The notes under the pieces: generated by a model
What the model was told of the DNA's origin: nothing
Seen by the model: the letters and a program-made list of their open reading frames with translations, nothing else
Database searches by the model: none
DNA from: Gemmatimonadales bacterium
GTDB lineage: Bacteria > Gemmatimonadota > Gemmatimonadetes > Gemmatimonadales > GWC2-71-9
Reading direction: 5' to 3'
Assembly (NCBI GenBank): GCA_036004745.1
Contig: DASYRD010000121.1
Coordinates: 1-35,915, forward strand
Length of the DNA stretch: 35,915 nucleotides
Shown here: piece after piece, positions 1 through 35,915 of the stretch
Position numbering within the stretch: the first letter of the stretch is position 1
Layout of the letters: the number at the start of each line of letters is the position of its first letter
Position numbers and translations under genes: made by a program

Positions 1-325
<325 letters not shown>

Positions 326-383
326 TTGGCGGCCCGATTCCGATATCCCTCCTGAAAGCCCCAACACCGTTCAGGAGGATTCC

Positions 384-1841
384 ATGCATTCGCCCGTCCG
401 GGTCCCGCTCGTGCTCGTTGCCCTGCTCGCCACCTTCGCGGTCCCGGCCTGCACGCCCGACGATCCATCGCCCCTATCGGCCCCTATGGCCGATCGGACC
501 GCCCTGCAGCAGTTCAAGACTGACAACGCGACTGGCCAGATGGCCACGGTGTCGACGAACGGCGCCATCGATCTCGGCAATGCGTTCTTCCAGAGCCTCG
601 GCACGAATGGCCGGAGCTGCGGCACCTGTCACCTACAGTCCGATGGATGGGGCTTGAGCGCCGCGGCGACGCAGGCGGTGTTCGCGAGCAGGGGCCTCAC
701 GGACCCTTTGTTCGCGGCCGTGGACGGCGCGAACTGTCCTTCAGTCACACCGGCGGCTGGAGCCTCCGGCTATAGTCTGATGATCAGCCATGCCCTCGTC
801 CGCGTCGGCTTGACGGTCCCCGCGGGTGCGGAGTTCACGATCGCGCCCGTCCGCGATCCGTACGGATGCGCCTTGCAGGGGACGCCGGCCGTCGCGTCGG
901 TGTACCGCCGCCCTCTCCCCACGACGAACCTGCGCTTCTTGAGCGCGGTGATGTTCGACGGGCGGGAAACGCTTCAACCGCTGACGAGCGGCGCCACGTT
1001 GATAGCAAACCTGCGGACGAACCTTGCCCATCAAGCGATGGACGCCACGCTAGGCCACGCCCAGGCGGCACTGTCGCCCACGGCGGCGCAGCAGAACGCG
1101 ATCGTCGATTTCGAGTTGGCCCTCTTCTCGGCGCAACGGTCCGATAATGACGCGGGCGTGCTCAACGCCCAGGGAGCACAGGGCGGGCCCGACGCCCTCA
1201 CGACCCAGGCGTACTTCCCAGGGATCAACGATCCGCTCGGCGGAAATCCCACGGGAGCCGCGTTCGATCCCAAGGGCTTCACGATCTATGCGCCGTGGGA
1301 AAGTCAGAGCAGCTCGGCGCGGCAAGCCGTGGCACGGGGCCAGCTGGTCTTCAACACGCACGCACTTTCGATCACCAATGTGGCCGGACTGAACGATGCC
1401 CTCGGTGCCCCGACGATCAACGGGACCTGCACGACGTGCCACGATACGCCCAACGTCGGCAACCATTCGCTGCCGGTCCCGCTCGATATCGGCACCAGTC
1501 ACGTGGCATCGCTCGAGCCGGACGGGCAGATCGCCGCTGCGCTCGCGCAGCTGAGCATGCCGGAGGTGCCGGTCTTCCAGGTGACATGCACGACGGGCGC
1601 GTTGGCGGGAACCGTGAAATACACCTCCGACCCCGGCCGCGCGTTGATCACAGGGCGTTGCGCGGACGTGAATCGCATCAAGGGACCGATTCTCCGCGGG
1701 CTGGCGTCACGCGCCCCGTTCTTCCACAACGGCGCCGCCGCGAGCCTGGCGCAGGTGGTAGAGTTCTACAACCTGCGGTTCCAGATGAACCTGAGCGCGC
1801 AAGACAAGAGCGACCTCGTCGCGTTCCTGCGGTCGCTATAG
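384..1841 (+). CDS. Di-haem cytochrome c peroxidase-like lipoprotein (CCP/MauG or DUF1111-type), periplasmic
   Basis: ATG at 384 is preceded by AGGAGG at 373-378. The signal peptide MHSPVRVPLVLVALLATFAVPAC carries a lipobox cysteine. There are two CxxCH haem-binding motifs (GRSCGTCH, NGTCTTCHDTPN) and a C-terminal FFHNGAAASLAQVVEFY motif as found in bacterial di-haem peroxidases. Confidence 0.75.
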   Translation: MHSPVRVPLVLVALLATFAVPACTPDDPSPLSAPMADRTALQQFKTDNATGQMATVSTNGAIDLGNAFFQSLGTNGRSCGTCHLQSDGWGLSAAATQAVFASRGLTDPLFAAVDGANCPSVTPAAGASGYSLMISHALVRVGLTVPAGAEFTIAPVRDPYGCALQGTPAVASVYRRPLPTTNLRFLSAVMFDGRETLQPLTSGATLIANLRTNLAHQAMDATLGHAQAALSPTAAQQNAIVDFELALFSAQRSDNDAGVLNAQGAQGGPDALTTQAYFPGINDPLGGNPTGAAFDPKGFTIYAPWESQSSSARQAVARGQLVFNTHALSITNVAGLNDALGAPTINGTCTTCHDTPNVGNHSLPVPLDIGTSHVASLEPDGQIAAALAQLSMPEVPVFQVTCTTGALAGTVKYTSDPGRALITGRCADVNRIKGPILRGLASRAPFFHNGAAASLAQVVEFYNLRFQMNLSAQDKSDLVAFLRSL

Positions 1842-1887
1842 GGGACGCCAAGCTGTAGCCCACCCCCTGGCCCCGAGTATTCACAAC

Positions 1888-1908
1888 GGCGAGCGTACTT
1901 GGCTCGCC
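1888..1908. terminator. Weak hairpin between convergent genes (possible bidirectional terminator)
   Basis: Perfect 7-bp inverted repeat ggcgagc-gtacttg-gctcgcc with no convincing U-tract. It lies between the stop codons at 1841 (+) and 1996 (-). Confidence 0.2.
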
Positions 1909-1995
1909 GTTGCCTATGTCGGGGAGGATCATTCGTCGCCTAGGTGAGACCACCTCACGGGACTAGGGACATGGCTACCTAATGGGATGATGCGC

Positions 1996-3873
1996 TCAGG
2001 CGCCGAGCAGCTGCTGCACCGCGCGATCCGCTTCGCGAATCGAGTTCCGATGATCGCTGGCCCCGGCGAGGTCTGTATTCGCAAACGCGATCCGGCCGTG
2101 CGGACGATTCCGCAGGATGTCCCGCGGCGCGGGTTGGCCATTCGTGCCGAAGAAGAACCCCGGCTGCGGATTTACGTACGCGTGACCCCAGCGATTGAGG
2201 ATGATGCCGGCGATGTCCCGGCGCGGATCGAATCCGCCCGGCGCGAACATGTCGGCGAGCTGCTCGCGAAACGCGCGCTCGTACTGCGCGAACGAGGTGC
2301 CCAGCAGCTGCGCGCGGCCGCGGCTCCCCTGCTCCGCGATCGAAAGACCGGGCTGCGCGAAGAGGACCTTGATCGTCAGCACGGTGGGTGAATCCGGGTC
2401 GATGGTGCGGGGCCCGCCGCCGATGAGGGCCATTCGTCGGACCGAGAGGTAGTCGCCGAGTCCGCCGAACCAGCGACACCCGGACATTCCCATGTCGTAG
2501 AGGAAGCGCCAGTTGCGGACCGCGATGTTCGCCATGAGGCACGGCGATCGATAGAACTGCGCGTACGCGTCGCGATGACTGCCGGGGAGGTCATGCACGA
2601 TGTGCTTCGCCGTCCAGCTGCCGCCCGCGACCACGACCGCGCGGGCGCTCACCTTGTAAAGCCGGTTCCCCTTCGCATACGTGACCACCACGTGCGGGGC
2701 GTTGGCCGGATCCCCGACGTGCTCGACGCGAATTACCGTGGCTTTCAGCCGAATCCGCGTCGGCTGCCCGGGGCGATCAAGCGCCCGGAAGTTCACCCGA
2801 TTCTGCCAGACGGCATCGACCGTACGCGGACCGGCGAAGGCGTTGGGGATGAGCGTCTTCACCATCAGGCGCGCGAACCCACTGTTGCCGTCCGGGAACA
2901 GCTGGTCACCCAGCTCATCGTCGCCATCCTCGGGGAACTGGTTCTCGATCGCATAGTTGCAATACGCCGACAACACGTCCGGACCGAGCCCATAGCCACC
3001 GCCTTCGATGGGCGACAAGAACGCTCGCACCGTCTCCCGGCTGATGCCGTATCGCGCCATCAGATGGTCTTCGAGCGTGATGGAGTCGAGCGCTCGTGAA
3101 ATGGCGTCGCCTTCGGCCTGCGGCTCTGCAAAGGCGACGTGGTTTGTCCTCCACCGCAGCAACTCCGCCTTCGTCGCCTCACTGATCGGCGCGCCCTCGA
3201 GCTTCCGTCTCCACGGATCCATTACCCACACGCCCGGTCGCTGGCCGAACGCGGGGCCGAAGTAGAAGCCGTAGTTCGCCGGTGTGTCGTACGGCGAGTG
3301 CGCAAGCGGCATCTCGGGCGCGGGGCCGCGCCACGTCTGGTAGTTGAACGCGGAGCGATCCATGCCGATCATCTGGTAGAAGCGGTCGGTATAACCGCCT
3401 CGCTGTGGCACGAGGAAAATCGCCGAGCCTTGGTGCGCGACGAGTCGTTGTCCGTCGACGGCGAACTCGTTGCGCTTCGCCTCACCGCCGAAGATCGAGT
3501 GGTTGTCGATGACGAGGCAGCGCCCGTCCTTGTGTTGCGCGAAGAAGATCGCCGCGGCGAGTCCGCTGATTCCCCCACCGACCGCGACGAGGTCGTACAT
3601 CTCACCGGTGTCGATCGCGGTGGCGACGCGCCGCTCGAACGTGCCGTCGCGCAGCGCATGGCCGGCGCTCAGCACATCCCAGGTGTTGCCGTTCGCGTGG
3701 CTGTAGTCGCCGATGCCGCCGTAGCCGTCGAACGCGTCGGCGGGGGAGATCGATGGCGCCTTCCCTGGGAGGAGCAGTCCGGCGCCGGCGAGGAGTGTGC
3801 CGTTGAGAAAGTCGCGACGGGTGATACGCTGATCCAGGCCGAGGCGGTCGCCCATGCCGAAGGCTACCGCCAA
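1996..3873 (-). CDS. Tat-exported FAD/NAD(P)-binding oxidoreductase (amine oxidase / spermidine-dehydrogenase-like)
   Basis: Twin-arginine signal QRITRRDFLNGTLLAGAGLLLPG. Rossmann dinucleotide motif YDLVAVGGGISGLAAAIFF. The product is about 620 aa. Start is either TTG at 3873 or ATG at 3855. Stop TGA is at 1996-1998. Confidence 0.75.
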   Translation of the reverse strand: MAVAFGMGDRLGLDQRITRRDFLNGTLLAGAGLLLPGKAPSISPADAFDGYGGIGDYSHANGNTWDVLSAGHALRDGTFERRVATAIDTGEMYDLVAVGGGISGLAAAIFFAQHKDGRCLVIDNHSIFGGEAKRNEFAVDGQRLVAHQGSAIFLVPQRGGYTDRFYQMIGMDRSAFNYQTWRGPAPEMPLAHSPYDTPANYGFYFGPAFGQRPGVWVMDPWRRKLEGAPISEATKAELLRWRTNHVAFAEPQAEGDAISRALDSITLEDHLMARYGISRETVRAFLSPIEGGGYGLGPDVLSAYCNYAIENQFPEDGDDELGDQLFPDGNSGFARLMVKTLIPNAFAGPRTVDAVWQNRVNFRALDRPGQPTRIRLKATVIRVEHVGDPANAPHVVVTYAKGNRLYKVSARAVVVAGGSWTAKHIVHDLPGSHRDAYAQFYRSPCLMANIAVRNWRFLYDMGMSGCRWFGGLGDYLSVRRMALIGGGPRTIDPDSPTVLTIKVLFAQPGLSIAEQGSRGRAQLLGTSFAQYERAFREQLADMFAPGGFDPRRDIAGIILNRWGHAYVNPQPGFFFGTNGQPAPRDILRNRPHGRIAFANTDLAGASDHRNSIREADRAVQQLLGA

Positions 3874-4057
3874 CCCGATTCAGCGTCAAAATTGTTGGAT
3901 CCTTAGCGAGGGCTCGGGCCTGTCGGCGGTGCTGTTGTTCGTGTTCGCGCGGGCAGCAGCCCGTCGTGAGGCTCCGTATCAGCCTGTGACATGACCTGAC
4001 CCACCTGTTGGATCGGTGCGACATGTTACTTAGGCGCGGGCACCCGCGTCTTTACTC

Positions 4058-5086
4058 ATGCGCGCCACCGACGTCACCGTCATCGTACCCGCCTTCAACG
4101 AGGCGGCGAGCGTCGCCGACACGATCCGCAGCCTCCAGACACAGACGGCGCCCCCGCGCCAGATCATTGTCGTGGACGACTGCTCCACCGACGGCACCGG
4201 CGATGTGGCCCGCGCGCTCGGCGTCAGCGTGGTTCGGCCCCCTGAGAACACCGGGTCGAAAGCCGGTGCCCAGACGTTCGCCCTTCGATATGTCCGCACG
4301 CCGCTCACGATCGCGGTGGATGCCGACACGGTGCTCGCCCCGGACGCGATCGCACGGCTCTTGCCGGCGTTCGAGCGGCCCCGCGTCGCCGCGGCATGTG
4401 GGTTCGTGGTGCCACGGAAGGTCCGCACCCTGTGGGAGCGCGGGCGGTACATCGAGTACCTGTTCGCCTTCACATATTACAAGCGCGTTCAGGATTACTA
4501 CGGAAAGCCGCTGATCTCGTCGGGGTGCTTCTCGATGTATCGCACGGAAGTGCTGCGCGCCCAGGGCGGTTGGTCCAACCGCACGCTGGCCGAAGACATG
4601 GACCTGACGTGGCAGCTCTACGGGGCCGGCTACGAAGTGCGCTTTATCCCGGACGCCGTCTGTTATCCGATCGAGCCTCACAACTTTCGCCTCATGCGCA
4701 CGCAACTACGCCGCTGGTCGCACGGCTTCGTCCAGAACGTCAAGCTGCACTGGCGCGACCTCCTCGCGGTGCCGTACCTGCGCTCGACGGTGGCGGTGGC
4801 GTTCTGGGACGCCACCATCGCCGCGGCGGTGTACCTCGTCGCCCTGCCGGTGCTCGCGCTGCTGCTCGCCAGCCCGTGGGTGCTGCTCGGCTACGTGATC
4901 GACGCTCCGGCGGTGCTTGTCCCCGTGCTCGCCGGTGCCGCCCCGCGCCGGGAGATCGGCCGCGCGCTCGCGAGCGCTCCCGCGTTCTTTGTGCTGCGCA
5001 CCGTCAATGCGCTTTGCTTCCTGCGCGCGGTGATAGCGGAACTCTTCCTCGGCCGGACCTTCCGCCGATACGAGAAGGGACATTGA
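4058..5086 (+). CDS. Processive family-2 glycosyltransferase (PgaC/BcsA/chitin-synthase-like), membrane-bound
   Basis: GT-A fold N-terminus VIVPAFNEA...IIVVDDCSTDGT, a DAD motif (IAVDADTVL) and the QxxRW motif (QLRRWSHG). Hydrophobic C-terminal transmembrane helices follow the catalytic core. Confidence 0.85.
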   Translation: MRATDVTVIVPAFNEAASVADTIRSLQTQTAPPRQIIVVDDCSTDGTGDVARALGVSVVRPPENTGSKAGAQTFALRYVRTPLTIAVDADTVLAPDAIARLLPAFERPRVAAACGFVVPRKVRTLWERGRYIEYLFAFTYYKRVQDYYGKPLISSGCFSMYRTEVLRAQGGWSNRTLAEDMDLTWQLYGAGYEVRFIPDAVCYPIEPHNFRLMRTQLRRWSHGFVQNVKLHWRDLLAVPYLRSTVAVAFWDATIAAAVYLVALPVLALLLASPWVLLGYVIDAPAVLVPVLAGAAPRREIGRALASAPAFFVLRTVNALCFLRAVIAELFLGRTFRRYEKGH

Positions 5087-5087
5087 C

Positions 5088-6839
5088 GTGACGGCCGGAC
5101 TACCAGGGACGGGAATCGGCGGGATGTTCTACCTCGCGAGCGCACTCGCGATGCCGCTGCGCGAGGCGTACCTGCGGCTGCGCAAGCGCTCGGCCGGCGG
5201 GTGGCGGACTGTCTTGCCGCAGTTCGCTATCGCGAGCGGAATCCTCGGGGGGATCTGGACGATCGGTTGGCTGCTCGGCCGCGTCCTCGCCGCGGCGCGG
5301 CCCCTGGTGGGCGTCGGCGTGACGCTCCCTCCCATACACGTGCTCGGCCGCGTGAGTATTGGGCTCGCGTTCGGCACGCTCGCCCTGGTGCTGGGCGGCG
5401 TCGAGGTGCTGCGGCTGTTCGTGCATCCCCGCCCCGCCCTTCCCCGGCAGGCGGCGCTTGACGCCGATCGAGAGCCGTTGCCCCTCCCCGAGGAGCGCGC
5501 GGCGCGCGAGTGGCATCGGGCGGCGTTGCTGCTCGCGCTTGGCCTCGCGGTTGGCACTCGCGCACTGGCGCAAAGCGTTGACCCGCACCTGGCGCGCGCG
5601 GACTCCGCCTGGGGCGCGGGAGATTCGGCGCTCGCCGCCCGGGAGTTCGCGGCTGTTCTGGCCGGAGATCCTTACAACTCTCACGCGACATTTCGCCTTG
5701 CCCAGCTCACGCGCGATAACCCGGCAGAGGCGTTGCGCCTGTTCCGGCGCTACGTCGAGCTCGAGCCGACCGACGCCTGGGGCTACCTGGCGGTGGCCGA
5801 TGCATTGGCGAAAGCCGGCCAGTACGGGAACGCGGTGGACTGGTACGACCGCGCGCTGAGCGTCGCGCCCGAGGAGCCGGAGGCGATCGCCGGCCGGTCT
5901 CGCGCGCTCGCGCGGGCACGGCTCGCGGCACCGGCTATCACGCCGCTCGTAGGCAGGACTCGCGACTCGGACGGGAACACGACCGAGCGGCTGGGCGCCA
6001 GCGTTGAGCTCGGCGAGCTCCGCCACCTGCGTTTCGGCGTGGAAGCTGCGCGGGATCGCATAAGCGACGGCGTCACCAGGGCGGAACTCCAACAGCTCGC
6101 GCTGCGGGCGCGATGGCGCCCACGTCCCGGGACAAGCCTCGACGTCGCCGCCGGCGGGACCCGGCTCGACTCGATCGCTTTTGGAGGGAGCGTCACGGTA
6201 ATGCCCACAGGCCGAGTGCGCGCTCGCTGGCGCTCGTCCGCTCATGGGCCAGCGCTCGACGTGCGCGCGCAGCGCGGCGTCGTCGCCGCGAGCCCGCAGC
6301 TCGTGGCAAACCGTGTCGTGCGAACAGAGCTCGGCGTCGTGGGGGAGCTCCCGTTTGCACGCTCACTGAAGCTGCGCGGCATTGGCCGCAATGCGGCGCT
6401 GCGCGACTCGTCGGACGTGAACCATCGCACGACGCTTGGTGGCATCGTCGCGGCCCAGCTGTCGCCCGTCGTTGAGGTGTCTGGGGGGATTCATCAGATC
6501 CGTTACGCACACGCCACCACGGCGGGTTACTTCGCGCCCCGTCTTATTCAAATCGTGGAGGCGGGAACCTACTTGGAGCTCGAGAGTGACGGCGGCTGGT
6601 TGCTCAGCTTAGATGCGGGCGCGGGAGCGCAGCGCGTAGCGGACCAGGGAGGGCCGGTGGGCCCGTGGAGCCACGCGTTGCGAGGGTATGCACTCATCGT
6701 GGCGCCGCTCACGGCGGGAGGGGGCCGCGCGCTGCAGCTGGAGCTGGAAGGAGAGGACTCGGCGGTGGCGCGCGAAGCGGTGACGGCCGGTCAGTGGCGG
6801 TACGGCTCGGTGGCGCTGTCGCTCCGCTGGGCGCTGTAG
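5088..6839 (+). CDS. Exopolysaccharide export protein: N-terminal transmembrane segment + TPR repeats + C-terminal outer-membrane beta-barrel (PgaA/BcsC-like); possibly two fused or mis-joined genes
   Basis: GTG start 1 nt after the GT2 stop. Residues 1-140 are hydrophobic helices. Residues 143-164 look like a signal peptide (AALLLALGLAVGTRALAQS). Residues ~170-290 are TPR-like (AWGYLAVADALAKAGQYGNAVDWYDRAL). Residues ~300-583 have an alternating hydrophobic pattern typical of beta-strands (YLELESD, WLLSLDAGAG, YALIVAPL, LQLELEG, SVALSLRWAL). Confidence 0.7.
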   Translation: MTAGLPGTGIGGMFYLASALAMPLREAYLRLRKRSAGGWRTVLPQFAIASGILGGIWTIGWLLGRVLAAARPLVGVGVTLPPIHVLGRVSIGLAFGTLALVLGGVEVLRLFVHPRPALPRQAALDADREPLPLPEERAAREWHRAALLLALGLAVGTRALAQSVDPHLARADSAWGAGDSALAAREFAAVLAGDPYNSHATFRLAQLTRDNPAEALRLFRRYVELEPTDAWGYLAVADALAKAGQYGNAVDWYDRALSVAPEEPEAIAGRSRALARARLAAPAITPLVGRTRDSDGNTTERLGASVELGELRHLRFGVEAARDRISDGVTRAELQQLALRARWRPRPGTSLDVAAGGTRLDSIAFGGSVTVMPTGRVRARWRSSAHGPALDVRAQRGVVAASPQLVANRVVRTELGVVGELPFARSLKLRGIGRNAALRDSSDVNHRTTLGGIVAAQLSPVVEVSGGIHQIRYAHATTAGYFAPRLIQIVEAGTYLELESDGGWLLSLDAGAGAQRVADQGGPVGPWSHALRGYALIVAPLTAGGGRALQLELEGEDSAVAREAVTAGQWRYGSVALSLRWAL

Positions 6840-6875
6840 ATAACCCTCCAGAGCTTTCGGTGATACGATTGCTCC

Positions 6876-7832
6876 ATGCGCGACATCCGTGTAGCGACCG
6901 TCCAGTTTCAGCACGCTCCTGGCGACAAGGCGTACAACCTCGGCCGCATCCGCCACTTCGTGACGGAGGCCAAGCGCGCGAAGGTGGAGCTGATCGCGTT
7001 CCCCGAGATGTGTCTCACGGGCTACTGGCACGTGCGCAAGCTGTCGCGCGCGGCCTTCGAAGTCCTGGCCGAACCGGTTCCCGACGGGCCGTCCACGCGG
7101 GACCTCTTGAACCTGTCCCGGCAGCACGGGATGACGATCGGCGCGGGGCTCTTGGAGCGCGCGCCCGATGGCAGCGTCTACAACGCGTACGTCGTCGCGA
7201 TGCCGGATGGGAAATGGGCGGTCCACCGCAAGCTGCACGTGTTCGAGCACCTGAACATTGTCGCTGGAAACCGCTACACCGTCTTCGACACACCGCACGG
7301 CAGCCGCGTGGGGGTGCTGATCTGTTACGACAACAACATCGTCGAGAACGCCCGCGCCACCGCGCTGCTCGGCGCCGAGGTCCTGCTCGCGCCGCACCAG
7401 ACGGGCGGGTGCAATTCCGTGAGTCCGCGCGGCATGAAGCCGATCGATCCCGCGATCTGGGCCCGTCGCAACGAGGACCCCGCGGCCTGCGAGGCGGAGC
7501 TGTGCGGCCCCAAGGGGAGAGGCTGGTTGATGCGCTGGCTGCCGAGTCGGGCGCACGACAACGGCATGTTTCTGCTGTTCTCGAACGGCATCGGACCCGA
7601 CGACGATGAGATCCGCACCGGCAACGCGATGGTGCTCGACCCTTATGGCGAGATCATTGCGGAGACGCGCGCGTTGGGGGACGACATGGTGCTGGCCGAT
7701 CTCGACGCGTCGGTGCTGCCCACGTCATCGGGGAGACGCTGGCTCAGGGCGCGGCGGCCCGACCTGTACGAGTCCCTGACGCGGCCCACAGGGCTGGAGC
7801 AGGAGACCCGCCGGGTGCGGTTCGGCGAGTGA
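6876..7832 (+). CDS. Carbon-nitrogen hydrolase (nitrilase superfamily amidase/nitrilase)
   Basis: Catalytic E-K-C triad signatures: AFPEMCLTGY, HRKLHVFE and VLICYDNNIVE. The product is 318 aa. Confidence 0.85.
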   Translation: MRDIRVATVQFQHAPGDKAYNLGRIRHFVTEAKRAKVELIAFPEMCLTGYWHVRKLSRAAFEVLAEPVPDGPSTRDLLNLSRQHGMTIGAGLLERAPDGSVYNAYVVAMPDGKWAVHRKLHVFEHLNIVAGNRYTVFDTPHGSRVGVLICYDNNIVENARATALLGAEVLLAPHQTGGCNSVSPRGMKPIDPAIWARRNEDPAACEAELCGPKGRGWLMRWLPSRAHDNGMFLLFSNGIGPDDDEIRTGNAMVLDPYGEIIAETRALGDDMVLADLDASVLPTSSGRRWLRARRPDLYESLTRPTGLEQETRRVRFGE

Positions 7833-7834
7833 GC

Positions 7835-7860
7835 GTCGCTTGACGAAGCGACCGCCCTTT
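7835..7860 (+). terminator. Putative intrinsic terminator after the CN-hydrolase gene
   Basis: 7-bp stem gtcgctt-gacg-aagcgac followed by cgcccttt, lying 3 nt after the stop codon. Confidence 0.35.
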
Positions 7861-7995
7861 GCCATCGTTCCAGCGCGCTCGGGGCGCACGCGGGTCCGCG
7901 CGAAGGACTGAGTCCACCCCACCCGATCGAGTGATTGCTCGGTTGTCTCCCTGCTGGCCGGCTTGCGGACCGCCGGCGTTCAGCATGGAGGCTTT

Positions 7996-9471
7996 ATGGC
8001 AGCCAAGCAGCTCCCCCCTCGTCCCAATCTCGACCAGCTCAAACGCCAGGCGAAGGAGCTCCTCCAAGCGGGTAAGGCGCACGCCCTGCACGATGCGCAA
8101 ACGCTGCTCGCGCGCGAGTACGGGTTCCCCTCCTGGAACGCACTGCACGATCACGTCGAAGCGGTGACGCTCGAGTTCGACGCCGCCTTGGCCGAATTCC
8201 TGGAAGCGGCCACCGACGGCCGCCGCGATCGCGCCGAACGCATGCTCGCTCTCTACCCGAAGATCGCAACGGCCAACCTCCACACCGCCCTTGTGCTGGG
8301 CGACTCGGCGCGCGTGGACGCGCGGCTCGACCAGAACCCGTCACTCGCCACGAAGCCGGGCGGACCGCGCGGCTGGGAGCCGATTCATTATGTCTGCTAC
8401 ACGGCGCTGGGGTCTCGGGCAGGTGATCTTGCCGCCATCGCGCGCCGCCTCATACGCCTCGGCGTCGATCCGAACACGCGGTTCCCTTGGGTGCATCACA
8501 ACGTGCGCCGGCCGGTCCTGTGGGGCGCATCGCGTCACGTGCAGTCCCTGCCGCTCGTCAACGCATTGCTCGATGCCGGCGCCGACCCCAACGACGGCGT
8601 CACCCTGCCCCTCGCCGCCAGCGCCGGCGACCTCCCGGTCCTGGAGGCGCTGCGCGCCCACGGCGCCAACGTGAATCAGGCATGGGCCAGCGATGGCGCG
8701 ACGTCGCTGTATGCGATTCTCCATTGGAGTCGCACGGCCGACGGCGTGATGTGGCTGCTCCAACACGGCGCCGATCCGAACGCCGTGTTCGCGGAAAATG
8801 GCGAAACACCCCTGCACGTGGTGGCGCGCGCGTGGGATGTGCCGCTCGCCGAGGCGATGGTCGCGCAGGGGGCCGAGATCGGGCGCCGGCGCGCCGACGG
8901 CCGGACGCCGTACGCGGTCGCCGAGCTGAATGGCAACCGCGCGGTGGCGGATTGGCTGCTCGAGCATGGTGCGTCACCCGAGCTGTCCGAGCTCGACCGC
9001 CTCGTCGGGGCGTGCAGTCGCGGCGATCGCGCGGCGGCGGCGGCGCTCCTCGCGAAGAATCCGAGCTTGCGTAATGAGATCACCGACGACCACTACATCG
9101 CGTTGCACCAAGCGGCCGAGCGCGGGGATGTGCGGGCACTCGAGGTGATGCTGGCATGCGGGTTCGACCCGAACCGCCCCGACGTGGGGATCGGAAAGAC
9201 GGCGCTGCATTCGGCGGCGATGGAGGGCTGGCCCGACGCGGTGCGGGTCCTCCTGGCGCATGGCGCGTCGGTGCACGTGCGCGACCGGGAGTTCAATGGA
9301 CAGCCGCTGGTCTGGGCGGCGGAGGGATCACGGCAAGGGCGGGAGGGACGGGACTTCGCTGCCGTAGGAAAACTGCTGCTCGACGCCGGCTCGCCGGTAG
9401 AGTGGGAGGCCGGGGCCGAGCCGGCAGAGGGCATCCTGGAGATCGTCGCGGCGTGGCGGCGGGGCGGATAG
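7996..9471 (+). CDS. Ankyrin-repeat protein with a conserved non-ankyrin N-terminal domain; cytoplasmic (no signal peptide)
   Basis: ATG at 7996 is preceded by GGAGG 4 nt upstream (the longer ORF from TTG at 7963 is less likely). The N-terminus reads LDQLKRQAKELLQAGKAHA...LLAREYGFPSWNALHDHVE. Multiple ANK repeats follow (TPLHVVARAWDVPLAEAMVAQGAEI, TALHSAAMEGWPDAVRVLLAHGASV, IALHQAAERGDVRALEVMLACGFDPN). Confidence 0.8.
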   Translation: MAAKQLPPRPNLDQLKRQAKELLQAGKAHALHDAQTLLAREYGFPSWNALHDHVEAVTLEFDAALAEFLEAATDGRRDRAERMLALYPKIATANLHTALVLGDSARVDARLDQNPSLATKPGGPRGWEPIHYVCYTALGSRAGDLAAIARRLIRLGVDPNTRFPWVHHNVRRPVLWGASRHVQSLPLVNALLDAGADPNDGVTLPLAASAGDLPVLEALRAHGANVNQAWASDGATSLYAILHWSRTADGVMWLLQHGADPNAVFAENGETPLHVVARAWDVPLAEAMVAQGAEIGRRRADGRTPYAVAELNGNRAVADWLLEHGASPELSELDRLVGACSRGDRAAAAALLAKNPSLRNEITDDHYIALHQAAERGDVRALEVMLACGFDPNRPDVGIGKTALHSAAMEGWPDAVRVLLAHGASVHVRDREFNGQPLVWAAEGSRQGREGRDFAAVGKLLLDAGSPVEWEAGAEPAEGILEIVAAWRRGG

Positions 9472-9556
9472 GAAATCGAGTTGCGGGACTCGAGAATCGC
9501 GGTCACTATCATCTCCAACTTGGACGCCTGACTCCAGATGTCGATCCCGGGCACCG

Positions 9557-10231
9557 TCACCGTTGCCGAGGCGGCCAGGGGATGCGATACGCGACCTGCA
9601 GCCCGAGCCAGTCGAACTCCTCCAGCCGGGCCGACGCGCCGCCGGCGAAGTCGTAGCGCTCAAAGTGGTAATTCAGCGCGAGCGTCCAGAGCGCCAGAGT
9701 GGCGCTCACGCCGGCGTCGGCGCCGAGGCCGTGCTGCGCGGAGGCTTCCACGCGGGCGCTGACGAACGGCAGATATGACGCGCTCAGGTACACGCGCACC
9801 GTCGAATCCACGAGGGGCCCTGAAAAGCGAACGCCGGTTCCCAGCATGGTCCAGCGTTGGTACAGGGAGGCCGAGCGGAAGGCCCGCACGGAATACGTTG
9901 CCTGGAAGCCGAGCCAACTCCGCGGCTCGAATCGCACGGCTGCGTCGACTTGGCCCGCGACCCGCTCAAACGAGGTATTGACGATCGGCGACAGCGTTCC
10001 CCGGAAACCGGTGATCGACCCGGTGAAGCGTCCCGCCTTGACCGCCACGGTGCCTCCGAACCACCCCCCGCCGATCGCCTCGAGCGTATCCGCGAAGAAC
10101 ACGCGGCTCCGCGCGCTTCCGGCGATCGCGTGCACCGACACCTCGATGCGCCGGCTCTCCTGGGCGCGCACGACAACCGGAGACAAAAACCCGGCGCCGA
10201 GCGCCGCCACGTACAGCGCCGCCCGGCTCAC
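9557..10231 (-). CDS. Small outer-membrane beta-barrel protein (OMP_b-brl-like), last gene of the giant-protein operon
   Basis: GTG start at 10231 overlaps the upstream stop (GTGA). The signal peptide is VSRAALYVAALGAGFLSPVVVRAQE. The mature part (~200 aa) shows alternating hydrophobic beta-strand patterning with aromatic girdle residues (ATYSVRAF, VRVYLSASYLPF, LALNYHFERYDF, LQVAYRIPW). Confidence 0.6.
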   Translation of the reverse strand: MSRAALYVAALGAGFLSPVVVRAQESRRIEVSVHAIAGSARSRVFFADTLEAIGGGWFGGTVAVKAGRFTGSITGFRGTLSPIVNTSFERVAGQVDAAVRFEPRSWLGFQATYSVRAFRSASLYQRWTMLGTGVRFSGPLVDSTVRVYLSASYLPFVSARVEASAQHGLGADAGVSATLALWTLALNYHFERYDFAGGASARLEEFDWLGLQVAYRIPWPPRQR

Positions 10232-11268
10232 GGCTCGGGCACCACGTGAACCCGCAGCATGGGCGTCGTGCGCCGTGCCGCATTGGTCGCGATAATCGAG
10301 CCGTTCCGCTCCTCCCATGCCGAGCGGAGGGCACGATTGTACTCGATATTCTCTGGGAGCAGCTGCTTCGGCCGCCCGAGGAAGTGGGCCGCAATACCCG
10401 CGATACTGACCGTCGCTCCGACGAACAACGCCCGGGTTGTCGTACTCCCGGTTCGCAATTGGTGGTGACCCAGCAGCAGCGGAATCGCCACCGCGCCGAC
10501 ACCAACGCCGACCCCGCGCAACAACGGGCCGCGGGAGCGGGGCCCCCAGCGAAACTCGAGACGAAACAGGGAATCAGCCGGTGGCGGCTCGTGGGCCAGG
10601 CTGTCTGTCGTGGCCTGCGCGACCTCGAAGGACAAACCGCTGGCGGCTGTTCCCGCTGGTGCCGAGTAGTCGACGAGCAGGCGATACGTGCCAGGCGCGA
10701 GCCCGTCGCTGTCGGCGACCGCGAACGACGCGATCGCATTCGACTCGACGGCGAGCACCACAGGGCGCGTCTCCGGCCCCCCCCCCGACCCCGTCGCAGG
10801 CGCCAGGCGGACCCGCACCTGCCCGGGCTGCGACACCGCCACGGCGACCTGCCACCGCCCTGTGCGGGCATCGACGAGCGTGTCCAACGACGGCCGCACG
10901 CCGACCGCGATCACCGTGCGCCTGGCCGCGTCAAACGCCGTAAGCAGTTCTGGATTGTAGTCGTCGGGGTCCAGCCGGAGGAACGGGTCCGCGCGCACGA
11001 CCGCCTGGAAATGGACTGCCGCCGAGTCCAGGAGACCCAGTGACCAGCTCGTCATCGCCAGCCGTAAGTGTGCCTCGCGCCGGAGCGGCGGCGCCGCCCC
11101 CGCGGGAAGCCCGTTCAGGAGTTGACGCAGGAGCTCGACCGTGCGCTCCGGCTCGCCTGCGTCCGACATGGCGACCGCGCGCGCGAGCAACTCCTCGGGT
11201 CTGATTTGCGCCTCCAGGGGCCCGAGGCCGAAGAGGAACGAGACGGCCAACAGCAGGGCGACTCTCAT
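10228..11268 (-). CDS. Secreted, membrane-anchored protein: signal peptide, TPR-like helical region, Ig-like beta region, two transmembrane helices and a cytoplasmic tail
   Basis: ATG at 11268 (MRVALLLAVSFLFGLGPLEAQ) overlaps the upstream stop by 1 nt (TGATG). The C-terminus carries GVGVGVGAVAIPLLLG and ALFVGATVSIAGIAAHFLG hydrophobic segments. The long upstream extension in the ORF track is Arg/Pro-rich junk and was rejected. Confidence 0.65.
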   Translation of the reverse strand: MRVALLLAVSFLFGLGPLEAQIRPEELLARAVAMSDAGEPERTVELLRQLLNGLPAGAAPPLRREAHLRLAMTSWSLGLLDSAAVHFQAVVRADPFLRLDPDDYNPELLTAFDAARRTVIAVGVRPSLDTLVDARTGRWQVAVAVSQPGQVRVRLAPATGSGGGPETRPVVLAVESNAIASFAVADSDGLAPGTYRLLVDYSAPAGTAASGLSFEVAQATTDSLAHEPPPADSLFRLEFRWGPRSRGPLLRGVGVGVGAVAIPLLLGHHQLRTGSTTTRALFVGATVSIAGIAAHFLGRPKQLLPENIEYNRALRSAWEERNGSIIATNAARRTTPMLRVHVVPEP

Positions 11269-12125
11269 CACGGTGGTACTACGGCTTTGAGACGAATCGT
11301 GCCCAGGCGGAGCCGTTGGTCTCGCTCCACCGCGACGACGGTGTCGAACGGCGCGTAGCCGGGCCGTTCGACGCGCAGCTGATGGGTCCCGACCGCCAGC
11401 GGGTACGCGGCCACCGGGGTGTAACCCACGAACTGGCGGTCGAGGTAGACACTGCCCCACGGCGCGGTCGCGAGGTAGAGAAACCCACCTGCCGCTGGTC
11501 CCCGCAGCCGGACCCGCACCACCGTCGTGACGCCGGGCAGGACTTCGCGCTGGAGCCAGACGCGTGCGTAGTCCGGTGCCGACGCCAGCAATCTGTAGCT
11601 CCCGGAGGGCAGGGCGCGTTGCTCTCCCGCATTCAAGACGCCTACCCCTTCGATGAACACGCTGACGGGCGCCCCGGAACGCTCGAGGCGAATCGCTCCA
11701 GCGCTCTGCTGGCTCGGGGGCGTAGCCGGCCAGTCCCACAGGGTCTCCGTGGTCGTGTCGCGCAGGCTGCCGGCGGTGACGCGCTGCGCCAGGGCGAAGG
11801 CGTTCCCGACGGCAGGCGGAAAGTTGAGGGTATCGACCACGATGTCCGGCTTCAGACGCAGCCCCCAGCGGAGCCAGACCGCCGCGAGCGAGTCTTGACG
11901 TCTCTCGAGCAGGATGTAGACGACCCGATGGAGACCCGCCACCCACAGACTGTCGCGCGGCCCAGCTGCGGGATTCATCCCTGCGGCAAGCAGGGGCAGC
12001 GCGGTTTGGTAATCAGCGAAGTCGTAGGCCTGGACTCCCAGCCGCAGCCAGTTGCGCGATTGCTGCGCTCCCGCACGGCCAGCGAGCACGACGGTCAGAA
12101 CGGCGAGGAGCAAGCTCCGCTTCAC
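11268..12125 (-). CDS. Secreted protein with two PEGA domains
   Basis: GTG start at 12125 overlaps the kinase stop (GTGA). The signal peptide is MKRSLLLAVLTVVLAGRAGAQQ. PEGA-like segments are APVSVFIEGVGVLNAGEQRALPSGSYRLLASAPDYARVWLQREVLPGVTTVVRVRL and ATAPWGSVYLDRQFVGYTPVAAYPLAVGTHQLRVERPGYAPFDTVVAVERDQRLRLGTIRL. Confidence 0.7.
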   Translation of the reverse strand: MKRSLLLAVLTVVLAGRAGAQQSRNWLRLGVQAYDFADYQTALPLLAAGMNPAAGPRDSLWVAGLHRVVYILLERRQDSLAAVWLRWGLRLKPDIVVDTLNFPPAVGNAFALAQRVTAGSLRDTTTETLWDWPATPPSQQSAGAIRLERSGAPVSVFIEGVGVLNAGEQRALPSGSYRLLASAPDYARVWLQREVLPGVTTVVRVRLRGPAAGGFLYLATAPWGSVYLDRQFVGYTPVAAYPLAVGTHQLRVERPGYAPFDTVVAVERDQRLRLGTIRLKAVVPP

Positions 12126-13531
12126 GAAGGCTCCCGACGCAGCGTCAGTCGCAGGACGAGAGTGTCGAGGGTTCGCACCGTCACCGTCGTATCAACTGGT
12201 GCGTATCCCTCACGCTCCAGGTGGACTTGATGCTTGCCGGGCCTGACCGACTGCCGATGGGACGTACCTTCGCGGCGAACCACTCCATCGATGGAGATTC
12301 GCGCCCATCCACCCACGGTCTGGATGATGAGGGCACCAGGTCGGACCGCTGTCGGTCCGGAGCCCGTGGGGCGGAGGGCGGTCCGGTTGGTGTCGGGCCT
12401 GGCAACAGACGCGATCGTCTGAGACTCCGTGGTTGCCGGGGGCGGTGCCGTCGCATCCCGCCGCCACAGCTTGGCGGCCGGCACCGCTGCCAGTGCAAGC
12501 GCTGAGATCCCAGCCGCCACGAGCCACCGCCGCCAACGCATGCGGGCAGCGGACGGCATCGCGCGTAGCCGCACCGTGGGCGCGTTGGCCGGTCCCTTCA
12601 GCGCTGCGACGAAGGCGCCAACGCTGGGATACCGATCCAGCGGGTCCTTGGCCATCGCCCGGTCTATGGCGCCGTACACCTCTCGCGGTAGTCCGGGTCG
12701 CAGTCCTTCCAGCGGCGGCGGCGGCGCCACACAGTGCTGGTGGACGATGTCCACCGCGGTCTTTCCATCAAACGGCACGCGACCGGACAGCATGTGGTAG
12801 GCCATGACGCCGGTGGAGTATTGGTCCGCCGCTCCGCTCAAGATCTCCCCACGGCTTTGTTCTGCCGACATGTAGAACGGGGTTCCGATCACGATTCCGG
12901 ACCCCGAGGTGAACCCGTCCACGACCTCCGTCGCGATCCCGAAGTCGGTGACGACGACTCGCCCGCCGGCGTCGACCATGACGTTTGCCGGCTTGACGTC
13001 ACGGTGGACCACGCGCCGCTCGTGAGCATAGTCCAGGGCGTCGGCCGTCTGCTCCAGAATCCGGATGGACTGGTCGAGCGGCAGCCGCGTTCGCTCCAGC
13101 AGAATGTCGGCCAGGGTTCTGCCCTCGATGTACTTCATGGCGTACCAGAACAACCGGCCGCTGCTGACGCGGTAGACGGGAATGATGTGGACGTGCGCGA
13201 GCGCCGCTGCCAGCTTGGCCTCGCGCTTGAAGCGCTCGACCGCACCCCGACCGAAGGTCAGGCTCGGCGGCAGTACCTTGATCGCGACCCGCCGTCCCAA
13301 GGCGATCTCGGTCGCGAGATAGACCACGGCCATACCGCCGCGGCCCAGCTCGCGCTCGATCTCGTACTCCCCAGCCATCTCCCGGCGAAGGAGCAGTTCG
13401 ATCTCGTGCACTGCCGTCTCGTCCAGGAGGTAGGCCGAACCGTAGCCCCCATGGCCCGAGGCCGGGGCCCCACAGTTCACGCAGAATACGCTGTCGGGAG
13501 GAAGCGGCCTGTGACAAGCGTGGCAGTTCAT
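12122..13531 (-). CDS. Hanks-type Ser/Thr protein kinase with N-terminal zinc ribbon, one transmembrane segment and a C-terminal extracytoplasmic PEGA domain
   Basis: CHACHRPLPPDSVFCVNCG zinc ribbon. Kinase motifs: GRGGMAVVY, AIK, HRDVKPANVMV, DFG and SGTPFYMSAEQ. The transmembrane segment is WLVAAGISALALAAVPAAKLW. The C-terminal ARISIDGVVRREGTSHRQSVRPGKHQVHLEREGYAPVDTTVTVRTLDTLVLRL is PEGA-like. The ATG at 13531 overlaps the giant gene stop (ATGA). Confidence 0.9.
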   Translation of the reverse strand: MNCHACHRPLPPDSVFCVNCGAPASGHGGYGSAYLLDETAVHEIELLLRREMAGEYEIERELGRGGMAVVYLATEIALGRRVAIKVLPPSLTFGRGAVERFKREAKLAAALAHVHIIPVYRVSSGRLFWYAMKYIEGRTLADILLERTRLPLDQSIRILEQTADALDYAHERRVVHRDVKPANVMVDAGGRVVVTDFGIATEVVDGFTSGSGIVIGTPFYMSAEQSRGEILSGAADQYSTGVMAYHMLSGRVPFDGKTAVDIVHQHCVAPPPPLEGLRPGLPREVYGAIDRAMAKDPLDRYPSVGAFVAALKGPANAPTVRLRAMPSAARMRWRRWLVAAGISALALAAVPAAKLWRRDATAPPPATTESQTIASVARPDTNRTALRPTGSGPTAVRPGALIIQTVGGWARISIDGVVRREGTSHRQSVRPGKHQVHLEREGYAPVDTTVTVRTLDTLVLRLTLRREPS

Positions 13532-16500
13532 TGAATACTGAACGCGGCGCTGATCGCCGATACGAGGCCCGTGGCCGTCGCGGTCAAGGAGTAGCCAGTC
13601 CCCACCTTCGTGATGTTCAGGTCTGAGAACGTGGCGGTTCCGTTCACCGCGGCCACCGTAGTCGTCCCCCGCAGACTCGCGCCCTGCGTTCCCGTGCCGT
13701 TCGTGATCGCCAGCGTCATCGAGCCGACCCAGTTCGTGACGGCATTGCCGAAGTCGTCGAACGCCGTGACCTGCACCGCCGGGGTGATCGTCGCACCGAC
13801 GGGCGCGGTGGTCGGCTGGACGGTGAAGACCAGCCTCGTGGCCACCGTGATGTCAAAGACCGTGCTCGTCGCGGCCGTCAGCCCGGAGCTGGTGGCGGTC
13901 AGCGTGTAGGCACTGCCCTGCCGATCGATGTTCAAGTCCCCAAACGTGGCCACGCCGTTCACGGCGGTCACGGTCAGGGTTCCGCTCAGGATGGCACCAG
14001 CCGCGCCGGTCCCGCTCGTGATCGCGACCGTGACCGGGCCAGCGAAACCCGTGGCGGTGTTTCCGAACGCGTCCCGGGCCGTGACCTGGAGGGCGGGAGT
14101 CATGTTCATGCCTTTCGGCGTGGTCCTGGGCTGGACCGAGAACACGAGGCTGGTGGTCGAGCCCGGCGTGATATTGAAGCTTGCGCTCGTGGCACCGGCC
14201 AGTCCAGTTGCGGCAGCGGTCAACGTATAGCCCGTCCCCGCCTTGTTCAGACTCAAGCCCGCAAACGTCGCGATTCCGCCGACGGCGCTCTGGGTCAGCG
14301 TCCCACCGAGCGTGGCACCGCCGGGATTCGTCCCGATCGCCACGGTGATCTGGGCCGTCGACGACGTGACGGTGTTGCCGAGCGCGTCCTGTACCGTGAC
14401 CTGCACCGCCGGCGTCACACTTGCTCCGGCGCTGGTCGTGACGGGCTGCACAGTAAACGCGAGGTTCGCGGCCAAGCCAGGCGTGATGTTGAACGCCGTG
14501 CTTGTCGCGGACGTCAAGCCGGTCGCGGATGCTGCCAGGGCGTAGCCGGTCGCCGCCTTGTCGATGTTGAGATTCGCGAACGTCGCCACACCGTTCACGG
14601 CCGCGACCGTCTTGGGGCCGCCCAGCTGCGCTCCGACCGCACCCGTTCCGCTGGCAATCGCCACGGTGACCGAGCCCGTAAAGCTCGGAACGGCGTTCCC
14701 AAGCGCGTCGGCAGCGGTGACCTGCACCGCTGGTGCGATGACGCTCCCAGCCGCCGCGGTTGTCGGCTGACCGCTGAACACCAGCCGGGCGGCCGCGCCG
14801 GGCGTGATGTTGAACGCCGTGCTTACTGCGGACGTGAAGCCGGCGCTCGAGGCCGTCAGCGTATAGTTGTTGCCCGTTTTGTTGATGCTGAGATTGCTGA
14901 ACGTGGCCACGCCGAGCACCGCATTCACAGTCTTGGTCCCCGAGAGCACGGCGCCCGGCGAGCCCGTGCCCGCCGTGATCGCCACCGTGATCTGGCCGGT
15001 GAAGGTGGTGTCGGACGCGGTTACCCGAATGGCTGGCGTGATCACACTCCCCGCAGTCGCCGTCGTGGGCTGCACGGTAAACGCGAGGGTCGACGGCGTG
15101 ATGTTGAAGCCGCTGCTCGTCGCCGCCACCAGGCCGGCCGCGGTGCTGGTCAGCGTGTAACCGCTGCCCGGCAGGTTGATGTTCAACGTGCTGAACGTGG
15201 CGACACCCTTCACGGCGCTCACCGTCCTGGTCCCTGACAGGACGGCGCCGCTCGTGCCCGTCCCGCCCGTGATCACCACCGTGACGCTGCCCGTGAACGT
15301 GGTATCAGTATTCCCGAATGGGTCTTGCGCCGTCACCTTCACCGCCGGCGTGATCGCCCTGCCCGCCACCGTGTTGCTCGGCTGGACGCTGAAGGCGAGG
15401 CGGCTGGCGGGTGCGGGGACGATCCCGAAGGCCGCGCTGGTGGCCCCGGCCAGCCCGCTCGACGTGGTGCTCAAGGTGTAGCCGCTGCCCGCCTTGTCGA
15501 TACTCAAGTCGGAGAACAGCGCCACCCCGGCGAGCGCCGGACGGGTGGTGGTTCCAGAGAGCACCGCTCCGGGGGCACCCGTCCCGACGGTGATCGCGAC
15601 CGTGACGTTCCCGGTAAAGCTCGTGGCCGTGTTGCCGAAAGCGTCCCGAGCCAGAACCTGCAGCGCGGGGGCAAGGTTGCTACCTGCCTGCGTGACCGTC
15701 GGCTGGGCCGCCACGGCGAGGTTCGTCGCGGTGCTGGGAGTGACGTCGAACGCCGCGCTCGTGCCCCCCGCCAGCCCGCTCGCCGTGGCGACCAGCGTGT
15801 AGCCGCTGCTCGCGAGCGCGATAGCCAAGTCGGAGAAGGACGCGACACCGTTCGCCGCACTTCGGCTCACGGTTCCGGAGAGCGTCGCCCCGCTCGGGTT
15901 CGTCCCGATCGCCAGCGTGATGAGGGTCGTGGCGCTCGTCACCGTGTTGCCGAGGGAGTCCCGCACCGTTACCTGCACGTCGGGGGTTATCAGGCTCCCC
16001 GCACTGGCCGTCGCCGGCTGCACGGTGAAGACGAGACGCGAGGGCGTGCCAGATGAGATAGTGAAGGGAGCGCTGGTGGTGCCGGCGACGCCGCTCGCCG
16101 TCGTGGTCAGCGTATACCCGATCCCGGCCGCGTTGATGCTCAAGTCCCCGAAGGTTGCGACTCCGTTCAGGGCGCTCTGCGTCAGCGTCCCGGAGAGGGT
16201 CCCGCCGGTCGGGTTCGTCCCGATCGCTACGGTGATGAGCGACGTGGCGTTGATCACCGTGTTGCCCAGGGCATCCTGAACGGCCACGCGTACGGCCGGT
16301 GCGATCACGCCGCCGACCGCCGCCACACTCGGCTGGACGGAGAAGCCGAGCTTGGCGGGCGCGCCCGCGACGATATCGAACCCGGAGCTCGTGGCTTCGG
16401 CGAGGCCACTCGCCGTCGCGGTGAGCGCGTAGCCCGTGCCCGCCCTGTCGATGTTCAAGTCCGAGAACAGCGCTACACCGCCGACGGCGACCACCGTGGG

Positions 16501-19500
16501 CGTCCCGGACAGCGTCGCGCCGCTCGTGCCGGCGCCCGTCGTGATGGCGAGGGTGACACTCGGCGCTGCCGACGTGACGACGTTGTCGAACGCGTCCTGC
16601 ACCGTCACCCGCACGGCGGGGGTGAGCGTGGCGCCCGCGGCCGCGCCGCTCGGCTGCACGGTGAAGCCCAACTTGCTCGCGGCCCCGGGAATGATGTTGA
16701 AGGTGGTGCTCGTGGCGCCCGTGAGGCCGCTCCCCGTGGCCGCGACCGTGTAACCGGTCGCAGCCCGGTCGATGCTCAGGTCCGCGAAGCTCGCCACGCC
16801 GCGTACCGCCGTCTGGCTCAGCGTCCCCGAAAGCGTGCCCCCACCCGGGTTGCTCCCGATGACCATCGCAACGCTGCCCGCGAAGGTCGTGTCGACGTTG
16901 CCCAGGCTGTCCAACACGCTGACCTGGATCGCGGGCGCGATGATACTGCCCGCCGCGGTCGTGCTCGGCTGGCTGGTGACGGCGAGCCTACTCGGCATTC
17001 CGGCGGTTACGGCAAACCCCGCGCTCGTCGCCCCGGCCAAGCCGTTCGTCGTGGCCACGAGCGTGTAGCCCGTCCCGGCCTTGTTGAGGCTCAGGTCCGA
17101 GAAGGTCACCACGCCGTTCACCGCGTTCCGCGTCAGCGTACCGGCGAGGGTGCTGCCGCCTGGATTCGCGCCGAGGGCGAGGATGACGAGGCTCGACGCG
17201 CTCGTGACCGTGTTGCCGTAAGCGTCCTCGACGGCGACCTGCACGAGCGGTGTGATCACACTTCCCGCGACCGTCGCGCTGGGCTGAACAGTGAACGCGA
17301 CCTGCGTGGCGGAGCCCGGCGCGACGTTGAAGTCGATGCTCGTCGCCGTGGCGAGGCCGCCGGCCGTGGCGGCGAGTGTGTAGCCGGTCCCGGCCTTGTC
17401 GAGGCTCAAGTCCGCGAACGTCGCCACGCCGTTCACTGCCGTCCGGGTCAGCGTCCCCGCGAGGGTCCCACCGCCGGCGTTGTTCGCGATCGACAGCGTG
17501 ATGTCGTTCGAGGCGCTCGGGACCGGGTTCCCCTGCGCATCCAGAATGGTGACCTGAACCGCGGGGGTCATGACGGCGCCTGCCGCAATCGTGGTCGGCT
17601 GGACGCTAAAGGCGAGACGGCTCGGGGGAGCGGGGACAATCGCGAACGCCACACTCGTGGCTCCCGTCAGACCGCTTGCCGTGGCGCTCAGCGTGTAGCC
17701 CGTGCCGGCCTTGTCGACGCTCAGGTCGGAGAACAGCGCCACGCCGGCCACCGCCGCCACCGTTGTCGTGCCGCTGAGAATCGCCCCACTCGTCCCGGAG
17801 CCCGGGGTCAGCGCCAGGGTGACGCTCGCGGGTCCACTCACCGTGTTGCCCAACCCGTCCTGCACCGTCACCCGCACGGCCGGGGTCAATGACGCCCCGG
17901 AAGCGGTCGTACTGGGCGGCTCCAGGGTGAAGGCAAGCCGTACCGCCGGGCCCGAGGAAACGGCAAAGCTCGCGCTCACGGTGGAGGTGAGGGCAGGCGC
18001 CACGGCCGTGAGCGTGTAGCCCACGCCTATTTTGTCGAGACTGAGATCGGCAAAGCTCGCCACCCCGCTCGCCGCCGTCACGGTGCGCGTCCCGCTGAGG
18101 GTGGCGTCGGGGCTCCCCGTACCGCTGGTAATCGCCACCGTCACCGCCCCGTTGAACCCGGTGACGGTGTTCCCCAAGCTGTCCTGGGCCGCCACCTGCA
18201 GCGTCGGCCCCATGATGCTCCCCGCCGTGGCCGCGCTCGGCTGCACGACGAACACGAGCCGGCTCGGCGCCCCCAACGTCACACCAAACGTCGTGCTCGT
18301 CGCGCTCGCGACGCCGGCCGCCGTAGCCGTCAACGTGTAGCCCGTCCCCGACCGGTCGAGGCTCAGGTCGGTGAAGGTCGCGACTCCCGCCACCGCGTTC
18401 TGGCTCAGCGTTCCCGTCAGGTTCGACCCGCCCGGGTTCGTCCCGATCGCCACCGTCACCAGCGTCGTGGCGCTCGTCACCGTGTTTCCGAACGCATCCT
18501 GCAGCGCGACGCGCACCGCAGGACTGACGGGGAATCCCGCCTGGGTCGCGCTGGGCTCCCCGGTGAAGGCCAACCTCGCGGGTGGCGCGGGGGCCACTGC
18601 GAACGCCGCGCTCGTCGCGCTCCCCAGCCCCGTCGCGGTGGCGGTGAAGGTGTAACCGGACCCCGCCTTATCGACGCTCAACGTAGTGAAACTCGCCGTG
18701 CCGCCCGCCGCGGTCAGCGTCGTAGTCCCCGCGAGCGTCGCGCCGCTGGTCCCCGTCCCCACGGTGAGCCCCACCGTCACGTTCCCCGTGAACGTGGTGC
18801 TCGTGTTCCCGAGGGCGTCCACCGCCACCACCCCAACTGCCGGGCTCAGCACGCTTCCGGCTTCCACGAGCCCCGGCTGCCCGGAGAACGCCAGCTGCAC
18901 CGCGGCGCCGGCGCCGACGTCGAAGCTGCCGCTCATCGCGCTCGCGACCCCGCTCGCCGTCGCCGTGAGGGTGTACGCCGTCCCGGTCTTGTCCACCGTC
19001 AAATTCGAAAACGTCGCGATTCCTGCCACGGCCGCCACGGTGGTCGTGCCACCCAGCGTACCGCTCGGGTTGCCGGTCCCGGGCGTGATCGCGATCGTCA
19101 CACTCGGATTGGCCGATGCGACCGTGTTGCCCAGCGCATCCTGGATGGCGACCTGAACCGCGGGACTGATCGCTGCACCCGCAATCGTGGCGCCCGGCTG
19201 GACGGCAACGATGAGCTTCGCTGGGGGCCCGGCAGTGATGTTGAACGTGGTGCTCGTGATCACGGGAAGACCGGAGGTCGACGCGGTCAGCACGTAGTCC
19301 GCGCCCGACTTGTTGATGCCGAGATCGGAGAACGTCGCGACCCCAGCCACCGTCGGCTTGGTCGCGGTGCCCGACAGGGTGGCGCCCGGGCTCCCGCTCC
19401 CGGCTCCGATCGCGACCGACACGCTCCCGGCATAGCTGGTGACCGTGTTGCCCAAGACGTCTTGAACGGTCACGTCTACGCTCGGCGCCATGACGCCGCC

Positions 19501-22053
19501 CGCCACGGTGCCGGTCGGTTGCACCGTGAACGCAAGCTTCGCCGCGGGTCCCGGCGTGATGTCGAACCCCGTGCTCGTTGCAGTCGTCAGGGTCCCGGCG
19601 ACGGCGACGAACGTGTACCCACTGCCGGCCCGGTTGATGGCCAGGTCCGAGAAGGTGGCGACACCGTTCACCGCACTCCGGCTCGCCGTCCCGGCGAGGG
19701 TCCCGCCCCCCGGGTTGGCGCCGATCACCACGGTGACCAGGGTCGTCGCGGTCGTGACCGTGTTGCCGAACTCGTCTTGGATGGCGACCTGGAGGGTCGG
19801 CTGGATCGCCGCGCCTGCGATCGTGGTGCCGGGCTGTACGATGAACGCGAGCTTTGTGGCGCCGGCTGTGATGTCGAAGCTGCCGCTCGTCGCGCCCGGT
19901 AAGCCGCCCGAGGCAGCACTCAGCGTGTAGCCGGTGCCCATATTATTGATGGTCAAATCTCCGAAGGTCGCCACCCCGTTCACGACGCTCCGGCTCAGCG
20001 TCCCCGCGAGCGTCCCGCCGCTCGGGTTCGTCCCGATCGCCAGCGTGACGATCCCGGTGGCGCTCGGCACCGTATTCCCGAACGCATCCTGGATCGCCAC
20101 CTGCACGGCCGGCGTCAGTGCCGTCCCGGACACGGCCGTCGTCGGCTGCACGGTGAAGGCGAGCGTCGCGGGGACACCCGCCGCGACATTGAACCCCGCG
20201 CTGGTGCCCGTGGTCAAACCGCTGGCCGTCGCGGCCAACGTGTAACCCGTCCCGGCCTTGTTGAGGCTGAGATCCGAGAAGCTCGCGATGCCGCTCGCCG
20301 CGGTCTGCGTGAGCGTTCCGGTCAGCGTGGCGCCGCCGGGATTCGTGCCGATGGCCAGCGTGATACTCCCGCCGGCGCTCGCTACCGTGTTTCCGAACCC
20401 GTCCTGGATCGCGACCTGGACGGCCGGCGCGAGCGCGCTTCCGGCGACGGCGTTGGCCGGCGGCACGGAGAATCCGAGCTTCGTCGGGGCGCCCGCCGTG
20501 ACGTCGAATCCGCTGCTCGCTCCCGATCCCAGGCCGGGCGCCGTCGCAACCAGGGTGTAGCCGCTCCCGGCCTTGTGGACGCTCAGGTTCGCGAAGCTCG
20601 CGACGGCATTCACCGGGGCCCCGACGAGTGTTCCCTGGAGAGTGCCCCCGCCTGGATTCGTCCCGAGGGCGAGGGTGATCGGGGCGGTGGCGCTCGGCAC
20701 CGTATTGCCCAACGCGTCCTGGATCGCCACCTGCACCGCGGGACCGATCGTGTCGCCTGCGACGATCGTCGTCGGCTGAACGACGAAGGCGACCTTCGCC
20801 GCGGCTCCCGGATCGATGTCGAAACCGCCGCTCGTGGCGGCGGCGAGGCCGCTCGCGGTGGCGACAAGTGTGTAGGCGGTGCCCGCGCTCGCGATGCTCA
20901 GATCCGAGAACGTCGCGACCCCGGTGACAGCGCTCCGGCTCACGGTGCCTGCGAGGGTCCCGCCTCCGGGGTTCGTCCCGATCGACAGCGTGATCAGCGT
21001 CGTGGCATTCGCGACGGGCATGCCCAGCGAGTCCTGCACGGCGACCCGCAGCGGCGGCGAGATGACTCCGCCCGCGACCGTGCGGTTCGGCTGCACCGCG
21101 AATGCGAGCTGCTTGGGCACCTGCTGCACCGTCACGCCCGTGGTGTCGGAGACCGAGTCCACGGTCGCCGTGACGCCAGCCGTGCCGTTCGCGACTGCGG
21201 CTGCCAATCCGGGAGTAGGCCCGATCGACACGGCGCCGGGGTTGGTCGAGCTCCACGCGACGGCTGGTTGCGCAATCAGGCTGTCGCTCTTGTCCCACGC
21301 TTGCACGACGAGCTGTTGTGTTGCGGTGAGCGCGTTGAACTGTACCGCGCTCGGGCTCACCTGGACGCGCGCCGCGCGCTGGCGGACCGTCACGACGAAA
21401 TAGGCGTGCGCCGTGTCGACGCTGGCGCGGATGGTGTCGGTCCCATTCGCGACGGCGACGATCCTTCCGGAGGCGGGGTCAACGCGTACGGCACGCCCGG
21501 TGATGCCGCCGGCAGCGAGCTCATAGCGCGGTGTGATCGTCGCTGAGTCGCTGGGGCTCACGGGCGTGCTGTCGGCCGCCAAGTACCCGGGCCGGAAGTA
21601 GAGACTGTCTCCCAGCGCGGCCAATGTTGCACGGCCGCGCGTCGTATCGCTCAGGAGTGGCCGCATCGCGCTCACGATGACCCGCGCCACGAAGCTCGTC
21701 TCGGGTGGCGAAGCTCCGCTCGCCCCGGTCAGGAGCACCACGCGAATGGAGTCAGCGCCGCGCTTGCGGCCGAAGATGCGATTGGGCTCTACGATCGTGG
21801 CCAACGACGAGTCGCGGCTTTCGAGGCGGAGCCGAGCGTTGGGGAGCGCTTTCCCATCGACCAGCACGCTGATCGGGGCCACGACGGTGCCGCCGGTGGC
21901 GACGAGCACCGTATCCGAGGGGATGACGAATCGGATGCGAGGGGTCGGGGGCTCGGATGGGAGGATGCACGTGGTCAGCAGCGTCGCCAGCCCCGTGACG
22001 GCGAAGCCACGGCGCAGCAAACCGCGAGATTGGGGCGCCTTGCGATCGATCAC
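13528..22053 (-). CDS. Giant (2841 aa) secreted, possibly lipidated, surface protein: N-terminal Big_2-like domains followed by about 24 tandem invasin/intimin-type Big_1 Ig-like domains (adhesin / S-layer-like)
   Basis: GTG start at 22053. The signal MIDRKAPQSRGLLRRGFAVTGLATLLTTC is Tat-like with a Cys lipobox. The repeating ~105-aa unit is ...FTVQPttavAGsvitPAVQVavQDalGNTVtSattlvTLAIGTNPGGgTLaGTltrsAVNGVATFsDLSlDKAGtGYTLvATAsGLagATSaaFdit.G... The protein is very rich in A/T/G/S/V with almost no Cys, and is open across 8.5 kb. Confidence 0.9.
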   Translation of the reverse strand: MIDRKAPQSRGLLRRGFAVTGLATLLTTCILPSEPPTPRIRFVIPSDTVLVATGGTVVAPISVLVDGKALPNARLRLESRDSSLATIVEPNRIFGRKRGADSIRVVLLTGASGASPPETSFVARVIVSAMRPLLSDTTRGRATLAALGDSLYFRPGYLAADSTPVSPSDSATITPRYELAAGGITGRAVRVDPASGRIVAVANGTDTIRASVDTAHAYFVVTVRQRAARVQVSPSAVQFNALTATQQLVVQAWDKSDSLIAQPAVAWSSTNPGAVSIGPTPGLAAAVANGTAGVTATVDSVSDTTGVTVQQVPKQLAFAVQPNRTVAGGVISPPLRVAVQDSLGMPVANATTLITLSIGTNPGGGTLAGTVSRSAVTGVATFSDLSIASAGTAYTLVATASGLAAATSGGFDIDPGAAAKVAFVVQPTTIVAGDTIGPAVQVAIQDALGNTVPSATAPITLALGTNPGGGTLQGTLVGAPVNAVASFANLSVHKAGSGYTLVATAPGLGSGASSGFDVTAGAPTKLGFSVPPANAVAGSALAPAVQVAIQDGFGNTVASAGGSITLAIGTNPGGATLTGTLTQTAASGIASFSDLSLNKAGTGYTLAATASGLTTGTSAGFNVAAGVPATLAFTVQPTTAVSGTALTPAVQVAIQDAFGNTVPSATGIVTLAIGTNPSGGTLAGTLSRSVVNGVATFGDLTINNMGTGYTLSAASGGLPGATSGSFDITAGATKLAFIVQPGTTIAGAAIQPTLQVAIQDEFGNTVTTATTLVTVVIGANPGGGTLAGTASRSAVNGVATFSDLAINRAGSGYTFVAVAGTLTTATSTGFDITPGPAAKLAFTVQPTGTVAGGVMAPSVDVTVQDVLGNTVTSYAGSVSVAIGAGSGSPGATLSGTATKPTVAGVATFSDLGINKSGADYVLTASTSGLPVITSTTFNITAGPPAKLIVAVQPGATIAGAAISPAVQVAIQDALGNTVASANPSVTIAITPGTGNPSGTLGGTTTVAAVAGIATFSNLTVDKTGTAYTLTATASGVASAMSGSFDVGAGAAVQLAFSGQPGLVEAGSVLSPAVGVVAVDALGNTSTTFTGNVTVGLTVGTGTSGATLAGTTTLTAAGGTASFTTLSVDKAGSGYTFTATATGLGSATSAAFAVAPAPPARLAFTGEPSATQAGFPVSPAVRVALQDAFGNTVTSATTLVTVAIGTNPGGSNLTGTLSQNAVAGVATFTDLSLDRSGTGYTLTATAAGVASATSTTFGVTLGAPSRLVFVVQPSAATAGSIMGPTLQVAAQDSLGNTVTGFNGAVTVAITSGTGSPDATLSGTRTVTAASGVASFADLSLDKIGVGYTLTAVAPALTSTVSASFAVSSGPAVRLAFTLEPPSTTASGASLTPAVRVTVQDGLGNTVSGPASVTLALTPGSGTSGAILSGTTTVAAVAGVALFSDLSVDKAGTGYTLSATASGLTGATSVAFAIVPAPPSRLAFSVQPTTIAAGAVMTPAVQVTILDAQGNPVPSASNDITLSIANNAGGGTLAGTLTRTAVNGVATFADLSLDKAGTGYTLAATAGGLATATSIDFNVAPGSATQVAFTVQPSATVAGSVITPLVQVAVEDAYGNTVTSASSLVILALGANPGGSTLAGTLTRNAVNGVVTFSDLSLNKAGTGYTLVATTNGLAGATSAGFAVTAGMPSRLAVTSQPSTTAAGSIIAPAIQVSVLDSLGNVDTTFAGSVAMVIGSNPGGGTLSGTLSQTAVRGVASFADLSIDRAATGYTVAATGSGLTGATSTTFNIIPGAASKLGFTVQPSGAAAGATLTPAVRVTVQDAFDNVVTSAAPSVTLAITTGAGTSGATLSGTPTVVAVGGVALFSDLNIDRAGTGYALTATASGLAEATSSGFDIVAGAPAKLGFSVQPSVAAVGGVIAPAVRVAVQDALGNTVINATSLITVAIGTNPTGGTLSGTLTQSALNGVATFGDLSINAAGIGYTLTTTASGVAGTTSAPFTISSGTPSRLVFTVQPATASAGSLITPDVQVTVRDSLGNTVTSATTLITLAIGTNPSGATLSGTVSRSAANGVASFSDLAIALASSGYTLVATASGLAGGTSAAFDVTPSTATNLAVAAQPTVTQAGSNLAPALQVLARDAFGNTATSFTGNVTVAITVGTGAPGAVLSGTTTRPALAGVALFSDLSIDKAGSGYTLSTTSSGLAGATSAAFGIVPAPASRLAFSVQPSNTVAGRAITPAVKVTAQDPFGNTDTTFTGSVTVVITGGTGTSGAVLSGTRTVSAVKGVATFSTLNINLPGSGYTLTSTAAGLVAATSSGFNITPSTLAFTVQPTTATAGSVITPAIRVTASDTTFTGQITVAITAGTGSPGAVLSGTKTVNAVLGVATFSNLSINKTGNNYTLTASSAGFTSAVSTAFNITPGAAARLVFSGQPTTAAAGSVIAPAVQVTAADALGNAVPSFTGSVTVAIASGTGAVGAQLGGPKTVAAVNGVATFANLNIDKAATGYALAASATGLTSATSTAFNITPGLAANLAFTVQPVTTSAGASVTPAVQVTVQDALGNTVTSSTAQITVAIGTNPGGATLGGTLTQSAVGGIATFAGLSLNKAGTGYTLTAAATGLAGATSASFNITPGSTTSLVFSVQPRTTPKGMNMTPALQVTARDAFGNTATGFAGPVTVAITSGTGAAGAILSGTLTVTAVNGVATFGDLNIDRQGSAYTLTATSSGLTAATSTVFDITVATRLVFTVQPTTAPVGATITPAVQVTAFDDFGNAVTNWVGSMTLAITNGTGTQGASLRGTTTVAAVNGTATFSDLNITKVGTGYSLTATATGLVSAISAAFSIQ
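13560..20950. repeat. Intragenic tandem repeat array, unit about 315 bp (309-318), about 23-24 copies, encoding the Big_1 Ig-like domains
   Basis: The periodicity is visible directly: antisense pseudo-ORFs recur at 13610, 13928, 14243, 14558, 14867, 15176, 15494... with similar translations, and the sense protein repeats correspondingly. The units are similar at the DNA level, not only the protein level. Confidence 0.85.
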
Positions 22054-22243
22054 AAAAACCAGGGTGTGAAGAGCGCAAAATCACACGCTCGGTCACGGGC
22101 CTTAACCCCGGGGGGCGCTACCGGAGTGCGGTCACCAATCTGACGTCAACGCGACCACGCAAACAAGGAACGGGTCCGCCTGGAATCTGTGACGGAGATC
22201 ACGCCTGGCCCGAAGGCTGTTTTGGGTGATAGGATGTCACCCT

Positions 22244-23638
22244 ATGATTACCGCACTCCTCCTCGCCCTGCAGCTCGGCACACCGCCCGTCTACGAGCGC
22301 GTGATCCTCGGCGGCCGCCTGATCGACCCGGCCTCCAACCTCGATGCCGTCCGGAACATCGGCATCTCGAGCGGGCGCATCGCCGTCATTACGACGCGTG
22401 CCGTAGAAGGTCGCGACACGGTCGACGCGCGGGGCCTGGTCGTCACACCCGGGTTCATCGACCTCCACGCCCACGGGCAGGCCCCCGAGACCTATCGGTT
22501 CTACGCGCTCGACGGCGTGACGACAGCGCTCGAGCTCGAGCTCGGCACCTCCGACGTCGCTGCCTGGTACCGCGAACGCGAGGCCGGTGAGCGCATCAAC
22601 TACGGCGTCTCGATCGGCCACATCAAAGTCCGGATGGCGGTGATGCATGATCCCGGCACCCGCATGCCGGTGGCCGACGGCGCCTATCGCCCGGCGACGC
22701 CCGAACAGATCGCTGAGATCGCGCAACGCATCGAGAACGGGTTGAACGAAGGCGCGGTCAGCATCGGCGCCGGGTTTCCGTACACGCCCGCGGCCACACA
22801 CGAGGAGCTGCTCGCGGTGTTCCGCGTCGCCGCCAAGACCAAGACACCGATCCACGTGCACATTATCCCCGGACTCGCCGGGCTCAGAGCCGCCCTCGCG
22901 CTCGCCGGCGAAACCGGCGCCCCATTGCACGTGGTGCACATCAACAGCAGCGGTCAAGCTGAGACGCGCGCGTTGCTCGATGCCGTCAGAGAGGCGCGGG
23001 CGCACGGACTTGCCGTCAGCACGGAGGCATATCCCTATGACGCCGGCATGACGGAGATTCAATCCTCCGTGATCCAAGACGTTTACAAGAATGCTCCCGA
23101 TGAGCGCCTGGCCGAGCTCGAATGGCCGCGGACGGGCGAACGGCTCAATCGCGAGAGCTTCGATCGTTACACCAAGACCGGCGGTCCCCTCGTGATTCAT
23201 ACGAACACAGAGGAGATGGTGGCCGTGGCGATTACGAGCCCGCTCACGATCATTGCGAGCGATGCGTACTGGCAGGACGGCACGGGTCATCCGCGGACGA
23301 CGGGCACGTTCGCCCGAGTCCTCGGCCGCTACGTGCGCGAAACGCACGGACTGAGTCTGATGGACGCGATCCGCAAGATGACCCTCTGGCCCGCGCAGCG
23401 ACTCGAGGCGCGAGTCCCCTCCATGAAACAGAAAGGGCGACTCCTTGTCGGCGCTGACGCAGACATTACGATCTTCGATGCCGCCACGGTGCTCGATCGC
23501 TCGACGTATCGCGAGCCTTCGCTCCCACCTGTGGGCATTCAACACGTGATCGTGAACGGCGTGTCGGTCGTCAAGAACGGGCAAGCAGTTGAAGGGGTCT
23601 CACCAGGAAAGGCGGTACGAGCGGGGGCACCACAATGA
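22244..23638 (+). CDS. Amidohydrolase of the N-acyl-D-amino-acid deacylase (D-aminoacylase) family; candidate N-acetyl-amino-sugar-acid deacetylase
   Basis: Motifs GLVVTPGFIDLHAHGQ (metal-binding HxH), IHVHI, LHVVHIN and VIASDA are characteristic of D-aminoacylase-type amidohydrolases. Start is ATG at 22244 (or GTG at 22226). It overlaps the next gene (ATGA). Confidence 0.8.
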   Translation: MITALLLALQLGTPPVYERVILGGRLIDPASNLDAVRNIGISSGRIAVITTRAVEGRDTVDARGLVVTPGFIDLHAHGQAPETYRFYALDGVTTALELELGTSDVAAWYREREAGERINYGVSIGHIKVRMAVMHDPGTRMPVADGAYRPATPEQIAEIAQRIENGLNEGAVSIGAGFPYTPAATHEELLAVFRVAAKTKTPIHVHIIPGLAGLRAALALAGETGAPLHVVHINSSGQAETRALLDAVREARAHGLAVSTEAYPYDAGMTEIQSSVIQDVYKNAPDERLAELEWPRTGERLNRESFDRYTKTGGPLVIHTNTEEMVAVAITSPLTIIASDAYWQDGTGHPRTTGTFARVLGRYVRETHGLSLMDAIRKMTLWPAQRLEARVPSMKQKGRLLVGADADITIFDAATVLDRSTYREPSLPPVGIQHVIVNGVSVVKNGQAVEGVSPGKAVRAGAPQ

Positions 23639-24687
23639 CCCAGGCGCCGACGGATCCCGACCTTCTTTATGTAGGGACGTATACCGAGAACATCCATCTC
23701 GTTCGCATGGACCGGCGTTCCGGGGAGCTGACGGCAGTCGGTACCGCCAACGCCGGCGGCAACCCGTCCTTCCTTATTATCCACCCAGATCGCCGCGTGC
23801 TCTACGCCGTCAACGAACGGGAGAAGGACGGCGGCGTCAGCGCGTTCGCGATTGACAAAGCCACCGGCGCCCTCACCAAGCTGAACGAGCAGCCGTCGCA
23901 GGGCGGCGCGCCCTGCTACGTGAGCGTGGACCGAACGGGCCGCGTCGCCCTGATCGCCAACTACGTCGGCGGCAACGTTGGCTTGCTGCCCATCGAGACG
24001 AATGGAGCGCTCGCCCCCGCGCATATGGTGCAGCACACGGGGAAAGGACCGAACACCGAGCGCCAGGAAGGGCCGCACGCCCACTGCATCATTCCCGATC
24101 CCTCGAGCCGCTTCGCGCTCGCCGCGGACCTGGGCGCCGACCGCGTCTTTGTCTATCGTCTGGACCTGGACGAGAGAGCGCTGCAACACGTCGGCGAAGC
24201 CGTCATGCGCCCCGGCGCGGGCCCGCGCCACCTCGCGTTCCACCCCACCCTGCCCCTCGTGTACGTCGCCAACGAGCTCGATTCCACGGTCGCGACGCTG
24301 CGATTTGACTCGGGCGCCGGCACACTGACTCCGCAGAGCGCCATTTCGACGCTGCCGCCTGGATGGACCGGGGGGGGCCCGAATTACCCGGCCGACATCC
24401 ACCTCGCGGCCAACGGACGCACGCTCTACGTCTCGAACCGCGGCCACAACAGCATCGCCCTGTTTTCCGTGACCACCGCGGGCGCGCTCGAGCTCGAGCA
24501 GACCGTCTCCAGCCTCGGCGACTGGCCGCGCAACTTCAGCCTCGATCCCACGGAGCGGTGGCTCCTCGTCGCCCATCAGCGGTCCAACTCCGTCATCGTG
24601 TTCCGTCGTGATCCGGACACCGGCGAGTTGTCCCCCACGCGAAATCGGCTCGAAATCCCCAGCCCAGTCTGTCTGCGGTTCGCTTGA
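23635..24687 (+). CDS. Lactonase, 7-bladed beta-propeller family (6-phosphogluconolactonase / sugar-lactone hydrolase-like)
   Basis: LYVGTYTENIHLVRMD...GGNPSFLIIHPDRRVLYAVNE...GAPCYVSVDRTGRVALIANYVGGNV...HCIIPDPSSRFALAADLGADRVFVY is the typical Pgl/YbhE-like lactonase organisation. Confidence 0.85.
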   Translation: MTQAPTDPDLLYVGTYTENIHLVRMDRRSGELTAVGTANAGGNPSFLIIHPDRRVLYAVNEREKDGGVSAFAIDKATGALTKLNEQPSQGGAPCYVSVDRTGRVALIANYVGGNVGLLPIETNGALAPAHMVQHTGKGPNTERQEGPHAHCIIPDPSSRFALAADLGADRVFVYRLDLDERALQHVGEAVMRPGAGPRHLAFHPTLPLVYVANELDSTVATLRFDSGAGTLTPQSAISTLPPGWTGGGPNYPADIHLAANGRTLYVSNRGHNSIALFSVTTAGALELEQTVSSLGDWPRNFSLDPTERWLLVAHQRSNSVIVFRRDPDTGELSPTRNRLEIPSPVCLRFA

Positions 24688-26006
24688 CGGAGCTCCGTCG
24701 AGTCATCGGGTTCGCCGGGGGAGTCGCGCTGATCGTCGGCATCACGATCGGCAGCGGGATCTTCCGCACGCCTCCCACGATCGCCGGGCTCGTCCCCAAC
24801 CCGCTCGTCATCATGGGCCTGTGGACGGCGTTCGGGTTGATCAGCATCTGCGGCGCGCTCACCGTTGCCGAGCTGACCTCGCTTTTGCCGCAGGCCGGCG
24901 GCGTCTACGTGTTCCTGCGCGAGTCGTACGGCGATGCCGCCGCGTTCGTGTTCGGCTGGTTGTACGTGCTGATCACGACGCCCACCACCGTCGCCGCGCT
25001 GGCCGTGGTCTTCGCCGAGTTCCTGCTCAACCTCCTCGGCGCGACCGTCGACGCGAGAGTCCAGCTCATCGCGATCGCCTCGATCGTCATCCTCACGGCG
25101 GCCAACGTGCTCGGCGCGCGCGTCGGGGCCGCGGTGAGCGGCGTGACCACGCTCGTGAAGGTGATCGCGCTGGTCGCAATCATTGTCGGCGTCTTTCTCC
25201 TGGGCCACGGCAGCTTCTCGAACATCACCGAGGGAGGCGCCGTGCAGGGCGGCGGTCTCGCGCGAGCGGTGGCCGCGGTCATTTGGACCTACGACGGCTG
25301 GGTCGCCGTCAGCATGATCGCCGGGGAAGTCGTGGCGCCGGAGCGCCTGATGAAGCGCATCATCATCGTCGGGATGCTGGTGATCGTGACGCTCTACATC
25401 GGCGCGAATCTCGCCTACCTGTACATGATGCCCGTCGGCGTCATGGCGCAGCAAAAAGAAGCGATCGCGCGGACGGTGATGACGGCGATCATGGGACCCG
25501 CGGGTGGCACCCTCATCATGCTCGCGATCATGACGAGCATCTTCGGCGCGTTGAACGGCAATCTCTTGGCCAAGCCGCGCGTCGCCTATGCGATGGGACG
25601 GGACGGGCTCACCTTCGCGTTTCTTGGCAAGATCCATCCGCGCTGGTCCACGCCGTGGGCGGCGCAGGCGATCGTGGGCGTTGTCGCGATTCTCATGGTG
25701 CTGGCGCTCAGGGATTACGACGCGCTCATCACGTACTTTGTGGTCATCGAGTGGGGCGCGTTGATTTTCGCGGTGTGTGCAGTCTTCGTGCTGCGACGGA
25801 AGATGGCCGAGGCCCCTCGACCCTTCCGCACCCCTCTGTATCCGTGGGTGCCCCTGTTTTTCGTGGTGGGCACGATCATTGGTCTATCCGCGATCGTGTG
25901 GGGACAGATTCAGGTCGGCAACTATGCGCCGATTTACGGGCTGGGCATCGCGGCGGCAGGATTCCCCGTTCATCACCTTTGGAAACGATTGAAGAGGAGC
26001 GCATGA
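24684..26006 (+). CDS. APC-superfamily amino-acid(-like) permease
   Basis: TTG start overlaps the lactonase stop (TTGA). Twelve predicted transmembrane segments. N-terminal GFAGGVALIVGITIGSGIFRTP is the APC signature region. Confidence 0.85.
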   Translation: MTELRRVIGFAGGVALIVGITIGSGIFRTPPTIAGLVPNPLVIMGLWTAFGLISICGALTVAELTSLLPQAGGVYVFLRESYGDAAAFVFGWLYVLITTPTTVAALAVVFAEFLLNLLGATVDARVQLIAIASIVILTAANVLGARVGAAVSGVTTLVKVIALVAIIVGVFLLGHGSFSNITEGGAVQGGGLARAVAAVIWTYDGWVAVSMIAGEVVAPERLMKRIIIVGMLVIVTLYIGANLAYLYMMPVGVMAQQKEAIARTVMTAIMGPAGGTLIMLAIMTSIFGALNGNLLAKPRVAYAMGRDGLTFAFLGKIHPRWSTPWAAQAIVGVVAILMVLALRDYDALITYFVVIEWGALIFAVCAVFVLRRKMAEAPRPFRTPLYPWVPLFFVVGTIIGLSAIVWGQIQVGNYAPIYGLGIAAAGFPVHHLWKRLKRSA

Positions 26007-26380
26007 GAAACGCCGTACTGACCGAGAAGGCCCCCAAACCCCTCGGTCCCTATTCGCAGGCCATCATCGAAGGCGATTTCATTTTCGTCGCCGGCCAGGG
26101 TTGCACGAATCCAGCCACCGGGAAACTCGAACGGGGCGACGTGCGGTCGGAGACGAAGCAGGTCTTTGCGAACATACGGGCGATTCTCGAGGCAGCGGGC
26201 TCGTCCCTCGATGCGGTCGTCAAGTGCAACGTGTATCTGCGCGACATCAACGACTTCGCCGCGATGAACGAGGTGTACCTGACCCACTTCTCGGCGCCCT
26301 TCCCCGCGCGCACGACGATTCAAGCGGGCGCGCTGCCGGGCGGGATCGCTGTTGAGATTGAGTGCATCGCCAAAAGATGA
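26003..26380 (+). CDS. ridA: RidA / YjgF / endoribonuclease L-PSP family enamine-imine deaminase
   Basis: MRNAVLTEKAPKPLGPYSQAIIEGDFIFVAGQ...VVKCNVYLRDINDFAAMNEVY...PARTTIQAGALPGGIAVEIECIA is the canonical RidA fold sequence. ATGA overlap with the permease gene. Confidence 0.85.
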   Translation: MRNAVLTEKAPKPLGPYSQAIIEGDFIFVAGQGCTNPATGKLERGDVRSETKQVFANIRAILEAAGSSLDAVVKCNVYLRDINDFAAMNEVYLTHFSAPFPARTTIQAGALPGGIAVEIECIAKR

Positions 26381-27384
26381 ACGCGCTCGACCTCGATACA
26401 CCCGCGCTCTACATCGACCGCGACGTCCTCGAGCGCAACATCGCGCGCATGCAGCAGGAGTGCCGAGCGTGGGGCGTCGAGCTGCGGCCCCACGTGAAGA
26501 CGCACAAGATCCCCGAGATCGCCAGGCTGCAGCTCGATGCCGGGGCGATCGGGATCACCGTCGCCAAGGTGGGCGAAGCCGAGGTATTGCCGGGCGACGA
26601 TGTGCTCATCGCCTATCCTTTATTGAAGGCGAAGGTGCCCCGGTTGAACGCGCTCGCGGAAGAGCGACACGTGAAGGTGGCCGTCGATTCGGTGGACGTC
26701 GCGCGCGACCTTCAGGGGATCGACACGCTGGTGGAGATCGATGTCGGCGTGGGTCGCTGTGGCGCGCAGACACCCGAGCAAGCGGTCGAGATCGCCAAGG
26801 CGTGCTCGAACTTCCAAGGGATCTTCTACTGGCCGTCGTGGCTCGATGATCCCGGGTTCCGCGTGGCGTGCACGAAGATCGATGCGGTCCTCACTGCGCT
26901 CAGCCGGGCGGGCCTCAAGGCGACAATCGTCTCTGGAGGTTCGACGCCCGGCGCCGCAAAGACGCCGCTGATCCCGCAAACGACCGAAATCAGACCTGGC
27001 ACATACGTCTTCTACGACGCGAGCAGCCTCCACGCCAAGCTTTGCGATGAAGGAGACTGCGCGCTGCGGGTGCTCACGACCGTCGTCAGCACCCAGGTGC
27101 CGGGCCAGTGTGTGATCGATGCGGGGTCAAAGACGTTCTCGAGCGATCAGACCGTCGGCGTGGGAACCTTCGGTCACTTCCCTGGACACCCCTGGACGAT
27201 GCGCAAGATGAACGAAGAGCACGGCTACGTAGAGTTTGATGGCTCGGCCAAAGTCGGAGACAGAGTATGGGTCGTGCCGAGTCACTGTTGCGCGACGGTG
27301 AATCTGCACGACGAGATCTGGTACGGGCGGCGCGGGCAAGTAGACGGCAGTTGGAAAGTCGCGGCGCGGGGGAAGGTGCGTTGA
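26377..27384 (+). CDS. PLP-dependent fold-type III enzyme of the DSD1 / D-serine-dehydratase-like (alanine racemase N-terminal domain) family; candidate amino-sugar-acid dehydratase/deaminase
   Basis: ATG at 26377 overlaps the RidA stop (ATGA). LRPHVKTHKIPEIARLQLDAGAIGITVAKVGEAEV contains the PLP-lysine motif of DSD1-like enzymes. The C-terminal HGYVEFDG...WVVPSHCCATVNLHDEI region is also typical. Confidence 0.8.
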   Translation: MNALDLDTPALYIDRDVLERNIARMQQECRAWGVELRPHVKTHKIPEIARLQLDAGAIGITVAKVGEAEVLPGDDVLIAYPLLKAKVPRLNALAEERHVKVAVDSVDVARDLQGIDTLVEIDVGVGRCGAQTPEQAVEIAKACSNFQGIFYWPSWLDDPGFRVACTKIDAVLTALSRAGLKATIVSGGSTPGAAKTPLIPQTTEIRPGTYVFYDASSLHAKLCDEGDCALRVLTTVVSTQVPGQCVIDAGSKTFSSDQTVGVGTFGHFPGHPWTMRKMNEEHGYVEFDGSAKVGDRVWVVPSHCCATVNLHDEIWYGRRGQVDGSWKVAARGKVR

Positions 27385-28277
27385 CGCAGCTCGTCACCTT
27401 TGGTGAGGCCATGCTGCGGCTCTCCCCGGCCAGGGCCATCGCGGCCACCGTCGGCGGGAGCGAGCTGAACGTCGCCGTGCTGGCCGCCCGACTCGGCGTC
27501 CAATCGCGCTGGGTCTCTCGATTGCCGGCCAACACCCTCGGCCGCATGATCGAAGCCCAAGCCCGCGAGCAGGGCGTCGACGCACGGATCGAGTGGACCG
27601 CCGACGGTCGTGTGGGTCTCTACTTCCTCGAGATCGCCGGCGCGCGCATCAGCAGCGTGTTGTACGACCGCGGGGGCTCGGCGTTCAGCAAGATCACTCC
27701 CGGCAGCGTCGACTGGGCATCGGTATTCGCGGGCGCGCGCTGGTATCACGTCAGCGGCATCACGCCGGCCTTGAGCGACGGCGCCGCCAAGGTTACTGCG
27801 GAGTCACTCGTTGCGGCCAAGAAGGCTGGCCTCACGGTGAGTTACGACGTGAACTACCGTAGCAAGCTGTGGAGCGTCGAGCAGGCCCGCGCGACGCAGG
27901 AGCCGCTGATGGAGCATGTGGATTTGCTCGTCGCCGGCGAGGAAGACGCCCGGCTGATCTTCGGTGCCGCATCCGCCGAAGCGCTCGCGAAGCGTTTTGG
28001 GATCGACGCCGTGGCCATCACGCTGCGGGATAATCCCTGCTCCGCAGGCCTAGCGGTGGACGGGAAGGTCTACAGCGCGCCGCGCTTCGAAGTCGAGACC
28101 GTGGATCCGATCGGCGCCGGCGACGCGTTCACCGGCGGGCTGATCGTGAGCCGTCTCGAAGGTCGCGGCTGGGACGACGCCCTCCGCTTTGCGAGTGCGA
28201 CGGCTGCGCTCAAGCACACGATCCCAGGCGACTTCTGTCTCGTGACTCGCACCCAGGTCGAGGAGGTGTTACGGTGA
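27381..28277 (+). CDS. kdgK: 2-dehydro-3-deoxygluconokinase (PfkB family sugar kinase, KdgK-like)
   Basis: TTG start at 27381 overlaps the upstream stop (TTGA). PfkB motifs: GGSELNVAV and DPIGAGDAFTGGLI. Confidence 0.8.
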   Translation: MTQLVTFGEAMLRLSPARAIAATVGGSELNVAVLAARLGVQSRWVSRLPANTLGRMIEAQAREQGVDARIEWTADGRVGLYFLEIAGARISSVLYDRGGSAFSKITPGSVDWASVFAGARWYHVSGITPALSDGAAKVTAESLVAAKKAGLTVSYDVNYRSKLWSVEQARATQEPLMEHVDLLVAGEEDARLIFGAASAEALAKRFGIDAVAITLRDNPCSAGLAVDGKVYSAPRFEVETVDPIGAGDAFTGGLIVSRLEGRGWDDALRFASATAALKHTIPGDFCLVTRTQVEEVLR

Positions 28278-28882
28278 CCGTCGCGAGGCTGCGCGAGGTC
28301 GGCATCATCCCGATTATCCGCGCATCGAGCGCGGACGCGGTGGTGCCCATTGCCGAAGCGTTGCTGCAGGCCGGACTCCCAGTCGTCGAAATCACGATGA
28401 CGGTTCCCAAGGCGATCGACGCGATCGCCGCCGTCGCGAAACGCTTCCAGGGCAAAATGCTCATCGGCGCCGGGACGGTGACCGATGCCGAGACTGTCAA
28501 ACGAGCGGTGGGCGCCGGCGCGGCGTTCATCGTGTCACCGTGCCTGGTGCCGGAAGTGATCGAAGCCGCGAAGCGCGCGAATGTCGCCGTCCTACCTGGT
28601 GCCCTCACGCCGACCGAAGTCTTCGAAGCGTTTCGCGCAGGCGGCGACATGGTGAAGGTCTTTCCGGTGCAGGCCGTGGGCGGGGCGGACTATCTGCGGG
28701 CGCTACGCGCGCCCTTCCCCGACATCCCGCTCGTCCCGACGGGCGGCGTCACCCTCGAGAACATCGGGGCCATGTTCAAGGCAGGTGCCGCGGCGGTCGG
28801 TGTGGGCACGGACCTGACATCAGGCGACGCGATCGGGAAGCGCGCGACGCAATTCCTCGCGGCCGTGAAGGTGGCGCGCTAG
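28274..28882 (+). CDS. eda: 2-dehydro-3-deoxyphosphogluconate (KDPG) aldolase
   Basis: GTG start overlaps the kdgK stop (GTGA). Motifs: VPIIRA...[24 protein letters not shown], and the Schiff-base lysine in MVKVFP. Confidence 0.85.
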
Positions 28883-29316
28883 CCCACCGCCTTCTTCACC
28901 AGCGCCGCGATCTTCGCCTCCTCGGCGGCACCCAACTCCTTCAGCGCAAACCCGTTCGCCCACATGTTGCCGTCGTCGAGGTTGGCTTTGTCGCTGAAGC
29001 CAAAGGTCGCGTAACGCGTCTTGAACTTGTGCGCACCCTGGAAAAAACAGACGACCTTCCCGTCCTTCCCAGGTTGAGCGTACGCCGGCATCCCGTACCA
29101 GGTCCTCGGCACGAGGTTCGGCGCGCTCGCCATGACGACGGTATGGAGTCGTTTGGCCATGGTGCGATCGGGTTCCTTCATCGTGGCGATCTTCGCGAGC
29201 ACGACCTCTGCCCCCTCCACCTTGGCCCCCTTCAACTCTTGCACATACTCCTTCATGGCCTGTCGTTCCTCAGGCGTGAATCCCTTGGTCTTCTTGGCCT
29301 TCGGCGACTTCTTCAT
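28879..29316 (-). CDS. DUF1801 (YdhG-like) domain protein
   Basis: 145 aa. ATG at 29316 with AAGGAA about 8 nt upstream. The stop overlaps the eda stop (convergent). Lys-rich N-terminus with a ...WYGMPAYA...VVCFFQ... core typical of DUF1801. Confidence 0.7.
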
Positions 29317-29337
29317 TGCGGTTTCCTTTCATGAACG

Positions 29338-29360
29338 CCAAACGCATATATAACCCGAGA
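29338..29360 (-). promoter_or_regulatory. AT-rich island (ttatatatgcg on the minus strand), candidate -10 region for the DUF1801 gene
   Basis: This is the only AT-rich stretch in a ~70% GC context, about 25-40 nt upstream of the DUF1801 ATG and downstream of the flotillin terminator hairpin. Confidence 0.25.
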
Positions 29361-29365
29361 AAGAG

Positions 29366-29390
29366 CCCCACAGTCGTGCTGACTGTGGGG
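29366..29390 (-). terminator. Intrinsic terminator after the flotillin gene
   Basis: Perfect 10-bp inverted repeat ccccacagtc-gtgct-gactgtgggg, followed on the minus strand by CTCTTTCTC. It lies 8 nt downstream of the flotillin stop (29399-29401). Confidence 0.45.
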
Positions 29391-29398
29391 CTCGATCG

Positions 29399-31198
29399 TC
29401 AGGAGGCCTTCTTCGTAATCAGCTGCGCAAGCAGCACATCCACGAGGGTCCCTCCGCTCCCCCCGTTCCCACTCGCGATGACGTCCGGCACCAGCTTCAT
29501 GCCGCTCGCCGCCCGGGCCCGCGCCACCTCGATGGTGGCGTAGTTTCCAGGGTTAATCGCCTCCCCTTTCCGCTTCAGCACCTCGGCCTCCGCGTTACCC
29601 ACCGCGGTGACCTTCTTGCCCTCGGCCTCGCCCACCAGCAGCAACACCCGAGCATCGACCTCGGCATTGATCTGTTTCGACCGCGCGTCGCCCTCGGCCT
29701 TCTTGATCTTCGTCTGCGCCTCGAACGACGCGATTTCCACCTGCCGCTCGGCGTTCACGACCGACGGCTGCGTGTCCGCCTGCGCCTGTGCTTGCGCCAG
29801 TTGCTTGCGCACCTCCTGCGCCGCTCGCTGGGTGTCATACGTGACCCTCTCCTGCTCGGCCAGCTTTCGGTCGGTCAGGGTCTTCATCAGTGCTTCGGGC
29901 GGCACAATGTCTCCGATCAGCGTGTCCACTGCCCCGACGTCGTACTCGCTGAGCGCGGCCGTGATCGCCTGGCGCGCTTCGCTTTGCCGGTTGACCCGCT
30001 CCTTCAGGAAGTCGATCACGTCCGACTTCTGCGCCGCGTTCCGGAAGTAGTTCCCGATTGTCGGCTCGAGCACCTGCGTGACGAGATTCGCCATGCTCCC
30101 GAAGCGCGCGATTACCTTGGGCGCGGCGTTCCTCGGAATGTGAATGATCTGGGACACGTCCAGATTGAAGGTGAACCCGTCCTGCGACCGCACCGTGATG
30201 CTCGACAGACGCTCGTCGAGCTTATGCGCTTCCGTCTTCCCGGTCGCCCAATTGAGCACCACGTTGGCCGTCGGCACCATTTCAAGCTTCGTGGTGCGGT
30301 AATTGATCGGATACTTCCCCGGGTCGAGCGGGTCCACCCACACGCCCCGCTGCCCCTTGATGACCATGTTGCCATGCTTGAACGCCGCCCCGGTGACGTC
30401 CTCGCCCAGCGACCCGACGTAGGAAATCACCACGCCGACCTGCGCGATCGGGACGACGGTCATGTCCACGACTTCCACCGACGCGAACTTCGGATTGATG
30501 AAGTACCGGCCCGGCAGGAGCACTTCCTCCTGCAGCCCCTTGCGGCCGCGGTGATCCACGAACGCTTGCGCGTCCTGGAATGAGTTGTGGCCTTCGATCA
30601 CCGGTCCGGCGATGTCACCGGATCCCGTGCTCAAGGGCACGCCTTCCATCGTTTCCACGATGCCGATTCTGTCGGCCGGAATCTCGACGGCCGGACAGGA
30701 CCGGATGGTGAACAGCGTGGTGTTGATGCGGTAACTGCCCGGCGGAATCACGGCCATCTGCGGGCCGCGCTCGCCGCCGTTTGCCAGGAACGCGCGCGCG
30801 TTTTGGAATGAGTCGCACGGCACGCGTTTGCCCAACACGCGGCCGACGGCGATCGGGGCGCCATCCTTGGCTTCCACGATCCCGATCATCCCTTCGGGCA
30901 ACACGACGAACCGCTGCAGGGTCGTGGCGTACTGCCACGGCCACAGCCACCAATGGAGCCCGGGGGCCAGCGTATCCGCCTGAATACCGGCCTCGCCATT
31001 GAGCGCGATGATGCGCCCGTCCGGCAGCGTCTTGTGCGCGCCAAACAGCACGAACTTCTTGGTGACGATCGCGACGCTGTCCTCCGGCACGATGAACAAG
31101 CCGAAGAGCCGCAGCACTTTCTTGTAGGCCATGAGCGCGATCAACACCACCAGGGCGACTGCGCCCCACCCGACCAACGGGAATAGATCCTGGTTCAT
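29399..31198 (-). CDS. Flotillin-like SPFH/band-7 family membrane protein (YqiK/FloT-type)
   Basis: ATG at 31198 with GAAGGAG 7 nt upstream. N-terminal transmembrane helix LFPLVGWGAVALVVLIALMAY. Duplicated N-terminal beta-rich segments are followed by an SPFH core and a long Ala/Glu/Gln/Lys-rich coiled-coil (RKQLAQAQAQADTQ...EGDARSKQINAEVDARV). Confidence 0.85.
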   Translation of the reverse strand: MNQDLFPLVGWGAVALVVLIALMAYKKVLRLFGLFIVPEDSVAIVTKKFVLFGAHKTLPDGRIIALNGEAGIQADTLAPGLHWWLWPWQYATTLQRFVVLPEGMIGIVEAKDGAPIAVGRVLGKRVPCDSFQNARAFLANGGERGPQMAVIPPGSYRINTTLFTIRSCPAVEIPADRIGIVETMEGVPLSTGSGDIAGPVIEGHNSFQDAQAFVDHRGRKGLQEEVLLPGRYFINPKFASVEVVDMTVVPIAQVGVVISYVGSLGEDVTGAAFKHGNMVIKGQRGVWVDPLDPGKYPINYRTTKLEMVPTANVVLNWATGKTEAHKLDERLSSITVRSQDGFTFNLDVSQIIHIPRNAAPKVIARFGSMANLVTQVLEPTIGNYFRNAAQKSDVIDFLKERVNRQSEARQAITAALSEYDVGAVDTLIGDIVPPEALMKTLTDRKLAEQERVTYDTQRAAQEVRKQLAQAQAQADTQPSVVNAERQVEIASFEAQTKIKKAEGDARSKQINAEVDARVLLLVGEAEGKKVTAVGNAEAEVLKRKGEAINPGNYATIEVARARAASGMKLVPDVIASGNGGSGGTLVDVLLAQLITKKAS

Positions 31199-31587
31199 AC
31201 TGAGCTCCTTCTTGCCCGCATGAGACGTAGGACTTCCATGACGCGCCGAGGCGGAATACGCCAAAGGCGCGATGAGCGAGTCATCGTTGGGGTGTTGGGT
31301 GGAGCTCGTCTCTCCTCGAAGCCTACGGGGTTAGCTGACGGGCTCGGGCGGAAGAGATGGACTGCCCTACGCCTTGCGGCGCTGCGCCCCGACTACCTGG
31401 GTCCCCCGTTCCCGCTTCGGTAGCGGGACTCGGCTCTGGGGGTGGTACCTAAATGCGTGATCCCTTGGAGGCAAGTCCCTGTGTGGTAAGTGATTGTGCG
31501 CGTGCTACGGTGCGCGTCAAGACGAAGCGCCCCACAGGTCATAACTTCGGGAATGGCCGCCACCGCTGCATCGGAAGGTGAATAAAT

Positions 31588-32226
31588 ATGCGCATCGGGA
31601 TTCTGGGTTCGGGGCTGATGGGCGCGAAGCTCGGCACGATTTGGGCGCGAGCCGGCCACGACGTGGTCTTCAGCTACGCGCGCAGCGAGCAGAAGCTGAA
31701 CAAGGTCGCGCGCGCGGCAGGGGGAAACGCAAAAGCAGGGACGCCCGCTGACGCCGCGCACGACGCCGGCGCGCTCCTCTTGGCGGTGCACTGGTCCCGA
31801 GTCGACGACGTCTTGAAACAAGCGGGCGACTTCTCGGGCAAGACCATTGTCACCTGTTCCCTGCCGATGAATGCCGATGACAGCGCCCTCGCGATCGCCC
31901 ACACCTCTTCAGGCGCCGAGGAATTGGCCAAGAAGGTGCCGAAGGCACGGGTCGTCTCGGCGTTCGGGACGGTGCCAAGCGAAGTGTTCTTTGACGTCTT
32001 CGCGGCTCGCCGCAGGAAGGTGAGGCCGAGTCTGGTGTACTGCGGGGATGACGCGAAGAGCAAGAAGATCGCCGCCGAGCTGATCCGCGACGTCGGGTTC
32101 GATCCCGTCGATGCTGGCCCCTTGCGGATCGCCCGGTACACCGAGCCGTTCACGCTGCTGATCGCGCAGCTCGCGTACGAGGGAGACGAAGGGCCCGAAC
32201 TCGCGTACCGGTTCGAGCGGTACTAG
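31588..32226 (+). CDS. NADP-binding oxidoreductase of the F420-dependent NADP reductase (NpdG) / ProC-like Rossmann family
   Basis: MRIGILGSGLMGAKLGTIWARAGHDVVF is the dinucleotide-binding motif. The 212-aa size fits PF03807-like proteins. AGGTGA Shine-Dalgarno sequence 7 nt upstream. Confidence 0.75.
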   Translation: MRIGILGSGLMGAKLGTIWARAGHDVVFSYARSEQKLNKVARAAGGNAKAGTPADAAHDAGALLLAVHWSRVDDVLKQAGDFSGKTIVTCSLPMNADDSALAIAHTSSGAEELAKKVPKARVVSAFGTVPSEVFFDVFAARRRKVRPSLVYCGDDAKSKKIAAELIRDVGFDPVDAGPLRIARYTEPFTLLIAQLAYEGDEGPELAYRFERY

Positions 32227-32238
32227 GTTCACAGGAAG

Positions 32239-35200
32239 ATGTGGTGGTCGCCACGCTGGATCGTCCTTGCCCTGGGCTTCCCCACCGTCGCGTACGCCCA
32301 AGCCGGCGCGCCGGGCCTCGACCCGCAGCGACCCATCAGTCAGTACGTCCACGACATCTGGACCATCGATCAGGGACTCCCCCAAAACGGCATCCTCGCG
32401 ATCGCCCAGGGGCGCGATGGCTACCTCTGGCTCGGCACCGAGGCCGGGCTCGTTCGCTTTGACGGCGTCACCTTTACGACCTTCACCACCGCCACCACCA
32501 GCGCGCTGAAGGACGACTACGTCAGCGCCGTCGTGGTCGACTCCTCCGACGATGTCTTCGCGGGCACCTGGGTCGGCGGCGTGAGCCGTCTGGGGGCGAG
32601 AGCATCCACCGTGATTCCCGGCGCCGAGGGCGCGTTCGTGAACGGCCTGTACCGCGACCGGGCCGGCAGGCTCTGGGCGGCACGGACCGGCGGACTCCTG
32701 CTCCTCGAGAACGGTGCGTTCCACCCGGCCGCCGGCGTGGAAGGGTCCGTCTTCAGCATGGCCGAAGATTCGAGCGGCCTCCTGCTGGCGGGCACCAGGA
32801 ACGGACTCATCGCCTGGCAAGGGGATCGGTGGGTGCCGTGGGGAACGATCACGGGACCGGTGTGGACGGTCTACCACGATCGCGCGGACGGCTGGTGGTT
32901 CGGGACGCCCGACGCGCTCTACTACTCCCACGGTGCTCGGCTCGAGCGCCTCGGCGCCGCGGCGGGACTTCCCCCGGGCGGTGTGACCTCGATCCTCGAA
33001 AGCCGCAACGGCCAACTCTGGGTCGGGACCGACGGCAGTGGTCTCGCGCGGCTCGTGAATCGCCGCTTCCAGCGGTTCGCCGCGACGGACGGCCTTTCCG
33101 ACGATGCCGTGACGTTCCTGCTCGAGGATCGCGAAGGCTCGCTCTGGGTGGGGACGCGGCACGGCGGCCTCAACCGGTTCCGGCAACCCGTCTTCACCCT
33201 CTACACACCGCGCGAGGGCCTCTCGTCAAAAGTGATCTGGTCGGTGTACGGCGACCGGCAGGGCGCGCTGTGGATCGGGACCGAGGCGGGCGGCCTGGAC
33301 CGGTTGCAACAGGGGCGCTTCACCAACTCCATGGCCGGCAAGTCCGTGGTTGCCACCCTGCAAACGAGGGACGGCGCCCTCTGGGCCGCCACGCGCGACG
33401 GGCTCGCGCAGCTGCGCGGCGGGCGCTGGGAACCGATGACGTTCTCAGGAACACACCCCACCCTGAGCGTCTCTGCCCTCACCGAAGACTCGAGCGGCGC
33501 TCTCTGGCTCGGCGGCACCGACGGGCTGTACCGCTGGAAGGGTGGAGTGCTCCGCGATTACACGAAGGAAGCGGGCGTCGAAGCCGCCAAAGTCCGCGCC
33601 ATCGTCGAGGATCGAGACGGCATCCTGTGGATCGGCACGCACGGACGCGGCTTGCTGCGGCTCCAGAACGACCGCTTCACGGCGTACACGACGAAGGAAG
33701 GACTCTCGAATGACGTCGTCGAGTCGCTCTTCGCCGATGAGCACGGCCTGTGGGTGGGTACGGAGGCGGGACTGAACCTGGTACGGGGGAGCGGTGCCCG
33801 GATCACCGTGTTGCCGCTCAAGTTCGCGGTCCTGATGACCGACCTCTTCACGATTGTCAAAGACGACGGCGGGAATCTGTGGTTGAGCTCGAATCAAGGC
33901 CTGGGCATGGTGAGCCAGCGAGAACTCCTCGCGGCGGCGGACAGCGCCCGCGGCAGCGTGCAGGTCCACGAGATGGTGTCGCTCGACGGGCGCCGCCGCA
34001 TCGAGTTCAACGGCACATCGCAGAATGCCGGATGGAAGAGTCCCGACGGCCGGCTCTGGTTTCCGAGCATCAAGGGACTCGTGGTGGTGGACCCGGCGCA
34101 CCTCACCAGCAACCCGCTCCCGCCGCCCGTCCACATCGAGCAGATCGTCGTGGACGGCCGCGCCGTTCCGGTAAGCGACACCGTGTCCGTGCCGCCGGGC
34201 GGCGGCGGGCTCGAGCTGCACTACACTGCCACCAGCCTGCTCGTCCCCGAGCGGGTGCGGTTCCGCTACCGGCTCGAAGGCTACGACCAGGATTGGGTGG
34301 ACGCGGGCACGCGGCGCGTGGCGTACTACACGCGCGTGCCGGGCGGGCGTTATCGCTTTCACGTCATCGCCGCGAACAACGACGGCGTGTGGAACGAGGC
34401 CGGCGCCGCGCTGGCGTTCCGGCTGGGCCTGCATTTCTACGAGACGTGGTGGTTCTACGTCGTGGTCGCGCTGACGGCTGTTGCCGTCGTGTTGGGGGGC
34501 GTGCGACTGCGCGTTCGCAACATCGAGGGGCGTGCGCAGCACCTATCCGAGCTGGTGGACGAGCGCACCAGGGAGTTGCAGCTGGAAATTGTGGAACGGA
34601 GCCGCGCGGAGGAAGGGCTGCGACAGGCGCAGAAGATGGAAGCCGTCGGTCGGCTGGCGGGCGGCATCGCCCACGATCTCAACAACGTGTTGACCGCCGT
34701 CATGGCGCACGTCGACCTGGCCGTCACGTCCCTCCCCCCGGGCAGCGACCTGCACGAGGACCTGTCGCAGGCCCAGGGCGCGGCGCGCCGCGGCGCCTCG
34801 ATGATCCGCAAGCTGCTCGGGTTCAGCCGTCGCGAGCGTCTCGTCTTGACGCCGCTCCACCTCGAAGTGCTGGTGGCCGACATCGTGCCCTCGGTGCAGC
34901 GCATGCTGCCGAAGATCGAAGTCGTGGTCAGTTGGGAGAAGGACCTGCAACCGGTCGCGGCCGACGCCGGGGCCGTGCAGCACATGCTGCTGAACCTCGC
35001 CAACAATGGCGCCGATGCCATGCCGAATGGCGGCCGTCTGAAGATCCACCTGGAGCCGGCGACGCCCGACGAGAAGCAAATGGCGGCGGCGGAGTTTGGC
35101 GCCCCGGGGCATTACGTCGTCCTCTCCGTGCGGGACAACGGCACCGGCATGTCGCCCGAGACGCTGGCGCGGATCTTCGAGCCCTACTTCACGACCAAGT

Positions 35201-35754
35201 CGCCCGACCGTGGCAGCGGGCTCGGCATGGCGATGGTCTACGGTTTGATGAAGCAGCATCTGGGCTACGTGCTGGTGAACAGCACGCTGGGCGTCGGCAC
35301 CGAAGTGCGGTTGTACTTCCCTGTAAGCGCGCACCCTGTCGCCAAGGTGGTGACCGAGGCCTCGCTCCCGGTGCGCCCGCACGCGAAACAAACCATTCTG
35401 GTGGTGGAGGATCAGGAAGCGGTGCGGAGCGCCGCGACGCGGGGACTCAAGCGCTTCGGGTATAGTGTTTTTGCCGCCGCCGACGGCGAAGAAGGTCTGA
35501 AACTGTGGCACGAACATGCGGATACGATCGATCTCGTCGTGTCCGACATCATCATGCCGCGCATGGGGGGGCTCGCGCTGTATGAGGCGGTGAGTCGCGA
35601 GCGGGCGGGTGTCCGGTTCCTGCTGACGAGCGGGTTCACCGGTGAAGAAACACTGCAGCATACGGCCGTGACGCGGACGCTGCCGTTCTTGCCCAAGCCG
35701 TGGACCCTGCACGAGCTCTTAGCGGCGGTGCGGGAGGTGTTGCCGAAGGCTTAG
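32239..35754 (+). CDS. Hybrid sensor histidine kinase: signal peptide, periplasmic Reg_prop beta-propeller repeats + Y_Y_Y domain, transmembrane segment, HisKA, HATPase_c, C-terminal receiver (REC)
   Basis: AGGAAG Shine-Dalgarno. Signal MWWSPRWIVLALGFPTVAYAQ. Repeated ...G.LW.GT..GL..F.G... propeller motifs. Transmembrane segment WWFYVVVALTAVAVVLGGV. H-box GGIAHDLNNVLTAV. N/G boxes LANNGADAM and DNGTGM. REC motifs VVEDQ...DLVVSDIIMPRMGG...KPW. Confidence 0.9.
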   Translation: MWWSPRWIVLALGFPTVAYAQAGAPGLDPQRPISQYVHDIWTIDQGLPQNGILAIAQGRDGYLWLGTEAGLVRFDGVTFTTFTTATTSALKDDYVSAVVVDSSDDVFAGTWVGGVSRLGARASTVIPGAEGAFVNGLYRDRAGRLWAARTGGLLLLENGAFHPAAGVEGSVFSMAEDSSGLLLAGTRNGLIAWQGDRWVPWGTITGPVWTVYHDRADGWWFGTPDALYYSHGARLERLGAAAGLPPGGVTSILESRNGQLWVGTDGSGLARLVNRRFQRFAATDGLSDDAVTFLLEDREGSLWVGTRHGGLNRFRQPVFTLYTPREGLSSKVIWSVYGDRQGALWIGTEAGGLDRLQQGRFTNSMAGKSVVATLQTRDGALWAATRDGLAQLRGGRWEPMTFSGTHPTLSVSALTEDSSGALWLGGTDGLYRWKGGVLRDYTKEAGVEAAKVRAIVEDRDGILWIGTHGRGLLRLQNDRFTAYTTKEGLSNDVVESLFADEHGLWVGTEAGLNLVRGSGARITVLPLKFAVLMTDLFTIVKDDGGNLWLSSNQGLGMVSQRELLAAADSARGSVQVHEMVSLDGRRRIEFNGTSQNAGWKSPDGRLWFPSIKGLVVVDPAHLTSNPLPPPVHIEQIVVDGRAVPVSDTVSVPPGGGGLELHYTATSLLVPERVRFRYRLEGYDQDWVDAGTRRVAYYTRVPGGRYRFHVIAANNDGVWNEAGAALAFRLGLHFYETWWFYVVVALTAVAVVLGGVRLRVRNIEGRAQHLSELVDERTRELQLEIVERSRAEEGLRQAQKMEAVGRLAGGIAHDLNNVLTAVMAHVDLAVTSLPPGSDLHEDLSQAQGAARRGASMIRKLLGFSRRERLVLTPLHLEVLVADIVPSVQRMLPKIEVVVSWEKDLQPVAADAGAVQHMLLNLANNGADAMPNGGRLKIHLEPATPDEKQMAAAEFGAPGHYVVLSVRDNGTGMSPETLARIFEPYFTTKSPDRGSGLGMAMVYGLMKQHLGYVLVNSTLGVGTEVRLYFPVSAHPVAKVVTEASLPVRPHAKQTILVVEDQEAVRSAATRGLKRFGYSVFAAADGEEGLKLWHEHADTIDLVVSDIIMPRMGGLALYEAVSRERAGVRFLLTSGFTGEETLQHTAVTRTLPFLPKPWTLHELLAAVREVLPKA

Positions 35755-35755
35755 G

Positions 35756-35915
35756 CTACCGGTTCACCCGCGCGAGCCCCACTTCGTTGTCCTCCACCGT
35801 CGCCCCATCCACGTGCTGCACCCGTTCGGGCTTCATCATGTAGAGCTTCTCGGTCCAGTTCCGCCCGTCCTTGCTCTCCTGCTCCAGGCGAATGACATAG
35901 GTCTCCGGCGGTCCG
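35756..35915 (-). CDS. Hypothetical protein, C-terminal fragment (gene start lies beyond the window end)
   Basis: A minus-strand frame with strong GC3 bias reads ...GPPETYVIRLEQESKDGRNWTEKLYMMKPERVQHVDGATVEDNEVGLARVNR, with stop TAG at 35756-35758. The alternative frame lacks GC3 bias. Confidence 0.45.
   Translation of the reverse strand, partial: GPPETYVIRLEQESKDGRNWTEKLYMMKPERVQHVDGATVEDNEVGLARVNR

Follow-up and report, generated by a model that had tools for sequence, protein, structure and literature searches.

A conserved five-gene operon of Gemmatimonadota encoding a PEGA-domain Hanks-type kinase and predicted envelope proteins, among them a giant Ig-repeat lipoprotein

Our analysis revealed one conserved operon of five minus-strand genes (here named g1 to g5, Table 1) on contig DASYRD010000121.1 of an uncultured soil Gemmatimonadales bacterium (GCA_036004745.1). 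The whole stretch of DNA that was analysed, 35,915 nt in length, is referred to below as the window. The products are predicted to reside in the cytoplasm, the inner membrane, the periplasm and the outer membrane, as indicated by a lipobox on g1, a single transmembrane segment followed by a PEGA domain on g2, signal peptides read off the translated g3, g4 and g5, and a structure model of g5 as a beta-barrel. The explanation that we tentatively favour, with a confidence somewhat short of even, is that the operon encodes an envelope-spanning complex around the Hanks-type kinase through which the state of the cell surface is signalled outside-in; the complex and the direction of the signal are what we infer from the gene structure, the domain content, the synteny with relatives, the fusion of g3 to g4, the co-occurrence of g4 with g5 and the modularity of the g1-type proteins.

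Table 1. Positions of the operon genes, their domains and junctions in the window. Residue numbers refer to the respective protein.
Feature	Coordinates	Strand	Basis
g1, giant lipoprotein, 2841 aa, GTG start	13528..22053	-	GC3 0.88; translation
g1 signal peptide, residues 1-29, ending in lipobox L-T-T-C (Cys29)	21967..22053	-	conserved motif
g1 base module, residues 30-319, Big_2-type Ig domains	21097..21966	-	homology to cargo proteins with other outer parts
g1 array of 24 contiguous Ig-like repeats of ~105 aa, residues 320-2841	13531..21096	-	HMM self-search, alignment
g2, Hanks-type Ser/Thr kinase, 469 aa	12122..13531	-	Pkinase 4.3e-39
g2 N-terminal zinc ribbon (CxxC...CxxC), residues 3-23	13463..13525	-	Zn_Ribbon_1 1.9e-4, below cut-off
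g2 catalytic domain, residues 56-310	12602..13366	-	Pfam PF00069, PF07714
g2 sole transmembrane segment, residues 337-355	12467..12523	-	Kyte-Doolittle 1.88; RMRWRRW just before
g2 extracytoplasmic PEGA, residues 401-467, behind Pro/Thr-rich linker	12131..12331	-	PF08308
g3, secreted protein, 285 aa	11268..12125	-	PEGA 1.2e-12
g4, membrane-anchored g3 paralog, 346 aa, ATG at 11268	10228..11268	-	homology to g3
g5, outer-membrane beta-barrel, 224 aa, GTG at 10231	9557..10231	-	structure model
g1/g2 overlap ATGA (g1 stop, g2 start)	13528..13531	-	sequence read; kept in L013, L014
g2/g3 overlap GTGA (g2 stop, g3 start)	12122..12125	-	sequence read
g3/g4 overlap TGATG (g3 stop, g4 start)	11266..11270	-	sequence read
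g4/g5 overlap GTGA (g4 stop, g5 start)	10228..10231	-	sequence read
Intergenic region, 172 bp, between g1 and divergent amidohydrolase gene	22054..22225	.	presumed operon promoter region

All five genes in the region 9557-22053 are coding, with GC3 values of 0.80-0.88, and these values together with the junction sequences bear out the five genes and four overlaps given in a preliminary description of this DNA. That description also proposed production in fixed stoichiometry, which start/stop overlaps do not imply. Longer open reading frames for g4 (10228-11946) and g5 (9557-10318) were rejected as false N-terminal extensions (GC3 0.53-0.55). The sigma-70 consensus had no match within the intergenic region upstream of g1, and no promoter-like site was found on the minus strand anywhere in 9300-22400, so that the operon promoter is placed in this region by presumption. 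An internal sigma-70 promoter splitting the operon is unsupported, since the sole promoter-like match sits on the wrong strand, and the same applies to a splitting terminator, as terminator-like matches were no commoner than in shuffled sequence.

Both the gene order and the overlaps are shared by dozens of Gemmatimonadota loci from metagenomes and MAGs. Specifically, the order giant gene, kinase, g3, g4, g5 is kept at every locus long enough to display all of them, and the overlaps are conserved among relatives that are 40-85% identical in g4. The kinase-g3 and g4-g5 junctions are 4-nt overlaps nearly wherever they could be read in related loci, the giant-kinase junction is -4 nt in close relatives, and the g3-g4 junction is mostly -4, -1 or +1 to +5 nt. 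L006, L021, L031, L013 and L014 have a homolog of g1 upstream of their kinase; in L006 the giant gene stops at 7587-7589 and the kinase starts at 7603. An apparent extra gene of 304 aa between the two in L006 proved to be the C-terminal fragment of the giant gene, which is split there. The synteny of kinase, g3 and g5 in relatives was a check named in the preliminary description, and the recurrence of order and overlaps supports its view of the five genes as one conserved, tightly coupled unit. Downstream flanks vary among relatives (RNase G with L21/L27, DUF4386, or an ECF sigma factor), and conservation of the neighbouring ankyrin and amidohydrolase genes was rejected on these grounds; the amidohydrolase of the window had no tblastn match in the related loci. 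FHA, PP2C and T6SS domains were absent from the 15 flanking genes, and the window contained no FHA protein, PP2C phosphatase or obvious kinase substrate.

A search with full HMMER yielded 222 strong relatives of g4, and a pattern-based scan of species-representative genomes with a g4 profile returned none, which we attribute to a limit of that method. With a g3 profile, 29 loci were found in species-representative genomes, all of them Gemmatimonadota MAGs. In all but one of them (28/29) the gene immediately ahead of the g3-like gene is a kinase gene, and the PEGA part of the kinase was matched in all kinase-bearing loci except L047 (27/28); at L066 all kinase matches were below threshold. All three such cassettes that were checked encode a neighbouring Ig or RCC1 protein with a lipobox. 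Wherever a cassette of the g4/g5 type could be inspected, the gene immediately before that of the kinase codes for a large Ig or propeller protein; in six of these cassettes its lipobox was confirmed. The five-gene module represents one of several subtypes of a cassette that joins a kinase and its TPR partner to a lipoprotein throughout the Gemmatimonadota; in other subtypes the partner is fused to trypsin or to RCC1.

The product of g2 matched Pkinase (PF00069) with 134.9 bits against a gathering cut-off of 31.7, and its catalytic motifs are intact (GRGG63, VAIK82, HRD176, DFG196, SAEQ222). Within NCBIfam the catalytic domain is nearest to the PknB/Stk1 model (3.9e-82), yet it falls under the cut-off of that model. 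A single PEGA ectodomain, as first proposed from inspection of the sequence, is borne out by a PF08308 match above cut-off (32.8 bits vs 20.8). The zinc ribbon at the N-terminus, absent from the preliminary description, exceeded its cut-off in two related kinases, those of L048 and L063.

The g3 protein consists of a signal peptide (residues 1-20), a helical TPR-like domain (~21-125), a transthyretin-clan beta-sandwich (~136-212) and a PEGA domain (220-274); its signal peptide lacks a Cys and g3 is thus not a lipoprotein. It had been taken for a secreted protein with two PEGA domains, of which the secretion signal and one PEGA domain stand: PEGA exceeded its cut-off in one stretch only (residues 220-274, 48 bits), and the first beta domain remained below it. 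Across 20 homologs, this first domain matched CarboxypepD_reg in 17 (best 5.8e-5) and PEGA in six (best 1.8e-3), all below cut-off, and when the two beta domains of g3 were aligned by hhalign, the local E was 1.3e-3 across 26 columns. We take PEGA and CarboxypepD_reg to be related within one Pfam clan.

Following a signal peptide, g4 shows a TPR part (residues 24-116), a beta-sandwich (122-219), two hydrophobic helices (248-265 and 276-297) and a conserved C-terminal helix and strand (305-343) with the motif PENIxYNRALRxxW. The helical-hairpin repeat fold of TPR proteins was found in g4 and, by homology, in g3. The TPR part and first beta domain of g3 are homologous to g4 (hhalign 97.9%, E 5.7e-13), and g3 and g4 are on this evidence paralogs. 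The earlier view of g4 as a bitopic protein did not hold, as there are two hydrophobic segments and not one. These helices were modelled with pLDDT of ~50-66 and carry Arg-rich stretches on both flanks; g4 is tentatively predicted to be anchored in the inner membrane by the two helices as a C-terminal hydrophobic hairpin. The loop between the helices (268-279) is Ser/Thr-rich in all homologs. At seven loci (L001, L003, L022-L025, L030) the two genes have merged into a single reading frame that no longer encodes the g4 signal peptide, and about eight cluster representatives of the g4 family among those listed have ~600 aa and match g4 only by their C-terminal half, as expected of a fusion. Paralogy and in-frame fusion suggest that g3 and g4 may associate physically. 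Neither the paralogy nor the fusion had been described before for this DNA.

The kinase and its TPR proteins might alternatively act as an envelope or cell-wall sensor that monitors peptidoglycan or the spacing of the layers, modelled on PASTA kinases and on the TPR proteins Lpo or CpoB in wall synthesis, with the lipoprotein merely co-expressed. The proximity of the kinase domain to the PknB/Stk1 type and the phylum-wide pairs of kinase and TPR partner with varied neighbours would agree with such a sensor. However, the TPR matches are generic, since in the PDB comparison the TPR part of g4 alone was matched and dozens of unrelated TPR proteins scored equally; Pfam identified no PASTA, LysM, SPOR or OmpA-like peptidoglycan-binding domain in the five proteins, and the constant presence of a large Ig or propeller protein with a conserved base upstream of the kinase in the g4/g5-type cassettes is difficult to reconcile with mere co-expression. 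We consider a wall sensor improbable.

The g5 protein carries a signal peptide (residues 1-24) followed by ten antiparallel strands (29-218), which in the AF2 prediction, with one of five models confident, form a closed barrel resembling solved outer-membrane proteins. The model is in line with the small outer-membrane beta-barrel that had been proposed for this gene. Profiles of g4 and g5 gave nothing significant against PDB sequences, and neither protein belongs to an NCBIfam family. A g5 gene is present in 23 of 23 loci that contain g4 and have room for g5, compared with none of the 27 g3-like cassettes without g4; g4 and g5 are an obligate pair. This pairing was not part of the preliminary description. 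Four-base gene overlaps are common in compact bacterial genomes, and the five genes could on that account be accidental neighbours that act independently, their overlaps being a product of the compact GC-rich genome. Such a neighbourhood, however, would not explain why order and overlaps are kept down to 40% identity while the flanks change, why several lineages have g3 fused to g4, or why g4 and g5 co-occur so strictly; given these comparative data we regard it as very unlikely, to the point of being hardly credible.

By sequence, g1 is a predicted lipoprotein with a conserved base of about 290 aa and an exchangeable outer part. Its signal peptide ends in LLTTC29, and six cargo homologs (as we call g1 and its counterparts) retain both this Cys and the residues around it, consistent with a predicted lipidation; the motif L[TA][TS]C[IFL]LP[ST][ED/T] is shared by the window, L006, L021, L031, L036 and L044, with the proteins only 35-51% identical. 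The Thr at position -1 of the lipobox is unusual. The base is 51% identical to that of L006 and 35% identical (E 2e-31) to the N-terminus of a Big_2 and RCC1 protein in L036. No Pfam or NCBIfam match was obtained for the base in the window sequence; in the L036 and L045 proteins Pfam detected three to four Big_2 domains inside or adjoining the homologous region. The cargo outer part is swapped among relatives, comprising 24, ~17 or 3 Big_1-like repeats, or an RCC1 or PD40 propeller, and the base is constant. This cargo modularity and the phylum-wide cassette are additions to the preliminary description.

That description had counted about 24 Ig domains in the 2841-aa protein, and a search with an HMM built from one unit found exactly 24, each 97-107 aa long, in an array that reaches the C-terminus. 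The repeats are mutually 42-64% identical at the protein level and no DNA-level tandem repeat was found by TRF, so they are old; an assembly artefact or a recent amplification is thereby ruled out. The assignment of these repeats to the invasin type (Big_1) is supported by way of a homolog, with scores below the Pfam threshold in the window itself: Big_1 (PF02369) reached 22.2 bits against a cut-off of 34.9 and Invasin_D3 (PF09134) 21.4 bits against 33, whereas the homologous array of L048 (tblastn 3e-75) matched Big_1 with 154 bits (1e-45) and Invasin_D3 with 163 bits (3e-48). Single repeats of g1 showed weak matches to Big_1, Invasin_D3, GH2_C5 and CarboxypepD_reg in 3-6 of 24 cases (Big_1 in 3/24, Invasin_D3 in 6/24), and an Ig-repeat profile found nothing significant among PDB sequences.

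The giant protein and the PEGA proteins might instead build a surface layer whose assembly is watched by the kinase. PEGA is described in Pfam as similar to S-layer proteins, the operon encodes three PEGA-clan domains, and the domain is reported to have been described first from surface proteins of archaea and bacteria (PMC2447325). The link to S-layers that had been drawn for this DNA derives solely from the Pfam description, and swapped cargo heads are ill-suited to a lattice. Moreover, the PEGA domains of g3 and the kinase are predicted to lie in the periplasm of a diderm cell and not on its surface. The 24 tandem Ig domains of the lipid-anchored cargo make up a fibre, in place of which relatives have three Ig domains or a beta-propeller; this is not a lattice-forming architecture, and Pfam found no SLH or S-layer family match in the five proteins. 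A surface layer is therefore highly improbable.

In the envelope-spanning complex that we favour, g3 and g4 would bridge the pair at the outer membrane, namely the g1 base and g5, to the ectodomain of the kinase, plausibly by PEGA-PEGA contact. The activity of the kinase would respond to a ligand bound by g1, to mechanical load on it or to its state of assembly, and Ser/Thr phosphorylation in the cytoplasm would change accordingly. A report on the state of a surface protein to the cytoplasm by phosphorylation plausibly fits this anatomy, for which we infer the contacts between the parts, an exposed position of g1 at the surface, the way in which the signal runs and the substrate. Surface exposure in particular is assumed, and g1 could equally face the periplasm. 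Since a kinase, its TPR partner and a lipoprotein are also encoded together in cassettes that lack g4 and g5, the barrel is dispensable for the basic relation of kinase and partner, and g5 may serve anchoring or export and not signalling. A narrower version, which we hold to be possible at best, is a hitherto undescribed trans-envelope receptor of diderm bacteria with swappable lipoprotein heads (Ig fibres or beta-propellers) on a common Big_2 base, a dedicated 10-stranded barrel that helps to hold them at the outer membrane, and coupling through g3 and g4 to the kinase PEGA. It would be a counterpart of FecA-FecR-type surface signalling that works by Ser/Thr phosphorylation, head-swapped within Gemmatimonadota.

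The same parts could work in the opposite direction, as a display or anchoring machine in which g3 to g5 export, thread or tether the lipoprotein at the outer membrane and the kinase, instead of sensing the surface protein, controls this apparatus from its cytoplasmic side; the Ser/Thr-rich loop that links the two g4 helices could, for instance, be a phosphorylation target. The presence of that loop in all homologs would suit such a role, as would the restriction of the g4/g5 pair to the one cassette subtype whose cargo has the C-[IFL]-L-P-[ST]-[ED] context, and a carrier could recognise its cargo by the constant base beneath the variable outer part. The 10-stranded barrel of OpcA/OmpT type, however, has a narrow and mostly filled lumen, compared with 14 strands in the Slam barrel and 12 in autotransporter barrels; no energy source or chaperone is encoded, and PEGA domains on both the kinase ectodomain and g3 suggest a periplasmic input to the kinase. 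We regard a display machine as a rather unlikely alternative.

The Gemmatimonadota, a phylum abundant in soil, have hardly been studied by experiment, and for very few systems is it understood how signals from outside the outer membrane reach a Hanks kinase of a diderm bacterium. The module offers a defined set of conserved parts (kinase, two TPR partners, barrel and lipoprotein) predicted to extend from the outer membrane to the cytoplasm, in which natural variation such as g3-g4 fusions, g4/g5 pairing and swapped heads hints at the parts that cooperate. If the signalling complex is true, it would represent a modular wiring of surface receptors or adhesins to Ser/Thr phosphorylation and place the PEGA ectodomain, widespread among bacterial kinases, in a functional context for the first time. 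If it is a display device instead, it would be a new route, based on a small barrel and TPR proteins, for handling giant lipoproteins.

No characterised system of matching composition was found in searches of Pfam, NCBIfam, PDB sequences and the literature, the last covering PEGA with kinase and Gemmatimonadetes with kinase or lipoprotein, in agreement with what had been supposed at the outset. Several known systems share some of the features. Inverse autotransporters (type Ve, e.g. intimin and invasin) also combine an N-terminal membrane anchor, a long C-terminal array of Ig domains (there of the Big_1/invasin type) and an outer-membrane barrel. Intimin and invasin, however, carry their 12-stranded barrel and the Ig array on one polypeptide, whereas g1 has no such barrel N-terminal to its Ig array and its Big_1 matches are below the Pfam threshold. 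Slam (DUF560) of Neisseria has a periplasmic TPR part and an outer-membrane barrel and is dedicated to lipoproteins encoded next door. Unlike in Slam, which is a single 14-stranded protein, TPR and barrel are separate here, the barrel has 10 strands and a kinase belongs to the unit; DUF560 had no Pfam match in the five proteins. With the ten-stranded OpcA and OmpT, g5 shares only 11-12% identity and, in contrast to them, is always encoded with g4; its loops are short, and there is thus no sign of the OpcA adhesin surface or the OmpT protease site. PASTA kinases (PknB, PrkC, Stk1) resemble g2 in having a Hanks kinase, one transmembrane segment and an extracytoplasmic beta-rich sensor domain, but g2 has one PEGA domain instead of PASTA repeats, a diderm host and obligate co-encoded periplasmic partners.

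In the H1-T6SS of P. aeruginosa, the outer-membrane protein TagQ and the periplasmic TagR act upstream of the kinase PpkA (PMC7817224). As in TagQRST-PpkA, which also has inner-membrane components, a membrane-spanning Hanks kinase is co-encoded here with envelope accessory proteins including a predicted outer-membrane lipoprotein and a predicted periplasmic partner, and the envelope or surface state would be relayed to cytoplasmic phosphorylation (PMC7817224). The module could plausibly be a variant of such accessory-protein-coupled Hanks kinase signalling. In contrast to the Tag system, no T6SS, Fha1, PppA or TagS/T-like ABC component is present in the window. The ectodomain of PpkA is a von Willebrand-type domain, whereas that of g2 is PEGA. 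The partners here are paralogs composed of TPR and beta-sandwich plus a beta-barrel, and the likeness to the Tag system lies in the layout of the parts.

The five consecutive minus-strand ORFs g1-g5 (giant lipoprotein, kinase, g3, g4 and barrel) have a coding-type GC3 of 0.80-0.88 throughout 9557-22053, in a window of ~68% GC. The four start/stop overlaps given in the preliminary description were all reproduced by direct reading (see table). Longer N-termini of g4 and g5 in the ORF list were rejected as non-coding, with GC3 of 0.53-0.55 in the extensions. The predicted locations of the five products cover all layers of the envelope.

Word-indexed searches with g5, g4 and g3 returned 10, 14 and 39 clusters, respectively; every named match was a Gemmatimonadales MAG protein. 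With a g4 profile, full HMMER gave 1618 cluster representatives at E<=1e-3 and 222 at E<=1e-30, the latter mostly full-length at ~350 aa, and the g4 family is therefore sizeable. We collected 70 related loci (L handles; metagenome or MAG) for tblastn comparison with the window proteins. The order giant-kinase-g3-g4-g5 was retained in every locus extending far enough (L006/L020, L021, L031, L013, L014, L018, L019, L022-L025, L029), which bears out the proposed gene neighbourhood. Since the flanks downstream of g5 differ among loci, the module boundary lies at g5. Nearly all readable kinase>g3 and g4>g5 junctions of these loci overlap by 4 nt; g3>g4 junctions are mostly at -4, -1 or +1 to +5 nt and elsewhere in-frame fusions. 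The close relatives L013 and L014 have -4 nt at the giant>kinase junction, and in L006 the giant stops at 7587-7589 and the kinase starts at 7603. Judged by this arrangement, g1-g5 are an operon-like conserved unit; accidental adjacency of the five genes is a less likely explanation. The protein g5 was encoded in all 23 non-redundant loci with g4 and downstream room and in none of 27 g3-like cassettes without g4, and by gene content the pairing of g4 and g5 is obligate.

Two of these loci deserve a separate remark. The giant gene of L006 was called as two genes, probably owing to a frameshift or assembly error within the repeats. L010, the most distant full module, carries a g3 paralog without Pfam match upstream of a 707-aa kinase with three PEGA stretches, and an RCC1-repeat protein in place of the Ig giant.

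The kinase g2 (469 aa) is of the Hanks type (Pkinase 4e-39), and with every catalytic motif present it is predicted to be catalytically intact. An N-terminal zinc ribbon, one transmembrane segment (337-355) and a Pro/Thr-rich linker are followed by one PEGA domain above the Pfam threshold (32.8 versus 20.8 bits), which is, as had been suggested, the only extracytoplasmic domain. Its partner g3 (285 aa) likewise ends in a clear PEGA (48 bits), preceded by a signal peptide without Cys, an N-terminal helical domain and a beta domain. The earlier label of 2xPEGA had to be abandoned: the first beta domain is no clean PEGA, showing weak CarboxypepD_reg matches in 17 of 20 homologs, weak PEGA matches in 6 of 20 and only a local hhalign match to the real PEGA of g3. 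Existing annotation of g3 reads only 'PEGA domain-containing protein'.

By profile-profile comparison g3 and g4 are paralogs: 230 columns, spanning the TPR and first beta domain, aligned with 97.9% probability and E 5.7e-13. Divergence is confined to the C-terminal part, with PEGA in g3 and a membrane anchor in g4. In L001/L003, L022-L025 and L030 an in-frame fusion of ~600 aa combines both, and its g4 match begins just past the g4 signal peptide, which is lost; ~8 representatives of ~600 aa from the HMMER search, matching g4 in their C-terminal half only, are fusion-like. Such fusions are classical evidence that g3 and g4 act together, here in the periplasm. The short loop joining the two hydrophobic helices of g4 (inter-helix loop, residues 268-279, HHQLRTGSTTTR) is Ser/Thr-rich in all homologs with no position invariant, and could be a kinase target if it faces the cytoplasm.

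The signal peptide of g1 (2841 aa) ends in L-T-T-C29, and from residue 320 to the C-terminus the protein is filled by exactly 24 contiguous repeats of 97-107 aa, in agreement with the earlier estimate of about 24. The repeats are mutually 42-64% identical in protein sequence, and at this divergence Tandem Repeats Finder does not detect them in the g1 DNA; they are therefore old and not an assembly artefact. Their assignment as invasin-type Ig domains is supported by homology but not by direct Pfam score: g1 stays below the cut-offs (Big_1 22.2 versus 34.9 bits, Invasin_D3 21.4 versus 33), only a few single repeats gave weak Pfam matches, and a PDB sequence search with a g1 repeat gave no match. 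The repeats are, however, clearly homologous (tblastn 3e-75) to the array of L048, which itself matches Invasin_D3 (3e-48) and Big_1 (1e-45), so that the assignment is probably correct by transitivity.

The N-terminal ~310 residues of g1 recur in several other proteins with differing outer parts (see table), and with them the lipobox context L[TA][TS]C[IFL]LP[ST][ED/T]. The module is therefore composed of a constant four-gene core and a lipoprotein with constant base and exchangeable outer part. An exception is L043, where the upstream protein is a Big_3_5/Big_2/fn3 giant.

A g3-profile scan of species-representative genomes identified 29 loci, all in Gemmatimonadota MAGs. Immediately before the g3-like gene, 28 of these loci have a kinase gene, its PEGA being matched as well in 27 of the 28 (not L047); in L066 tblastn gave no kinase match at threshold. 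Most of the 29 loci (25) lack g4 and g5. Where loci of this kind were inspected, the g3-like TPR and beta module was joined in one protein with a trypsin-like protease (Trypsin_2; L048, L063) or with RCC1 and Big_2 (L047). Big_1-like arrays lie downstream in L048, L050, L051, L053, L054 and L060; matches were weaker in L067 and L069. The protein encoded downstream has a lipobox in L048, L050 and L053. The combination of kinase, TPR partner and lipoprotein is thus phylum-wide, and the window operon represents one subtype of this Gemmatimonadota cassette. The protease-fused gene of L048 has a Big_1 lipoprotein giant downstream; a protease beside a giant adhesin may recall LapG/LapA-type control.

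We tentatively favour a trans-envelope complex in which the kinase ectodomain would be connected, through the TPR and beta-sandwich proteins, to an outer-membrane pair made up of lipoprotein base and barrel, and phosphorylation by the kinase would vary with the state of the lipoprotein. Contacts among the parts, surface exposure of g1, signalling direction and kinase substrate are all putative. The main rival, which we hold to be rather improbable, is that g3, g4 and g5 form a lipoprotein display or anchoring device controlled from inside by the kinase. It would accommodate the strict pairing of g4/g5 with the special lipobox context and the barrel-less cassettes that still combine kinase, partner and lipoprotein, but the 10-stranded barrel is narrow, making a translocation pore less likely.

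The closest functional precedent for the module is TagQRST-PpkA of P. aeruginosa, where a Hanks kinase acts downstream of a periplasmic partner and a lipoprotein of the outer membrane (PMC7817224); none of its defining partners T6SS, Fha1 and PppA is encoded in the window. An inverse autotransporter is excluded, as the barrel is a separate protein with 10 strands and a different fold neighbourhood, and so is Slam, as the module lacks DUF560 and has its TPR and its barrel on separate proteins. The module is neither a PASTA-kinase module nor an S-layer system; both a general envelope or cell-wall sensor and the S-layer idea of the preliminary description are less likely than the trans-envelope complex. 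Its parts belong to known families (Hanks kinase, PEGA, TPR, Big_1-like Ig, 10-stranded outer-membrane barrel), and we class it with accessory-protein-coupled transmembrane Ser/Thr kinase signalling; its components and modular logic are uncharacterised. As anticipated, no characterised system of this composition and no PEGA-ectodomain kinase system was found in the literature searched, and Pfam and NCBIfam hold no family for g4, g5 or the g1 base. Comparative sequence support for a real system of unusual architecture is strong, while its function is what we infer; the carrier lineage is uncultured.

Coordinates and composition of features in the window and in related loci
Feature	Locus	Position	Strand	Remark
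g1 giant lipoprotein	window	13528..22053	-	
g2 kinase	window	12122..13531	-	
g3	window	11268..12125	-	
g4	window	10228..11268	-	
g5 barrel	window	9557..10231	-	
g1/g2 junction	window	13528-13531	-	ATGA
g2/g3 junction	window	12122-12125	-	GTGA
g3/g4 junction	window	11266-11270	-	TGATG
g4/g5 junction	window	10228-10231	-	GTGA
g4, rejected longer ORF	window	10228-11946	-	
g5, rejected longer ORF	window	9557-10318	-	
g4 inter-helix loop	window	10378-10527	-	
Ankyrin-repeat gene	window	7912-9471	+	Ank_2 2.6e-30
Antisense ORF chain	window	13595-20245	+	~100-170 aa each, GC3 0.82-0.94
SPFH/Band_7 gene	window	29399-31330	-	643 aa
c-di-AMP (ydaO-type) riboswitch	window	31305-31445	-	RF00379, 82.9 bits, gathering score 38
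Hybrid histidine kinase	window	32227-35754	+	
g3-g4 fusion	L001	292-2151		
g3-g4 fusion	L003	420-2264		
g3-g4 fusion	L022	1563-3803		
g3-g4 fusion	L030			
Giant, first call	L006	1012-6678		1888 aa
Giant, second call	L006	6675-7589		304 aa, last three repeats
g3 paralog	L010	2973-3968		331 aa
g3-like protease fusion	L048	9914-11722		
g3-like protease fusion	L063	9877-11910		
g3-like RCC1 + Big_2 fusion	L047	9890-13525		
Lipoprotein with g1-type base	L036			35% identity to g1 N-terminus, E 2e-31; remainder Big_2 + RCC1 propeller
Lipoprotein with g1-type base	L044			637 aa; ~3 Ig repeats
Lipoprotein with g1-type base	L045			Big_2 + PD40 propeller
Lipoprotein with g1-type base	L006, L021			giants with ~17 repeats

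The neighbours of g1-g5 are unrelated to the module, with a divergent amidohydrolase gene followed by genes for a lactonase, a permease and others on one side and the convergent ankyrin-repeat gene on the other. The latter ends 86 bp from the g5 stop codon, and this adjacency is not conserved among relatives. The plus-strand ORFs antisense to g1 appear to be frame shadows of GC-rich repeat coding sequence and not genes. Elsewhere in the window, the riboswitch is located directly 5' of the SPFH/Band_7 gene. A second envelope-sensing protein of the contig, unrelated to the g1-g5 operon, is the large hybrid histidine kinase, which combines Reg_prop/Y_Y_Y beta-propeller sensor domains with a receiver domain.

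Follow-up and report, generated by a model that had tools for sequence, protein, structure and literature searches.

A translationally coupled seven-gene operon in a Gemmatimonadales bacterium that may degrade a D-2-amino-2-deoxy-aldonic acid by way of 2-keto-3-deoxygluconate

Seven co-directional genes on the plus strand of a 35,915-nucleotide stretch of DNA from a Gemmatimonadales soil bacterium (the whole stretch is hereafter the window) form a single predicted, translationally coupled operon at positions 22244-28882. We think it rather probable that this operon serves to convert a D-2-amino-2-deoxy-aldonic acid to pyruvate, glyceraldehyde-3-phosphate and NH3 (and acetate), the most likely substrate being D-glucosaminate derived from N-acetyl-D-glucosaminate or from its 1,5-lactone. 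There is an experimentally proven precedent for such a route, GlcNAc1A to GlcN1A to 2-keto-3-deoxygluconate (KDG) to KDPG, which employs the same four superfamilies (OngB, OngC, OngD and KdgK) and was described for the ong cluster of Pseudoalteromonas prydzensis ACAM 620 (Jiang et al. 2022, PMC9537276).

The gene order and the coupling are directly observed. All six junctions are 4-nt NTGA start/stop overlaps (ATGA, TTGA, ATGA, ATGA, TTGA and GTGA in gene order), and thus the overlapping layout given in the preliminary description, together with its coordinates, was found again; its family assignments for all seven genes are likewise correct by Pfam, and NCBIfam agrees. The permease and KdgK genes start with TTG and the Eda gene with GTG, in agreement with the conserved N-termini of homologues. 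A second possible start of the amidohydrolase is a GTG at 22226, and close relatives keep the stretch directly 5' of its ATG, in the form '..IGCHPM'. In and around the operon, there was no match to a sigma-70-type promoter consensus or to any Rfam family, and the 6 terminator-like matches are not a significant excess over the shuffle expectation of 4.1 +/- 1.7. The arrangement is not due to chance. Linkage of these genes recurs in dozens of Gemmatimonadota contigs, the flanks of which otherwise differ.

Table 1. Genes of the operon and the region preceding it
Feature	Position	Strand	Length (aa)	Basis
Divergent intergenic region, presumed promoter/leader	22054..22243			ORF map; between a 2841-aa minus-strand gene and the operon
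Amidohydrolase, PRK09061 family	22244..23638	+	464	Pfam Amidohydro_3/1; NF006560 491.7 bits
7-bladed beta-propeller lactonase, PpgL/6-phosphogluconolactonase family	23635..24687	+	350	PF10282 401 bits
APC-superfamily permease, LAT type	24684..26006	+	440	AA_permease_2 167 bits
RidA enamine/imine deaminase	26003..26380	+	125	PF01042 134 bits; TIGR00004 148.4 bits
DSD1-like fold-type III PLP enzyme	26377..27384	+	335	Pfam Ala_racemase_N + D-ser_dehydrat
PfkB sugar kinase, 2-keto-3-deoxygluconate kinase-like (KdgK)	27381..28277	+	298	PfkB 143.6 bits
Eda, KDPG/KHG class I aldolase	28274..28882	+	202	PF01081 155 bits

The amidohydrolase scores above the cut-off of the NCBIfam model PRK09061 (340), and its best PDB match is the N-acyl-D-Glu deacylase 3gip (3e-38), PpOngB being matched at 1.6e-25 with 26% identity. 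In a comparison with D-aminoacylases and with the OngB structure (Wang et al. 2025, PMC12017989), H75, H77, Y180, H206, H232, Y263, D340 and R351 are retained, and the HxH/His/His metal-site residues, the catalytic Asp of D-aminoacylases, the Tyr/Arg clamp for the alpha-carboxylate and the Tyr hydrogen-bonded to the amide oxygen of the substrate (Tyr194 of PpOngB) are all kept. The fold, the architecture and the GHPR motif are also shared with the subtype V amidohydrolases AfDam (1m7j) and BbDam (3gip). Unlike in these enzymes and OngB, the Cys metal ligand is replaced in the PRK09061 family by Leu, Val or Ile flanked by an invariant Glu-x-Glu (L100 with E97-x-E99 in the window), the carboxylate-binding Lys is replaced by Asn (N234), and the acyl-pocket loop is shorter by about 25 residues. 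Cys97, Lys254, Ser292, Gln298, Glu226 and the Leu116 loop of PpOngB are absent, and Leu370 of OngB is replaced by Tyr. Another difference from AfDam and BbDam is the N-terminal export signal found throughout the family: homologues have clear Sec/TAT signals, and the N-terminus in the window is hydrophobic but atypical. As judged from these comparisons, the family is ancestrally exported and its Glu-x-Glu motif stands in for the Cys ligand. The enzyme itself is probably an exported D-aminoacylase-like N-deacylase acting on a D-alpha-amino acid-type substrate, the acyl and side-chain specificity of which homology cannot give. Its homologues beyond Gemmatimonadota are standalone genes.

The matches of the lactonase include the periplasmic gluconolactonase PpgL (6igb, 1.3e-48). 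It has no signal peptide or other export signal in the window, while its orthologues in a sister clade carry TAT signals, and together with the atypical N-terminus of the amidohydrolase this makes for a topology mismatch. The permease contains the TM1 motif IGSGIF and has BasC (5e-51), then b0,+AT and LAT1, as its best PDB matches; on the LAT model TIGR00911 it scores 196 bits, which is under the cut-off. We propose that it may import the free D-amino-sugar acid. An APC permease was initially thought to be unusual for such a compound, but LAT-type carriers transport free alpha-amino acids and D-glucosaminate is one; since the amidohydrolase family is ancestrally exported, deacylation may precede uptake and take place outside the cytoplasm, in which case the permease is not odd.

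RidA is above the TIGR00004 cut-off of 106, carries Y17, R103 and E120, and is 31% identical to OngD. The top PDB matches of the adjoining PLP enzyme are 6qkb, 3anu, 7dib, 4v15 and 3wqc. It has the two-domain fold-type III architecture, the PLP lysine of the PHxKTHK motif (Lys41 within RPHVKTHK) and the metal site beside PLP that are common to DSD1 (3anu), D-threo-3-hydroxyaspartate dehydratase (3wqc), BhcC (6qkb) and D-threonine aldolases. It differs from them in being shorter, in its identity of 34-36% or less and in the linkage of its clade to RidA, to which several lineages add KdgK/Eda, D-aminoacylase-like genes, GH20 and lactonase. The clade is a separate one, with nearest relatives at most 48% identical; the enzyme is closer to D-3-hydroxyaspartate aldolase, D-serine dehydratase and D-threonine aldolases than to OngC (26% identity to an OngC). 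Its metal motif H303-x-C305 corresponds to H347/C349 of chicken D-serine dehydratase, and this His-x-Cys version is that of dehydratases, being present also in OngC, whereas D-threonine aldolase and BhcC have HxD. The HxC motif and the obligate RidA linkage thus point to a dehydratase rather than an aldolase, and we propose a D-glucosaminate dehydratase/ammonia-lyase yielding KDG.

The best PDB matches of KdgK are KDG kinases (2afb, 2e-58; 1v19, 9e-46). Its top NCBIfam models, a KHG/KDPG aldolase-kinase fusion and a KDG/KDGal kinase, are both under their equivalog cut-offs, so the kinase alone cannot decide between KDG and KDGal. Eda passes the KDPG model TIGR01182 (190.9 bits, cut-off 156) and falls short on the KDPGal aldolase model PRK09140 (143.8, cut-off 207).

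Taken as a pathway, these activities would proceed as follows. The PpgL-like lactonase would open the aldono-1,5-lactone of a C1-oxidised amino sugar, and the amidohydrolase would remove the N-acyl group to give a free D-alpha-amino acid, to be taken up via the permease. The DSD1-like enzyme would then eliminate the C3 hydroxyl with the help of PLP-Lys41 and the His303-x-Cys305 metal site, RidA would hydrolyse the resulting enamine/imine to KDG, and phosphorylation by KdgK and cleavage of KDPG by Eda would complete the route. We infer which substrate is used, in what order the first two steps occur, where in the cell they take place in this organism and where the lactone comes from.

In Gemmatimonadota, the amidohydrolase, lactonase, permease, RidA and DSD1-like genes remain linked although their order varies (at least three orders) and their flanks are unrelated. 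KdgK/Eda are joined to this core in the window and in L001, L044, L002, L026 and L029, and are missing from several related loci whose flanks are long enough to show them (L024, L030 and L036). In L022, a paralogous Eda-KdgK pair (42/39% identity) adjoins the amidohydrolase, which implies independent recruitment. Two loci of unrelated lineages have RidA-DSD-Eda-PfkB (L137) and amidohydrolase-DSD-GH20 hexosaminidase-exported lactonase-TonB-receptor-like protein (L081). In most loci of the wider DSD clade, only RidA adjoins DSD (17/80), without KdgK/Eda. The conserved and independently re-assembled linkage favours a route from an amino-sugar acid to KDG, and supports the chain of deacylation, PLP-dependent dehydration-deamination with RidA, KDG kinase and KDPG aldolase put forward in the preliminary description. 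The sole other recurrent neighbour is a secreted ThuA-GSDH (PQQ aldose dehydrogenase)-PKD-cytochrome c-CBM6 protein at seven loci, where the lactonase is TAT-signalled. This points to lactones made by a dehydrogenase, and a secreted PQQ sugar dehydrogenase appears to be their source in relatives.

The reading proposed above has to contend with the lack of orthology between these enzymes and any characterised enzyme for amino-sugar acids. Also against it are the topology mismatch in the window, the altered Cys, Lys and acyl-pocket loop positions of the amidohydrolase, the related loci that lack KdgK/Eda, the KdgK scores under the cut-offs, the standalone amidohydrolase homologues, and the absence of GSDH, GH20, chitinase, LPMO and dedicated regulator matches among the ORFs scanned. 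Among characterised proteins, the PLP enzyme is most closely related to enzymes for D-Ser, D-Thr or 3-hydroxy-Asp and the amidohydrolase to one for N-acyl-D-Glu, and BasC is an Ala/Ser/Cys exchanger. These relationships would suit a salvage of D-hydroxy-amino acids, in which the amidohydrolase acts on N-acyl-D-amino acids or D-amino-acid peptides and frees D-Ser, D-Thr or a different D-amino acid, the permease imports the product and the DSD1-like enzyme with RidA produces pyruvate or 2-oxobutyrate, the lactonase, KdgK and Eda being an unrelated co-transcribed sugar-acid module. The wider-clade loci with RidA alone fit this, and OngC also deaminates D-Ser and D-Thr (PMC9537276). We nevertheless consider salvage unlikely, as it leaves unexplained the constant amidohydrolase-lactonase pairing, the translational coupling to KdgK/Eda, the gene sets of L022 and L137, the dehydrogenase at seven loci and the GH20 and lactonase genes of L081. 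It is also improbable, in our estimate, that the same pathway logic is applied to another compound, such as N-acetyl-D-galactosaminate, unacetylated oxidised chitosan/GlcN products or some other N-acyl 2-amino-aldonic acid that periplasmic sugar dehydrogenases produce. Such a substrate would agree with the KDG/KDGal ambiguity of KdgK, with an acyl pocket unlike that of OngB, with the loss of the specificity residues Ser292/Gln298 and with a GSDH-CBM6 partner that has no known amino-sugar specificity. Against it are the behaviour of Eda on the two aldolase models, the hexosaminidase of L081, which points to HexNAc-type substrates, and the fact that a pathway has been proven for no such compound but GlcNAc1A (PMC9537276).

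The resemblance to the Ong system noted earlier holds in part. Both have a clustered D-aminoacylase-fold deacylase, fold-type III PLP deaminase with HxC, RidA protein and KDG kinase, and both treat the amino-sugar acid as a D-amino acid; KDPG aldolase is already present in the ong clusters of Vibrio, Klebsiella and Serratia (PMC9537276). Of the supposed additions to the Ong route, the lactonase is indeed extra and the LAT-type permease takes the place of the SSS transporter OngIT, but RidA is no addition, since OngD, an essential RidA protein, is part of the published cluster (PMC9537276). The comparison with OngB, OngC and OngD (26-31% identity, OngB specificity residues missing) indicates analogues from the same superfamilies, not orthologues. 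That the operon is a Gemmatimonadota copy of the Ong system with cytoplasmic OngB/OngC-type steps, fed by LPMO-oxidised chitin, is therefore very doubtful, even though LPMO C1 oxidation yields a lactone first (PMC12017989) and the lactonase would then have a function. The PLP enzyme is in another clade, the amidohydrolase family is exported, the partner in relatives is a PQQ dehydrogenase instead, and ong clusters in the published survey are limited to Gamma- (and one Beta-) proteobacteria (PMC9537276). The suggested tie to LPMO-oxidised chitin found no support in the window: no GSDH, GH20 (OngA in ong), chitinase, LPMO or dedicated regulator was matched by Pfam among most ORFs of at least 150 aa in the window, and no TonB receptor, SSS transporter or RpiR regulator (a repressor in ong) among the ORFs scanned. 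An LPMO is a possible source of the lactone, unsupported in the window.

In the periplasmic direct oxidation of pseudomonads, the PQQ glucose dehydrogenase Gcd and the gluconolactonase PpgL precede gluconate uptake and the Entner-Doudoroff pathway. The operon resembles this system in its PpgL-family lactonase, in ending with KDPG aldolase and, in sister Gemmatimonadota loci, in the secreted PQQ sugar dehydrogenase and TAT-exported lactonase beside the module. It differs in that the proposed substrate is an amino sugar, for which deacylation and PLP-dependent deamination are required, and in that the window has neither a dehydrogenase gene among the ORFs scanned nor a signal peptide on the lactonase. 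The dga route also uses D-glucosaminate as a carbon and nitrogen source and ends with the aldolase cleavage of KDPG, but it phosphorylates before deamination and relies on an unrelated PLP lyase type (PMC9529869), whereas the route proposed here would, as in Ong, deaminate before phosphorylation.

The seven genes of the operon lie on the forward strand exactly where the preliminary description had placed them. In the ORF map each of the six junctions is a 4-nt start/stop overlap of the NTGA type, and the family assigned to each product was recovered by Pfam and NCBIfam searches. Two TTG starts and one GTG start in the operon match the conserved N-termini of homologues. The reading frame of the amidohydrolase is shut by a stop codon at 22190 and GTG 22226 is the sole upstream alternative start; the upstream 'GRASLKKEIGCHPM' extensions of some homologues give no guide to its start codon. 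We give a somewhat better than even chance to the proposal that the operon encodes an amino-sugar-acid catabolic pathway. An N-acyl-2-amino-2-deoxy-aldono-lactone/acid, most likely N-acetyl-D-glucosaminate (GlcNAc1A) produced by C1 oxidation of GlcNAc or chitin fragments, would be opened by the lactonase and then deacylated by the amidohydrolase to the free D-alpha-amino acid D-glucosaminate (GlcN1A). The latter would be taken up by the LAT-type permease and converted to 2-keto-3-deoxygluconate (KDG) by the DSD1-like dehydratase (DSD) together with RidA, and KdgK and Eda would complete the pathway. The claims about substrate and location rest on sequence and gene context.

This chemistry has been known since 2022 from the marine Ong route for oxidised chitin, in which OngB converts GlcNAc1A to GlcN1A and acetate, OngC converts GlcN1A to KDG and NH3, and KdgK phosphorylates KDG to KDPG (Jiang et al. 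2022, PMC9537276). The ong cluster also contains an essential RidA (OngD), an SSS transporter, a GH20 enzyme, an RpiR repressor, TonB receptors and, in some cases, kdgA, and at a criterion of >30% identity it was found only in Gammaproteobacteria and one betaproteobacterium (PMC9537276). Since OngD is part of the cluster and kdgA of some clusters, neither RidA nor the aldolase counts as an addition in the window, although RidA had been listed as one; beyond the Ong gene set the window adds only the lactonase and the APC permease, as had been stated for these two, and its transporter is of the APC/LAT type whereas OngIT is of the SSS type. The likeness to Ong extends to superfamilies and not to orthology: the amidohydrolase is 26% identical to PpOngB, the PLP enzyme 26% to the OngC of a Pseudoalteromonas ong cluster (70.9 bits), and RidA 31% to OngD; an ong cluster was also recovered from Pseudoalteromonas sp. 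ZZD1 (L065). Cys97, Lys254, Ser292 and Gln298 of OngB are not kept, and the PLP enzyme falls in another clade. RidA and a kinase whose best structures are KDG kinases are shared with the ong cluster, and no SSS transporter (OngIT), GH20 enzyme (OngA), TonB receptor (OngOT), RpiR repressor (OngR) or AA10 LPMO was found among the window ORFs scanned. Literature searches turned up no account of the operon in Gemmatimonadota, and the only amino-sugar-acid pathways they yielded were Ong, dga of Salmonella and a route predicted for haloarchaea; the gene set described here is a non-orthologous variant in a different, poorly cultured phylum.

The amidohydrolase (464 aa) scores 491.7 bits against NF006560 (PRK09061; cut-off 340), an NCBIfam family that carries no assigned function, and its best PDB match is N-acyl-D-glutamate deacylase (3gip, 3e-38), followed by D-aminoacylases (~1e-26) and PpOngB (9kb1, 1.6e-25). 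For residue mapping, PpOngB 56-473 was rebuilt from PDB alignments and the full-length protein was recovered (P0121). Out of the metal and catalytic set of OngB (His68, His70, Cys97, His222, His252, Asp368), the amidohydrolase keeps the HxH motif (H75, H77), H206, H232 and D340, and Cys97 is replaced by Leu100, which adjoins an invariant E97-L-E99 (Glu-x-Glu) motif. The Cys ligand is Leu, Val or Ile in 15 of 15 aligned family members from several phyla, the flanking Glu-x-Glu being invariant, and the signature of subtype V D-aminoacylases (Cys on strand 2, His, His, catalytic Asp, HxH) lacks its Cys and has the other ligands. The roles of OngB substrate residues, with Ser292, Gln298, Glu226, Ser290 and Ala193/Ala256/Gly348 as the sugar-specific ones, follow Wang et al. 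2025 (PMC12017989). Tyr180 (=Y194), Tyr263 (=Y285) and Arg351 (=R379) are kept, so that two of the three residues of the carboxylate clamp Lys254/Tyr285/Arg379 are retained, with Lys254 changed to Asn234. Ser292 is Thr270, the D-aminoacylase state, Gln298 is Val276, Ser290 is Gly268, Leu370 is Tyr342 and Gly348 is Thr320; Glu226 corresponds to Gly210 by pairwise alignment and to a gap in the family alignment, and the loop bearing Leu116 is deleted. The substrate-residue pattern of OngB (the clamp, Tyr194, Leu116, Leu370 and the sugar-specific residues) is therefore not reproduced, and the 15 aligned family members share this set of kept and changed positions. The amidohydrolase thus belongs to a distinct family within the D-aminoacylase fold, neither OngB nor subtype V D-aminoacylase, and is a natural example of this fold with a replaced Cys metal ligand. 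Because the Tyr and Arg of the clamp are kept, as is the Tyr that forms a hydrogen bond to the amide oxygen of the substrate, the residues point to a substrate of the N-acyl alpha-amino-acid type. An AlphaFold2 model built from a shallow alignment (n=10 sequences, 80-100% identical) had a mean pLDDT of 35.7 and was unusable.

The PLP enzyme contains both the Ala_racemase_N and D-ser_dehydrat Pfam domains, and the closest enzymes of solved structure are D-3-hydroxyaspartate aldolase (6qkb, 139 bits), chicken D-serine dehydratase (3anu), D-threonine aldolases and D-threo-3-hydroxyaspartate dehydratase. Its Lys41 aligns with Lys45 of the chicken enzyme, taken here as the PLP lysine that Tanaka et al. 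2011 reportedly assigned, and the counterpart of His303-x-Cys305 in the chicken enzyme is H347/C349; the two domains, the PLP lysine and the His-x-Cys metal site expected of a DSD1-like dehydratase are thus all present. RidA scores above the TIGR00004 cut-off (148.4 against 106.25 bits), and Y17, R103 (the Arg105-equivalent) and E120 are read from its sequence, with residue roles as in Salmonella RidA. At the metal site of the PLP-enzyme fold, D-threonine aldolase AxDTA uses His347/Asp349 (PMC4401734), the aldolase BhcC has HCD, and OngC has HxC, as does the PLP enzyme of the window. A library-wide HMMER search placed the Gemmatimonadota PLP enzymes in one 50% cluster, whose nearest relatives are at most 48% identical and score far above any solved enzyme; in this wider DSD clade HxC and the PLP lysine are invariant, and the identity matrix gives 30-36% to BhcC, 25-34% to chicken DSD and 21-25% to OngC. 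Since the motif is HxC and not the His-x-Asp of aldolases, and since the clade is separate in both the HMMER search and the identity matrix, we assign the group to a putative, uncharacterised dehydratase-type DSD1-like clade, which is separate from that of OngC and has the HxC motif in common with it. Retro-aldol cleavage of the amino-sugar acid in the manner of D-threonine aldolase was rejected on the HxC motif and the linkage to RidA and KdgK/Eda.

In Pfam the lactonase matches the propeller family PF10282 (401 bits), and its solved relatives include the periplasmic gluconolactonase PpgL (6igb, 1.3e-48) and 6-phosphogluconolactonases; PpgL-type enzymes are recognised by PF10282 plus an export signal, which the window lactonase lacks and its sister-clade orthologues have in the form of TAT signals. 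In locus L033, genes for a 3-keto-disaccharide hydrolase (PF06439) and for a cytochrome c lie directly upstream of a TAT-exported lactonase, which is another periplasmic sugar-oxidation setting for this enzyme. The permease scores 195.9 bits against the LAT model TIGR00911 (cut-off 701.8), and among solved structures BasC, an Ala/Ser/Cys exchanger of bacteria, is its best match (5e-51), ahead of human b0,+AT and LAT1. Its TM1 contains an IGSGIF motif of the G(S/T)G type; in LAT carriers the TM1 motif holds the alpha-carboxylate of the free amino acid. An amino-acid carrier inside a sugar-acid operon would be explained by the deacylated product, D-glucosaminate, being a free D-alpha-amino acid. 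The top structures for the PfkB kinase are KDG kinases (2afb, 2e-58; 1v19, 9e-46), and it misses all equivalog cut-offs, the best model being KDG/KDGal kinase (Halo) with 294.6 bits against 440, and DhDoxglucKinKdgK giving 75 against 400. Eda exceeds TIGR01182 (190.9 bits; cut-off 156.05) and falls short of the KDPGal aldolase model PRK09140 (143.8; cut-off 207), which identifies it as a KDPG aldolase and sets it apart from KDPGal aldolase.

The conservation of the module was followed by tblastn with the seven window proteins in 62 loci, all from MAGs of a genome scan, and two long metagenome contigs. In Gemmatimonadota with an amidohydrolase at least 70% identical to that of the window, the amidohydrolase, lactonase, APC permease, RidA and DSD are linked wherever the contig is long enough, and this five-gene core occurs in at least three arrangements (colinear; DSD-RidA-APC divergent from lactonase-amidohydrolase; APC-RidA-DSD-amidohydrolase) with unrelated flanks. 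The window, L001 and L044 have KdgK/Eda attached, in L002 the pair lies three genes off, KdgK is attached in L026 and L029, and tblastn did not find KdgK/Eda in several loci with enough flank (L024, L030, L036). A paralogous Eda-KdgK pair in reversed order (42/39% identity) lies 1.2 kb from the amidohydrolase in L022; it is an independent recruitment, which argues that the product of the pathway is really a KDG-type acid. All-against-all clustering of neighbours returned only one further recurrent family, in seven loci and missing from the window: a secreted protein of ~1,130 aa with ThuA, GSDH (PQQ glucose/sorbosone dehydrogenase), PKD, cytochrome c and CBM6 domains. The GSDH domain matches the PQQ aldose sugar dehydrogenases 2ism and 3a9g, sGDH 1c9u and Asd 2g8s; enzymes of the PQQ aldose sugar dehydrogenase type oxidise aldoses at C1 to lactones. 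The closest long relative of the window locus is L001, where the amidohydrolase is 91% identical.

The loci differ in their export signals. Form B combines a TAT signal on the lactonase (SRRDFLAASA) with a Sec-like signal on the amidohydrolase (..LLLALQVTTLSAQ|TT..); the GSDH gene is confined to Form B-type loci, the lactonase N-terminus being uncheckable in L014 and L027. In Form A (the window, L001, L002, L013, L018, L025, L040, L044 and L060), the lactonase starts with MT(E/Q)A.TDPDLLYVGTYTE and has no signal, and the amidohydrolase starts with MITALLLALQLGTPP, a stretch whose 9-residue Kyte-Doolittle mean is 2.72 versus 0.93 for cytoplasmic PpOngB, which is on a par with the bona fide signal peptides of homologues, and which has neither a charged n-region nor an AXA site. 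Every amidohydrolase homologue from Acidobacteriota, Bryobacterales, Terriglobales and Steroidobacteraceae (43-66% identical) bears a clear signal of the Sec or TAT type and stands alone, with no lactonase or DSD within 9 kb. Given these signals, the family is ancestrally an exported one, and the window's own enzyme may or may not be exported. A cytoplasmic lactonase beside a possibly exported deacylase in Form A is a point that our model leaves unexplained.

In a metagenome scan of the wider DSD clade (A2; 80 loci), RidA adjoins DSD in 17 loci and an APC-like permease is present in 5. On contig L137 the half of the pathway that runs from deaminase to aldolase occurs independently, and L081 is an Ong-like gene set plus lactonase in another lineage. 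DSD is paired with D-aminoacylase/OngB-like genes in L107 and L078, and in L101 it lies amid GH28, esterase, alpha-galactosidase and UxaC genes, a uronate/KDG context.

Salvage of D-Ser/D-Thr or N-acyl-D-amino acids would fit the nearest characterised homologues, which do act on D-amino acids, an outcome that the preliminary description, if it came with inactivity on sugar acids, had set against its own reading; such salvage would leave the links to lactonase, KdgK/Eda, GSDH and GH20 unexplained, and we regard it as unlikely. To a comparably small degree we credit a different amino-sugar acid or acyl group, a reading kept alive by specificity residues that differ from those of OngB and by the ambiguous kinase. 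Less likely still is a literal LPMO-fed orthologue of Ong, as first suggested, given the changed OngB residues, the separate clade of the PLP enzyme and the missing OngIT/OngA/OngOT/OngR/LPMO set in the window. Fructoselysine/Amadori catabolism was rejected because FrlA and FrlD models scored far under their cut-offs and there is no deglycase, and AHL quorum-quenching by the amidohydrolase and lactonase because KdgK/Eda would then have nothing to do, the PLP enzyme is specific for D-substrates, and PF10282 is not known as an AHL lactonase family.

Beyond the amino-sugar-acid pathway itself, we tentatively suggest, as a possibility of well below even chance, that soil Gemmatimonadota have a periplasm-initiated 'direct oxidation' route for amino sugars, which would have been built separately from the Ong system of Gammaproteobacteria. 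GlcNAc/GlcN, or the reducing ends of oligomers, would be oxidised to the lactone by a secreted PQQ dehydrogenase-cytochrome c. Two exported enzymes, a lactonase and a D-aminoacylase variant with a Glu ligand, would turn the lactone into free D-glucosaminate for LAT-type import, and the new DSD1-like dehydratase clade with RidA would feed a semi-phosphorylative Entner-Doudoroff branch; the lactonase step would have moved into the cytoplasm in the window's lineage. Oxidised amino sugars arise wherever chitin, chitosan and cell-wall debris are attacked by LPMOs, sugar oxidases or PQQ dehydrogenases, and the sole proven catabolic route for them is that of marine Gammaproteobacteria. If the operon performs this task, such a route is also present in a soil phylum that is abundant and has hardly been cultured, having come together there by convergence from enzymes that share superfamilies with Ong but are not its orthologues, and soil amino-sugar turnover would be tied to periplasmic dehydrogenases and not to LPMOs alone. 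It would also provide testable functions for the exported amidohydrolase family (>7,900 database proteins at E<=1e-20), the uncharacterised DSD1-like clade and a bacterial LAT-type permease.

Genes within and around the module in the window and in related loci
Feature	Locus	Coordinates	Strand	Remarks
ThuA-GSDH-PKD-cytochrome c-CBM6 protein	L004	11170-14553		within/next to module
Same	L026	12077-15637		within/next to module
Same	L006	10979-14368		within/next to module
Same	L005, L014, L017, L027			within/next to module
3-keto-disaccharide hydrolase and cytochrome c	L033	12387-14059		
Small GIY-YIG nuclease-domain gene	L001	12549-12854	-	opposite strand, between lactonase and APC permease
RidA-DSD-Eda-PfkB	L137	281-3498		one direction; metagenome contig, 49% G+C
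D-aminoacylase-like amidohydrolase, DSD, GH20 hexosaminidase, exported PF10282 lactonase, TonB-receptor-like outer-membrane protein (CarboxypepD_reg/OMP beta-barrel)	L081	36-8059		in a row; metagenome contig, 56% G+C
DUF1801 gene	window	28879-29316	-	convergent on Eda, 4-nt overlap with Eda stop codon
DUF1801 homologue	L006	10476-10973		adjoins module
DUF1801 homologue	L044	6685-7122		adjoins module
2841-aa ORF	window	13528-22053	-	divergent from operon; weak Ig-like Pfam matches only
Hybrid sensor kinase	window	32239-35754	+	Reg_prop/Y_Y_Y beta-propellers, HisKA, HATPase, receiver; no DNA-binding domain
Family-2 glycosyltransferase	window	4058-5086	+	secondary match Chitin_synth_2, 43.5 bits (cut-off 27)

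The window has a G+C content of ~67%, and a promoter/terminator scan and an Rfam search of the operon region returned nothing informative. ORF extensions of the 'DPSLRARSARFAQDD' or 'ILSEAKDLLRACGAQDD' type occur upstream of amidohydrolase genes and a GSDH gene (L003, L026 and the proteins P0074 and P0113), with none in the window; they resemble the translation product of a single intergenic repeat element, which leads the calling of start codons astray. The DUF1801 gene may be an accessory with a loose link to the module, or its position may be coincidental. The only Pfam matches of the 2841-aa ORF (Glyco_hydro2_C5, Big_1 and Invasin_D3) are all under gathering cut-offs, and it probably encodes a giant surface protein. 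The hybrid sensor kinase, which is not kept beside the module in other loci, has an architecture typical of polysaccharide-sensing hybrid two-component systems. The glycosyltransferase gene has TPR, ankyrin, CN-hydrolase and Ser/Thr-kinase/PEGA genes nearby.
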